This document shows, in pieces, positions 1-64,000 of a stretch of 64,000 nucleotides of DNA; positions within the stretch are counted from its first letter, which is position 1, and every line of letters starts with the position of its first letter. Source of the stretch: Paraspadella gotoi (Eukaryota; Animalia; Chaetognatha); NCBI GenBank assembly GCA_051294375.1, contig CM119263.1, forward strand, positions 18,066,628 through 18,130,627, in the 5' to 3' direction. A program made the position numbers and the translations under genes. The notes under the pieces were generated by a model. The model searched no databases. It saw only the letters and a list, made by a program, of their open reading frames with translations, and had not been told where the DNA came from.

Positions 1-116
1 AAAGCCTCTGTAATTTTCAGCCTTTAAAATTAGTTACCAATTTAGAATCCGTTCAAGCAACTACTACTAAAAGGTAATTCATACAATCCCTCGAAATTAC
101 CCTTTCAAAAGCTCAC

Positions 117-3100
117 CTCGCAAACTGCCCTTTGATGTCTCAACTCCGCCTCCAACTGCTCGCGTTTGCCGTCGGCAATGGAACGCGCCTCCGTCAAAGT
201 CTCCACATTGGCGCGAAGTGATTCGAAGGCCTCTCGAAGAAGACCCCCGAGACCAGCAACGCCCTCTGGCGATTCGATACCGAGAGACGCCAGTTCCGAT
301 GCCAGAATGTCGTTCTGGGCGGAGAGTCGCTCCTCAACTGTGCATAGTTGCTGAAGAATGGTAAATGATGTGAAATTTTAAAATTAGGTTAAAGGCTGGA
401 GAGCATACCCTAGTTTCCAATAGAAGATCGTGTCAAATAAAAAAAATGAATGGAACTCAAAGAATTTTCCAATTTTAATTTGATCATTACTATTTATATC
501 AAAATGATGCTTTAGACACTCAATGTTCCAATTTAAAAGGGCCATATCTCTATTTAAGTTGCTAATCTGAAACTAAAAGAAACGTTTAAACGACATAAAA
601 AATTGGAAAATTCATAAATTTAACCGGGTCTTTAATTCACTGACAAAGAATAAAATAGTATAAAATCAATCCTATAGCCTGAACTTGCAAAAGTTTAAAT
701 GAAATTAGGTTATTCCAATGAAAAAAAAAATAAAAACGGAACACAAAAGAAAAAAAAATAAGGAGACGACCATAATCTCTACAGGAGATTCGAGACGTCT
801 CTGGCGACGAATAGAGCGCCATCGTTCCAACCTTGATTATCGTCTTTACAACAGACTTGTTCGACACCTAAACGATTATCGAAAATCGTTACGTTTGCAA
901 TTTTAGAAACATTCCTTTAGTTAGGTGCCCACTTTATCTCACTTACTTTTTGTACTCGCTCCAACTCCTCCCTACGCTCCACGGCTTGTCGCTCGAGTGA
1001 CTTCACTGCCGCTTCCTTATCCCTGATCTCCGCTTCCGTCCGCTCCTTGCTTCTTTCCAACCGCTCCAGCTGCGAAGTCATCTCGTCTCCCCCGGAACGA
1101 AGAAGGCGCATTTCGGCTTCGAGGTCCTCGATTTGCTGGACGAGGTGGAGCTGGGTCGAGTGGGCCTGAAAGAAGGTTAAAAGGTAGAGAATTGTCATGG
1201 AATAATAGTAAATCGCTTTCAATCCAATCAATACGAATAACCACCTTGGGCGACTCCTTGGCGTGGTTCTTTAATTCTTCCTTAAGCCGATCCAATCGCT
1301 CCTCGTATTCCTCTCTCTCGGCTTCCCGTTCGATCGCCTGCTCCTCCATAAAGGCCTTGTCCGACCGGACTTGTTTCTCTAACGCCTCCACCTGTTGTGT
1401 CAGGTTGTCCACATCTCGACGGTTGTCCGTCTCCAGGGATTCGTATCTGAAAAGCAAAATACGTTTTCGCCATAATAAATCTCAGACAAATATTGCTTAG
1501 TCTTAACTCACTTATGTTGGAGATCGTCTATTTGTCTGACAAGAAGTTGGATCTGCTCGTCCCTGTTGGAAAGATCGTGGAAGCGTTGTCGTTCCAGCTC
1601 CTTCACCTCAATTGTCAAGCGTCGGGAGTCTTCGAGAAGGGCTGCGGGTTGAGAGCGATTGAGAAAGTGGGTGAGGAGAGAGAATTGCGGTATTGAGATA
1701 TAGAAAAGAAGTGGGCGTGGGGTTCCAATGAAGTGGGTCCGATGGACGTTTCAAGGATGGGATGAGGGAAAAACAAATAACAAAAAAATTCATCACGAGT
1801 GAATCTTCGGTCATGCAACGTCGTCAGACGCGAATCTTAACAAAAACATCTTTATGAAACTGGAGGGAAATTGCCAAACAAGCCAGGTTATATTTTTTTT
1901 TCGGGCATTTTCCCAAAGGATTTCTAATACACGCGCTGATTTGAGTCAACCAAATCGGCCCAATTAATTTCGCGCCATACATGAGAACGAACAACGTTAA
2001 TTTTGAAAGGTTATAAAGGTTATACCTCTCCAATACAGCCATGCAGGTATTCCTATATCTAATTCTAATCAATTCTCTACTTTAAAACAAGTTTGAGCAA
2101 ACAATGGCGGATCTGCCCACGATCATTTGCGGTAATCAGCGAATTAATTAATTTTTGATTGAATCGTCAGTGTGGAAATGAGTTTAAATAGAAAAAACAA
2201 CAAACACTTTTTTATTATGCTTTTTCTTTTCATATTAAATGCAAATTAAAGATTAATTAATTAAGTAATTAATTGATTGATAGATTAATCACATTTTATA
2301 TAAAAAGAAAAAAAAGCATAATCAAATAGTGAAACGATTTTTTAAGCTCAAAATTTCAAGTAAATCGCCCCATCCACTAATGAGTAATTGGCGCTCAAAG
2401 CTAATGGGGGGGACGGACAGACGGATATCGATTTTTTTCCATAATTTATAATAATTCGATGTTCTAAGTAACTTAGCGACAAGATTTTGGGGTTGGACCA
2501 ACGGACCGACAAAGTGAATCGTAGAGCCGGGTTCTGCTGTATGCAGCTCTGGCTAAATAAAAATCGCGATCATCATTTTCGAGTTGAAAATATAAAAACT
2601 AAGAAAAAGTGGACTAACCTTGTTCACCGGCATCCTTCTCGGACGCACCTCGCTCCTTCTCAATCTGATCTAGAGCGCCTTTTTTTTTGGTACGGAAATG
2701 CGCGAGAGAAGGTACGAATAGAGAGCGTCACCAAACGGTGAGCGACGAAACGAAATGGAAATCGGGTAGAACAAAAGATCAAGAAACATGCAAACTTAGC
2801 TCATAGAACGGTTCACAAGAAAAAAAAATCATCTGGACTCAGTTTTTCAGTATACATATGTAGATAGATAACATTGGGTGCTTTAGTGAAAATTTATAAA
2901 TAGGAAAAAAATAGTTAAGGGGAATAATCTTAGGATGTATATTAGAAAAAGAACCGCGGTGCGATTTAGCTAGTGAAATAAAACTAAAATTTAATATACG
3001 GAAAGCGATAAAGAATAATAAAAAAAAAACGGAATCGTTACTCACTCTTCTCGGCGACGGGAAGACCCTGCGCGAGTGCGTCCCTTTCTCGGGCGAGTTC

Positions 3101-6100
3101 GGCGCAGGTAGCTTCCGCCGACCGCCACTTCTCCTCGATGTCGGCCGCCTGTTGTCGGTCGACCTAATGGCAAAAGAGACGAGCCGACTCAATTTTTCGG
3201 AAATCAAAACAAACATTCACCGCCTCGTGGATCATACCTCGGCAAGAAGCAGCTTCTGCGTCGATGTTTCCATGAGATCAAGGAGGTGGAGGATGAGGCC
3301 GCCCACGCGGCGACACGATTCTGTCAAGAAAAAACTGTTTATGAAAAAAACCTAGTGTGAAGGAAGACGATTATGGTTTTGAGAAATATACCGGAAACTG
3401 CCTCCTTCTGTCGGTCTTCGAGGTAAGGTCCGGCGAAGAGGCTCCCCAGGTCGACGTCGGCACCGAGTTTCTGCGCCAACGAGACTTCGAGTCGCGGCGT
3501 TTCCGAAGATCCCAAACCCAAGGATTCTTCGTCAATCGTAAGAGTCGGAGCTGGGAAGAAAGTGTCTTGCTTGATTTGAATCGAAACTTCGAAAGGTAAT
3601 GGTCAACGCAGATGGCGTGTTGTTTTTTAACTTTTAAGATTACCAGTAGAATAATCCGAGTTCGGGGAGAGGGAGAGATCGGGCGAGGTTTCCATGTGGT
3701 CAGGTTCGGAGTAGGAATGTCGTTGGTGGACGGGACGTTGGAGGACGTGGGAGGATTTGAGATCAGGCAAGGGGTCGAGAATGAGATCAGCGGCGGTGGC
3801 AGCGGCGGACGGCGGGTAGGACGGCGAGGTGTAAGGAGGTGAGAGAGAGTTGGCTAGAGGGACGTAGTAGGCTGAAGGATCGGGGTGGTTGTGGGAGGCC
3901 AAAAATTTTTTTCCCTCCGTAACCATCGCCTGGTGGGAGGTGGGGTGTTAATAAGTAAAAATTATTAATCCAGGAGCTAATATGTGAAAAGTGTTCAAAG
4001 CGAAACTCTTTGTTTATCGTTAACTTACCTGCAGTCTGGAATTGATCGTTTCTTCGTTATGCAAATTGGAGTGAACGACGTCGGACAAGAGTTTGAGAAT
4101 GAGCTGGTTGGTCGCCCGCAAATCCCTCGCTTCCTCCTGAGCGGCCTTGAGATCCGAAACGAGACGTTCCCGAGATGCGACGTGACCGGCGTCATTGTCG
4201 CCTCCGGCGCCGTCGACCAGGATGAAGTTCGAGGTAGAGATATCACTGTTGCGGACAATCGTTGTCTTTTTCGTCGTCCTCTTCTCAGTCTCCTTCAATT
4301 TTCCTTTCAGTTCTTCGACTTCCGCCTCCTTCGACTCGAGCAGCCTCTGCCTCTCCGCCACTTCTTCGAGAAGTTGCATAAGCTGCTGCTCCTGTCGCTG
4401 TGCCCTGATCTCGTGCTCCCGGCGGGTGAGTTCCATAGATTCTTCAAGTTCGCAGCGAAGTCGGGCCTCATTCTCGTCCGCGGCCGCAGACGCGCGTTGC
4501 TGAAAAGCGAGGAGGTCCGCCTCGAAGCTGCGAGAGGCCGTCTTGACGGCTTCCTCCTTTTCTCGACGAGATAGTTGGACGAGATAGTCCTTCTCGGCCC
4601 GGTGATCTTCCTCCATCGTGCGGAGGCGAGAGTCGCGCCTCTCCACTTCAGACGCCAAATGAATAGCACGGTTGGATAAACGAGTCGTTTCCGCCTGGAT
4701 CGACGAGGAAAGAAAAGTTTAGTGTTGAAAATTAGCTTTTCTCAACCTCGTTGGCGCCGTTTGCTTTTACTCGTTGCTGACGAAGGTCCTCTTGCAGACG
4801 TCGATGCTCCTCTTGCAAGTTGGACAGCCGCGTACGCAGCTCGTTCTCCGCGTCCTTGACTCCTTTCGAGGCGGAGTTGAGAGCGGCTGCGGCGGCGGTC
4901 GCAGCTGAAAGGGGATCGACGTTGCTGCCAGAATCTGAGTCGTCCTCGGAGACGCGAGAACGGAGCGTCACCAAACGGGTCTTCATCGAGTCCATTTCCG
5001 TCGCGAGAGTCAGCAGATCCTGCATCAAAGAAATAGAAAATTGGAAAAATAAAGATGTGCTGTCGATATTTTTTTCTAAAAAATTCTTGCCCATATTTTA
5101 TTTTTTATATGGTTTCATCCGTCTTTTTTTATTCAGATCCTGCTCATTGAGTTCCTCGAGAATTCCTAACAAGAACTACAACAACAGCACTAACCCCCGT
5201 CAATTTCCTCTTCTCTTCCTGGAACTCGGCGCTTTTCCTCGCCAGCTCAGCCTCGTGCTGCTCGGCAATTCGTGTTAAACTTGCGCCGTGTTCATTGTTG
5301 ATTCGCGCGAGCTGCGTGTTGTGATCATTTTTCAGTCGCTCGGCCAACCGTATCAATTCGGAGCGGTGGGTAGACTCGAGTTCCTCCGCCGCGTTCCGCA
5401 TTTCTTCTGCATGAGCGAAGTTGAGATCTGGGGGATTAGGGAAAAAGAATACCGTAAACAAGAAAAAGGAAATAATTTAAAAAAAAAAGATAATATTGCA
5501 AAAACAATTGAAGAAAAAAGGGCGGAAGAAAGAATTTGAAACCATAGGTAGGAGAGAAAGAAAGAAGACTATCAAAAACATGTCCTAAATAAGTTATCTC
5601 ACCCTCTTTGGCCGCTTCGAAATCATCCTTTTGACGGCGTAAAACTCCCTCATGCTTTTCTTTTAAATCATCGATAAGCTTTTGTTTTTCAAGCAACGAC
5701 TCTTTTAGCGATTTCAGTTCGTCTAGAAAAATTAAAAACATAAATAGAAAATTAAATTTTACGATAAATCAAATTATTATTGTCATACTTTCCGCATCGG
5801 AATGAACGAGTTTGAGAGCCTCTTCGTGAGTGTCGTTCAATTCAGTAAATCGCCGTTCGTATTCGTTGCGTAGAATAATCTATTTAAAAAAATGTTATGA
5901 ATTAATAATTATATAGTTTATCGTAATTTGAAATATACTAAGAAAGAGCTAAAATAATATTATATTTTAAAAAGTCTTACTTTGGCGTCCTCCAATTCCT
6001 CATCGTGCTTTTTAGTCGCGTTATCTATCTCTTTACGCCACTTTTGCACATCTTCTCTTCGCTCCTCATCCGCTTTGACCCTCATACGTTCCAGTTCCTC

Positions 6101-9100
6101 CTGATGTCGCCGTTCCAGCGACTCAAGGGCCTCAAGGTTCTCGCGTTTGAGTTCTTCCACCAGAAGCTCGTGTTGACCGAGGATTTTTGCCTGAAGGATG
6201 ATGAAAAACCGGTGACCGTACAGAAAAACCAAAGATCCAGAAGAATCAAATAGAGAGGTTGAAAATTATCTCGCCCTTCACCAAATTTCAATTTGTTTAA
6301 TGTTTCTGTTCCATTATTCATATATTGATCAAATCAAGTGTAAAAATTATTCAAAACGATTACTGCTGTATCTTTCATTAATACAGATTCCAATTTAAAC
6401 TTTTTCATTTACCAAAATTCTGTATTTCGTAATCAAATTTACGAATCCCAACGGTACTAGGGGACTAAATCAAATCGGATAAATCAAGGTCTTACTTTAA
6501 AATTCCAAAGGCCACACAGAATGCCCCACGTTGTCAGCTATTGCCAGGAAAATAAAGAGTTATTAAACAAAAAATAACCTTTGAAACCCAACGGACATAT
6601 AAAATTATAACTCAGTTGTTAAAATTTTAAACAAGTGTAGTAAAAAGTTTTAAGTCACTGACGAATAAAAAAGACCGTAAAAAATGGAATGGAGATAATC
6701 GTGAGGCGAATGTAATAAAAACGAAGTTCAAAATCGCGCAGATGGAACTCGTAAAAACGGAACTGCGATATCAGGGGCGAATCGTAAGGACAAAGACCCC
6801 GCTTCACGTCTCTTCACGAAACGTTATGACTTCTACATTCGAGGGCAAAAGTGCAAAAGGTGAGAATTCTAATTTTTGACGGACCTGTTCTCGCTGTGCG
6901 TCTTCTTGAATTTGGCGGGTGAGGTCCTCAAACTCGGAGGTGAGGGCAAGTTTGGCACTTTCCATGCGCTGCTTTGTGGTCAATTCGTTGTCACCCGCAG
7001 CGACGGGCGACAAATCAACGACTAAATCAAATAAAATTACATGAAAATAGGTAAAGAAGGCTCGTTCCACAGCAAACATACCTTTTTGCAACTCCTCGAT
7101 CTGAGCTTGCTTCTCCCTCAACTGCGACTCGAGCTGATCGCGGAGTTTCGATCTTTCCTCCTCGAAGTTGCCTTCGATCTCCCGCGTCGCTTTCTCCAGT
7201 TGCGCCAAGTTGTTTTTCAGTTGATTGATTTCCTTTTCGAACTGTTCACGTTCCATCTGCCAGGAGACTCTTTCGTCGATAGACGTTTCTTCCGTCGAAA
7301 TTCCTCCTTCCAACTCCATCTTTGACTTTTCTCTCTCCATTTCTTTGATCAACGCTTTCTCTTTTTCTATCATTTTTTGAATTTTGGATTCGAACTCCTC
7401 CGTAATCTTTTTTCGTTCCTCCTATGACCGAAAAAATAAACGTGGTTGTTAACTAGAATTTAGGAAATTAAATTACTATGGTGGACTAAAATCCACCAAC
7501 CGTTTATCAGCGGCCATTGGTGCCGGAGGCAAGTCATTCGCCTCCCAACCCAAAGGTCCGGGGTTCTAGCCCGGTGGTCGCCTAGCAGTTAAGAGGGACG
7601 GGGCGCTTAACCCGCCTGTGACATGGTGTTACAGCTGATCCGAAGCTCAGGGACTGCTTATAATAAACGGTTCTGTCATTAACACATATCAATAATTACT
7701 GTCTCTTCATTGATGAGCCCGACTTCCGAACACAACAGCAACAACAACACTTTTAGGCGACATGCCTCAACCTGGCATGCACTTTCCGCCCACAAAACAT
7801 CGGCGACATGCCTCAACTTGGTGACGCACTTTCCACCAACAACAATTCACTGAAGAGACGCAACAGACTTCTCCCTACGGGAGGGGGGATGTATGGTGGA
7901 CTAAAATCCACCAACCGTTCATCAGCGGCCATTGGTGCCAGAGGCAAGTCATTCGCCTCCCAACCTAAAGGTCCGGGGTTCTAGCCCGGTGGTCGCCTAG
8001 CAGTTAAGAGGGACGGGGCGCTTAACTCGCCTGTAACATGGTGTTACAGCCTGATCCGAAGCTCAGGGACTGCTTATAATGAACGGTTCTGTCATTAACA
8101 CATCAATAATTACTGTCTCTTCATTACGATCTTTTCTTCTCAAATCTTCAAAACCATCCCTGTCCCACGACCCTTCACATAACAGACCTCGAAAAACTCT
8201 TCGTCTTTCTTCTTCATTTCGCTCATCTCGCGCACGTGTTCTTTTCGCAGAGACATCAACTCTTCACGCGCGTCGTCTTCAATCTCTTCGCGGGCCCGCG
8301 ATCGGACTTCGGCCACTCGCGCCTCCATCAGTTCCTCCACGCGGTCCAACTTTACGGCGTATTCTACGAGAAGGGAGGGGAAGAAACGGATAATTTTTAA
8401 GCATGGTATTTGAATTGAAGAGATTTGCACTGGGAATTAAAAACATGTCAACAATCCACTCATCGCTAGACAAATCGAAATTTTTGTTTATCTCAAAATC
8501 TCCAGAATCGACGCAAAAATGGCGATTATAAAATTTTCAATTAATTACGATTTACCCGAAGCACCGGAACGATTAGAACGAGATTAATGCTCACATTAAT
8601 TAATAACCAATTTAACCATTTGCACAATTACTTTCACTCATACCTTTTTCGAACTCGTTTTTGATCTTTTGTATTTCCTCCATGATCTTGCCCTCTTTGT
8701 ACTCCTCGTCCTTTTCTTCCGAAATCTCGTATATTCCGGTTCGGGAGGATGTCGAGGCCTGAGATTCGTCTTCCTTAACGTCACCGTCATCAACGTCGTC
8801 GTCTTCGCTTTCGGAGTCTGGTTTGAGAGGGTGTATGAGGTTAGGTAGGAATTTGATCTTCAGTCCGAAACACTTTAAAACTGTTACGTTAAAGAAAACA
8901 TTTGTCTGTGTTAAACAAAAACTGCCCGTGAACATGAGAAAGAGAGAGACGCCGAGAAAGCCTCTTGTGGGTTTCATTCAGGATCACACTCGAGACCGTA
9001 CGAGGAGAGCGAACGATTAAAGAGCGTCGAGACGGGGATTGTCTATCGTTTGACAGAAAGAAAAAAAAGAGAAAAAGGTAAAGTAGAGAAAGAAAGATAG

Positions 9101-12100
9101 AAAGAAAGAAAAAAGAAATAAAAAGAGAGAAAAAAGAAGGAAAGAAAGATGTTTATTTGAAAAAAAAAAGATTTTTCAAAAGACCAATAAAAAAGAAGAA
9201 GAAAAAATTCGACTCCAGACTCTTGATCGCAAGTGACTCTTAATGCATAAGTGGACAATGTCTCTAGACCTCAACTGCGCAAGTTCTGTTTCCGGTGAGT
9301 TGATTAGCAAACAAGCTTCGATTTTCTGCTTTTCCTACCTAGGAAAATGTTGATGTAGCCTTACCGAAAAAGGGAATTAAATTTTGAACTGAAGAAATAA
9401 CGTGCATAGCTGATAGAGCATTGGAACACCAACGAAGGAGACGATTAAAGGTTATAACCCTTTTGTTCCGACCTTTACGCCATCCGTTTTTCGTGAGAAT
9501 AATCAAATGAAAAGGTGCGATATTACAAGATAATTAAACGAGACTTCTTAAACGAAACTTTACTCTGGTGACAAAAATCGTAAAATCAAGCGCAGTTTTC
9601 AAGCAATCTGGTAATGTCGCCGCTGGCGATAAACGTTAAATACACTAAATACTCATTAAAACGAAAACTGACTGATCCGTCTTACAAAAAGCGACTAATA
9701 AATAAACGGTAATATGAAGGATACAACAGAGCTTACAAGCAAACATTCTTTCGCTTTACCAAAAACAAAACTAAATCTTTATTTCAAATCCCTCTTCACT
9801 GTATTTTTAGATAGTGACTAAGAAAAATATTTGGCGCCGATGGAAAACAGGAAGCGATGATCTTTAATTATCTCTCGCACCCTCTGCTCTCGAAGAAAAT
9901 TAAGAAGACACTTGTGATGTTACGACCAACACCCGACATTAAAAAACTGGGACGTCGTCGTCGTCATTCACGAAAGAATATAAATTCCCCCAACGACTCT
10001 CCAAGAAAATCATTTGCTCAAAACTTCGATTCCTTCAAGCTTCGAGATTTACCCAGCACAAAAAGACCACACTTTTCTTTCCTTTCATCCGTCAATAACG
10101 AAAAACAAAAATGAATTTCCTGATCGTCGTCGCTGCATTGGCTGCTGTTTGCAATGCTGCCCCAAATGAAAGTAAGTTTTGCTGAACCATTGTAATATTT
10201 AACCCTACTGTTTATCATAACCTGATCATTTTGCCCAATTACATTATTACTGTTATTCAACAGTTCGCATGGAAAAAGGAGAGGAGCCCTTGCATCCTGA
10301 CCACATGACAAAAGGAAATCAAAATTCCATTAACAAACCGGTGAATGAAAATATTTTAAGCAATACATAAAAATCATATATATTTGCAACAATTAATATA
10401 TAAAAAATAAAAAAACCCTAATGTAAATAGTAGTACAAAATTGATTGCGTCTCAGGTGATCGACGAACAAGGCGAATTGTGGATCCCCTTCTACAGTTTC
10501 TTTCACGGGGTATTCAACAAACAAAGCGTCCAACCAAAGCCGACCTTATCTGAGTAAGTTTAAGTTCTCAAATAAACAATGGTTAATAATATTGCGCATG
10601 GGTAAATTTAAAGTCCTTAAGATTGTCCACGATATTGTCTCCGACACAACTGCATAAACAAACTGCTAGTCTCACGAACGAATTTTTTTTGTTTTCTCAT
10701 AATTCTAACCCAAATACTTTCTCCTTAAGACCCTTCAACCGCCCAGTCCGTGAGGATTTCGACACTTCCGACGAATATTTAATGGCGGAAAATCGGTTCC
10801 ACTTCGGCTCCGAAGAATCCCACGAGTCAAAGAAGCTAGTTGCAGTTGAGGGCGATGAACATAAGGCTGCCGTTCACAGAGAACCGGTGAGCGAGAATTC
10901 GGGGAAAAATATATATTGGTTGTAGGACCCATTAACTCCCTTATATACCAATTTCACAATATTAAATTATTGCATAAAAGCAAAACAATTTTATCTTTAA
11001 TCGGTTCGTAAATGAGTAACCTAACTCTTATTATCTATATTTCCAATGTTACATTTCCAAAACCTACCCTCGTCCCAATCATCTTTCAAGGAGCACGTAC
11101 GTGACGCTGTCCTCTATAACAAAGTATTGCCAAAAAGAGAAGACTTCTCCGATTATGGCGAATATCTCGAAGAATTCAGCAAACACATCATGGAAAAGCC
11201 CAAGGACCGAAAGGCTGCCAAAAACTCGTGGTTCTCGGAATGGTTCTGATCCACGTCAACAATCACTTAAGAGGGAATGGATTTGAGGGATTGTGATTCT
11301 TTAAACTCTCGGTCGTCCTAGGAATTTAATCTAATTAAATCATATATCGAGATTGATTTATTTTTTAAATCAACTAACATTTTGAGAATTAAAACGAATA
11401 TTCATCATAACGAATATTCATCATAACATTATTGTACACTGGGGCGAGTGTGTTAAAAGATATTGAACGATTCAAACATTTTTCACACCTCATATAGAAA
11501 TTCTTCCCTCCCGTAATTATTTTTTCTTTCTCTATGCATAAATTGTTTTTCGCCGCACAATTTTCATGTTTATCATACCGCCCTTTAATTGAAAAAACCC
11601 CAATAAATTACCCGAAATTTGGATCGAGGAAATGCTGTAATAGTCGCTGGCTTGACGAAGAGATTTTTTGGGCCGAACTGTTTTGGTCTCCTTCTGCCCA
11701 GTGCTCTGGCCAGAATCGCCGAGTGAATTTAGTTTTTCCCGTTTTAGTTTACGTAATCTGTCAAAAGATCAATTATTTTTATTATGACAATGTTAGAAAA
11801 AGTATTTCAAATAAATTTTATAATAACTCTTCGTCGTTTCGTTTTTCTTACTTTGCTATTTGCTTTTGTAGATTGTCCCTCTCTCGCTCCAATTTATTTA
11901 TTTTGTCCTCAAAATGCTTGGAGATTTTTTCGATGTGCACCTCGTGCTGCTGATCCAAACGCATTAAATCCGACTCGTGCTTTATCTTCAGACTCTTCTC
12001 CATGGCTTCCTTAGAGATTTCTGGAAACAAAATAGATAACAGAAAAAGAGAGGTTTACAACTATAGCTAGATTACATGGACTCGAGAGGACGAGCAAAAA

Positions 12101-15100
12101 TAAAGTCAGACTGGAACCTCCACTAAAAATCCTTTTTTTTAAATTCCACTACTGACCCAATGCGTTTTTCTCCTCCTTGAGTTGAAAAAGCGCGGCGTTG
12201 GCCTCTTTCAATCGAGATTTCATTGCCTCAATGTCGATTTCCGGTTTATCGTCAGATGTCGTCGGCGCGACCGGCGTCGATTCGGTTTTCATCGACATTA
12301 GCTGGGAAAACTCGGCTTGGAGACGTCGATAGATGCTGGAGAGATGCTTCAAATGCCAAGACTCACGTAGCTCTCGTCTCTCTGCAAAATAAGTAAAGAG
12401 AAAGCTTTACAGTTGACGAAAAAAAAAAGAGAAAAGCCGCCATCGAGCAGTTACCACTTTCTCCCGGTTACCTTCAATCTTCATTAAAACTGCTTCCCTC
12501 TCTTCCGCGACATCCTCTATTTTCAATCTTCGCTCCTCCTCCTCTTGTTCCTCCCTCATCCTCCTACTCTCACTGCGGAACTCTTCGGCGATGGCCTCCA
12601 TCGACGCCTTCAGTCGCTCCTTCTCCTCGTCGTTCCAACTCGTCGTCAATTTGGCGACGGCGCTTAATTGTTCGACCGAGAGGATGCGGTCCACCTCTTC
12701 CAGGAGACGAGCGTATCGTGCTTCCAGTTGATCTAGGGATGAAACATATTAAAGATTTACCCACTTAAAACGATAACCTTAGAGAAATTAAAAATCTTAT
12801 GTGAATTATGAAAGAAAAGAACAAACATCCCCATCCCAATAATAAATAAACATTATTAGATTTAGAGAATTAAACATAAATAATAGTAATTAAATTGAAA
12901 AAAATTATAATATTTTATAATCTAAAAACTTAAATTATTGAAACAAGTAATTTGAAAATTTTCTTGAAATTGATTAAAATACAGCCTACAGTACCATTCA
13001 TCAATTTTATGAATCAGACATTTTTGGCCATCATTTCTTCTCTTTTTATTTAAATTTTTGTTCGGAACGAAATTAAGCTCTCAAAATCAAAGAAACGTGG
13101 CTCGCGGTCTTTGTGGTCGCCGTTGGAATAGAAGTTCACCGAGAGAAAGCAGTGCGAAAACTCGTGTTCTTCGAAAAATTCAAACAATATTTAAAGACGC
13201 GGGGGAAGAAAAGAAAATTTGTTGGAGAAACAAATAATCAAGACCGAAAGGAATTCTCAGCGAGGAGGTAACGTAACCAGAATAAACTGACAAAACTTTC
13301 TCTTCTGCATGAAGCCGTTCTTTGTGATACAATATTATCACTTTTGCTCGACACACATTTCTTAATTATCCTCACCTTCGATGGCCACGATTTCGGACAG
13401 TCTCTCTCTTTCAGCTTCTTCCATCTCTCCCTCACGCTCCTTTCGCCTCGCGTCTTCAGCTTCTCTCTCCTTTTCCCCGATGCGTCTTTCCAGATCTGCG
13501 ATAGCATCGAGCTTGGCGGCGAGTTCTCCCGCGTGGACGTCTTTGATCGAACCCAGTTCCAAGTGGTGCTCCTCGCGGGCCAGTTGCATCTGGGTTTCTA
13601 GTTCAACCTTAGAGGAAATAAATTAACTTTAGCAAAATAAATAGCGAGACAGGTTCAAATATGAATGAGATAATATCGGACACATTCCTTAAATCATCTG
13701 TCATTTTCACTGCGAATTGGCTCAGGGCTCAAACCTTGAATTCCCTTTCCAGTTTCGCCTGTTGCTCCTCGTGCTTTAGTTTGAGCCTTTGAATGACGAC
13801 AGCCTCTTCCTCCTTCAATTCATTGACTGCGGCCTCGTGCTCCTTCGTCAGCACCTCCATAGATCCGCGCAGTTGTCTTTCGTGCGCCGACTTTGCCGCC
13901 GATAGCTGGCGTCGCCGCTCCGAGTCCAGTTCCCCCCGCACCTTCCCTAACTCCAACGCCATTTCTTCCTTCATCGACTCCAACTGAAAATAGGGTGAAA
14001 AGTGAATAGAATTTAAAAACCTAGAATTTCTTTCCCCCGTGTTATGATTTTTGTTAAACTTAAACTGCAAAACATTTCGGAATTTAGAATGTTTGCATTT
14101 TGATTTCGAAAAATATATAGTACCCGAAGCGTAGATGATAAAATTTTAGAAAATTAAAATTTAGCATATAAAACAAATAAAAATTAATAAAAATATCAAT
14201 AAATTTATTTGTTAATTTTATAAATTAGTGGGCACCATTGAGCTATATTTATAAATAGTAATATAATAGGCTAAAATTTCAAAATGCAAATTTTTAAATT
14301 TTAAGATCGGATTTATTATCATTTCATCCCTGGAAAAAGGACACTCTACGCTTCGGGTACCGTATGTAATTAAATTTCAATAATTGAAAAATTCAAAAAT
14401 GACAGAAGTTGCGCCTGATGTGCTCTCAGGCTCCAGATGATCGCTAATTTCTTCGCCAAAGAGCAATATCGTACAGGTTTATTTAAGATAACCGGATGAA
14501 TAAATAAACCAATTAATAAATTCGTTACTAGTGGTAGGAATTACTAGTACATACATAGAAGCTGTTACGTTAGCAAATGTTCTTTTTTCACAATTAAAGT
14601 ATGACCCTAAAATCATGTCTCCAGAATATTCAGACTGATCAAAAGTTCAAATCAACTTTTTACCTCCCACATTTCGCGCAATTCGTTTGAGAGAACAGAG
14701 TTGGCGAGGCGATTTCCTACTGAAACATCGTCGGAATCGCTACCAAAATCTCTGTTGTATTTAGATTTGATCGACGACAAAAGATTCGAGTCTGACTTGG
14801 AAATCACGAGGGAGTCCGCCAAAAGCGGCATCGACCCGCCAGGGGGAAGCGAGTGGGTCAAAGAGGTCGTGGACAATGTCGTCGGAGATTTGGAAGGGAT
14901 TCGGTTCTTCCTGGCATCCTTCTCTCGACTCCGGTCCAACTGAGCGACGATGAGTTTAGAGGCGTTTCGCAAAGCGTGGAAAGAGGGAAACCGTTTCCCA
15001 CCAAAGAGGGAGGATTTGGCAGTATTTTGCGGCGATCGAATTGACGGAGATAACGAGGCCGACGAGAGCGAACGAAGTTCGGCGATAGGTGCGGCGTGGA

Positions 15101-18100
15101 CGTCGGGACATGGAGTAACGAGGATACAGGGAACGACGGCGGCTGCGTCAGCAGTGTCGTCTTCGGAAGCCACGTCGGACGCCGCCATGGAAGCGGCCAA
15201 ATATTTTTTAGCTAATCCAAGTCATTGCAACACAAGAGAAAAGTTCACACAAGATAAAATGCGTTCCGAAGCTTTGCGAAAATTTGAATCTGGGTCTAGA
15301 TCGTCTTCTCTAACGGAGGACAGCAGTTCTTTTGATGCGTGACATCGGTGAAGAGAAAAAAAACCGAAAGACACGACAAAGAAGCTTGAAAATACAGACG
15401 ATAAATTTATCAACTCCACCAACTGCGATAAAAAGAACTAGAAAAAAAGCTCTCGGATCTCGTGAATATAAAGGATTGATTGATAAAAAGAGAAATGCAG
15501 CATGCGACGTTTTGGTCGTCTATTTGGTAATCTCAATCCCGCGCCAGGAATTTTAAAAAATCTGTTGTCGGGGAAAAAAATGCGAATCGCATGCGTTTGT
15601 AAAAAAAATAAAAATGTCAAGAAATTCTTTATTCTAGATTAACTAATTAGAGTTAATTTAATCACATGGATTAATCATTAAGGCTTGCGAGTGCCATATA
15701 ATTATACTTAATAAGGAACGAAAGCCCGCTATTATTAATTATATTATTATATATTATCATATAATAGTATAATATTACATGGTAAAATTGTATATTCACT
15801 GTTTAGCAACTTCCAGGTCGGTGATTTTTTTTTCATCTTATGAGCACAAATGCCTATTATATTAATTATTATGTTCTTATATTAAAATTCCGATAAAAAC
15901 CAAAAATTTTAATAAATTCTTTTATTTTTTAAATTGTTTTAAATATTAAATTGTGTAAGGAAATTAAGCTCAGACATAAAATACGTTTTAATGTATTAGG
16001 AGAGCAGAAAAACCAAATGACAAGATTCTAAGACTTAGACTAAGTCGGTCATTCATGCTCAAAAAGAGACACATGGGATCTCGAGAGCACGCGACGATAA
16101 CATTCGTCCGTAAAAACAGGAGAATATTCGATGCATCTGAGCAAAGGTTTGGCGCGAACCACTGCGAGGCACGAAAATAAGGAAATCAAAGGAAAAAAAT
16201 GTTGAAAAGAAATTTACGAAACGAGCTGATATCAAGATAATTTAAGCATCGATCGTTAGTTATTTCCGTTTTTTCTCCAGGGGGCGACTCTTGTGTTTGT
16301 CTGGATCGTGCGGAGGAGAACCACTCGGAAAAAGAGAAACAGTAAAGAAGAAGATGGCAATCGCCCTTTAAAAAAAATTAAAAAAAGAATAAGCTCTGCG
16401 GTTTAGCGCAGGAGAGCGAAGGCGCCAGGTCAGAGCATCTAACACATGGCAGCGATAAGGAAGCCACGGCTGCCGCCGCAGCAGCCGTGGGCGCAGGTAA
16501 GTGCGCAACCATCGATTGCGAAAAGAGGTGGGGCGGACAATGAAGTTAAAGAACTATCAGTCTAACAAAACGCCTATATTGAGAGGCGCCATGACGAAAT
16601 TAGGTTAACAAGGTAACGGGTAACCGTTTAAACAAACTGAACGAGTTGGTCTAGATTTAAAAATTGAGAAATTAACGTATAAACTTGCGTTTGAAAAAAA
16701 AGTTGATAACGGGACGCGAAAAAAAGGATAATCCGTTTGGTCTTCGGTTCGAGAAAAAAACTCACCTTGGAGTTATAATTCTTGGAAAGCTGAACCGGGC
16801 ATTGCGCCCGTAAATTCCCTCGACTTTTTTTTTGCTTGAAGAAGCTGCTCATTTTGCCGAACTAATTTTGTAATTATTTTTATTAAAATAGTTATAATCC
16901 AGCTCGATGCCGTATATAAGACACGAGAGGCATATGATTAAAACCTGCGGTTCTCAAAAAAAAAAAAAAAAAAAAGAGAAAAAAGGAAAAAAAGTTGTTT
17001 TGTTAGATTTTTTTTGGTCGATTGATCTTCAATGGTTTTCAAAACAACTTCGATCGCCCCTATGTCAGTATGAACTACCCTGTGGCACACCATATAACCT
17101 CGCCTGTTACAAGCATTTATATAAATTGTGAATAATAAAATATTATTAAATATTTATTAAGAAGGCACATTTTTTTTCTTAAATATTTTGCTTTATTTAC
17201 CAAAAAGGAAAATATACAGCAACGAGAGAGACAAATTACAAGACCCTTTAATTGTAAATTTTACAAAATAAAAAACATACTGAAGAGACAGTTATAATTG
17301 TTAGCCCACCATATAACTAAAATAAAATTGGTTTGTTTTAAAACAAGAATAAAGTTTTATTGTTTTAATTTTTATCATAAAAAAATTGAAGTAATAACTA
17401 ATAACAACAAACTAATATCTCCAATACATACAATCATTTAAAAAAAGAAGCTTGGTTAATATTAATTCACCTGTTATTAATGCTGCTCAATGTTTTTTTA
17501 GGGCCCCGATTCAACGAAAAAGAATTTCCGTCGCATTGTCGATCGTTGAGTATAAAAATAGCCGTTGACGGAAATACAATTTTAAGCATAAAAGAGGGCA
17601 ACTTGTATACGAGTATGAAGAAGTCCTGCGGAGTACGTAATGTAATATTTTTTATTCAAGATTATATTGCGAAAATTTACCCAGTTTTATGCGTGATGGC
17701 ATGAATTCGGTAACTTTCAAAAATTCCGAGAGCTGCATTATATAATTTTTTATAACTCTTTATTAAACCAATAAGGAGTTAAAATTTACGTGTGCGGTCG
17801 TAAGAGGATTCGGCTAGTCCATTACGGTTTTGTTCTCTTTGGGCGCGAAAGAGTTTTTTTTTTTTTCGTTTCGCGTCCAAAACTGATCCCGCATCGATGT
17901 TTAAGTCGAGTTCGGCGCGATCCTCTTCGTCAGTACGAAGAGACGCTACGCGTGGGTGAGGCTAAGACCAGGGTTACTCGATAAGTCGGGGAACATTCAG
18001 AGATTGCATGAAAATTTAACCAAAAAATCGTTGAAAGAGAAGTTATGCAATTAAAGAGAACTAAAATATTTAAAAGGATGCATCTCAGAGCATGAATCAA

Positions 18101-21100
18101 TCTTATTAAAACGAGAAAAGGGAAAACCAACGACCTACATAATAGTCAATATACGAATATATAAAGCAAGTCTGATGAGAGAGAGAGAGAGAGAGAGTCG
18201 TGGGTGAATCTGTTGAGTCTCACTTCCAAATCAAGACCTTGGAATCTAAAGTAAAGCTGACGGTTCGAAAGAAATCAGAGCCAAAAAAAGAACATTTTTT
18301 CTTTTTTTGCCTAGGAATACCGACTACTAAAAAAAATTTATTAAAATTCGGAGAGAGAGAGAGAGAGAGAAAAAGAGTGAGAGAGAGGACATCCCAGGGC
18401 GAGAAATACAAAATAAAAGCATGAACACGTCTGACAAAGTCGATGAGGGAACTCGAATTTAGAACTCATCTCGACCGAAAATCCTAATTTGTCGTGAATC
18501 ATCTCTTTTACCACCACAAAAAGAAGCCAAGAAAGAAAAAAAATAATTGGGGAGACGATTGTTTCTGTGGATAGAATGTTTCATAGTATTTTGTTTTTAA
18601 TTATTTTTTTTAATCTGCGGATTAAAACTTTGCTTATCCACCCGCGTTAAAACAGATCTAAAGGATCTATTTCTAACGTTTTGGAATTTTTGTACTTTTT
18701 TAAAGGTTTTTTTCTTTTTATTTCTTTTTCATTTTTCATTGTAATTATGGCAGAAAAAGATGAGGTGTGCGTGCAATGTATGAAGAGAGCGGATGGGCGA
18801 ACAGTTTCCTGCAATTGGGGTTTGGTGGAAGGAATCCGAAAGCAGGTCCTTTAAGCGGCCTTTTAGGCGGTTCTTCACTTGAGTTAGGTAAAAACAATTT
18901 TTTTAACAAATTAGGCTGCGGCGTTAAAAAAAGAAATGGAGGACGGAAAAGAGGATTTTATGGCATCCACGTAAATTTCACCAGTCATATCTAATTATGT
19001 TTATATAAACAAGTAGAATGGATGAAACTCCCCTCAAAATAAACGAAGGTACCAGATGTCATACTGCGATCCTCGATGCGTAGTTGGCAAAATAGGAGGG
19101 GAAACCTACGGAGCCGGAGGAAAGTGTCCAACGATCAGTGACAGACGTAGAACAATTGAGGCTCATAAGCCACCATGCATGCCAAAAGGTTTAAGATATA
19201 AATTGAAAATAGATTATAAGATGTACGATATACTTCTGATGGATAAAAGACTAAGTTAATAAGTTAATTTTTATAGAATAATTTCACATCTTTTATTATC
19301 ACTTACTACTGTTTAATGAGCGCAATGAGGACTTTAAAAAAGAATGTTCTTAAGATCTCATCCCTGAGTTTCGTCCCGACACTCACCCGTCCGTCTTTAT
19401 GAGCACGCGCTTCGATCACAAGAACCACTCGATGACATCTGACCCCTGCAACAGGTGTGTTAATGCGTAAGCGTTAAAACATTTCGACAACCCCATTTCA
19501 CTAACACCGTCACAGGTGCGACCTTGGCTCTGGGCAAATGATTCACCACGTTAAAACCTATGTGGACAGGAGTAACGCCCCAACAATGAAAAGCGACTAC
19601 TGAAAACGATGGTTTTCTTATTTGCTTGTTCGCGTAGTTCTTAGAATGGTGGGTGCGAGAGACTCTTACCACATTTTCACAATGCGAGTTCTTACAATAT
19701 CTCTCATGGGCCCATTGAAAGAAACAAACCAGGGTTCCCCGCTTATTTTCCAAAACTGTCCAAAAAAACTGCTTCCGTGTCTTTACCCACGGAATACATC
19801 TTTTCAAAACTCGATATGGGTCATGAAATGACTTCCTATTTGAAAAGAAAGAAACTTCTTGAACCTTGATTAGAATCCTCGCACACGATACATGGATTCT
19901 TTTGTTTTATGGCTCGAAGAGGCTTTTTGTACATGATTCATTTAGAATTAGTTCTCCAGAGACTATTTTAGGACGCCGCGTATTTTTCATCGATGCTGAT
20001 TTTATTTACTTAGTCTTACTGAAAAATAATTTGAATTTTTTGGGAAAAAAAAATTTCAGAACAGAATTGGATAAAATTGTTTTTCTACAATTAAAAAAAA
20101 TGAAGCAGAAATTAACCGCGGAAGCGATTGCTACGTTAGACAGGATTCACCCATGGGACAGAACGAAGATCACAGCCGGAAGGGGTCATTCACAGACTAC
20201 CTGGAGATACGACCTGGCAAGAAATACACATACGAATATAATATATTTTTTCAAATAAAATGTTCCATTCGCCGACAGGAACCCGTACGACTAGGCAAAG
20301 GCGCCGTCATCTTCACCGGGCCCAATGCTTTGACAGACTATCGCACAAGGGTCGAGATAGACCACCGATATGTCGGCTGTTCTCTTCAGGTACAATTAAA
20401 TTGAAGGTTGCCAAATCTCACTTCTTTCCCTTCCGTAACTATTCAATCAAGTTTTCCTGAGGGAGTAGGAATTTCTCTCCTCCAAAAGTCGGGCTTTCGA
20501 TCCAAGAATTTTCTCTTTGTCTCAATGAAAATAGTGGATCTACCGAAAATCAAGATTCAAGACTCAGAGATATCAAGGATTCGGGGGAATTTAAAAAAAA
20601 AGGAAAAGGGAAATGATGAGTCACCATTTTTTCTCAATCTTAAATAGGAATCCTTTATCATAGTGTGGATAAAGCGATAAGTGGGCTGAGGACTGCTATC
20701 CGTATATTCTGTGCCCCCTCAGTAGGTCCTGTGCCTGGAATCAGGCGCGTAAGGTGGCCTACGGCCGTCCTCAGGTTTCCAGCAGGGTAGGTACCACCAG
20801 GAATCGATTCCGGTACTTAATGGTCATGACACGATGGTATTACTCACTACCGGGTCACGACCGGTCACAGGCGGGGTGAACATATTGCAATGCCCGACTA
20901 CAATAGTAGCTAAGATTACGTAGCTATAAGGAATGTGCGACATAATTAGCTTCAATTTGTGGAAAATAAACTATATTGGGGTTGGGATTAATATCGAGGT
21001 GAGAGACCATTAAAGCGCTTTTTCCAGTTTAATTCGAACGCTTAAAGAGTGTATAACCTTTCCTAAAATATTTTAGAAAAATGCATTTCTATAATATAAA

Positions 21101-24100
21101 ATCTTAGCTGTATAGCCCGCATTTTTAAAAATTATTTAATAGAGTCCCGACGCAACCAGCGAGTTGGATTACTTATGGCGAAGTGCTCCTGGCCAGCCTC
21201 ACCCAAAGGTTAAGCGTCGATGGGTGGGAGAAGTGGGCTGGGGTCTCGAGGACCTCACCGACTGGAGTGTAATTAAAGTAAGTCCCTGGAGAAATGAAAA
21301 TAGGAAAGTATATTTAATTAGTATAATTAGTATAATTACCAATTTTTATAATTTGTCACCCGCTTATCAGTCGGGGTATCAAATACGAAGAAAAATTTAC
21401 AGACAAGCCAACGAAGACCGTCATGCGCACAGAATGTTAACAGCGTGGTGGCCTAAGCCTGGTAAGTCAATGAGATGCTACCTTGCTCATAAGTACAAAT
21501 GTTTAACTGATTTCCAAATCGACAGGCGACGAAATCCCTGAAATGCCAGATCAACTCGAGCACAACTACTGGACCCTGAATTTTATACGTCGACCAGTGT
21601 GGGCCAGAAACGTCGATCCATGTGTTGAGTGTCACAAGATTCACCGAGATGATGCATCCTGTGGCCGGACCCCTTTTACATATCTCAAAAAAGGGGCAGG
21701 GGCACAATCTTTAACGCGACCGCAAATTCCCTCGGCTCAATAATTCATGGAGTTTATGAAAAAAAAAGAAGATTTTTCGGAATGCATATCATCTCAAGAA
21801 TGAAATGTTAATTGTATTTTAAAATTTGAGTACAGAATAAAAGAAAATCTTAAACACTTCGCCCTTAGCGTCGAATTTAATCAACATCGAATATCAGATC
21901 AGACACTTTTTTAATCTCTGGGCGATAACTCGGAGTCTGTCTTGGGAAATGAGACCGTTAAGAAAACGACAGGACTATTCGATTAATCATGGAAGACGTT
22001 AAACTAAATTAGTATCGACAAAGTAGATTTTTATGCAGCATGAAAAGAAGACGACCTCGGCCAACTTATGTAAAGTATCTGAACAGATCGCGTGTCTCTG
22101 GGTTTACTTAAAAACTATCTAATTCCAAAACTTTGGATTTTGGGAAAACAAAGGACAGTCGTCAAAATAATTTCTTCGTTGGACGAAAGAACGTTGGACG
22201 AGAGAACGTCGAACAGAAGAGCTCAAATTATTACCTTACTTTTAACTGGAAAATGACATAACGACAATAATGGATTTTATAAATTTACAAGAAAATTTAA
22301 ATTTTTTTTTAGATTACATTTCCTCTAAACAAATTTTAGCGGATAGACAATGTCAGGTATCGCTCAAAAAAGAGCTAACTAACTATTAAAAGAAGAAGTG
22401 ACAGAAAAGTTTTCATAAAGGGTGACGCTATTCTCTAAATTTTAGCAGTGCTTGAAGAAAGAAATATATGTAATAATGAAACCAAAGAAATAGATGTCAT
22501 ACATTTGCAAAACCCTATCTATCGTGACTATTCTACTATTATACTATTCTAAATGTTTAATAAGTTCCCAATGATCCAAAATATTGTTTTGTAATAAAAT
22601 AAAGAATCTCGTATCAAAGTTACAATGCTTTTTTGTTAGTACATCAGCGGTGCACGATTTGCAATGTAACAAAAGTCAACATATAGATAGGGCATGCAAA
22701 TGAAATTTTAAATAAAATACAGTCCTGTGCAAAAAAAAACGCGCCACTTCATATCTTTCAATTCCAGACAGATTTGTTTTTATTAAAAAAAAATTATAAA
22801 ATGAAAAAGGCTATCATTGTAGTTGTAAAAAAGCTTTTAACCTTCAGATTACTCAAACACACATTCCAATATCTATATCTGTAAGACAAACCAAAATTTT
22901 AAAACATTTCATATTTTTTATAAAAATATTTCTTATAACAAGAAGCTCTAATTCAAATATAAAAAAATTGATTCTTTAAAATTCGATCATGCCATTGAGC
23001 ACATAAGAAAATAAGCAAGCTGGACTATTGGGAATTAAAAAAAAAAAAGTCAACTATTTTTTTACCAGGTTAAAAAATCTAATGGTCAGTTAACTATTTA
23101 ACCTTAAGTCGTAAGTCACGATTTAGATAAGTTCAAGAGTCGCTGAGGTTGTTCTTATTGTTGTCACCAAATAAATTGTTTTATCAAATATTTAACCACA
23201 GTATTTGATCATTTCATTTAACTCCCATTTGAAATCCATATAAAAGCTTCAGAATCATGGACCTATCTTTCATCATATATTTTAATATTATTATGATTAT
23301 AATATATTAATTATTATATATAATTATATTAGTTATCCTTCTGGATATCCAGTATAATTTTTTTTTAAGTCTTAAATAAAGTGGCGCGTTTTTTTGCACA
23401 GGACTGTAGTCTGTAAGTGCGGCAATGTGATTATTAATAATATAACAAATAACAGGTGAAAAAATACTGGAAGACTTGAAAAATTTATCAAGAGGTTTGA
23501 GTCCAGCTGTCAAAAAAATATATACAAATAAATAAAAAAATATATTTTGCATCAGACTGTGTAACATTTTAAATATTAAATTCAGTTCATTTCATCCACA
23601 TTAAGCTGGATTGATGCCAGACATTGGACAAGCAAGAAAGATATTACTCAGGCCTGTAATAAGATTATTAATAAAATCTAAAACGACGTAAACCACGATG
23701 GCGAAGAAAATGGCGGAATTTAAATTTTAATTTTTTGAATGGCGTATAGCAGCGACTTGATAGTAAAACCGAATTTCGAAAAATAAAATTTTCCCGATAG
23801 TCATTTGAAAGCTCTAGAATCTGAAAATGAGGGCAGGCCTTGCGAAGGGGACGATTACCTGTCGACGGTGTTGATCTTCCATTGATTCAATCGATTCTTT
23901 ATGGGTCGTGATGATACGATTCTCTTTCACCTGAGAACAAACAAAAACAAAAATACCGAAAAAAATATATTAAAAAACCAATAATTTATTTAAAAGAGGT
24001 CTAATAAAAAAAATTTAACCAGTTTTTTTAATAAATAAGGAAAAACCTTACCGAAAACTCCAGATCCAATTCCTTCCTAAGTTTGGCGAGATCCTCGGCG

Positions 24101-27100
24101 TGTTGCTTTTCCATATTCTTTCGCGTGGATGTCAGATCATGAAGATAAGATTGCTGAAGGTTCGTTTGCAGGGACGACAAGTTATCTTCCATAGCCTAAA
24201 ATAGAAACAAAAAATGTATTTTAATTAAACGCACTTGTACAGAAGAGAGCTTTTCGTCAAAACTCACCCTCTTCATCGTAATTTCGTTATTCCTAGCATT
24301 GAGTTCTCTTTGTTTAGCAACGACGTCCCATTTACGCGCCTCGGACTCGAGCCTCGCGACGGCCGCTTCCGCCGCCGCCCGCTCTCGACGCGCCTCCTCT
24401 CTCGTGGCCGCGGCGTCACGTCTCAGCATTTCCACGGTTTCTGCCAGTCGGCGCCGCTGATCTTCGTCAGTCGAACGACGTTCCTTCACTTCCGCTTCCA
24501 ACCGTTCCACTTCCCTTCGCCGCTGTTCGAGGGTCTGGTCGACTCGCCGAGATTCCAATGCTCGTAGTTCCATTTCACGATCAAGTTCGGCGATCTTAGC
24601 ACGCTCGCCTCGCAGCGCCTCCTCGAGGAATCTCTTTTGATTCAGCAGATCATGGATGGTCTTTTGAGATTCTCCAGCGAGTTCGGCCTGTTTCAACAGA
24701 AATTCCCTCTCCGACCGAAGGGCGTCCAGCTGTCGGCCCGAGGAGTCGTTCTCTGCACTCACAAGTAGTCGCTCTTGGTGATGTAGCTTTTGTAACATAT
24801 CTTCCTTCTCTCGCAGAAGGGCGTTATTAGAGTCCTGCAGTACGGCCATCTTCTGCTGCAAGTTAAGGCGCTGTTCTTCAACTGATTGAAAATCGGTGAT
24901 GCCAGAGTCTTCGCTGAATCCGAGTTGCTGCAGGGCTTCCGCATAGCGCCGTTTCTCCTCTTTCAACGAATCTCGTAGCAATGCGTTCTCGCGTGCGTGT
25001 ATTGACTTTGCTTCGGCGAACTCTCGCCGAAGCAGAGAGATTTCTTGGACGAGTCGCTCGTCACTCCAGTGCTGCTGATTTGTTTGAGTTTGGGTAATGG
25101 AACGTTGTTGGACGTGGACAGTAGTTTGCGACGAATGCAGCTTCGGAGGGGAAAATGCCGACAGCTCGGGATGAGAAGAGAAGGCGTTTGGCGCCGGGGA
25201 ATCGAGAGAGTCGGTGAGTGCCGGGGTCGAGGCCAATTCCGGGACTTCGATTCCGAGGGGAGAGAAGCCTTCGCGATGCTCCCCTTCCCATCCCAAAACT
25301 CGGTGCAACTGCGTCTCAATCTCGCGGCATTGAATCTCTTTTTCTTTCAACAATTTCCTATGAAAGGGGAAAAATGAGAGTCAGCAAGGGGTGGTCAGAG
25401 AGATAAAGCGGGAAAAAAAATGATATGTGAAAGAAAAAATAAAGTAAACGTAAAGTACTACAGGAAAAGTATACCTGAACTCGCCCATATCCTCCACAAT
25501 GACTTTTTTTTCCTCTTGCGCCAAGCTCAACTTCTCCTTCAATATTTCCACCTCGGCTTTAAGTGAAATTTCGGACAGCGCGAATCGCTCCCTCTGATAG
25601 ATCGAATAATGAGATATAAATATTAATAAAAATTATATTATTAATTGAATAAGAACAGTGCGAAAAACTAAAATCATAAACAGTACCTGCTCCTGTTCAA
25701 AGGTCAAATCACTCTGAAGACTCGATCGCTGCTCCCGTTCTCGACGTAGATCGGCTTCCAAGCCATCGACGCGACGTTCCGCATTCTCCAATTCTCTCAA
25801 CGTCGCCGCTTTTGCCCTTTCCTCATCCTCTACCTTCGCCTGCCCCAACTCCTGTCGAAGAGAGGCCATTCTCAGATCAGAAATTTCTTCGTCCAATCGG
25901 CGTTTTTGTTCGGCCATATCGGCCTCGATTCTCGCTTTAGCTGCGTGTATGTCGTTAAGTCTCGTTTCCAAGCGCCGTACGCTGTCGCGCAACTCTCGCT
26001 TCTCTTCCTCGTTTTTGTCTGCGTCGGCCGCGGTGGTTGAGGCTTCGGCAGACAGAAGGGCGACTCTTTCTTTCTCAATTCGCACAATATTGGAAACGCT
26101 TTCGAGAATAGTCGTCTCGTGGAGATGTTCGGGACGGGGTGGAGCATTTCCAGGAGCCTCCGAAGGCAGAAACACTTCTGAATTTGAAGAAGCCGTTATC
26201 GCCAACTTCGTAGATGCGTCGAGGCGCGTTTCCAGTCGGTTAACTTCCGGTTCTAAACGCGCCACCTCACGCTCCAACTCTTCCTTGCGCTCGAGCAGGT
26301 GGTTGGCTTCCTCAATCTCAGAGACGCTTCTCCGGATCTCCTCCATCTCCTTGTCCTTAAATTCCTTTAATTGACCCACCCGATCCTCGACCTCCTTTTC
26401 TTTACGTTCCAGCGCGGCGTCGAGTTCGTTTTGAAACTGGGCGCGAATCGACTCCCAGGCGTCGTTGACTGCCGACTCGTTCTCGCGACGAAGCTGCTCC
26501 TCGAGTTCGTTGAGTTCACGGTCGTGACGTTCCCGTTCCTCGGAGAGGATGGCACGAACGCGACGCTCACGACGGCGAGACCGACACTCGGCTGAGAGTT
26601 CGACAGTAAAAGGATATGACGAAAGGGGTTTCGGAGGAACGTCTACAGGGGTAGTAGTTTCTAGCCGAGAATCATTTTCCGTAATCTCTGACGATTCGGG
26701 TGAAACTTCAATGAGAATTTCCTTGGTTTCCAAGCATTGTTGCGCGTTTTCTGTTTTAATTATTCTAGGCTGGACAACTATGCTTCTCTCAGTTCTCTCT
26801 CCTTTCTTCTGAAGAACCTCGGCTTTTTCTGATGATTGACTTTTTAGTTTAATCTTTTCTTCCAACAAATGTCCCTTTTCTTCCATTTCTTTGAGATGAG
26901 CCTCGGCTTCTTCTAAAGCATCGCTTTTAAAATCAAGCTCTTTTTCCATCTTACGCTTCTCGTTCTCCCATCTGGCTTGAGTTTCCTTCCACCGAGTCTC
27001 GACCTCTTTCAAAGCTTCATCTTTCAATTTCCTTTCCTGCATAATCTTTCGCTTTTCCTCCTCAGTTTCCTTTCTCGCTTCTTTCCATCTAGCATTCTCT

Positions 27101-30100
27101 TCGTTCAAAGCCACGGTGATATTTTTGATTTCGTCTTCGATTCTTCGTCGCTCGATCTCCATCTCTCTCCGCTCTTTTTCCCATCGAACGGCGGCCTTTT
27201 CTAAAGCCTCGCCCTTCAGCTTGCCATCTTCCTCAGCTTTGCGTTTCTCGTCCTCCAATTGCTTGTAGAGCTTCGTCCACTTAGTCTCCGACTCATCCAG
27301 AGCCTCTTTCTTTATTCGTCTCTCCTCTTCGACTTTGCGCCTCTCCTCCTCCATCTCTCTCCGCGCCTCTTTCCACCGAAGTTTAACATCTTGCAAAGTT
27401 TCGCTGTTTAATCTATTTTCCTCCTCGACGAGGCTCTTCTCGTTTTCCCTTTCTTTTTGCAATTTCTCCATCCGCGCCTCGGCTTTTTCCAAAGTATCGT
27501 TTTTTAGTCTAATTTCTTCTTTGAGTACATCTTTTTCGTCCTCCATTTCTTTCTGTCTTCCTTTCCATCGAAATTCAGCGTCTTCCAAAGCTTCAGAGCC
27601 CAATCTCTTCTCCTCTTTAACTTTTCTTCTCTCTTCCTCCATTTCTCTCCTCGCAATCTTCCATCGTCCCTCGACGTCCTTGAGAGCTTCGTCCAGCAGG
27701 CGATTTTCCTCCTTCATCGTGCCTTTTTCTTCCTCGAGTTCTTTACAATGAGTAATTGCCTCTTCCAACGCCACGCCCTTTTGTTTCAATTTGTCCTGCA
27801 GTTTTTTTATTTCAATTAGATTCTCATTTAGCAATCTTGATTTTTCTTCAAAATTTTCTTCCAGCTCGGAATTACACGATTCAAAGAACTTGATGTTTTC
27901 TTTGAGCGTGATGTTTTCTTTTAACAGAACTTGCACTCGCTCCTGACTTTGATCCAACTGCGCGACCATGTCATCGAGACGCTGCTGAAGGTCAGATCCG
28001 GATTTTTTCAAAGTCTCCACATTAGATTCGTTTTTGGCAGAGACTTGTTTTAACATCTGAACATATTCAACTTTATGATCTTTGAGCGCTTCTTTGGCTT
28101 TCGTTAACTCCTCCATTGACGATCTTCGCTCTTCTTCCAAGGCTTTCATGTGATCTGTTTGAGCTTTGGACACTTCGTCCAAACGCGACCTCCATTCTCT
28201 TTCATTGACACTGGCGCCCATCTCAGTCTCGTGAAGTTCTTGTTTTAGACGTTCAATAATTACCTTTTTCTCTTTCAATTCTTCTTCTGCTTCAAGCTCG
28301 GCCTTTTTCAACCTCTCCTTCAACTCAGCAGATGTCGCCTCCTCCAATGCTTTCTCCGATTCGGCAGCTTCTAATCTTCGGCGAAGCTCTTCGGAATCGG
28401 TTACGGCTTGATCTTTGGCCACGCTCATATCCTTCAATTCAGTCGACATCCGTTGGCAATCAAGAAGTCGACTTCGGGTTTCAGCTCTTAACTCGGCGAT
28501 TTCGCGTTTCAGAGTCTCCACCTTGGCTTCGCTTTGTCTAAAAGACACGCCGACGGTTTCTAATTCAGCGCGAAGTTTCAGAGACTCTCCCGCTTCAGCG
28601 ACCACTTCTTCTCTGAGGCTCTCAATTGTCAACTGTAGATGTTCTATGGTCGCGGCCTCGGATTCGCTCACATTTAAGCGAGCTTTCGTTTCTGCAGATT
28701 CCGAAAGTGCCGCTTCCAGACTTACTCTGGTAACTTTTAGTTCTTCCAGATGTTTCTGCATTTCCAATTCGGTATCTTCCACTAGTCGACGGGCTTCTTG
28801 CTCGGCAGTCCGGGTCGCTCGCAACTCATCGTCAAATTTTTCACGTTCAAGCCGCCGCAATTCATTCTCCCGGGCCGATGTCGATGTTAACTCCGACAGC
28901 GTTGTCTTCAAAGTTTCCCTCTCCCTCCGCTCCTCCGTCAAGGAGCTCTCGACCCGATTATACTCCGCTCGCAATCCCTCGAAGGATTTGGTCACTTCGT
29001 CGCGATATTTGAGAGTTTCTGTCCGCAACTGGTTGTAAGACGTCTCCCAATTCTTCACGCGATTCTCTAAATTTTTTCGTTCCTTGGCCAATTCTGCATT
29101 TTCCCGTTGAAGATGGAGAAGATCCTCGTCAACGCGGTTCTTGTCCTCTTGAAGTCGGTAATTCTCGCGTCGGGCGGCAGCGAGACGATCTTCGATTAGG
29201 TCGAGCTCGACCTCGTGTTCGCGACGCATGGCGTCCTTTATCTCGAGGAGTTGGAGGCCATGTGACTCCTCCAGCTCTGATCGAAGGGATTCCAGTTTGA
29301 CAGTGAACTCTTTAAAGGCGCATTCCTCCGAAGAGCTGAGAACATAAGTAAAATATGAGTTATAATATATTAAAAAAAATCTTAAAAGCATAAGGATCGT
29401 CGTAATTGCATAAGAAAAATCTGGATTGACGACAAATTTTGATACTAAAAAAAATCAATTTTGAAAAAAAAAAAAAAAATTATAAACAGAAAGAAAAAGA
29501 AGAAAAGAATAAATAAAGAATAGAAAGGAAAGAAAGGAAGGAAAGAATAGAAAAAAAAAGAATAGAAAGAAAAGAAAGAAAAGAAAGAATAGAAAGGAAA
29601 GAAAGAAAAGAAAGGAAAGAAAGAATAGAAAGGGGAAAAAAGAAAATTAATTTATAAACAGAAAGAAAAATTCTATTTTGCGATTGTCAATTTACAGTTA
29701 GTTTCTGAAAAAAAAAAAAACTTTTTCATTGTCAAAAGAATAAATATAAAACAGTAAAATAATTTATTTTCGAGTTTAATTTTTAGCAAGTGCTCAGACT
29801 GGAGTAACATTATTGAAGGTACTTTTGTTTTACTTTAAGCACGCATAAGCGAGCAGTTTGATCGAATGCGACCTCTCTAAACACTGTCAGCATTCCCAGA
29901 CAAAAGACAAAGTGAAACTTGAATCAGACTGACGAAGTGAAGTAAAGACTAAAGTGAAATAAAAACCCGATGTTACTATAGCAAAATGATAACATGCACG
30001 AATGCGATGCCTAATTTTACGAGTTCAATCCCAATTCAATTTTTTTTTTTTTAATAAAAACACAGAGAGAGAGAAAAAAGAAAGAAATCAAATGGCAGCA

Positions 30101-33100
30101 GCAGAAGCAGCAGGAGAAAAGAGAGTAAAAGAGAGAGCCCCTGCAGAGCCAGCTGCAGACTCAAAAGGCAGCAGCAAAAGCAGCAGGAGAAAATAAAGAA
30201 AAAAGAATAAGCCCCTGCAGAGCCAGCTGCAGACTCGTTTTTTTTTCAGTGAATAGGGAAAAGAGAGAGGGAGAGAGACATGTAATTAAAAGAAAAAAGA
30301 GAGAGAGAAAGAAATATAAAAATAAAGAGAAAATTTTTTGTTTTGATAAAACGTAAACAAAACATATTTAATAACTGTCCAGACTCAATTTTAAGCACAT
30401 CGATGATGAGAAGATGTATATAAATTTTCAGCTTCATAAACCCAAATTTAATCATAAAAAAGGCGATCTATAATTTGGAACGTCGACGACGACGCCGACG
30501 CCACTTATGCGCAAAAGTGTTACAATATCGTCGCAAACGCTTAGCGATTGCGACGATAAAAATTAAAACATGCCAATCCCAACAATCGTCTTTCGTACCT
30601 GTCCTCGCCGAAGACGTCGGCACCAAAGCCCGGTGACCCTTTTCTCGAACTACGAGCGCTGAGCATTATTACGCTGCTTCCGGCCGGGGAACCGGCGGCG
30701 TTGGCAGGCGGCGGCGCCATCGAAGGCATCGGCGTCCCTTGACGGCGTCGCGCTTCCTCCAGCTCAGCCATCAGTGTTTGTACGAGAGCGGAACTCTCGG
30801 CATGACGTCGTTCGGCGGCTTCCTTTTCCTCTAGTGCCTTTCCACGTTCTTCTAACGCTCGACGATGCTCCGACTTGATCGTCGTCAACTCGTCTTCGAG
30901 GACCGTAGCTTGGGTCGTCGGCGTGTTAGTCTGAATCACAGAAAGAACTAATATTACAGAGGATAGATTGTCATCGATTAGTTTTTTTTAAAGCGAAATC
31001 TAAACCAGATGAGTTGATAAAACATTCAGATTTCAAAAAAAGTTCTTAAACAGCAGGAGCAAGCATCATGAATCTCGATTCACGATAGAAGTAAATATTC
31101 GATTAGAAGGGGCGGGAAGCCTACTTCATCTTCATCACTCCGCATGGTTACAGCCTCTGGCAGGGATGTGTTATTTTTTTATGGGCCGCTAATGAGTCAT
31201 TCGATCGCTTCTTTAACTTTTTTGTTCTAGTTTTTAACTTTGTTCGCCCTATGGCGTTTTGATCCGGATTTAAAAAAGCCAATGAAATAGCTAAAATTAA
31301 ATCTTTGACTTGGCTCATGTCTCAAAATTTAAAACTACATATATAATTCATTAATGAGAACCCCCAGAAAGAAAGGGCGAAAACTTAAAACCTTCTGGGC
31401 GTTAACACCGTTGAAAAAAAATCGCGTTTCATAAATCCATTGTCAATCGATTGTCAACTTCTTTCCTTACCCGTTCCTCCGGTTCGTAGGTATGGGAGTC
31501 AACCGTTTCTGAATGTGGCCCGACCGCGTCTTGCCTTAGGCCCGAGTCGTCGTCACCACCAAAGGACTCCTGATCTCCAAGTTCGAACGGGGTGGTGTTT
31601 TCTTGCAGGGAAGTTGCGTCGTCTTTTGATTCTGAGTCTACACTTTCATTGACCTGAGGAAGAAAAAAAATAGACTTGATTTTCTAAGAAATTCACGGTT
31701 GACAATGAACGGAAGATTCGAAAATAAAAACGATTGAGCCACAAAAAAGATTTAAAAATCCTTATCGACTTACTACCCAATTACTTTCAATCTATTTAAT
31801 TTTCCGGCATTTTAATATAATATAATATAATAAAAAATAAAATTTAAATATTGATAATATTGATTCATATGAGCTATATCTCATTTATGTACGACAAAAA
31901 ATACAAGAGTTCCATTAAAAAAAATGATTAGTCCAAAATTTTTTTTTATAATATTAACAATAATATGAATAATCCTCTTGATCAAAAAGAGGTAAAAACA
32001 GTTAGAGACAACCTTTTTTAGAAATATTTGTATGCCTTAAATAACTTTATGCTGTTTAAAAATAATCTTTTTATTCAATCCTAGGGAGGTCATATTACAT
32101 ATTAAAATTCATATACAGACCAAAAAATATATATGACAATGAAATTAACCGACTTTTCCAAACCACGACAATTTTTTTTCATCATGGTATGTAAAATAAA
32201 AAGAACTTGTCTTGAGTACAAACGAAAAATGCGAGTAATGCGACTATACGAAGCCAACGATTACACAAACAGAGAAAAACAAACAACAGGAAAGAAGGGA
32301 AAATAGAGCGCAAGTAGAGAGGGAAAAAGAATTTGAAAATAAATTATAAAAGAGAAGAGATCGCGTTTTACTAATAAGTTTTAAAGCAAGTCGAGTCCGT
32401 AGAGGTTTTCCTGGGATAGGAGCGATGATCGAATTCGAAACGACAAAAAGAAAGCAAGAACTGTCTCAACCGCTTTGTTTGCTCAATGAAAGGAACTAGT
32501 CTGCGCTCTTGTAATTGACCCTGACATGATTTTGGCGCAGATAAAAGAGACATTATGAGTAGGTTGTTTGATCTTTGAATAAAACTAAAAAATCTCGATG
32601 TTGGGAGAGAAAAAAAGCATAAAAAAAATTTGAGCGATTATCGCAGACCAAATAAAACAAAAAAAATAGCATGCTTGCATTCATCTAATCAAAACGGATT
32701 ACGGAGATAATTCAATTGAAAAAAGTTTTTGGTAGATCATAGAACTTTTTATAGATATGTTTTGAATTCGTGGATATCGCTCCGACACAAATGAAAATAA
32801 TTGTATAATTTGGCGGTAAGTCGGCCGAGGCAGAGGGCCGCTTGGCAGAGGCAGGACGTAAAAGTAATTCGAAAAACTCGAATTTGCGAGTAGCTACAAA
32901 GCGAAACCTGATTCGAACGAAGTATAAGCAACATTTGAATCCAGTTTCGACAGAATACACTTTCTTCTTTTTTTTCAGGTTTATCCCTTAGGCAATTTCG
33001 GTCGAAATTTTTTTTTCCCAGTCATCATCGTTCATTTAACAAATTCGTACAATAATAAACAATGATTTCATAGAAAAACAAAAGAAATGAAACTCTCCCC

Positions 33101-35963
33101 AAACAAACCATAATTTCTTAAGAATTATTATGAATTACAACAAAACCATAAAAACTGTCTGAAAAAGTCGAAATAACAAAACTATCCTCGCCGCGCATTT
33201 GATCTTGCTATCGTAAACACAAATATATCAACACATCCTATACAAAAGCACCAATAACTAAAATTATTTTATCTTTTACTCTAAACTTACTTTCATCAAT
33301 TGTTTTTGTAGCGTTTTGAGTTGGACGCTCATCCCCTTAATTAAGTCCTCGTCTCGAGCTCGACCTTCCCTCGCGGACTTGAGTTGACCAGCGAGTTGAG
33401 AGATTGTCGTCGCCTGAGATACTATTTTCGATTCCAACTGAGAGAAAAATGAGATGAAAACCACATAAGAATTTCAAAAGGGTCGGGAAATCCCTTTGCT
33501 AATTAAAAAGAGAATTAGCTCGAGCATAAATGTGGATGCAATTACCCTAAAGAAAAAACGTGTGAAACATCGGATCTTTTAAGGGATTTTGTAAAACAAT
33601 AAATATTTACAAATACGAACAAGATGAAGAAACTGCATATCTATCGCGCAGACGTAAAACTCGTTTGAACCAAAACCGGAATTTAATAGGTTTCGCTCTC
33701 CGCCCTTCCGCTCACCTTGGAGTGGAGGTCGATGATCCGGTTGTTGTTGTCCCCAATTCGCGGCGGCGACCGGTCGGGCGTAAAGGATGCGCATGACGTT
33801 GATGACGATGAAGGCAAAACCAAGGAATCAATACCGACTGGCGGAACAAAAAGAAAGAGAAAAAAAAAATGTTAACCACATTATTGAAAAAATTCATAGT
33901 AGGCCGCCAGTTTACTCACTTTCCCCTATGCTAGTATCTCCTCCGCTTCCGCCCGAAGTCGGTCCAAAAAAGGAGTCGCCGACAGAAACTCGGGTGAACG
34001 ACTCCCGACCTGTGGAGGAGTCGTCACCGACGTCACCGGCGAGAGGGTCGAAGGTCATCGCCTCAGGGTCGAAAGTCACGTGGGTCAATGAGTCCAACGT
34101 CGACGCGGAAGGAACCGAAGACGAAGCCTCTCCGGAAGCAACGGAAGCGGAAAGACGGGAAAAAGAGGACGTCGACGGAGAAAACTGCGGCGGGGCGGAA
34201 GAAGACGCCGGCTCGAGCGGCACTATCGAGTCGACGTCCAATCGAGAGTAGCGAGGCCAAACTGAACCGAGGAGAGGTGAACCATCGTCGTCATCCCCAG
34301 AGTCGGTGGTGGTCTGTCGTTTGGAGGTTCCCGAGGGGGTGTTTGGATTGGAAGGAGAGGTGGGGTAGGAAGAGGTCGGAGTTTGGGGCCCGGACTCGCT
34401 ATCAGGTTGGTCGAAAGGCATGACGTTGTCCTGAAAATAAAATGTTTTTAGCATTTTAGAACCAAACCTACATTAATCTATACTTCGCAATTACCTTAGA
34501 AGTATTTTCTTCCTCGTCGACATCCTCTTCACCCAGAGGACCTTCCTCCAAATCTCCTGAGGCATTGAATGACGCAAATCTCGAGGCGGAATCTCGACGG
34601 GCGATCGAGGCGTTTGGGAGGGGAGTGGAATAGTTTTCGACGAAGGAGGCTTCCAACGAATGTTGAATCAAAGAAGATGAAGGAGTCAAAAACGGGGTGG
34701 CGGGAATGGATTGATGAGGAGTATCGACGAGCGGGTGCGACTCGAGCGAATCATTCATAGCCCGTGATTTTGGAGTTGTGGTCATGAACTGCATTTCTCG
34801 AGCTTCGTTGAATGACGAGTGATATGGAGTCTCGGTAAAAGGCTGGGAATCGTTTGCAATGGCTTGAGGATATCGTGAGTTGGCTTCTGACGGCGGACAA
34901 TCGGAAAGAGTCAATGGTTTTGAATCGAATGATGCCGAGTCTGAGGAAGACGAGGAATCTTTGGTTTTTTGCGGGAGTGAAGGTGAATCTGGAGAAATAT
35001 TTCTTAAAATTTAGTCATTTCCGGATTATAAAGACTAAAGATTATAAACCGAACCGAGTTTTAATCATGCAGGCTTCAGTGCAGTGGCACCCAAAATGCG
35101 GGTTTTGAGATTTCTACAAAACGAAATAACTAAAATACCGATTTTCTCGCCAGTTTTGTTACTTTTCGGGCTAGGTTATCTTCGTGATTTGGTTTTTAAT
35201 TAACAAACTTGCAATTCAGACGTTAACGGATAAGAGCAAAGTTCGAATAACTTACCGGGGTTCGTTCCAAAAACGACCGTTAGCGCCGTTGACGGTAGAG
35301 CCGATCCAGGAGCACCAGCATCTGTATCCGACGGCTCCCTCGGCTGGACGTCGCGTACTGTCACGGTCGAAGAGCAAGTGGAGGACGCTGACGACAGAAA
35401 AGACGAGTCGTGGACTCCGGCGCCCGACGGCGCGCGGAATCTCGAATTCTCGGCGTCCTTTTCTAAAAGAGAGTTGGTCGGTCCACCCAAGTCCGAGGCG
35501 TCGATGTCGGTTTCTACAAGCATAGAATCATCGTAATCGGGAGCCAGATTGGAATCCCCGTTGAGGGAAACGTCCTCATTCAAGCTAGGGTCGTCGTCGG
35601 CTTCGGGAAGGGAAGCATTGGAGTCATTTAAACCAGCGGTGTCCTCCGAAGAAGACATCCAGCGTTTATGACGCTTCTTCTTGAAGGCGAGAAACTAGCA
35701 CGGAGAAAAACATTTTGTGAAAGGAATTATTTGACTCGTTTCGAAGAGTTTACTAAATTTTCAAGTTTAGCCTCTCCCCCCCGGAACAAAAAAGAATATC
35801 GCGAATTTTAAAATAGAAATGACCGGACATAAGTTTACATTCGCCCTCAATTACCAAAACTGTATAATCGAAGCAACAGCTGAGATTTGAGTCTCAATTT
35901 GAGAGATGTTCTTACCTTCTCTTTTCCCGCCTGAACCTTCTGTGCCCGATCTTGTGGCTCCAT
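117..35963 (-). CDS. Pericentrin/AKAP9 (AKAP450)-family giant centrosomal coiled-coil protein, multi-exon, 3' end (expected PACT domain) outside the window
   Basis: Exon 1 (35963-35916) spliced to exon 2 (from 35694) gives MEPQDRAQKVQAGKEK|FLAFKKKRHKR, resembling the PCNT/AKAP9 N-terminal motif. Exon 1447-1245 encodes LEKQVRSDKAFMEEQAIEREAEREEYEERLDRLKEELK, resembling the AKAP9/PCNT EQAxxRExER block. Phase-consistent GT-AG exon chain (boundaries read by eye): 35694-35256, 34988-34495, 34430-33920, 33838-33715, 33437-33291, 31653-31471, 30930-30599, 29335-25687, 25593-25475, 25357-24235, 24195-24052, 23930-23859, 13983-13735, 13607-13376, 12733-12472, ~12382-12157, ~12021-11851, 11757-11612, 8817-8644, 8363-8188, 7421-7082, 7021-6885, 6190-5981, 5879-5789, 5722-5603, 5427-5195, ~5019-4746, 4695-4029, 3929-3644, 3550-3392, 3320-3238, 3148-3046, 2678-2619, 1642-1512, 1447-1245, 1166-947, 351-117. 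PCNT versus AKAP9 cannot be resolved. Confidence 0.85.
2085..2430. mobile_element. Non-autonomous interspersed repeat fragment (DINE-1/HINE-like or MITE), related to 57130-57830
   Basis: AAACAAGTTTGAGCAAACAATGGCGGATCTGCCCACGA is close to the reverse complement of ~57791-57829. The TAATTGGCG...GGACGGACAGACGGA segment matches the reverse complement of ~57135-57215. It carries a (GTCY)n-type microsatellite. Confidence 0.5.
7510..7582 (+). pseudogene. tRNA-Gly(CCC)-derived module inside LTR1 (also at 7925-7997 and ~57486-57558)
   Basis: 7-bp acceptor-like stem GCGGCCA/TGGTCGC, A-box-like TTGGTGCCGGAGG, CTCCCAA loop and T-arm CCGGG-GTTCTAG-CCCGG. The anticodon stem is broken, so this is not a functional tRNA. 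Confidence 0.7.
7585..7657 (+). ncRNA. Candidate twister self-cleaving ribozyme, type-P5 permutation (LTR1 copy), predicted cut between T7608 and A7609
   Basis: GCAGTT-AAGAGG-GA-CGG-GGCGCT-TAA-CCC-GCC-TGTGACA-TGG-TGTTACA-G-CTGA-TCCGAAGC-TCAG-G-GACTGC. Present are the closing P5, the UAA cleavage loop, GCC, the P3 hairpin, and P4 with a UCCGAAGC loop whose CCG pairs with CGG (T1) and whose GC pairs with GC (T2). P1 and P2 are short. Confidence 0.7.
8000..8073 (+). ncRNA. Candidate type-P5 twister ribozyme (LTR2 copy), predicted cut between T8023 and A8024
   Basis: Same motif with perfect P3 TGTAACA/TGTTACA and 5-bp P4 CCTGA/TCAGG. The cut site is 415 nt downstream of the LTR1 site. Confidence 0.72.
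10111..11249 (+). CDS. Nested antisense gene: 183-aa secreted protein of unknown function (5 exons)
   Basis: Exons 10111-10171, 10264-10340, 10456-10553, 10730-10886 and 11091-11249 all join by GT-AG in phase (552 nt). The N-terminus MNFLIVVAALAAVCNA-APNE looks like a signal peptide, and the protein ends SWFSEWF*. Confidence 0.8.
14118..14362. mobile_element. Tc1/mariner-type MITE (~245 bp)
   Basis: Terminal inverted repeats TAGTACCCGAAGCGTAGA and TCTACGCTTCGGGTACCG, flanked by TA on both sides. Confidence 0.75.
14664..15211 (-). CDS. Probable alternative Ser-rich exon of the pericentrin-like gene inside its 9.9-kb intron
   Basis: GC-rich 182-codon open frame ending ELREMWE|gtaaaa in phase 0, compatible with the 13983 acceptor (LESMKEE). 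TTAG acceptor at 15215-15212. Confidence 0.55.
18747..19603 (+). CDS. Nested antisense gene: ~128-aa protein of unknown function (6 short exons)
   Basis: Exons 18747-18764, 18915-18970, 19017-19048, 19096-19188, 19355-19454 (or 19466) and 19516-19603 join GT-AG in phase: MAEKDEAAALKKEMEDGKEDFMASTMDETPLKINEGGETYGAGGKCPTISDRRRTIEAHKPPCMPKDLIPEFRPDTHPSVFMSTRFDHKNHSMTSDPCNRCDLGSGQMIHHVKTYVDRSNAPTMKSDY*. Confidence 0.65.
20153..21743 (+). CDS. SPMIP2: Nested antisense gene: C4orf45/SPMIP2-like (DUF4562) axonemal microtubule inner protein, ~200 aa
   Basis: Exons 20153-20216 (GC donor, or read-through), 20295-20389, 21143-21277, 21371-21461 and 21526-21743. The motifs IFTGP..LTDY, YVG, LDYLWR, WVGEVGWG, SGYQIR and HR...WWPKP occur in the same order as in C4orf45 (IFTGPD..DY, YVG, LRYLWR, YVSEIGW, SGFHIK, HRYQNPWQPKP), as recalled. 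Confidence 0.85.
20664..20902. mobile_element. Solo LTR (239 bp) of a second family, GC-rich and highly self-complementary
   Basis: TGT...ACA termini with an exact ATAG duplication at 20660-20663 and 20903-20906. It sits in an intron of the SPMIP2-like gene. Confidence 0.75.
22720..23406. mobile_element. Tc1/mariner-type MITE (687 bp)
   Basis: TIRs CAGTCCTGTGCAAAAAAAAACGCGCCACTT and AAGTGGCGCGTTTTTTTGCACAGGACTG with TA on both sides. The interior (22800-23035) resembles the reverse complement of ~43255-43510. Confidence 0.85.
26900..27720 (-). repeat. About 9 tandem 32-aa (96-nt) Trp-containing coiled-coil repeats within the 3.65-kb exon
   Basis: Recurrent EE.RLK.EALE..E.RWKE..REME.EKRK unit with a W-to-W spacing of 32 residues. 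Confidence 0.8.
29480..29670. repeat. (GAAA)n-like purine-rich low-complexity tract
   Basis: Degenerate AGAAAG/AAGAAT runs in an intron. Confidence 0.7.
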
Positions 35964-36093
35964 CGTTCGCTCATGAGTGATACTGACGTGGTGAATAATT
36001 AATCGGTGATAGTCGTGAGAAAAATCAAGTTCACAAGAAAAAAAAGTAGCCGTTAATATTACGTGACCTCCCGCTTTCCAACGGCTTTGTTAT

Positions 36094-36103
36094 GTCACGT
36101 GAC
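36094..36103. promoter_or_regulatory. Perfect GTCACGTGAC extended E-box (USF/TFE/CLEAR-type) upstream of the pericentrin-like ATG
   Basis: 10-bp palindrome about 130 nt from the start codon, with a second ACGTGAC at 36061 and TGACGT at ~35984. Confidence 0.45.
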
Positions 36104-36294
36104 GAAAGAGGAACCCTTTGTTTTAGTTTTATCCTCAGTCGATAGAGCGGCACATGTTGCATGAGAGAAAAAAAGAGCAGTCAATAATCCATAGCCGATG
36201 AAATTTAAATGCTAATGGATATAGCGTTAAAATAATCTTTCATGACCACAGATTATGGTAGTCAAATATTTTTTGTCAAAAATTCTTTCTTCTG

Positions 36295-36620
36295 AAGGTA
36301 CTAGCCTAATTATACAAATATTATATTACTTTTTTTGGAAATCTTAATTTTTTTGATGGATTCTGATAGAGCATAAAAAGTTAAACAAAAAATATAATTA
36401 CAGCTTTTAAAAATTCTTACATTTTCTAAGTGAAAATATAAAAAAAACTGATAAAATCATCGAAAGATGATGATGATGATTTTTTACGGTTTTTCTTATT
36501 TTTGACACACTTATCATAAAAATATTTAAAAAAGAATTATACTTTGTGTAGACAACTTTTTATGAGTTATCCGAATCTGGTCTTAAAATAAAAAAAATTT
36601 TAAAACAAATTTAGCCTTTC
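36295..36620. mobile_element. Degenerate fold-back MITE in the divergent intergenic region
   Basis: Nested imperfect inverted repeats, e.g. GATTCTGATAGAGCATAAAAAGTT vs AACTTTTTATGAGTTATCCGAATC, centred on AAAATCATC-GAAA-GATGAT. Confidence 0.5.
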
Positions 36621-37426
36621 CTATCTATAAATAAATATTAAAAAAATAATTACGAGGGTATAGAGCCATATTAGAAATTTGTTGTCCATTGAAAGTATTC
36701 TTAAAAATGTCTAAATATTCGTTTGAGCATGTACTCGCTCTAAATTTTTGACACACCCTATTGAGTGCGGCTCCCCCTTCTAATAATCGAGCTTTTGAGC
36801 TTCTCACGTCAGGCGAGCGTAGTAACCTAAACAATTGTTAGCTTAAACAAATGACTAAAAGGTTTTAAAATTAAATCCAAGACGATGACAAGAGTCGCAA
36901 ACGAACTGAAGACCCGCAATTATTTTTATCGTGAAATTCATGTGATTTCCTGTTTAAATATTTAGTACTTTAATAAAATAATCAAAGCATATAGATATTA
37001 ATACAGATAATCAATGAAATACTAACTAATAACTAATTAATCAATGAAGCAATATCAAACAAATAAGCATATTCACGAAGAAACCACTAAGCGTCCACGA
37101 ACGTTTATTATTTTGGAGAAGAGTCCCGTTTCAACAAAGAATTCTGAATCGCGAAAGAGAGAAAGAGACGAACGTCGATATCTCCGATATAAAAGAGTTG
37201 TAGATGATCGACTTTACATAAATCCAAGACGATGACAAGAATTCGCTATTCAACTTATTTTACTGCTTCCGTCGAAAAATTGAATTAACGAATGTCTATG
37301 GGTCAACATTTTGAAATAATGAACCAGTAAAAATTCGATCTACGAATTAAAAAGAGACTAAGATGCGCGGAAAATTTTTCCTCTTTTTGTAGTTTTTTGT
37401 CGGCAGAAATAAAGATATAAAGAAGC

Positions 37427-40113
37427 ATGTCTGACGATAGTAGTCTTAATAGCGGGACAGAGTCAAAAGTAAGATTTAACGTGTTTTTTTTTAAATGCTG
37501 TGAAAATTATAATTACAGTTGTATTTTGGCTCATTATGAAGGCTCACCCAAGAGAATCGACTCAAAGTCTTCTAAACAAAGTGAGAAAAATGTTTTTTTA
37601 TCGTGACATTGTAACAAAGTAAATAATTTTACCTTATTGTTAGGTTAGCGCTTCTCTGCAGCAAGCTATCTCCTCTGGGAGAATGAGAGGGGATGAGGTA
37701 TTATCAATTTGTTGAATCTTATTTGAATTTTGATAATAATTCACTTTTGTATTGACTTAAAGACTTCGATTGGGGAGTCCTTCAGCAAATATCGGGATAC
37801 AAGTAAGAACTAAGATGGAAGTGGAAGGAGCTCACTAACCCTAGATAATTTTGTAAATCGCTTTATTTGAAAAAATGATGCAAGTTGAAAAAATGCTGCA
37901 AGTGGAAAATATGATGCAAGTTGAAAAAAATATTATTAGTGCCGCAGTAACAGTTCAGTTTAAACTCTTGAAAGCGATTGGCGCAGCCACTGGTTTCCCT
38001 ACGTATTTAATTTTTTAACTTTTCCGACAGGGTTTAATTGGGCCGAAGGATTTGAATCTGGAGAAACATCAGTCGTTTATCCGAATCATGACAGGACTGG
38101 CTCGTCCAATTATGTCTATTCGGGTTAGAAAATAAGAGCCGATGAATGATGATGCTTGTCGTAAAAAAATATGCCAGGAACAAAATATACGTCTTAAATA
38201 AAATAGCGAACCAGAAATGTAATTATTTTTTGATTAAACCACTCTCAAGTTAATCGCGTCCCAGCCTTACAACGACGCGCAGTTAGTAGAGTCGGCGTCC
38301 TTGCTTCCGGACGGACTAGCGGAACAGCACCGCACGACGTCCATGGCGATGAAAGTCGCTTCTCATCGAATCGAGTATGGAGTAACCATAATCAGTCGCC
38401 GAGGCCGACGCCGCTGCGCGACCGACCAAGAGACCAAGGGGCCGTTCCGTACTCCGAACCCAACTCACCATTTTCTGGACAGTCGACGCCGGAGAGCGTT
38501 GTCTCCTCAATCGATCAGACGACGGCAGCGTCGAGACGGCCCGCCGCCGACGGTAGAAGGGCGCATGGTTGCGGTCCAGTCAAGAGCGCCTCTGGAGGTA
38601 CAAAAGGCGTCTCCACTTCTGGTGCAGCCGTTAAAAGACCCACGCAAAAGAGCAACTCTTGGGTGAGGATTCCCCTTATTGAATCAAATTCGAATTGTAT
38701 GCGAAAAAAAATAAATCCCAATCTGTTTGACGTTAAGACCCTACTAACTGCTATAGCGATATTGTCAATTTTCCGTTTTCAGACATTCAACCAGGACCAA
38801 TCTCACCGCGACGACGATCAATCGCCATCCAAAGGACGTCGCATCTCCACAGTTTCCGACCAAAGTTAGGAAAAAAACGTGATCAGTTATTTTTAATCCC
38901 GCTCTTGCCGAAAGTTGGGTCAAAAGTTTTTTCAAACCCTCGTAAAAAAGATCGCTGTTCTTTTGTGACCCAACTCACCGCCAGGGAACGACCGACTTCC
39001 GTTGAAAGTCTCCAGTCAACAAACAAAAGACTATTATCTCGCTTTAAGGGGCAAACGCACCTCTTCGAGGGGGTTTGAGAGTAAGAAAATATACAGCGCC
39101 TCTGCCTTTCATTTACATTTAGTTTTTCTCGATTTTTTATTCTTATATTTTGCCCAATCTCTCATTGCAGAGATACAATATACGAAAAACCAAAATTCCT
39201 CTTGGAACTCCTTTAACAGTGAGCACTTAAGATATAAACTTGAAGGAAAGTTGTGTGTGCTTTCGAAATGTCTCCCCTTATATAATTTCATCAGATACTA
39301 ACCAAGACTCTAATGAGGGAGAGGAAGAGGAGGATAATGATCTGGAAGTCCAGGAAGTTCCCGCTCAGTCAGGTCTGTTGTTGTGGTTGGTTTTGACAAC
39401 ATGATCTTAACAACAACTATGCTGATTGAAAATATGTTTAATCGCCCTCAAAGGCTCTGCCTCATCTCAACCGGCAGTCATTTCCCCCGCGGAAAAAAAA
39501 GAGAGTTTTGGTCCTTGCAAACGTCCCCCCTCACGTGCTGGCGCTGGTGGTGACGACACGCCGCGCGAACGCATGACGAGTTACGGGATTGCAGTCTTGA
39601 CGCCGAGATCTCGTCCCGGTGCCGGTGGGCCTGGGGGAGACCGACCGATGGCGCCAGCGCCGCCGCCGCCAAACGACGAGGATCCCTACTGTCCAATTCA
39701 TCCAATTCTTGCCGAGTGAGATAGTTCTTTCCTCTTTTGTTATTTAGTAATTTACAGTTTTCTTTCTTTATATTTCTCTCATTTTTTATCTCTTTTCTTT
39801 CGTCTTTGTTTCCATTTTGTTTTGTTCCTTTTCATCAATTTCATTCCGCTCCGCAGTTACTTTCCTCCGGAATGGTTCAAATGTCTCCTCTCTCTGGACG
39901 ACTGCGCCTGCAAGACTCCGCTCTTCAACTGCATCTACAAGTTGGCCGAAGTCATCGTCTCCAAGAACAGCGAAGTCAAGGGGTTCGCGGTGGAGAAGGA
40001 AGGGCTCATCGACTACAACAACAAATTGAAGACGGAGTTAAAGAAATGGTCGCAGGCGCGGAGCTTTTTTGAAGAATCCCAGATCAAGTTGGAAGGAGAA
40101 TTGCATATGGTAA

Positions 40114-40169
<56 letters not shown>

Positions 40170-43100
40170 AATATCTTGTATTCACAATCGCAGACCGAAG
40201 TTCAACGCGACAACACTGTTAAAAAGATGGAATCATTGAACGCCGTTTTAGACGGAATGCGTGATCAACTCAAAGCCAAAGAGGTCAGTTAAAGAAAAAA
40301 AAGAAAAGGAAAGGAATGAACAAATGAAAGAGTTTTCCTGCGACATTAAGGTTATTTCTTTCAGACTGAGTTGGCAAACGAGTACGCCGCCAAAGGGGAG
40401 ATGAACAGAGAGTTGGAATTTACTCGGCGTGAGGTATTGTCACGTGACGAACAAATCAAAAAGCTCAAGGAGCGAGTCTTAGATGCAGAACGCGAGAGGT
40501 CGGGAGAGGCGAAGAAAAAGGCGGATGGTGAGCCTGAAATAACAAAAAAGCAATCACTTAAAAACTTATATATTCACTTTATTGATAGGGAAGCCAGGTT
40601 CTCTGGGAGTCAATAAACGAGACTAAGAGAGTCTTGATTGAAAGCTTGCGTGAACCCGCGATGTGATTATCTTGTTTGAGCGATGGAGGCCTTAAACCAC
40701 CAAAGCCTGTCCAAAGTCAGGGGCAAGATAGCTTATTTATTAAATGAATGGATAATTTTTATATTTTTTAATTTCATATCAATAAATAATAAATCAAGCA
40801 CGACTTTCTCTCTTTAGCTCAGATATAAAATCAGTCAGAAGTTGGTGAGTTGCGGCGCTTGAGTCGAAATACGTTCAGGAGGATAAAATGAATCAGGCTA
40901 TTTGGCGCAAAGAAAGGCGGAAGCAAACGCCCGAGCCGTCAACGCCAACCTGTTGACGTTACAACATGAATCAATTTCAGAGATGCAGAAGCTTTTGTTT
41001 TTGCCGATCCACAGAATTGTCAAAATTATATAGTTGTCTTTATCATTATTATTAATTTAGTATTTAGTTATATGAAATTAATTTTATTTTTATAACCTCT
41101 CTTAGTCCCCGACATTGTTTTTTTGACAATTTTGGATCTTGCTAGAATCTGAAAAGATTATTAGCTCTGTTATTAGTTTTTTAATTAATAAGAGCAGTAA
41201 AATAATCAAAATATAAAAATAATATGCTGTTTCTCTGTTCCTTTTTTCTTTTTGTATTACGTGATGAGGAGAAACATCATTTTTGCTTAAACTTGTTTGT
41301 TATCTGAGATACTTAATTTTTTTTTAATGAATAATATATTTAAAATATTCAAAAAATAATAAAATAAAATTATTACCTTATTTAAGATCTTAATATACGC
41401 CCTGTGCTTGTGATGACGTTTAAAGAAAATATTACCTATTATGGTGGACNNNNNNNNNNAGCTCAGAATAAAATCAGTCAGTTGAAGTTGGAGTTGGCGG
41501 CGCTTGAGTCGAAATACGTTCAGGAGGATAAAATGAATCAGGCTATTTTGGCGCAAAGAAAGGCGGAAGCAAACGCCCGAGCCGTCAACGCCAACCTGTT
41601 GACGTTACAACAGGTTTGCGATCGAAGCTTGAATCAATTTCAGAGATGCAGAAAAGCATCCGGGTGCGTGAGCTTTTGTTCTTATTTGATATTTAATTAT
41701 TATTTATTATTATTATTTTATTATTTATTATTACCAATCAAATCCTAAAAAAAAACCGAGAGAGAATAAAGAAAGAAAGAAAGGAAAAAAAAGAGAAAAA
41801 CAAAGCACAAAAATTCTGTGACTAAGTTAATCTCTAACGACTAAGGTCAATTTTGATCACAAAAATATAATAGTAAAATAAAAAAATTAAAGCAAAAAGT
41901 ATTTCTCCTTTTGATTGTTTAGATGATTTATTTAAAAAATATTATTCTTATATTTTTATAATAAATAATTTAATAAATAAATAATTTAAACTAATTAAAA
42001 GCAAAAAATTCAACAAATTCAATAAACATTTTATAAATATTAAAACCCCAAAATTTAAAATAATATAATACAAAGTCTACTGATTTTAAATTATTAAAAT
42101 ACATTTAATTAAAGTAAATAAAAAAAAGTATCAAAGGTATGTTTTAGTAAAAGCTGGAGGCGATCCGGGCTAAAAAAATGGGAGGCGAACGCAAAACCGG
42201 AGGCGACGGGGGTCTGGGGAGGCGGGGAGCAGAGGCTGGCAAAATTCAACGTCTCCAGCATCCCTGATCAATTTTTTCGAAATAAAATCAAATTCAAAAT
42301 AAAAAATAATTGTGACGAAACGCACACTTGGCTCAGGAGTACCAACGGCTTGTCAAGCTGAACGAAGGAGATGGAGATTACGCGAAAGATTTGATACTGA
42401 AGTGTAAAAATCTGATGGATCAAAATGAAAAGTTGGAAAAAGAACTCGGAAATGTCAGGTCATTTTTGACGTTAAACGCACCGAGCAAAGAACAGTAAAA
42501 TAGTTTGCGATTCAACCTTCTTATTATGCAAAATTAAGGTGCGAGGCGAATATGCAAATGTCTCAACTTCATCAGGACAAGAATAAAATCAATGTTGAAT
42601 ATCAGAAGTCCGTCAGGTAGGGTAGAGAAGGAAGAGGGAGAGGGGGAGAGAGAGAGAGAGAGAGAGAGAGTTTCTTCCGACGCTTGCATAGCCATAGACA
42701 AACGACAAAAAAAAAACCTTCAACAAACCAGAGAGCGACGTCACTTGGAAACGATGGTGAAAGACCTCCACGCCTCCAACGGACTCTTGCGTCATGAACG
42801 GGAAACTTCTAGCTCCGACATGGAAAGTCTGCGGAATCTGCACGACGCCGTCGTCCAGGAGAAGAAGAAGTTAAAGATCAAGACGGACCACACTATCAAG
42901 TCCCTCAACGAAATGGGTGAGAAAGAATACAGAAAAAGGAGAAGAAGAAGAAGAAGAAAAAAAAGAACGCTAATGGAGCCTCCGTTCTCTCCCCTTTCAC
43001 CCTCAAGTTAAGGAGCTCCGCCTCAAGGTTGCCGAGCTGGAGAGTCGATTCGGCAACGACGACGTCCTCCAGGCCATGTACGACGAGAAAGTCCGCGAGT

Positions 43101-43695
43101 TGGCCGCGATGCAGGTTCGCGAGTCTGGAAATGTTTAAAAATATTGAAGTAAATAGCCGTATTTCAAATGGGAAATAATGAGTGAAATAATTTGTTATAG
43201 CAACTAAAGATATTGCACTCTGGTAGAAAAATCGCTGACGTTTTTTTTATTTTTCAACTCCTAGTAGTCCAGCTTGTTTACTTTCTTAGTTATGTGCTCA
43301 ACAATGGCATGGTCGAATTTCAAAAAAAAAAAAATTTTTTTGCATTTGAAAAGGACCTTCCAGTAATAAGATATATTTTTATATGAAAAATGAAATGTTA
43401 AAAAAATTTGGTTAATCTTACAGCTATAGACATTGGAGTATGTGCCTGAGCATGACCAATCAGAATGTCAAAAGCTTTTTCACAACCACAATGACAGCAA
43501 TTTTTATTTTATAGTTTTTCTAGTTATTGATTTAACTTACGTTTCGTTGAGTTTTGGAAATTTATTAAAAACAGTTTTTAATAGACAAACAACGAGTTTA
43601 TTGACAAAATTAATCGGACATGTTTCGACTCTTATTTAGAGTCTTCATCAGCGTTTTTTCTTAATCAACAAATTTCTCTTTTAACATTGAGTGAA

Positions 43696-43756
<61 letters not shown>

Positions 43757-46700
43757 TTCCAACAAAGAGTGAGGAAAAGACAGTGGTCAGATTTTGAGAA
43801 CAGGTGAAGGTAAGGATAGGGAAGAAGAGAGAGATAAAGAGATAAATAGAGAGAAAAAAATATAATTACATTTGTCAAAGTACAACAAAGATAAAGTAAA
43901 TAAATAAGCAAACTTAATATTTAAAAAAGTCATTAATTTAACTAGTTAGTTAATTAAGAATGAAATATTAAAAAGAAGAATAAGTGAAGAGGGATAGATA
44001 AGTTTAGAATTAGTGAAATATAGATAAAAAAGAGCTCAAAAAAGAGCTGCTTCCCCCCCCCTGCCCGGGCAAAGGTGGGAGAAATTTGTTGATTAAGCAA
44101 AAACGCCGATGAAGACTCGAAATAAGAGTCGAAACATGTCCGACTAATTTTGTCAATTAACTCGTTGTTTGTCTATTAAAAACTGTTTTTCCTAAAGTTT
44201 TTCTAGTTAAAACTTTTTGAAAATACAAATTTCAGCATTGAAACAGAAATTGGAAAAGAACAAGTATCTGGCAACCGCTTGTTGTCTCATTAAACCTTGA
44301 AATATATTAATAGGAATTTTTTTGCATGCTCTCAGGACATTATACTATCTAATCAATGTAAAAAAAAAAGCTGCTGGAAGGCAGTAAAGTATTATCAATT
44401 TGCTATATAAGAACAAAAACGTCAGAAAATTTTTTTAACTAATGAAAAGATCAAATTTAAATCATATTGAGTCGGTTAAGAGTAATAACTTTTTTTTCCT
44501 TCCACCCCAATTTGAAATCCGTGTAAATAACAAAATGGAAACGATAGAAGTAAATGGTACCTTTCAGGCTGCGGTTGACGATAAGTTGTCGGCGATGGCC
44601 GCTGGAATGAAGGGCGCCACCGAGAACCTCCACGCTCAGATCGAGGCGCTGAAAAGAGCGCTGTTGCGGAAGGCGGAAGAGTTAGCGAGGATCAAGTGGG
44701 AGTACGTAGGGGAAGAATTGGAGCTCGAGCCGATCGGTATCCGGTGAGAAGAGGTTGTTCTTCAATCTATTTGTCAATTTTTTCACTCATCTTCGTTTAT
44801 GATATTAAACAACAACATCCTCTTTCTTCTTTCCAGATTCGAGACCGAAGAAGATGGAAGCGTTAAAGTGATTGAAGAGCCGGGTCTCAATAAGGAGGCG
44901 GAGCTGAAGACCATCATCAACGAGATGATGGACAAGCTGGAGCGGCTGCGGGACGACAACGAGCGCTTGAAGGATCTCCTTCGACAGTCACAGGATCGTT
45001 GCGACTGCCTTCAAAAGTGCTACGAGGAGAACAATACTCTGGAAGAACAGTTGGAGAAGTATCGCGAGGTCAGAAGTCAAGATGAGGGGGGGAGAATCCG
45101 CGCGGTATTTTCGACGGCGGATTTGATCGATGATTCCGACGTCCAATCAGATCGTTCGTTCGATGATGGACCAATCGCGGGCCGCGGCTGAGACGACGAC
45201 GGGGATGAAGTTCCATCTCCCGGGTCACTCATCGCGCGGGAGTTTCGATCAAGAAAAATATTCTTACAAAAGAGCCATTACGGAGACGGCAGCGAGCACG
45301 CGCCCCACAACGCGGCCGACCTCGCAAGCGCCTTCTACGATCGGGACGCCTATCCGGCCGATGACATCGATGCCGGCTTCGATGGGGGCGCCTATGCAGG
45401 GCCATATGGCACCACCTATGCAGGGCCCAATGACACCCCATATGCAGTCACCGATGGCAGCCCCCATGCAACCGCCGCCGCCCCAGTCGACTATGGGAGG
45501 TCCACCTGTATACGCTCCAGCTCCGGGACAAGCGCCCATCGGGTCGATGGCGCCCGCTCCGGGACAGCAGCCGATAATACAAGCTGCGCCGCGTACCATG
45601 GCGCCACCTCCAGGACCGGGAGAGTACACGCCGATTTCCTCACGTCCGCCGACGCCGACGGTGGAACCCTCTACACCCTCCGCGGCCGGTGGAGGAATGT
45701 CCAGAGGGCCTTCGAGGATGGCGTCGGCGACTTCGGCCAGCGGAGACTCCGCTATCGACGAAAAGTTGTTGCAGATGGACGAGGCCGTGACGAGGGCATT
45801 GGGCGCCCGCGACGTTCAGCTCCGCCAGTTTTTGGGGCAGAGGATCGAAACGTCGGGTTTGAACGATCCCGAACTGACAGACGACTTAGACAACTACACC
45901 GACTACAACGTGGACTTCGTGGCCGAATTGCAGACCGTCTTCAACCGGGCGAAAGAGTTGGCGGATTTGGCCGAGGAATACAGGTGAGTGTGTGTGTAAT
46001 TGTATGTGTGACTGCGAGGAAGAGATAGCAAATATATAATTGTTCTTTCCTCCGATAAATAGACTTCGATGCTGTGAGTTGGAAGTCCTCTGCGCGAAAA
46101 ACATGCAAGAGTTGGATGCTTACAAGGCGAGTTCGAATTTGTTTTTTTTTATAACGTCCGATTGCAAAAAAATTCTGGAATTCTACTATGAATCATTCTC
46201 GAAGTAATATTACGAATTCGCCTCCGTTGCTTAGGAAATGGAACGATACTTGATCGATAAAGGCATCATTTCTCCGGACTTTCTGCAAAAACTCAAAGCC
46301 AACGTTTTGGAGGAGCTGCAGCCCGAGCCCGAGGAGATGGTGGAGATGGATCACTTCTTAGAGGAACAACAGCAAATGTTGAAAGAAAAAGTGCAGAAAG
46401 AGTGCGCGAGGTGAGTCTGCATTCGATTTTTAAGAATTTCATCGCTTTTTAGAGTTCAATTTGTTTGTTGGTAAAAATGACCCTGAACTCTCTTCTTCAG
46501 CCGGGAAAATTTGATCGACTCTTTGAGGAATCAGTTTATTTACGAAGCGAAGAGAATTGCACGACGAGTTGGAAATTTTGCGTCAAAAGTTGATCGAAAA
46601 GGAGAAGGAATTGCAGGAGCGAGGATTCAAGAAGTCGGGTGAGTAATTATTAGTAATTATTTTTAATCAATATTTTTGTTGTTGTTGTTTTCCTCGTTAT

Positions 46701-49024
46701 TACGCCGTTTCCGATTCGCTCTTACTCCTTCAAATTCCCTTTCTCGTTCCTTTTCCTCATCGCAGCTACTTGGATCGCGAGGGTGCTTGGCGCGATGACG
46801 CTCCGGTTCCAGCGGACGCAGTCGGTTACCGCGATGCCGAAGGAGCTTGGAAAACTCCGTCGCCGCCGCCGAAGGAGCCGGATACGTCGACGGCGCCGGG
46901 AAGTGGCGCGACGAAGTCCCTGATCCGAAAATCGCCGGAACGGTCGACGACCAGGGCCAGTTCCGACAGGCACCGCCACCTCCGCCACCCCCACCGCCTC
47001 CGCCACCTCCACCCCTCCGCCACCTCCCCAAGAACAGCCACCGCCTCAACCACCGCTCCCCACCGCCTCCACCACCGCCGCCACCCCAAGCCCCGCAACC
47101 GGTATATCAGGAACCGCCGCCGCCCCTCAGCCTCAACCTCCGCCGCCGCCGCACCGCCACGCCTCCGGCGCCTCCTGAGCAGCCGCCACCACCGCCACCT
47201 CAACAACCCCCACCGCCTCCTCCTCCCGAACAGCCTGCACCGCCGCCACCCCAGCCACCGCCACCCCCCGTTGCCGGAAATCCACGAGCCGCCTCCACTC
47301 CCTCCGCAAGAGGTCGCGCCTCCACCGCCGCCCCCGCCGGCACCGTCTCCACCCCGAGAGCTTACCCCTGAGCCGGCTCCGCCTCAGCATCAACAGTCGG
47401 TTCACAGCCAGAGGCCGCCGCCGGAGCTGTCGGCTCACTCGGTTGCCGGACCCTCGGTTCACACCATTGGCGAGCCTTCCGTCCACGAGCCGGAAAAGTC
47501 CTCCGTCAAAGAGATGCCGGCCATCTCCTTCAAAGAACCTTCACCAGAACCTTCCGTCCACATTTCTGCCGTCGAAGAGCGAGAGCCTTCGACGCAAATG
47601 AGGGCGCCATCGATGGTGGAACCGCAGCCTACGCGAGCCTCTACGCGGCCGATTTACGCGCTGCCTGTCGACACGCAACCGGGTCCCGCCCATCCGGTGG
47701 GCGGGGTAATGGTGGAAGGTTGCCAAGAGCCGTGCCCGCCGCCGTCGGCTCTCATCGACGAGAAACTGGAGAGAGCGAGACGGTTGGAGGCGAAGGCGAG
47801 TCTGGTTGTTGTTTTCACAACGATTGTTGTTGTTGTTGATCTCCGCGGCTCCATTCTCCTCTCAGGCCGAGATGATGGAGCAGGAACAGATCCGCGTGGC
47901 GGAGACGGCGCTGCAGTGGTCGTCGCAGGTGCTTAAGCGTAAGGCCAAGGACGCCTACACCTGCTTCATGAGCTACTGGCAATCGTTGGGCGGAGTCGTT
48001 CCCGATTGCGACGATCCTTGCGAGAATCGGGCCGCGGCCGCGGCGAGAGACGACGTAAGTTGTTGGTCAAGGTCATTGATCCCTTGATTTGTAATCAATT
48101 GATTTATTACCGTAAAGAGGAGGAGTCGTTGCGCAATTCTTCTTCTTCATCTCATTCGATTTTCACTTCCTTCTTTCTTCTTCTTTCGATAAGACGTCCA
48201 TTTTGTCTCTCTGTATTTCTTGTTATTTTTTTGATCGTTTTCTCATTATACGCCTTACTATCATTTTTCGAGTCCTTACTTATTACTTATTTCAGGGATT
48301 ACAAATCAATATATTCACTCAATCGATCAATCGTTCGATCAATCATTCCATCAGCCAACAACAAAATGAGAAAATCCATCAATTAGTCAATCAAAAATTC
48401 AATCAACGGACAAATGAAACAATCTATTGGTGAATTATTCAGGGCTCGTGTCAAAAATGTACTTTTTAAATGGCTATTGGCGTAGCTTTACAACCCGCGT
48501 CATACTTGAACCTCATCCATTCAACTGCTCATCTCCCGGTTCTATCCAGTGGTTCCCAGGCATCGGCGCCTCCTCCAACGCCCATCGCGGTTCCGACACC
48601 GATGGTCAACGGAACAAGAATCGCGACATGCGTCCGTCTTCGTCGCGACGCCGATCCTCGCCCCATTCTCATCGGCAGTCTCCTTCGCGGCGAGCTCCCT
48701 CGCATCGCTCTCAATCTCATCGCTCCGAATCCCATCGCTCTCAGTCTCATCGCTCTCAATCCCACCACTCTCCTTCTCGGCATCAATCTCGACGTCCGAA
48801 CGGCGCCCCTCGGGTCAGCCACACCCACGAGGGAGACGGATGGCGTCGGTCTTCCCCACGACGAAGGCCCAACGCCAATTACGGGGCGCAACCCGGGTTC
48901 GACGACGAAGACCAATTCAACAACAACAACAGCAAAAAAATGGGCGACTTTGATTGGAAAAAGTTGAAGGAGATGCAGGAGAAGGAGGAGGAGAGAAGGA
49001 GGAGGAAGGGAGCCGCTTCGGAGA

Positions 49025-49067
<43 letters not shown>

Positions 49068-49180
49068 AAATAAAATAAAACTGAATGAATAAACTTATAA
49101 AGAGATTAATATAAAAAAAATCACTATTTTCCTTACAGTTTATTCGCCGAAAGATGAGACAAGGTCATATCTTTGTCTAA
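37427..49180 (+). CDS. Uncharacterised multi-exon coiled-coil protein with a proline-rich insert (paralog A); contains apparent frameshifts and an assembly gap
   Basis: Putative start MSDDSSLNSGTESK|gtaag. Blocks conserved with paralog B include [67 protein letters not shown]...VFNRAK.LADLAE.Y, YLDR.G.W and AY.CFMSYW. Last exon 49139-49180 is FIRRKMRQGHIFV*. The 5' exons are less certain. Confidence 0.75.
43615..43653 (-). ncRNA. Minimal type I hammerhead ribozyme (Penelope-type)
   Basis: The reverse strand reads CG-CTGATGA-A-GACTC-TAAATAA-GAGTC-GAAA-CATG-TC-CG: intact CUGAUGA and GAAA core, 5-bp stem II, palindromic ACATGT stem III and a GUC site. Confidence 0.75.
44104..44142 (+). ncRNA. 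Minimal type I hammerhead, mutated core (CCGATGA)
   Basis: CG-CCGATGA-A-GACTC-GAAATAA-GAGTC-GAAA-CATG-TC-CG. It has a U-to-C change in the conserved box and is probably impaired. Confidence 0.6.
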
Positions 49181-49831
49181 AAATGTCACCTTCGACATCA
49201 AAAAATCGAAATGAGTAAACCATTTTGAAGAAAAAAAAAGTTATTATTGAAAATCGGAAGTTGAACCAAGACGACCGCTTCGCCTGGCAGCACTGAGACT
49301 ATGAACCCGCATTTTATCATAATTTTCGGTGAATTTCCGAGAAATCGCGATTTGGACGAAGAAAAGAGGAAGACATTACCGCCGTCTCTTCTTTATTCGT
49401 CTGGCGCGTCCAATATTAATAAATCATTATTTAAAAAATAAAATATAAGTATTTGACATTTCGTAAATAAATAAATAATTTATCGCAGCTTGACTTGGCG
49501 AGTATTGATTTTAGAGATCTTACGGCTATTGTAGTGAAGATTAAAATTCCACAGATTGGAATAGAAAAAGAGAAACGGAGAATGTACTTTGATTGAATTG
49601 TAGAAAAAATTTTTTTCATCAAAATTCGATAATCTTTTCTGAAGATAACTTGCATGATTGTGTCTTGTGTCTTGTGTCTGGAAACGCTAATTTCATCGAT
49701 AACATTTTCTAATTATTTGAAACGAGCAAATTGAAGAATAACCCATTTACTCAAATTCTTTAGGTTTAGTAGAATTTATTTTTGATTTTTTAACCTTTTT
49801 TAATGACTGACTTTTTTTTGACTGGTCAAAC

Positions 49832-52800
49832 ATGTCGAATGATAAACCAGATAGCGAAACAGAGAAGAAAGAGGATGCCGAAACGGATCCACACCAGACA
49901 AAGGTAAGTTTTAATGATTTACCAGGTCAGTTCGTTCGTTCTATGTAAAATAAATTAGTACAATTAGATAAATGACCTTCCTGTCATTCAAAAGCAGTAA
50001 TTTTATATTAAAATTTTTTTTATTATAGGCTTCTTCTTTGGTTGAAGGCGTATTGACTAAAGGAATCACTCAAGGAGTCAGCGAAAAGGTTTTCTTAATC
50101 TACGCCGACATTTTTTTTCTCGCAATGGAAATTAATTTTTAATTTAATTCTTGAGGTCGCGGAGATCGAACGGAGATCATCTTCACAAGTTGCAATCGGA
50201 GTATTGAATTCTAAGGTGTTTTTCTGCTTTTTTTAACGTGAAAAAATCCAGTTATCGTAGAAAACCTAAAAATGAAAATATCTTAAATATCTTAAATATC
50301 TTATTTAAAGTGAGCTAATTTTTTTCGTATTCAGAATCGCGATACAACCCCCAAAATTTCGGGTAAGATATGTCTTCTTCCGAAATTGTAGTTTTGATGA
50401 GTGAAAGTTATATCTAAGCAAGTTCGTTTTTAAACGTCACAAAATTTAGCCCCAGTAAACAATTTAACGACTGCAAGCGTCAAAGAGGAAGCTGTTAATA
50501 TCATTCAGAGAAACAATCTGTCTCAGGTAAGGCGAGAGAGTTGAAGGGTCCAACATCCAATATTAATCTGTAAGTGTAACAAACACAGGAGGACCACTTA
50601 TCAACAAAGACGAAAAGTGATGTAATGCTCGGAGTTTCCAATTACTCTGAAGGTAAAAAAGAATGATGAAGTGCGACATTTAAAATTATTTATAAACGTT
50701 TACGTTTAAAAAAATGAGACGAACATTGGACACCAGTCGATTAAAGTGTTTGTCGAGGTTTACATTATGATTACTCGAGTCATCTACATAGTTACAATCA
50801 GCAACTGAAAACAAAAAGCTTTTTAAATTTTCAGGATTGGCTCCCCCTCTTCAGCCGACTATTTTAACTCCCGATAACATCGTTAACTCGCGAAGCCGCG
50901 CCCCTTTCGCAGTCGGGGCTCACGAAGCTCCGATAATCGACGAAAGGAAGAAAATGACCTCAGAGCCAGAGGACAGATTGGGAAAGAGGGTAGACAATGT
51001 CCTCAACCAGGTAATACTAGTAAATATATTGTCTTTCTATTTTAACCATCTACTTTAACAAACGAAAATTGTTTTGTACTTCAAGCTATTTCTTTCAGTA
51101 TTTTATTTCCTTTTTTCGTTCACTTTGAAAAGCTGCTTAAATATGCTCGCAGGGAAGGGAAGTTAAATCTGTTTTAGGATTCGATTTCTCTTCACATCAA
51201 TAAACAACGTTGTTGGTTTAAATAAATATGTCTTTTTAGGCGCCCGACTTACCTGCCCTTCGTTCCTCGGGTATGATTATTTTAAGTTTATTTTATTTTA
51301 AATAGCAATTTTTTAATATACACTGGATAGATTTATCAGACTACAAAGAAATGATACCCTCTCGGTCTTCATTTGCTGAAATGAAAGCTCAGCAATTTCG
51401 GTTCGCGACTCCATTTCTTCCGACACAAACAGGTGGTTTAGCTCTGTTGCAAAAAAGATGTTCATGAAAATTACAAGATACAAATTACGCTTAAATATTG
51501 TACGTGCCAGTTGGGTTAATTTGCGTATTCGCGTTATTTTCTCGTTAAGATGTATAGTAATTCAAATCCTATAGTGCAAAAATCTAAACAAACATTATCA
51601 ATCAAAGCAAAAATGTGTTTTTTTCAGCTTACAATACTGACGATACATTTAATCTCCTCTCATTTAATAATGCTCAAGATGCTCATGCTTTTTCGAGTTC
51701 TTTGTCATCGATGAAAAGCTGTGGTGAAAGGATCTTGCAAGAAAACTCAAGTTAGTAAAAGCAAAACATAAAAATTCAGTAATCATATTTGATATACAGC
51801 AGTTAACAAAACACTTGATATTATTTACAAGATGAAAATTTACCCTGCAAAAATTTGAATCAAGAGCTCATCGCGACGGAATCTTGTCGTGATAATTACA
51901 TAAAACAATCCGAGGAAGCAACCAAATCATTTGTTTTCGATTCGGTCAGTGTTTTATTATTGTTTTTATTTTTGTAATTTTTTTTATTATTATTATTGGT
52001 TTATTATAATCAACCTTAATAACATAGATTTTTGAAAACCGTTATAAACAATATTTAATAAAGCTTGATAATACATACCTTTATATATTTAACTGGTTTA
52101 TCTTTCAGGAAGATGTCCCTGAAAACCAATTGGAACAGTTATCAGGTGCTCACCAGTCTAACATATCAAATTTGTATCACTGCTAATTTTTGAAAACTGA
52201 GGCATTAGTTAAATATTTATGTAAATCAAGATTGATATAAGTATTAATTTCGTGGATTCTCGTCTGTCAAAATGGATTTTTTTTACTCATTATTTAATAT
52301 TTATATCACATTATAACGGTATTTGTACAGGGCATGCTGTAAATAAAAGCGCCCGAAACTTCGTTGACGAAGACGCTTCATTTAATGAAGCGGATTTGTT
52401 TGACAATCGAATCGCCAGTTATGGTGCTGAGGCTCTCTTTCCGCAACGCAAAAGAAAGATGACTGGACCCTCTGGGGATCGAGCGATGACCGAGCCTGTA
52501 CCTGATCCACCAAACGACGAGGAGCCATATTGTCCAATTCACCCTATACTCGCAAAGTGAGTGACGGAATTGAAAAAAGTTTCTTTTTAATTATCTGAGT
52601 TTTAGCCAAGGGTGTCTAATGCATCATTCGTGCATGAAGGGTTTACTTAGGTTCATCTTAGTTGCCAAAATATTTTTATTTTGTCATTTTCCATTATACG
52701 CCAAGCAGGTTGAGCCAATTTTTTTTTTCCATTAGCTACTTTCCACCAGAGTGGTTTAAGGCTCTTATGTCTTTGGACGACTGCTCTTGTAAGACTCCAC

Positions 52801-55800
52801 TGTTCAACACGGTTTACAAGTTGGCTGAAATAATCGTTTCAAAGAACAGCGAAGTAAAGGAAGTCGCTGTGGAGAAGGAAGGGCTGGTCGACTACAGCGC
52901 CAAGCTTAAAAAAGAATTGAAAAAATGGTCGCAGGCTCGAAGCTTTTTTGAAGAGACTCAAATAAGGCTCGAGGGAGAGCTGCACAAGGTTTATTTTGTC
53001 AAATAGAATTACCGTTAAAATTTTAATTTACCCCCCAAAATTTTTTTGCACAGACTGAAATTCAGAGAGACAACTCTAACAAAAAGGTCGAGAGTCAAAA
53101 GATTTTGTTGGACAAAATGAAAGAACAGCTGAAAAATAAAGAGGTACTTGAGTCACCATCGTGACCTTGTTGTAACAGATGTAATTCGTAAAATTCCAGA
53201 ATCATTCGTAAAGATAAAAAAATTAATTAATCTAAATTTAGGTCCCTTAAATATAAAATCTTCGGTTTGCTTAAAAGCAAAAAGAAATAAATTTTTGGGC
53301 GTCATTAATTTTTAAAAAAATTTGGTCGTTGTAGTCGGAAATTGCGACGGAAAGTGCATCAAAAGGTGAACTGGAGCGTGAGTTGGAGTTCACTCGTCGT
53401 GAGGTTTTGGCTCGAGACGAACAAATCGAGAAGTTGAGAGAGAGAATACTCGAGGTGGAGAGAGAGCGATCGGACGAGTCGAAGAAGAAAAGCGAAGGTC
53501 AGTTTGAAAATTCCCAAAAAAGATATTCTGAAAGTATGAAGCAGAAAGTAAGTCAATTTTAATGCCTTGCAGTTCAAGCTAAGAACGCTGAACTAAAGGC
53601 CGAGCTGATATCTTTGGAATCCAAGTTTGCAAAGGAAGACAGACTCAATCAAGCAGTTTTGGCTCAAAAAAAAGCTGAAGCTACTTCAAGAGCCGCCGTG
53701 GCCAACCTCCAGACTCTTCAACTGGTAATCTTTTCGACTACTTTAAATTTTAATTTCCGGGAAGTTCAGCTTATAATACGGTAAAAAAAGTGATTTGCGC
53801 GTACATGTTACATAACCAAAATTCTACCCACATTTATACTATTTATAGTTTAATTGTAAAAACAGTTTTTGTTTATTGCTGATTTAATTTAAAAAGTAAT
53901 ATTGCTTGACAGGAATATCAACGAATCCTAAACCTTAACAAGGGGGACAGCGATCAGTCAAAAGAATTAATTGACAAATGTCGTAGTCTGATGGAAACGA
54001 ACCATGAGCTTGAAAAGGAATTGGGTCACTACAGGTATGCCTCAGAAATGCAAATTTTGCAGAATTTTAAAAAAAATACTGTAATTCACCTTTCGTGCTA
54101 TCTTGCCCTTTTATTTATTTTCTAGATGCGAAGCGAACATGCAAATGGCTCAACTCCACGCAGACAAAAACAAAATTAACTTTGAATACCAAAAAATGAT
54201 CAGGTCGATGAAAGAGAAAGAGAAATAATAAACACGCCCCATGTTTTTTAAATTTTTTTTTTGTCTTTCGAGATCACTTTTAATTTCTCACTTTGTTCAT
54301 TTTTTTTTTAAATTAGGGAAAGGACCCACATGGAGACGGCCATCTCCGATCTGCGCGCTTCCAACGGTCTCCTGCGTCACGAGCGCGAGACTTCCAAGTC
54401 GGACGTCAACGCGTTGAGGGTCCAGCTCGACGCGGAGAAGGACGCGAGGAAGAAGGAGAAGATCAAAACGGATTTCATGGTCAAGTCGCTAAATGACACC
54501 GGTGTGTAAGTGTTGAGGGGGAAAAAAAAGAGAGAGAGTAGAGCTGAATGAATATAAGGAGTACCGTTGAAATGATTAAGGAATTTCTGAAAAGTTTTTC
54601 TCGTTTTTGAGTAATATTTTTATAAATTATTATGTATATTTAGAAAACTGTTTTAAGTGTTGTTTTTTCTTTGCTTTTGTTAGTAAAACAACTACGAATA
54701 AAAATCTCCGAGTTAGAGAGTCGAATGGGAAATGAAGATCTTCTGAAGGAAATGTACGACGAAAAAGTCCGAGAAATGGCTAATCTGCAGGTTATAATTT
54801 ATTAATATTATGGTTACTTGGTTTTTTTTTACTTGGTAACCGGTACAACCACAGAATTATCGAATAGCCAATACCAATCAATCAGAAAGCGACCGATCAC
54901 AAGCTAACGATGATGGCAATGAGGATGAAAGGCACGACCGAAAATCTCCACGCTACCATCGAAGCGCTAAAAAGAGCGTTGCTGCGAAAGGCCGAGGAGT
55001 TGGCGAGAATCAAATGGGAGTACGTTGGGGAAGAGCTGGAGTTGCAGCCGATCGGACTCAGGTGAAAATACTGAAAAGTAAAGGGAGACGTAAGAAAAAC
55101 TTGAGAAAAAAAAATACTTGTGGCATTTAGTTAAACAGAGGGCTACTTAATTTTCAACTTAAAGGTTCGAAACCAAATCCGACGGTATGGTGGTGGTTAT
55201 AGAAGAGCCAGGCCTCAATAAAGAGGCAGAATTGAAGAACATCATTAACGAGCTGATGGACAAGCTGGAGCGGTTGAGAGATGACAATGAACGCCTCAAG
55301 GACATCCTCTCCAATTCTCAGCAAAGATGCGACTGTCTTGAAAAAGCTTTCGAGGATAATCAACGGCTTGAGACTCAGGTTAATTGAGATGACAACTCTA
55401 ACTCACACTCATGAACTAAAAAGTTTTGCTAAATTTTGTTCGCACATCTAATTTTGAAACTGATCAAATAGAAAAATATGTGAAAATTTTTTATTTTGCT
55501 GTAAATGTTAAACGAGACTAGTGTCTCACAGGTGGAAAAGTATCGTGAACTCGTAATGGGCCTAGCGAATCAGGCCCGCGACATTCCCGGCAAGGGCAGC
55601 GTTTCGAGGCGAGGGCAAGGCGCGGCAACTGATGACCTCACGGACGTGGAGAAAGCGGCAATAGTTCTGGCGACGGCGGCGGCCAAGAAAATCGTGGACC
55701 ATACGCAGGGTCCTGGAGACGCTGCCGGTGCGATTCCCGGGGTGCCCACGACTTATGCTGCGGCTGCGACGGCTGCAGGCGAACCCACCAAAGCAAACGA

Positions 55801-58800
55801 ACCGCCAAGGGGAGCGACAGCGGATTCCCCTTTCGAGACTGCGAGGCTCGTCGAAGGTTTCCCGCCGATTCCGCCGGCGCCGCTGCGGTCCCGGACGCCG
55901 TCGGAATCCGACCTCGGCGAAGAGGAGTATGAGCCAGTGATCGGCTCGACGCTCGAGGCCCTCGACGACGCAGTCGTCGCCGCCATGACAGCCAGAGACC
56001 GGCAGCTCCGTCATTTTCTCGGAGACCGAATCCATGCTGCCGGTTTGGACGATCCCGCCCTTGAGGGCATGCGGATGGAGTACGGTCCGGATGACGTGGA
56101 CTTCGTCGCCGAAATGGAAGACGTCTTCAATCGGGCAAAGGATCTGGCCGATCTTGCCGAGGACTACAGGCGAGAAAGAGAGAGACAACCGGCTGCGCTT
56201 TTGTTTTTTTTTAATTAAGAAAAATATGAATTAAACACATGAAAGAAACACATCTTTACTTTTCAGGATTCGGTGCGCGCAGCTGGAGTTAATATGCGCA
56301 AAAAATATTAAAGAATTGGATCATTATAAGGTTGAGTAAGATAATTATGCTCTGATTCAATGTGATTTGGAAGTTAACAATTTTTTTTTCCACTTAAGTT
56401 CGATTTTACTTAATGCTTATCTACAACTTGAATGACGCCAATTTGCTTGAATAGGAGTTGGAAAAATACTTGATAGAGCAAGGGATCATCGCAGTCGATT
56501 TCCTACAAACGATGAAGGCAAACGTGCTCGATCTCCTAAGACCAGCTCCCCAGGAGATCGTGGAGATGGATCACTTTTTAGAGGAGCAACAGAATTTCTT
56601 GAAGGAGAAAGTCGCTGCCGAATGCGCTAGGTAAAGTTTGGAAATAATATTAATTGGGTATTTGACAAAATAAGTAATTGACAGTTATAAAATTTTGAGC
56701 GTTTTGATGAAGGTCCGAATGTAAGACCGAATTTATTGACATAGAAACGGATATGTTTCGGCTTTGGATGCAAGCCTTCATCAGCGTTTTTTACAGTTTG
56801 TAAAGTTACGCTTAATTTGTGAGTTTAAAACAGATTGTGTCCGAATTTATTCAGCCGACAAAACTTGATTGATGCATTGCGAAATCAGTATCTGGAAGAG
56901 GCAAAGGAGCTTCACGACGAATTGGAGATTCTGCGCCAGAAACTCATCGAGAAAGAGAAGGAACTAGAAGCGAAGGGATTCAAGACATCGGGGTAAAAAT
57001 TTTTGCAACATGAAAACAATTTTAAAAATTGTTTTAGCCGGATCTTCTTATAGTTGATTCCGGCTCTTTGTCGGTCCCCACCCACAATCTGATCGGTAAG
57101 TCATTTACATCATCTCCGAACACCAAATTATGATAAATGTCTGTCCGTCCGTATCCCCTTAGATTTAAACGCCAATTACTCTTAAGTAGATCGGGCAATT
57201 GACTTGAAATTTTGTGTGTGGGTGTGGAAATGTGTGTGTGATCTAGATTTTAAGTTTTGATAGAATCGTCCAAATAAAAATGTTTAAATGGAAAAAACAA
57301 AATACCCGTTTTGTTGTTTGATTATGATTTTAAAATTTTTTTTAAATTATTTAATTAATTAACCAATTCATTTATATAATAAAGATATAGTAATAAGTTT
57401 TAGTAAACAATGCCCAATCTGCTCACGATTATTAGCGGTGAAAAGTTGCTCTTATGGTCGACTAAAATCCACCAACCGTTCATCAGCGGCCATTGGTGCC
57501 GGAGGCAAGTCCTTCGCCTCCCACCCCAAAGGTCCGGGGTTCTAGCCCGGTGGCCGCCTTGCAGTAAAGAGGGACGGGGCGTTTAACCCGCCTGTAACAT
57601 GGTGTTACAGCCTGATCCGAAGCTCAGGGACTGCCTATATTGAACGGTTCTGTCACTATCACATAACAATTATCACTGTCTCTACATTCTGATGATAAAT
57701 TGTTATTTAATTAATCAATTATTATTTATTAATGAAAATTAATAATATAATTCATTAACTGATCAGCTGCTTAGTGCTTACGGCTAATTTTCGTGAGCAG
57801 ATCCGGCATTGTTTACTCAAACTTGTTTTGATATAATTACTTTTTTTTCCCCACATTTTCTCGATTATTTCTTTCTCACACTTAAAAATAGCTGGTTGTT
57901 CTTTCTTTTAATTTTTGTACTGAATCAACGTTGTTGCATTCGAATAATAACGCTTATATATTGATGGAAGTATTAGCACTGTGTATTGTTTTTTTAATAA
58001 CTTTTGTCAAAATGCCATGTCTTATGTTTGATTTCAGTTATCTCGATCGAGATGGGAAATGGAAAGACGATGCCCCGCCCCCTGCTGACGCCATTGGTTA
58101 CCGAGACCCCGATGGATCCTGGAAGAGAACAACGCCGCCTCCAACTGATCCAGGATTCGTCGACGGAACTGGCCAATGGCGCAACGAAGTGCCCGATCCC
58201 AACATTGCAGGGCATGTCGATGGTGGAGTCTTCATTCAAGCCAAATTGCCAGATATGCCTGTTCCTGTCGTTGTACCCATGGGCATCACACTACCGCTTC
58301 CTGGCTTACCAGAGGGCCACCCGGGTCAGCCTGGGCAGCCTGGACAACCGCCTGGATATCCGCCTCAACCCGGCCAGCCCATGCAACCCGGCCAGCCCAT
58401 GCAACCCGGGCAGCCCATGCAACCCGGGCAGCCCATGCAACCCGGGCAGCCCATGCAACCCGGCCAGCCCATGCAACCTCAACCCGATCAAGCGGCATAT
58501 CCGAGTCAAGGTCCGACTCCTGGTGCACCTGACCAGCCTTCCGAAAAACAAGGAAACAAGATACAAGTTGACATGCAGTTACCCGACGTACCTTATTTGG
58601 ACATTGACCTAAATATACATGGTCCACAGGGTCAGGCGCAGCCAGAGGGAATACAAAAAGTTGCTCAAGACGGTTCTCCGCTGCCTGAAGAGTCTGGTCC
58701 AGCTCGTGTAACTGAAGAAACTACGGGCCAAATAACTGGAGAAACCGAAATGACAACGGAGGAAAAAGTCCCGGGCGAGAGGGAAAGCGCGGGAAGGGAA

Positions 58801-60982
58801 GTGGAGCCAAAGGTAGAGGAAGAGGAGGCGGTAGTGGTTTTCGCCGATGAAGACGAACGATCTACCGTCGGAGAAGGAGGGGAGGAGCTTCGGACTGAAC
58901 TGAAATCGGATCAGATGGAACAGGAAGAGGCGGAAAAGGAACGAGAAGATTCTGATGCCGTTGAGGCTGGCGAGGAATCTCAATGCAAACCACCACCGGA
59001 AAAGGCTTATTTGTCTTCCGTCGGAGGGATGGTGGTCGACGAAGAAGGGGAAGACTGGGACGAACTCGCGGCCAAATTATCTCCGTCGGAGATGAGACGC
59101 AGAATTGCTGAGAAGATTGAAAAAATTCTGACTGAAGATCAGTTGGGGGAACTAACGCCCGAGGAACGTGACGACATCTCGCATCCAGATAAGAGAGTGT
59201 TGATGTTGACGTCGACGAAAGTCACGGACTTGCTCGATTTCGAGCAAGCGTTGAATTTGACTGAGTCGGAGCAGATGATGGTTCTCTCGGAGGACAAGAG
59301 AAAATGCTTGTTGGCCGAGAAGCTCATGAGGATGCTGACAGAGGAACAAGTCAATCAGCTGTCGGAAGAGGAAAGGGACATGATGAAAACGGAAGAGGGT
59401 CGGCTCAGTCTTGTTGTCCAAGGCATCGTTCCGGATTTGCTCACCGACGAGCAATTGGATCAGCTGACGACCGAAGATCGACGACTCTTGGCGAGAATGA
59501 TGCTGGAGATGACGAAGTCCGACGGAGTATCCATACCGCCCGTGGATCGACGCAAGAAACAAGAGGGCATCATCTCAGAGAAGCTGCAAAGGGCAGACAG
59601 GCTAGAGAGGCGCGCGGATGAGATGGAGCGAGAGGAGATGAGGGAGGCGGAGTCGGCCATGAGATGGTCCACGGAAATGTTGTCGAAGAGGGCCAAGGGA
59701 GCCTACAATTGCTTCATGAGCTATTGGAACGCGATGGCTGGTATAGTGCCGGATTGCAGCGATCCGCCGGAACCGAAAAACGACGTGAGAATTTAATTGG
59801 TATAAGTCACGGAGATTGTGTGATTTTTTTTAAATACTCACCGTTTTACATTCAGTTTCTGCCCGGGGTTGGCGGCACGATGCCTTCTTCCAGGAAAACT
59901 TCGTCTCCTAAAACGGACGATCTTTCAAAGAGAACGTCCGCACCGAAGGAAAGGTCGTCGTCACAGAGAGGAAGGGCGTCTTCAGTCCCGAAAAGGTCGT
60001 CGGCGGCGGCGACGCAGACGACGTCGCCGCGACGATCGTCCGCGGCGAAACAGAGCAGCAAAGTGGAGGAGATTGTGGTGGACATAAGCTCTGATGATGT
60101 TAGAGCTTTCTTTATCTAAAGACGGAAACGATTCAATTTAAGGTTAAGATTACTTTTAGTAATGGTTTCAATTTTTGTAGACGCCAGAGCAGTCGGACAA
60201 CGAAAATGAAAACCGCAAACTCGCTCCCTGGTCGAGGAAGAGCGCCATCTTTACTCCTGCGAACTTCTCGCATTTATCGCCGCCCCCGCACAACGAACTT
60301 CGACAACCGAGTATGCAAAAGACGGCATCTAGACTGCCGATTCTTCAAAAGGCCGAACCACGTCCCCCGGTCTCCCCGCCCACCGTATCTCGGCTGCCTA
60401 TCGTCCAGAATATTCCTCGTCCTTCGAGTGCATCGAGTTTCTCCGTCATTTCCGACGTGTCCGGCGTGCCGCGTTTACCGCAGCTGCATGCCCTGCAGTT
60501 GAATCAATCGCGAATGAGACTGCATCGAGTGAGCACTTTAAAGTTAACGAATAATAAATAGTTACCGCATTTTTGTTGACAATTTTTTTTTAAAACAGCC
60601 CGGTAGACTGGCGGAGAGACTCGCGGAACGCCCGAGATTCGGAATGCGCGCCAGTCCGCGCCCCTCCTTTCTCGCGCGACCGTCTTGGCACCGAAGGGAC
60701 GACGCGGACAACGCCTCCCTCAGCGTCTCCATCACTGACACGGACAGGAGGGAGAGGAGGAGGTGGATGAACGAGGAGGAGGAACAGGAGAAGAGGAAGA
60801 GAAGAAGAGCGAGAGATTTGGCGAGGAAATCGAAAGGGAAAGTGTCGGAGCGGGTGAGTGCTGAAAATGGACAAGTTTTACATTTCGTTTTCACGTTCTT
60901 CGTTTGGGTAAGTGGCGTTTTCTTGCAGTACATGCGGAAGAAACTCCAGCGCGTCATGTCAAGTTGTTCGTCCGCTTATTGA
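49832..60982 (+). CDS. Uncharacterised multi-exon coiled-coil protein (paralog B), tandem duplicate of 37427-49180
   Basis: Putative start [24 protein letters not shown]|gtaag. It has the same conserved blocks and shared intron positions as paralog A, and a large exon ~58038-59784. The last exon is [17 protein letters not shown] (stop at 60982). Confidence 0.8.
56745..56789 (-). ncRNA. Minimal type I hammerhead ribozyme (Penelope-type), intronic
   Basis: Reverse strand AAACG-CTGATGA-A-GGCTT-GCATCCA-AAGCC-GAAA-CATA-TC-CGTTT: 5-bp stem I, 5-bp stem II and an AUC site. Confidence 0.75.
57400..57818. mobile_element. MITE-like element with ~27-bp inverted ends hosting the solo LTR
   Basis: AGTAAACAATGCCCAATCTGCTCACGA versus TCGTGAGCAGATCCGGCATTGTTTACT. 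A related end occurs at ~2096. Confidence 0.6.
57453..57686 (+). mobile_element. Solo LTR of the 7477-8123 family (tRNA-like module plus twister candidate at 57561-57634)
   Basis: Full-length match to both LTRs from TATGG to CTACA, with flanks CTCT and TTCT (4-bp TSD with one mismatch). Confidence 0.9.
58367..58478 (+). repeat. 18-bp coding tandem repeat encoding (QPGQPM)x6
   Basis: CAACCCGG(C/G)CAGCCCATG repeated. Confidence 0.9.
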
Positions 60983-61486
60983 ATTCAAAGGAACTCGTTA
61001 TAAATGAAAATTTTTTTCGACTTGGTAAATGAACGAACTTTTTTAATTACAAGCAGTTAGCTACTGAAAATCTTTAACAATTTCTATCCCGCATTTACGT
61101 AATGCTAGATTTTTTAAGATAGAAAACTAAAAGTCAGATGAGTCAGATGCGTGACCTTATTCTAGTCTTCTTTATTCTATTATTACTAATCCTTATACTT
61201 GCGTCTACGTTGAAAAAATTTGTCACAAAAGAGGGTAACAATTTTAGTTTTATTTGGTTCAATCAACAATTAATAAAAAACATCGATGTTGATATAAGCT
61301 CGATCATTCCGCTTTAACGGGGCCATTACGGTTGACGTAGGATTAATTTTTACAAGCGTTTTCGTTATGCCGTGCTGGTGAATACCAGGTTGAAGTTAAA
61401 TGTAAAAAAATCATGAAATGTCTAATAAAAGGTTAAAAATTGATGCAAAATAGAGTGAAAGGTAATGAAACTGAAGATGAAAAAGT

Positions 61487-62456
61487 TTATCGCCTCGGGG
61501 CGGGATTTTGATTGTAGCGGGATGATCTGTAGGTTGCCGATCGTGACGTTCGGTAATTTGATTCGTCGCGACCAGATTGAGGGTAACCACGTGACCGGTA
61601 TTCATCCTGTTCAGTCCAGTTGGTGTAATCATTGACGTCGGCGNNNNNNNNNNNNNNNNNNNNNNNNNNNNNNNNNNNNNNNNNNNNNNNNNNNNNNNNN
61701 NNNNNNNNNNNNNNNNNNNNNNNNNNNNNNNNNNNNNNNNNNNNNNNNNNNNNNNNNNNNNNNNNNNNNNNNNNNNNNNNNNNNNNNNNNNNNNNNNNNN
61801 NNNNNNNNNGATTTTGATTGTAGCGGGATGATCTGTAGGTTGCCGATCGCGACGTTCGGTAATTTGATTCGTCGCGACTAGATTGAGGGTAACCACGTGA
61901 TCGGTATTCATCCTGTTCAGTCCAGTTGGAGTAATCATTGACGTCGGCGGTTTGAGCTCGATAGCGGTTTGTCGGTTCGTTCCTCGGACGATATTCGTTC
62001 GCTTGGTCGACGCCGTGTCCGTAATCGTTTCCTGTTTCGATCCAAGGACGATATTCCGCGCCGCGACCCTCGTAATAATTGGGGCGGACTGCCGCTCTGC
62101 GATCGTTTTGTCTCTGATCGCGGGCCCAGGACTCGTTCGAACCTTCGGCACACGCTCGGCGTTCCATTGCCCGCTCGCGCCTGGACGAACGCCGGTCGGG
62201 CGGAGCGCGATGGGACGGCGTCGAAGGGGCCGAGTCGGCAGAGAAATCGGCGCCGAGGGCGCGATGCCGAGACGAGGAGGTCGGAAGTGAAGCGGCGCCC
62301 GTGGAGGCGGCGTCGTCGTCGTCTTCAAAACCGGCGCGTCGGACGCCCTGTCGAAACTCGCGTGGAGGCGTCGCCGAAAAACGACGAGGGGAGGCGGCGC
62401 GGTGATGAGAGGGACGGCGAAGAATTTGGGGACGGTCTGGAGGATGTAAGCGACGT

Positions 62457-62487
<31 letters not shown>

Positions 62488-64000
62488 ATTGACTATAGGC
62501 TTACCAGGGTAGCCTTCGTCTTGAGAAAGTCGCATCGAAGCCATTAGATTAGACGGTGGCTGCCTTTCTTGCTGTTGATGCTGATTTCGGAGGATCGCTT
62601 GATGCTGTTGACGGCGCCAGTCGTCGAAGGGGACAGGCGATGGTGAAGGACGACGACGACGAACGGCTTCTGAGAATCGAGATAAGTTTTGTTTAGAGGA
62701 AGTCATGTACTCGATTCGACATCCCATCCACTTACCCGGGTGAGGCTCATCGATGTGATGGAATCGCCTTTGTCGTATATCGTCGTTGCCTTCGACGCCC
62801 GGGGACGAAACGAAGGACGAAAATCGTCTCCCGTTTTGCTGCTGTTGAGGAAGTTGCTGCTGTTGCTGCTGCACGTGTTGTTGCGTTGGTTGCGGCGACG
62901 AAGCTCGTCGACTCGGCGCGGTCGGCGAGGCGAGCGCTCGTGGTTCCGCGGTTCTCGAGATAGAGTCTGTCGCGCGGATCGAATGTCCCGCAACATCTTT
63001 CGGGAGCGGAGGGGCAGGATCCGGCTCCGAATCGTCCTTACCAGCTAATCTCGTGGTAGGGTCGCGATGATGATTGCTCCTGGAGGAAGGGCCTCTTCGT
63101 TCTCCTGCTCTGGTCGTCTGCTCAGTTCCAAAGCGAATTTCTCTTCTATCTTCCCTGCTCTCGTTTAGGTTCGATCTACGATTTTCGGTTCCGTATGCGA
63201 GGTCTCGTCGATCTTCGATCTGTTCTCGTCGCCCTGGAGATTTCGACGAGACAATAACGTCGTCTTCGTCGTAGTCGTCGTCTTCGTCTTTTTTTCGATC
63301 GTCCGGAAGAACAAGGGTTGGAATCGATACTGCAAAAAATCAATTTGGTTGATTATTCTATTGGTTAATTGATTGACTATTTTATTAATTGGGCAATTCT
63401 ACTGGGCCAAAGCACCAGGGCAATGGATCATAGATTCATATGGAATAAATTAAAGAGATGATTAGAAGCAAATACAATATATGATATACCTCTAGTTGGC
63501 CTGTTATTCTTGGTCTCGGTCCGCGTTGGAGTAAATTCCATTTTGTTTACAGAGATGGCATAAGCGGCAGACGGAGACAGAGTGGAAGGAGAGCGAGAGG
63601 GAGTGGCGGCCATTGGAGATACGGGAGTGGTGGGGGTGCGAGCCGAGGAGGAAGGCGTGGAGTCGAAGGCCGATGCCCGACGACCCCTGGTGGGCGTCAA
63701 CGCGGTGAGCGACGCTGTCATCGAGAGAAAAAAAAAATTCAATTGTCTAATGTCTATATGATGTCATCAGGATTTTTTGGTTTTTCACCTGGACTGGGGG
63801 ATCTTCTGCCGACTTCGGATCGCCGGCGCTGCAGAGTTTGCGGAGCGATGGTTACGCGGCGCCACCGTTCGGATTCAGGCGGAGGAACGTTGGCCTCGCT
63901 ATACGAGCTCATTTCCGGTTCATCTCCCGCGTCATCGTCGATATTTTCTATGGCGGAACCGGATCTCGATGTTCGGCCGTCGGCGTTGACGTCTCCGATT
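61487..64000 (-). CDS. 3' part of a low-complexity Ser/Arg/Pro/Gln-rich protein gene; 5' part lies beyond the right edge
   Basis: Phase-1 GT-AG chain ~64000-63789, ~63713-63490, ~63329-62504 and ~62436-61487 (…GRRSPSP|ASLTALTP…PTR|VSIPTLVLPDD…DEGYP|DRPQILRR…YNQNPAPRR*), spanning an N gap. Confidence 0.65.
61504..61950 (-). repeat. ~140-bp coding tandem repeat flanking an N gap
   Basis: 61504-61643 and 61811-61949 are near-identical (ADVNDY.NWTEQDEYRSRGYPQS.RDESNYRTSRSATYRSSRYNQN). Confidence 0.75.

Follow-up and report, generated by a model that had tools for sequence, protein, structure and literature searches.

Within the 64-kb window analysed here (the whole stretch of Paraspadella gotoi DNA, 64,000 nucleotides) a 647 bp element occupies positions 7477-8123 of the forward strand and is flanked on both sides by the target-site duplication TTAC, at 7473-7476 and again at 8124-8127. 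It is bounded by two long terminal repeats (LTRs), LTR1 (7477-7709, 233 bp, with TA...CA ends) and LTR2 (7892-8123, 232 bp), which share 96.2% identity. Between them lies a non-coding internal region of 182 bp (7710-7891) that contains a 46-bp tandem dimer (7756-7842), a primer-binding site at 7711-7723 and a polypurine tract at 7879-7889 followed by a TG spacer and then LTR2. The longest ATG-started frame in the element has 58 codons. The layout given in a preliminary description of this locus, an ORF-less 647-bp element with a TTAC duplication, a primer-binding site and a polypurine tract, is thereby confirmed, while of the two 233-bp LTRs that it listed only LTR1 has that length. Comparison with the Trp site in Fig. 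S2 of Kojima 2024 (PMC10886601) indicates that the primer is probably tRNA-Trp, the family reading of the site agreeing with it in 12 of 13 letters; at 7713, within the site, the 7477-8123 copy deviates from nearly all of the family depth.

Genomic context and dispersal of the family

The element sits in antisense orientation within a 766 bp GT-AG intron of a coiled-coil gene on the minus strand (7422-8187). The intron was delimited with run X9, a set of contigs one of which joins across it with minus-strand GT-AG ends, and X9 therefore resembles RNA data. Further along the window, from 21143 onward, lies a DUF4562 exon, which points to an animal host; protein searches from the window matched unnamed metagenome proteins only. 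Among the 167 reading frames scanned in the window we found no reverse transcriptase or helper element.

A solo LTR of the same family lies on the forward strand at 57453-57686 (91-92% alike), and from a paralogue it appears to be inserted in sense in a host intron. It carries an intact tRNA-like module (57486-57558) and a twister-like motif (57561-57634, forward strand, predicted cut after 57584). At the two insertions examined the duplication is exact for the element (TTAC) and matches in three of four letters for the solo LTR, whose flanks are CTCT and TTCT. Between 1,118 and 19,149 contigs per run match the stretch in four public runs and in the DNA runs the summed depth over the element is hundreds to more than ten thousand times that of its flanks, a ratio that is not a copy number. 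In all four runs loose ends with unrelated AT-rich flanks accumulate at 7477/7892 and 7709/8123, the ends of the two LTRs. Because of the solo LTR and these shared insertion ends we conclude that the element is a dispersed LTR family with fixed TA...CA ends and not a local duplication, which excludes the tandem SINE duplication raised earlier as an alternative.

A tRNA-like module in each LTR

Relaxed ARAGORN searches place a degenerate tRNA-Gly(CCC)-like module at 7510-7582 in LTR1 and 7925-7997 in LTR2, both on the forward strand. At its normal threshold ARAGORN called no tRNA gene, at 90% it called a single gene in the window, that of the solo LTR, which scores highest, and at 85% it made six calls, half of which coincide with the three LTRs, every one of these reading as tRNA-Gly(CCC) and spanning LTR positions 34-106. 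The acceptor and T arms are fully paired and the D and anticodon arms are degenerate. Using a consensus drawn in part from PMC10886601, an A-box-like sequence (7518-7529) and a B-box-like sequence (7562-7572) can be placed on the forward strand of the LTR1 module, a predicted RNA polymerase III (Pol III) promoter. Of the boxes given by Kojima GGTTC and YGG are present and TRGCY is absent. From its sequence the module reads as a promoter relic rather than a working tRNA. In all three LTRs a twister-like motif begins 2 nt past the module (7585 and 8000 in LTR1 and LTR2), in agreement with the earlier claim that the two parts follow each other within 3 nt.

Architecture of the twister-like motif

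The motif has the P5-permuted form with a P3 and spans 7585-7657 in LTR1 and 8000-8073 in LTR2, on the forward strand in both. The order of parts in each LTR is P5, P2', GA, T1', a short link, U^AA, P2, GC, P3, P4, the T1 loop, AA, GC and P5'. In LTR1 the helices are P5 (7585-7589 with 7653-7657), P2 (7594-7596 with 7611-7613), P3 (7616-7634) and P4 (7635-7638 with 7647-7650), the pseudoknots are T1 (7599-7602 with 7639-7642) and T2 (7614-7615 with 7645-7646), the predicted catalytic G is 7597 and the predicted cut falls between 7608 and 7609. The LTR2 motif has a P4 of 5 bp, a predicted catalytic G at 8012 and a predicted cut between 8023 and 8024. P3 is 7 bp with a C-G closure, P4 is 4-5 bp and P5 is 5 bp. 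The core of the P5-type twister (U^AA, GA, the GC/GC T2, a 4-bp T1, the AA linker, P4 and a C-G closing P3) is complete in all three LTRs, and the predicted cuts after 7608 and 8023 lie 415 nt apart, the spacing that had been proposed.

In comparison with the Rfam Twister-P5 family (RF02684) the motif shares the order P2'-GA-T1'-P1-UAA-P2-GC-P4-T1-AA-GC-P4', and its P2 has the three-position length seen in some members. It differs in having nearly no P1, which is reduced to a 5-nt link, in a P2 with two of three pairs and a C.A at its end, in a first T1 pair flipped from the consensus C-G to G-C with both sides changed at once, and in possessing P3 and a closed P5, and it falls under the detection level of the model. 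When T1 positions were mutated in pairs, every Watson-Crick replacement was tolerated (PMC9901934), and natural schistosome twisters with weak P1 still cleave (PMC8501958). We considered whether a P2 of three nucleotides is in itself a defect and rejected this, a 3-bp P2 being present in Twister-P5 members above the cut-off: eight such Rfam matches were found among 20 phage loci, plus locus L014, numbers which give no frequency because the search pattern demanded a 3-bp P2. Every natural 3-bp-P2 example that we parsed has all three pairs together with a long P1 and lacks a C.A at the end.

Detection of the motif and the question of chance

A descriptor of the motif matches the three LTRs only in the 64-kb window, recovers 11 of 14 natural twister loci (phage loci called by Rfam) and turned up 67 times when LTR2 was shuffled 515,262 times with its dinucleotides preserved, P3 (7 bp) and P5 (5 bp) being left uncounted. 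An earlier and looser descriptor gave one match when 40 windows of 64 kb were simulated and scanned on both strands. Both descriptors were written after the motif had been seen and the three copies amount to one evolutionary observation.

Covariance models were less favourable. The preliminary description had named the lack of a covariance-model match as grounds for refuting its reading, and with Rfam this outcome went against it: there was no twister match in 7000-8600 or 7930-8110 at E values up to 1 or 10 and the motif stayed short of the RF02684 gathering score, though the P5 model is without a P3 arm and expects a P1 of 8 bp; no hammerhead match was found over the element either. A model of our own, R1, is based on 7 phage twisters that remained after 12 of the 19 candidate loci had been dropped as misaligned by MAFFT. 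It placed the three motifs at the top of ten matches with 15.8 (LTR1, E 0.2), 12.9 and 12.4 bits, non-significant scores (E 0.2-0.9) of which only the first-ranked is in the right register; the next unrelated match reached 11.8 bits and held-out natural twisters 29-51 bits. Exact-motif scans for relatives in viral collections returned nothing in two cases and in a third gave six loci without a twister among them, and these empty scans say little because the collections are prokaryotic and viral. Six of 144 viral and genome loci have at most two mismatches to the motif. Three metagenome loci from an exact-motif scan were rejected as chance matches, all of them being without the twister loop.

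The motif could in principle be a chance resemblance arising in a G+C-rich and hairpin-rich LTR, as the missing Rfam match, the non-significant R1 score and the post hoc descriptors would allow. We regard this as very improbable given the rarity of the pattern in shuffles and the fact that its P3, P4 and linker closely resemble those of the schistosome twisters listed in PMC8501958. In our assessment the motif is very likely of twister origin, and the twister reading put forward in the preliminary description holds with all core elements in place.

Relation to Helenus and to ribozyme-bearing elements

The LTR, tRNA-like and target-site features of the element are those of Helenus, a group of TRIMs (miniature retrotransposons with terminal repeats) described as having a tRNA-like sequence in each LTR, making 4-bp duplications in animals and probably being moved by Gypsy elements, with Pol III transcription predicted (PMC10886601). 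Shared with Helenus as described there are a short non-coding LTR structure with a tRNA-like part per LTR, a primer site, a polypurine tract, solo LTRs, the animal-type 4-bp duplication, a length (647 bp) inside the Helenus range of 311-1263 bp, and the TA...CA ends of several wasp families, several wasp LTRs also starting with TATA. The element fits Helenus on every feature examined but box A, an assignment made by shared features. It differs in that a twister-like motif follows the tRNA-like part with no T-run between, whereas by eye most Helenus LTRs in the animal consensus sequences available have a T-run right after the tRNA and end soon after it. The available text of Kojima 2024 (PMC10886601) contains neither 'twister' nor 'self-cleav', and six twister-loop words searched for in what is available of its supplement occur in six places, none of which looks by eye like a twister context (line breaks may hide matches).

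Two Helenus families of Synergus wasps, Helenus-2_SyJa and Helenus-2_SyUm, carry by eye a type III hammerhead motif after the tRNA-like part, again with no T-run before it. Helix I is 7 bp, helix II 4 bp and helix III 6 bp including a G.U, and the motif has a GUC site, a CUGAUGA core and a 12-bp loop-loop pairing, the last three also read by eye. These families share with the P. gotoi element the position of the ribozyme motif in the LTR, a Trp primer site and a 4-bp duplication, and differ in having a hammerhead instead of a twister, TG...CA ends and a length of 1.04 kb; their internal regions contain T4 runs. The hammerhead goes unremarked in the available text of PMC10886601. Because the wasp hammerhead and the twister-like motif stand at the same place, predicted ribozymes in tRNA-headed LTR elements have, on sequence evidence, arisen with two classes, twister and type III hammerhead.

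Plant LTR retrozymes (PMC4918200) likewise have a ribozyme motif per LTR, a primer site, a polypurine tract, a 4-bp duplication and solo LTRs, and in them the R region is lost on double cleavage and the ribozyme is blocked in the monomer, both of which are predicted for the P. gotoi element. The analogy with plant retrozymes drawn earlier holds, a putatively self-cleaving motif occupying matching positions in the two LTRs. As described in PMC4918200 the plant elements differ in carrying type III hammerheads, a Met primer and monomers of 600-1000 nt and in having no tRNA-derived module, and their circles have been demonstrated, those of the P. gotoi element being predicted. Described retrozyme RNAs are also more than 70% paired (PMC4918200), above the 53% that we calculate for the predicted monomer (see below). 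With no hammerhead and low pairing the element is not an LTR retrozyme as defined, and it may work like one.

Schistosomes offer two further parallels. Their ribozyme SINEs combine a Pol III promoter derived from tRNA and a ribozyme in one repeat (PMC6765202), and the twisters of Perere-3 share with the motif a weak P1, use by a retrotransposon and a similar P3, P4 and linker (PMC8501958). As described in these sources both elements differ from the P. gotoi element in being non-LTR, without primer site or polypurine tract; the SINE carries a hammerhead, and the Perere-3 twister is unpermuted and lies at the 5' end of a LINE.

Conservation and predicted activity

The three LTR copies differ from each other by 4-9% and all twister core positions are kept. 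Inside the motif there are five differences, which break no core pair and fall in loops or produce G.U pairs. Among the variants listed a T1-breaking change at 8058 accounts for 3-13% of the family depth. The minimum-energy fold is not the twister but a rival hairpin that buries T1' and P2; it is better by 8-10 kcal/mol than the twister skeleton when the pseudoknots are left out of the latter's score, and the folding z-scores of the motif are -1.0 to -1.9.

These folding results suit an account in which the twister is a silenced relic and the element is mobilised like any other Helenus, by way of a linear RNA that stays uncut and stops at a T-run in the flank, such as that found at 8132, 8 nt downstream of the element. 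The relic would go back to a SINE-like cassette of tRNA and twister inserted in the LTR of an ancestral TRIM, a SINE-insertion origin of the kind argued for Helenus in PMC10886601. The P2 mismatch, the lost P1 and the low R1 scores point in the same direction, as does the apparently tolerated solo LTR: in what appears to be a sense position in an intron a ribozyme that worked efficiently would cleave the host pre-mRNA, and this counts against activity. We nevertheless hold the relic account to be unlikely, given the retention of the core in diverged copies and the intact-looking hammerhead at the same place in a second Helenus lineage. The twister is, in our assessment, likely to be active in typical copies of the family.

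A possible route through a self-cut circle

Taking these features together we are inclined, by somewhat better than an even chance, to see a Helenus-type element that works like the plant LTR retrozymes through a self-cut and ligated circle. Pol III would initiate at the tRNA-like module in LTR1 and read through the element, a step suggested by the lack of a T4 run in most copies. The only T4 run within the element (7751-7754) is private to the 7477-8123 copy and, in all four runs, missing from more than 99% of the family depth. This rarity counts for read-through, yet with a T fraction of 0.23 a stretch of 647 nt free of T4 is nothing unusual and not unlikely by chance.

Both twisters would then cut and release the predicted monomer (7609-8023, forward strand), a 415-nt piece with a 5'-OH and a 2',3'-cyclic phosphate and without a terminal repeat. 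Each of its ends would carry one half of the ribozyme, and these halves may serve to hold the ends next to each other for ligation by a host enzyme such as RtcB. As a circle the monomer is 53% paired (z -2.0), a low value that counts against this route. On the circle the rival hairpin over the cut site would likely block re-cutting, in the manner of the blocked hammerhead of plant retrozymes. Lacking a terminal repeat the 415-nt piece cannot make the first strand transfer; a tRNA-primed reverse transcriptase of Gypsy type might instead cross the junction, so that the circle would stand in for that transfer, and a Gypsy-type integrase would insert the DNA with a 4-bp duplication. In plant retrozymes ligation into a circle is argued to solve the same problem of a missing R region, the hammerhead being blocked in the monomer (PMC4918200). 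After the cut the promoter would lie at the monomer's 3' end, a position that in the schistosome ribozyme SINEs forces tandem arrays (PMC6765202); here LTR duplication would restore it.

The LTR-to-internal depth ratio is 11.9 in X9 and 5.1-12.3 in the DNA runs, values which neither support nor exclude a circle. Reads across the 8023-to-7609 junction, which had been suggested as a check, cannot reveal one because this junction is ordinary LTR sequence.

A 9-bp stem (7499-7507 with 7663-7671, forward strand) closes the domain formed by the tRNA-like module and the twister. At 7505/7665 it has U-A in LTR1 and C-G in LTR2 and the solo LTR, the one compensatory pair among 53 in the three copies, which is not significant (179 of 500 shuffles). 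Both minority letters, each taken separately, are far above single-copy flank depth in the three DNA runs. The 5' strand of the stem lies upstream of the tRNA start, so the stem could form in LTR2 or on the circle and not in LTR1 of a Pol III transcript, and because that strand is missing only from the transcribed LTR1 the two ribozymes would fold in different contexts. This placement fits the circle and equally fits a scheme in which the twister is active and forms the 3' end only. If LTR2 alone cut, the linear product (7510-8023) would measure 514 nt and keep a terminal repeat of 99 nt, so that reverse transcription could proceed through the usual strand transfer, the ribozyme replacing the Pol III terminator. 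Apart from the closing stem, with its compensatory pair and its deeply covered minority letters, this scheme gains from the ribozyme occupying the place of the T-run of other Helenus and from a monomer that is not highly paired. The closing stem forms equally well in the circle, however, its role as an on-switch for the ribozyme is hypothetical, and plant LTR retrozymes cut in both LTRs (PMC4918200). Cutting in LTR2 only strikes us as rather improbable and we continue to favour the circle.

Novelty and implications

The combination of LTR, tRNA and twister had been put forward as undescribed. Because Helenus has already been described, the LTR with a tRNA-derived module and a 4-bp duplication in animals is the known part (PMC10886601) and only the ribozyme is new. 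Animal retrozymes are given as non-LTR in the available parts of PMC7761336 and of a 2026 preprint (10.64898/2026.07.22.740005), the latter describing LTR retrozymes as primarily of plants and all with type III hammerheads, and the 2020 review (PMC7761336) alludes, as 'in preparation', to type III hammerheads in elements of insects. What is available of PMC11722881 and PMC12029980 holds nothing further on animal retrozymes. A role for twister has been reported for one schistosome LINE only. In the literature covered, which leaves subscription papers and Repbase notes outside, we found neither an LTR element that contains a twister nor an animal LTR element or Helenus reported to bear a ribozyme.

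The wider reading is that LTR retrozymes exist in animals too, in the form of Helenus elements driven by Pol III in which the terminator has been traded for a ribozyme at least twice and a circle replaces the first strand transfer. We offer this tentatively and put it a little short of even. Should the ribozyme be dead the element would be a new Helenus family of modest interest. If the reading is true, no earlier genomic circular RNA would have been based on a twister and no earlier LTR element would have contained one; the ribozyme class would be interchangeable, and the strategy of an LTR circle would have arisen outside plants and coupled to a tRNA promoter. The element would also represent a natural twister almost without P1, a natural system of 415 nt for asking if strand transfer can be dispensed with once a circle is made, and a possible origin of animal circles resembling viroids.

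Genes and other repeats in the window

Two paralogous multi-exon genes lie on the forward strand at 43010-48075 and 54686-59804, neither of which gave any Pfam match, and the solo LTR of the same family as the element (57453-57686, forward strand) appears to sit within the second in the sense orientation, flanked by two of its exons. The reverse strand carries long coiled-coil coding exons across 1017-29454, including one of 1273 codons. A stretch near 1200-1481 is reminiscent of AKAP9/pericentrin; a protein search returned no match. Among the other repeats, at 22789-23068, 43220-43519 and 43558-44199, are an inverted pair of 280 bp and an inverted repeat of 121 bp (93%) that resembles a miniature DNA transposon.

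Comparison with other twister and hammerhead motifs

Among the loci outside the window compared for twister likeness, phage twister-P5 ribozymes with a P2 of 3 bp were found at L014:274-341, L243 and L263-L270, the P2 of the Rfam consensus being 4 bp. Several of these also possess a P3 arm and some occur in pairs with 350-500 nt between them (L265, L268). At L100:147-201 (reverse strand) lies a twister-like motif whose P2 reads CCC and whose P4 has 5 bp. Its score of 25.3 bits is sub-threshold for Rfam, and possible partners were seen both upstream and downstream of it.

Inspection by eye of supplement DataS1 of PMC10886601, which covers the tRNA-headed Helenus TRIMs, identified a complete type III hammerhead motif in the LTR consensus of two Synergus wasp families (Helenus-2_SyJa-LTR and Helenus-2_SyUm-LTR), with a 12-bp loop-loop pairing and located in both directly 3' of the tRNA-like part. 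The motif is unremarked in that paper.

Internal pairing and variation between the LTRs of the element

Within the element a 13-nt inverted repeat (7701-7713 / 7847-7859) allows the internal region to pair with the LTR end and the first part of the primer site, an arrangement that could possibly control priming. The 3' end of the LTR also has a 23-nt match at 17278-17300 on the reverse strand (E 0.12), either a remnant or chance.

Minor variants were present at both partners of one pair of the twister helix P4 (7637 G>A and 7648 C>T); if linked, the two changes would compensate for each other. In the stem enclosing the tRNA-like and twister domain, one pair differs between the two LTRs in a compensatory manner, being U-A at 7505/7665 versus C-G at 7920/8081. 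This difference suggests that the LTRs derive from two family variants rather than from decay alone, with gene conversion or intermolecular strand transfer as suggested routes. With such an origin, LTR divergence would provide no clock for this element.

Follow-up and report, generated by a model that had tools for sequence, protein, structure and literature searches.

The 64,000-nucleotide stretch of Paraspadella gotoi DNA analysed here (the window) contains three copies of a twister-type motif, at 7585-7657, 8000-8073 and 57561-57634, and the first two sit one in each LTR of a single non-coding element of 647 bp, which is almost certainly a Helenus-type TRIM. The motif is real, its core is intact, and the resemblance lies far beyond chance. 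As modelled, the putative ribozyme is likely to be active in some context. We favor, with the balance about even, a reading in which the twister in each LTR cuts the transcript to a 415-nt RNA that circularises, which would make the element a putative animal counterpart of plant LTR retrozymes. The original prediction, made for the copy at 8000..8073, was right about the layout of the motif and partly supported in its interpretation; it missed the setting, a high-copy TRIM whose LTRs each combine the motif with a tRNA-like head.

Layout of the Twister-type Motif

The three copies and the parts of copy 2 are as follows.

7585..7657, + strand: twister-type motif copy 1, a descriptor match; predicted cut U7608^A7609
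8000..8073, + strand: twister-type motif copy 2, the copy first predicted, 74 bases; predicted cut U8023^A8024
57561-57634, + strand: twister-type motif copy 3, inside a probable solo LTR
8000-8004/8069-8073: P5 of copy 2
8010-8011: P2' of copy 2
8012-8013: GA of copy 2 (general base G, conserved A)
8014-8016: T1' of copy 2, CGG
8017-8022: GGCGCT segment of copy 2, in the place of P1
8023-8025: TAA of copy 2 (U^AA cleavage loop)
8026-8028: P2 of copy 2
8029-8030: T2 of copy 2, GC, pairing with 8061-8062
8031-8049: P3 of copy 2
8050-8054/8063-8067: P4 of copy 2
8055-8062: P4 loop of copy 2, TCCGAAGC, 8 nt

The type-P5 order of parts predicted for 8000..8073 was confirmed at these positions. Cut sites in copies 1 and 2 were placed by the twister consensus, and the U^AA loop and the GA are kept in all three copies. 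The T1 pseudoknot is complete, with three pairs plus an A.A pair (CGG with CCG), T2 (GC with GC) is present, the P4 loop has 8 nt, and the P4 stem has 5 bp (4 bp in copy 1). The prediction of a compensated T1 holds for the CGG/CCG pairing and can be refined to a single swapped pair, C-G to G-C, adjoining the A.A pair. This swap corresponds to C27G/G47C of the rice Osa-1-4 twister, for which the relative activity is 0.86 in the double mutant and 0.13 and 0.17 in the singles (PMC5113685, supplementary matrix). The rice data thus bear out the value that had been placed on the compensated pair.

P2, predicted at 2–3 bp, indeed has two contiguous pairs, or three if a bulged A is allowed; its 5' strand has 3 nt rather than 4, and T8027 within it is private to copy 2, the position being C in 98.7% of the depth in run X1. 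P1 folded as a monomer hairpin gives one pair with a loop of at least 3 nt, which is not a hairpin stem. The description of P1 as "vestigial" overlooked that the segment is a self-complementary 6-mer that could pair between the LTRs. In passages of PMC11662667, imperfections of P1 and P2 are well tolerated among 1,948 scored natural type-P1 twister candidates, and according to part of PMC5408937, P1 is dispensable and can be deleted from a twister.

Anatomy of the 647-bp Element

Each copy of the LTR-sized repeat (~233 bp; copies 91–96% alike) has a 5' hairpin and then a tRNA-like head; the twister motif comes next, ahead of a tail that is AT-rich. The features of the element and of the solo copy are these.

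7473..7476, + strand: left target-site duplication (TSD) TTAC, the same as 8124-8127
7477..7709, + strand: 5' LTR, 233 bp, TA start, CA end
7710..7891, + strand: internal region of 182 bp, non-coding, containing two units of ~46 bp at about 7752-7846
7711..7723, + strand: primer-binding site (PBS), tRNA-Trp type, 1 nt past the LTR
7879..7889, + strand: polypurine tract (PPT), 11 purines, 2 nt ahead of the 3' LTR
7892..8123, + strand: 3' LTR, 232 bp, CA end
7894..7913, + strand: 5' hairpin of the LTR
7913..7922, + strand: 5' arm of a long-range stem (partner 8079-8088) around the tRNA-like head and the twister
7925..7996, + strand: tRNA-like head, A-box-like 7933-7944, B-box-like 7977-7987
8017..8022, + strand: self-complementary 6-mer in the place of P1, with 7602-7607 in the other LTR as a possible pairing partner
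8124..8127, + strand: right target-site duplication TTAC
57453..57686, + strand: probable solo LTR, 91–92% identical to both other LTRs

The 5' and 3' LTRs differ by 6 substitutions and 2 indels. Their ends are TA...CA, a form known from a tomato element. In runs X1, X2, X5 and X9, which are assembled contigs, loose contig ends fall at 7892 (168, 169, 66 and 29, respectively) and at 8123 (76, 68, 41 and 25), and X1 also has 5' LTR junction contigs at 7477 (152) and 7709 (120). The flanks of the solo LTR, CTCT and TTCT, are alike at three of four positions, and the TSD is judged on two insertions only, the element and this solo copy. Both LTRs have A at 7663 and 8079, where ∼99% of the depth has T, and this shared rare allele points to one template for both. 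The longest stop-free frame of the whole element is 75 codons; the ~46-bp internal units were seen by alignment, and contigs show 43-nt back-jumps.

At position 7713 of the PBS this copy has A, and 99.9% (X1) and 98% (X9) of the depth has G. Because nearly all depth reads G there, the PBS of the family starts with the usual TGG, and this common form matches the Trp PBS in Helenus Fig. S2 (Helenus-2_SyJa, Gypsy-32_NVi) at 12 of 13 nt. The sole T4 run on the + strand of the element (7751-7754) is also private to this copy, 7754 being C in 99.9% of the depth. With its altered primer site and private T4 run, this insertion looks decayed.

ARAGORN at default settings found no tRNA in the LTR copies; at -ps85 it reported one in all three LTRs, compared with 13–24 of 1000 shuffles of each (1.3–2.4%). 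Box B has an exact GGTTC, and box A deviates from TRGCY. Judged by its sequence, the head is likely to be a Pol III promoter and not a working tRNA.

The summed depth in X1, which is no copy number, is about 1.4–2.5 million on the LTR versus 93 on the unique flank; taken together with the junction counts, it points to a family size in the hundreds to thousands. The internal region too is high-copy (0.4–0.77 million summed depth in most bins of X1), with roughly one third of the LTR depth in X1 and about one tenth in X5, and this lower depth fits a mixture of full elements and solo LTRs such as the one around copy 3. The whole element had no match among annotated phages, and the 11 metagenome loci that a 19-nt piece of it matched are all short resemblances due to chance. 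No contigs aligned with the element in runs X10 and X11 (organisms B and C), a result that is no proof of absence.

Predicted Folding and Variation of the Motif

We compared folding with that of 10 of the 11 Rfam-confirmed phage P5 twisters (L533 was left out), pseudoknot energy being omitted in both sets. The active-compatible fold of the motif lies 6.7–8.1 kcal/mol above the minimum, and the gap in the natural phage twisters is 0–5.0 kcal/mol in 9 of the 10 and 17.1 kcal/mol in the tenth. The gap is large here because 8014-8017 can pair with 8026-8029 in a predicted competing hairpin, which makes the earlier suggestion of a slow variant plausible. The further suggestion that the RNA folds only inside the flanking long-range stem was not supported, since the gap is equal for the bare motif and the whole LTR. 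On this model, the twister-type motif is probably slow or switchable.

Variants at 6% of the depth or more are absent from P5, P2, the catalytic bases and T2. Within the motif itself, two such variants affect the P3 loop or the pair that closes it, one affects a CpG in T1, and the rest are private changes of this copy; variants at 20% or more occur in the LTR head and tail (small numbers, no statistical test). The T1 variant, G8058A, breaks the pseudoknot, mostly without a compensating change, and makes up 11–13% of the depth in X1 and X2 and 2–4% in X5 and X9; other CpG sites show 1–10% among the variants listed.

These data bear on whether the motif is an inactive passenger that was captured with a SINE-like piece and is locked in the competing hairpin, the element moving as a plain Helenus TRIM. 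Such a passenger would be expected to have the rudimentary P1 and P2, the missing Rfam match and the large energy gap seen here; the T1-breaking change is common in two runs, and other Helenus families move without a recognisable twister loop, as judged by a term search of the part of the supplement that was available. However, all catalytic and pseudoknot positions are kept, the T1 change is compensated on both sides, frequent variants of the motif fall in the P3 loop while those at 20% or more fall in the head and tail (again in small numbers), and the T1-breaking change is at a CpG, as other decay changes are. We consider a passenger unlikely.

Proposed Route to a Circular RNA

In the reading that we prefer, an active twister in each LTR, transcription by Pol III would begin in the 5' LTR, at its tRNA-like head, and continue past it, there being no T4 stop on this strand of the common form. 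The ribozyme would cut at U7608^A7609 and U8023^A8024, probably slowly, to give a 415-nt unit RNA that contains the PBS, the internal region and the PPT and has no terminal repeat. P5 and the long-range stem would hold the ends of this RNA together, and a host tRNA ligase would close the circle; the ends are predicted to pair (20 pairs), though this follows from the LTR fold itself. Once the monomer is closed into a circle, formation of the competing hairpin 8014-8017/8026-8029 would hold the ribozyme inactive. Starting from a tRNA-Trp primer, a Gypsy reverse transcriptase would then copy around the circle and regenerate two LTRs, and the resulting element would integrate with a 4-bp duplication.

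Because the unit RNA has no terminal repeat, a circle or dimer template would be needed for the reverse transcriptase to cross the junction. A circle template is the published model for plant retrozymes in the available portions of PMC4918200, PMC5680766 and PMC7761336. The predicted circle is only modestly structured: its z is −1.9, 12 of 330 shuffled sequences match its stability, and 53% of it is paired, compared with the >70% reported for retrozymes in a passage of PMC7761336. Assembled contigs do not show RNA ends, and in them a circle looks the same as two-LTR DNA.

Cutting may be helped by a swapped dimer formed through the self-complementary P1 segments of the two LTRs. Segments 8017-8022 and 7602-7607 pair at 6 of 6 positions with a duplex energy of −8.3 kcal/mol, and 3 of the 227 6-mers of the LTR are as strongly self-complementary; the 6-mer of copy 3 is self-complementary through wobble pairs and gives a weaker duplex (−3.3 kcal/mol). 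The modelled P1 segment could thereby form a full 6-bp P1 for each core between the two LTRs. Hammerhead dimers cleave through a palindromic stem, according to excerpts of PMC6765202 and PMC7229834. In a nested energy model, the swapped dimer was no better than two monomers (gap 16.5 versus 16.7) and the inter-LTR P1 had near-zero pairing probability, and the tandem phage twisters L540 and L547 offered no precedent for a palindromic P1. We therefore regard as rather doubtful the stricter proposal, in which Pol III drives a putative LTR retrozyme of animals and the two LTRs of one transcript together assemble its twister via the palindromic P1. If true, it would mean that cutting occurs only in the full-length precursor and that the ribozyme is silent in the circle and in solo LTRs.

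An active ribozyme could also act without any circle, as a 3'-end former that replaces a Pol III terminator. It would cut in the 3' LTR only and leave a linear RNA that keeps a terminal repeat of ∼99 nt, from the tRNA head to the cut site, and that is copied by ordinary LTR reverse transcription. Several Helenus LTRs have a T-run right after the tRNA-like part in passages of PMC10886601; the twister occupies that place in the present element, T4 is absent there, and with a slow ribozyme, many molecules would have been cut at just one site. However, both LTRs have the same motif, and the energy gap is similar whether or not the enclosing stem is included, so nothing indicates a silent 5' copy, and we hold both the 3'-end role and the linear RNA with its terminal repeat to be distinctly unlikely.

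Specificity of the Resemblance

The type-P5 descriptor, composed after the candidate was seen, consists of the catalytic words, any Watson-Crick T1, a P2 of at least 2 bp, and a P4 and a P5 of at least 4 bp. Within the window it matched the three copies only. It matched 1 of 183,485 dinucleotide-shuffled LTRs and had 0 matches in 918 shuffles of the window. Among 513 viral loci from five core-word scans (34 + 120 + 120 + 119 + 120), which were selected on core words only, the descriptor matched none, so these scans yielded no phage instance with the CGG/CCG form. The descriptor demands a P5 stem and has low sensitivity: of the 28 loci in a phage-contig pattern set rich in true P5 twisters, the one scan that yielded real twisters, it picked up 4; as a positive control, 11 of the 20 scanned loci of that set reached the Rfam Twister-P5 gathering score.

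At the gathering score, Rfam recognised no family anywhere in the window, hammerhead included, and it gave no twister at E values up to 10 around any copy; RF02684 was thus not matched. All core positions of the predicted twister-type fold are present beyond chance, and P1 and P2 are rudimentary. By its sequence features, the motif is a twister-type variant outside the Rfam RF02684 family. Chance likeness, for which one could cite the missing Rfam match and the after-the-fact descriptor, is highly improbable against the shuffle counts (1 of 183,485 for the LTR and 0 of 918 for the window).

The type-P5 twister permutation (RF02684) was reportedly described by Roth et al. in 2014. The motif shares with it the order of parts, the GA, the UAA, T1 with its A.A pair, T2, and P4 with an 8-nt loop. 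It differs in that P3 and a closed P5 are both present, P4 is closed by an A-U pair, and the Rfam model gives it no score. P1 is 1 bp here versus 4–5 bp in 8 of the 10 natural P5 twisters, and P2 is 2 bp versus 3–4 bp in all 10, a range partly forced by the search pattern.

Relation to Known Systems

Helenus TRIMs (TRIMp3; Kojima 2024, PMC10886601, consulted in part) are described as non-coding elements of <1 kb with a PBS, a PPT and solo LTRs, two LTRs that contain a tRNA-like A/B-box segment, and, in animal families, a 4-bp TSD. The present element is likewise non-coding and below about 1 kb, with two LTRs, PBS and PPT, a 4-bp TSD and tRNA-like boxes A and B, and its Trp-type PBS is nearly identical to those given there for Helenus-2_SyJa and Gypsy-32_NVi. 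It differs in the twister-type motif that follows the tRNA-like part, and its left LTR end is TA, whereas Helenus LTRs begin with TG in passages of that paper. Ribozymes appear only in a reference title in the portions of its main text that were available, and twister-loop motifs in the available supplement have no twister-like context, in a text where line breaks may hide some and other ribozymes are possible.

Plant LTR retrozymes (Cervera et al. 2016, PMC4918200; PMC7761336; PMC5680766), as described in parts of these papers, are non-autonomous elements with a ribozyme in each LTR, and they resemble the present element in PBS, PPT, 4-bp TSD, a Gypsy-type partner (presumed here) and the predicted blocking of the ribozyme within the unit RNA. 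They have a type III hammerhead, a tRNA-Met PBS and a size of 600–1000 nt, in contrast to the twister-type motif, Trp-type PBS, animal host, predicted 415 nt and likely tRNA-derived promoter of the present element. By analogy, the element works at most like a plant LTR retrozyme, if its ribozyme is active; it is not a member of that group, because ribozyme, primer and host differ.

Among animal elements, the Perere-3 T-variant twisters of Schistosoma mansoni (Liu et al. 2021, PMC8501958, in part) are alike in their weak or missing P1, long P3 and association with a retroelement, but they mark the 5' end of an RTE non-LTR element, whereas the motif here lies mid-LTR, once per repeat. Animal non-LTR retrozymes and SM-alpha are also small retroelements with a ribozyme per unit, and excerpts of PMC7229834 and PMC6765202 report a tRNA-derived Pol III promoter for SM-alpha and dimer cleavage for some of these elements; the same excerpts describe type I hammerheads and elements without LTR, PBS or PPT. 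LTR retrozymes have been described from plants with hammerheads, and animal retrozymes are reviewed as lacking LTR, PBS and PPT in the consulted part of PMC7229834. No twister in an LTR element was found in the literature searched, which included bioRxiv 10.1101/2022.07.19.500677 in part and had most subscription papers and Repbase outside its scope. The setting, a twister-type motif in the LTRs of a Helenus-type TRIM, is new in this search, and LTR elements whose RNA is cut by a ribozyme in each end-repeat and copied through a circle were found described only in plants, with a different ribozyme.

If the twister is active, the route through ribozyme and circle would have a second origin in animals, based on a different ribozyme class and on a Pol III TRIM. 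Twisters would then take part in LTR retrotransposition, there would be a hint of how a Pol III TRIM lacking an LTR terminator sets the limits of its RNA, and twister variants overlooked by Rfam would come to light.

The tRNA-like head followed by a ribozyme and the existence of solo copies also recall a tRNA-derived SINE or a Schistosoma SM-alpha-like unit of ∼232 bp, two copies of which lie close together by chance, but this reading is largely refuted, and very improbable, given the PBS, the PPT, the single 4-bp duplication around the pair, the rare allele common to both copies, the 33 nt upstream of the tRNA head and the high copy number of the internal region itself. A Helentron/HINE, a Penelope tail and a plain SINE were dropped given the PBS, PPT and TSD. 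Self-priming from the tRNA-like end was also dropped, as its 3' end is, by eye, not complementary to the PBS.

Host Locus

The element lies antisense within a host intron.

7422..8187, − strand: host intron, 766 nt, with the element antisense within

In one contig of X9, 8187 is directly followed by the exon whose end is at 7420-7421, the intron having been spliced out. Run X9 looks like RNA, with this spliced junction and no depth on unique intron sequence, the repeat being covered. The exon at 1242-1445 (− strand) matches animal pericentrin/AKAP9 proteins; all eight long matches that were looked up are animal, and six of the eight have a PACT domain. The run of coiled-coil exons on the − strand probably belongs to one pericentrin/AKAP9-like gene, their membership in a single gene being inferred.

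Variation and Possible Target Preference of the LTR Family

Differences between copies of the LTR (7892–8123 in the window) were predominantly C>T and G>A changes, largely at CpG, and this bias suggests that the repeat is methylated by the host. At both termini of the LTR (left end, 7892/7477; right end, 8123/7709), the loose ends of contigs from several public sequencing runs yielded an adjoining consensus that was mostly ATAT or a close variant, with an agreement of only ∼0.4. These consensus data hint at a target preference.

Other Repeats and Genes in the Window

Further features of the window were as follows.

17281–17303, minus strand: 23-nt stretch resembling the LTR 3′ end (E 0.003–0.15)
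57392–57439 / 57780–57827: inverted arms (85%) of the repeat enclosing the solo LTR
43558–43678 / 44079–44199: 121-nt inverted repeat, 93% complementary, arms 400 nt apart
∼39600–47900 and ∼52400–59800: tandem pair of paralogous genes containing coiled-coil exons and proline-rich exons

The 23-nt stretch terminates at the same CA as the LTR and may be either an LTR remnant or a chance match.

The probable solo LTR, the third copy, is nested within a different repeat (57139–57439 and 57775–57839), which includes a GTCT/GTCC microsatellite and has related pieces at 2084–2422. With its inverted arms and microsatellite, this repeat is reminiscent of DINE-1/Helentron-type elements. The 121-nt inverted repeat is MITE-like.

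Outside the window, two type-P1 twister-like units lie in tandem, 50 nt apart, on each of two phage contigs (L540:89–140 and L547:21–72, loci from the pattern search for twisters); their Rfam scores were below the gathering score.

The tandem paralogous genes, for which no convincing family was found, are 70–82% alike at the DNA level. An identical 66-nt coding stretch is present twice (40901–40966 and 41547–41612), close to an N gap, and represents either an exon duplication or an assembly artefact.
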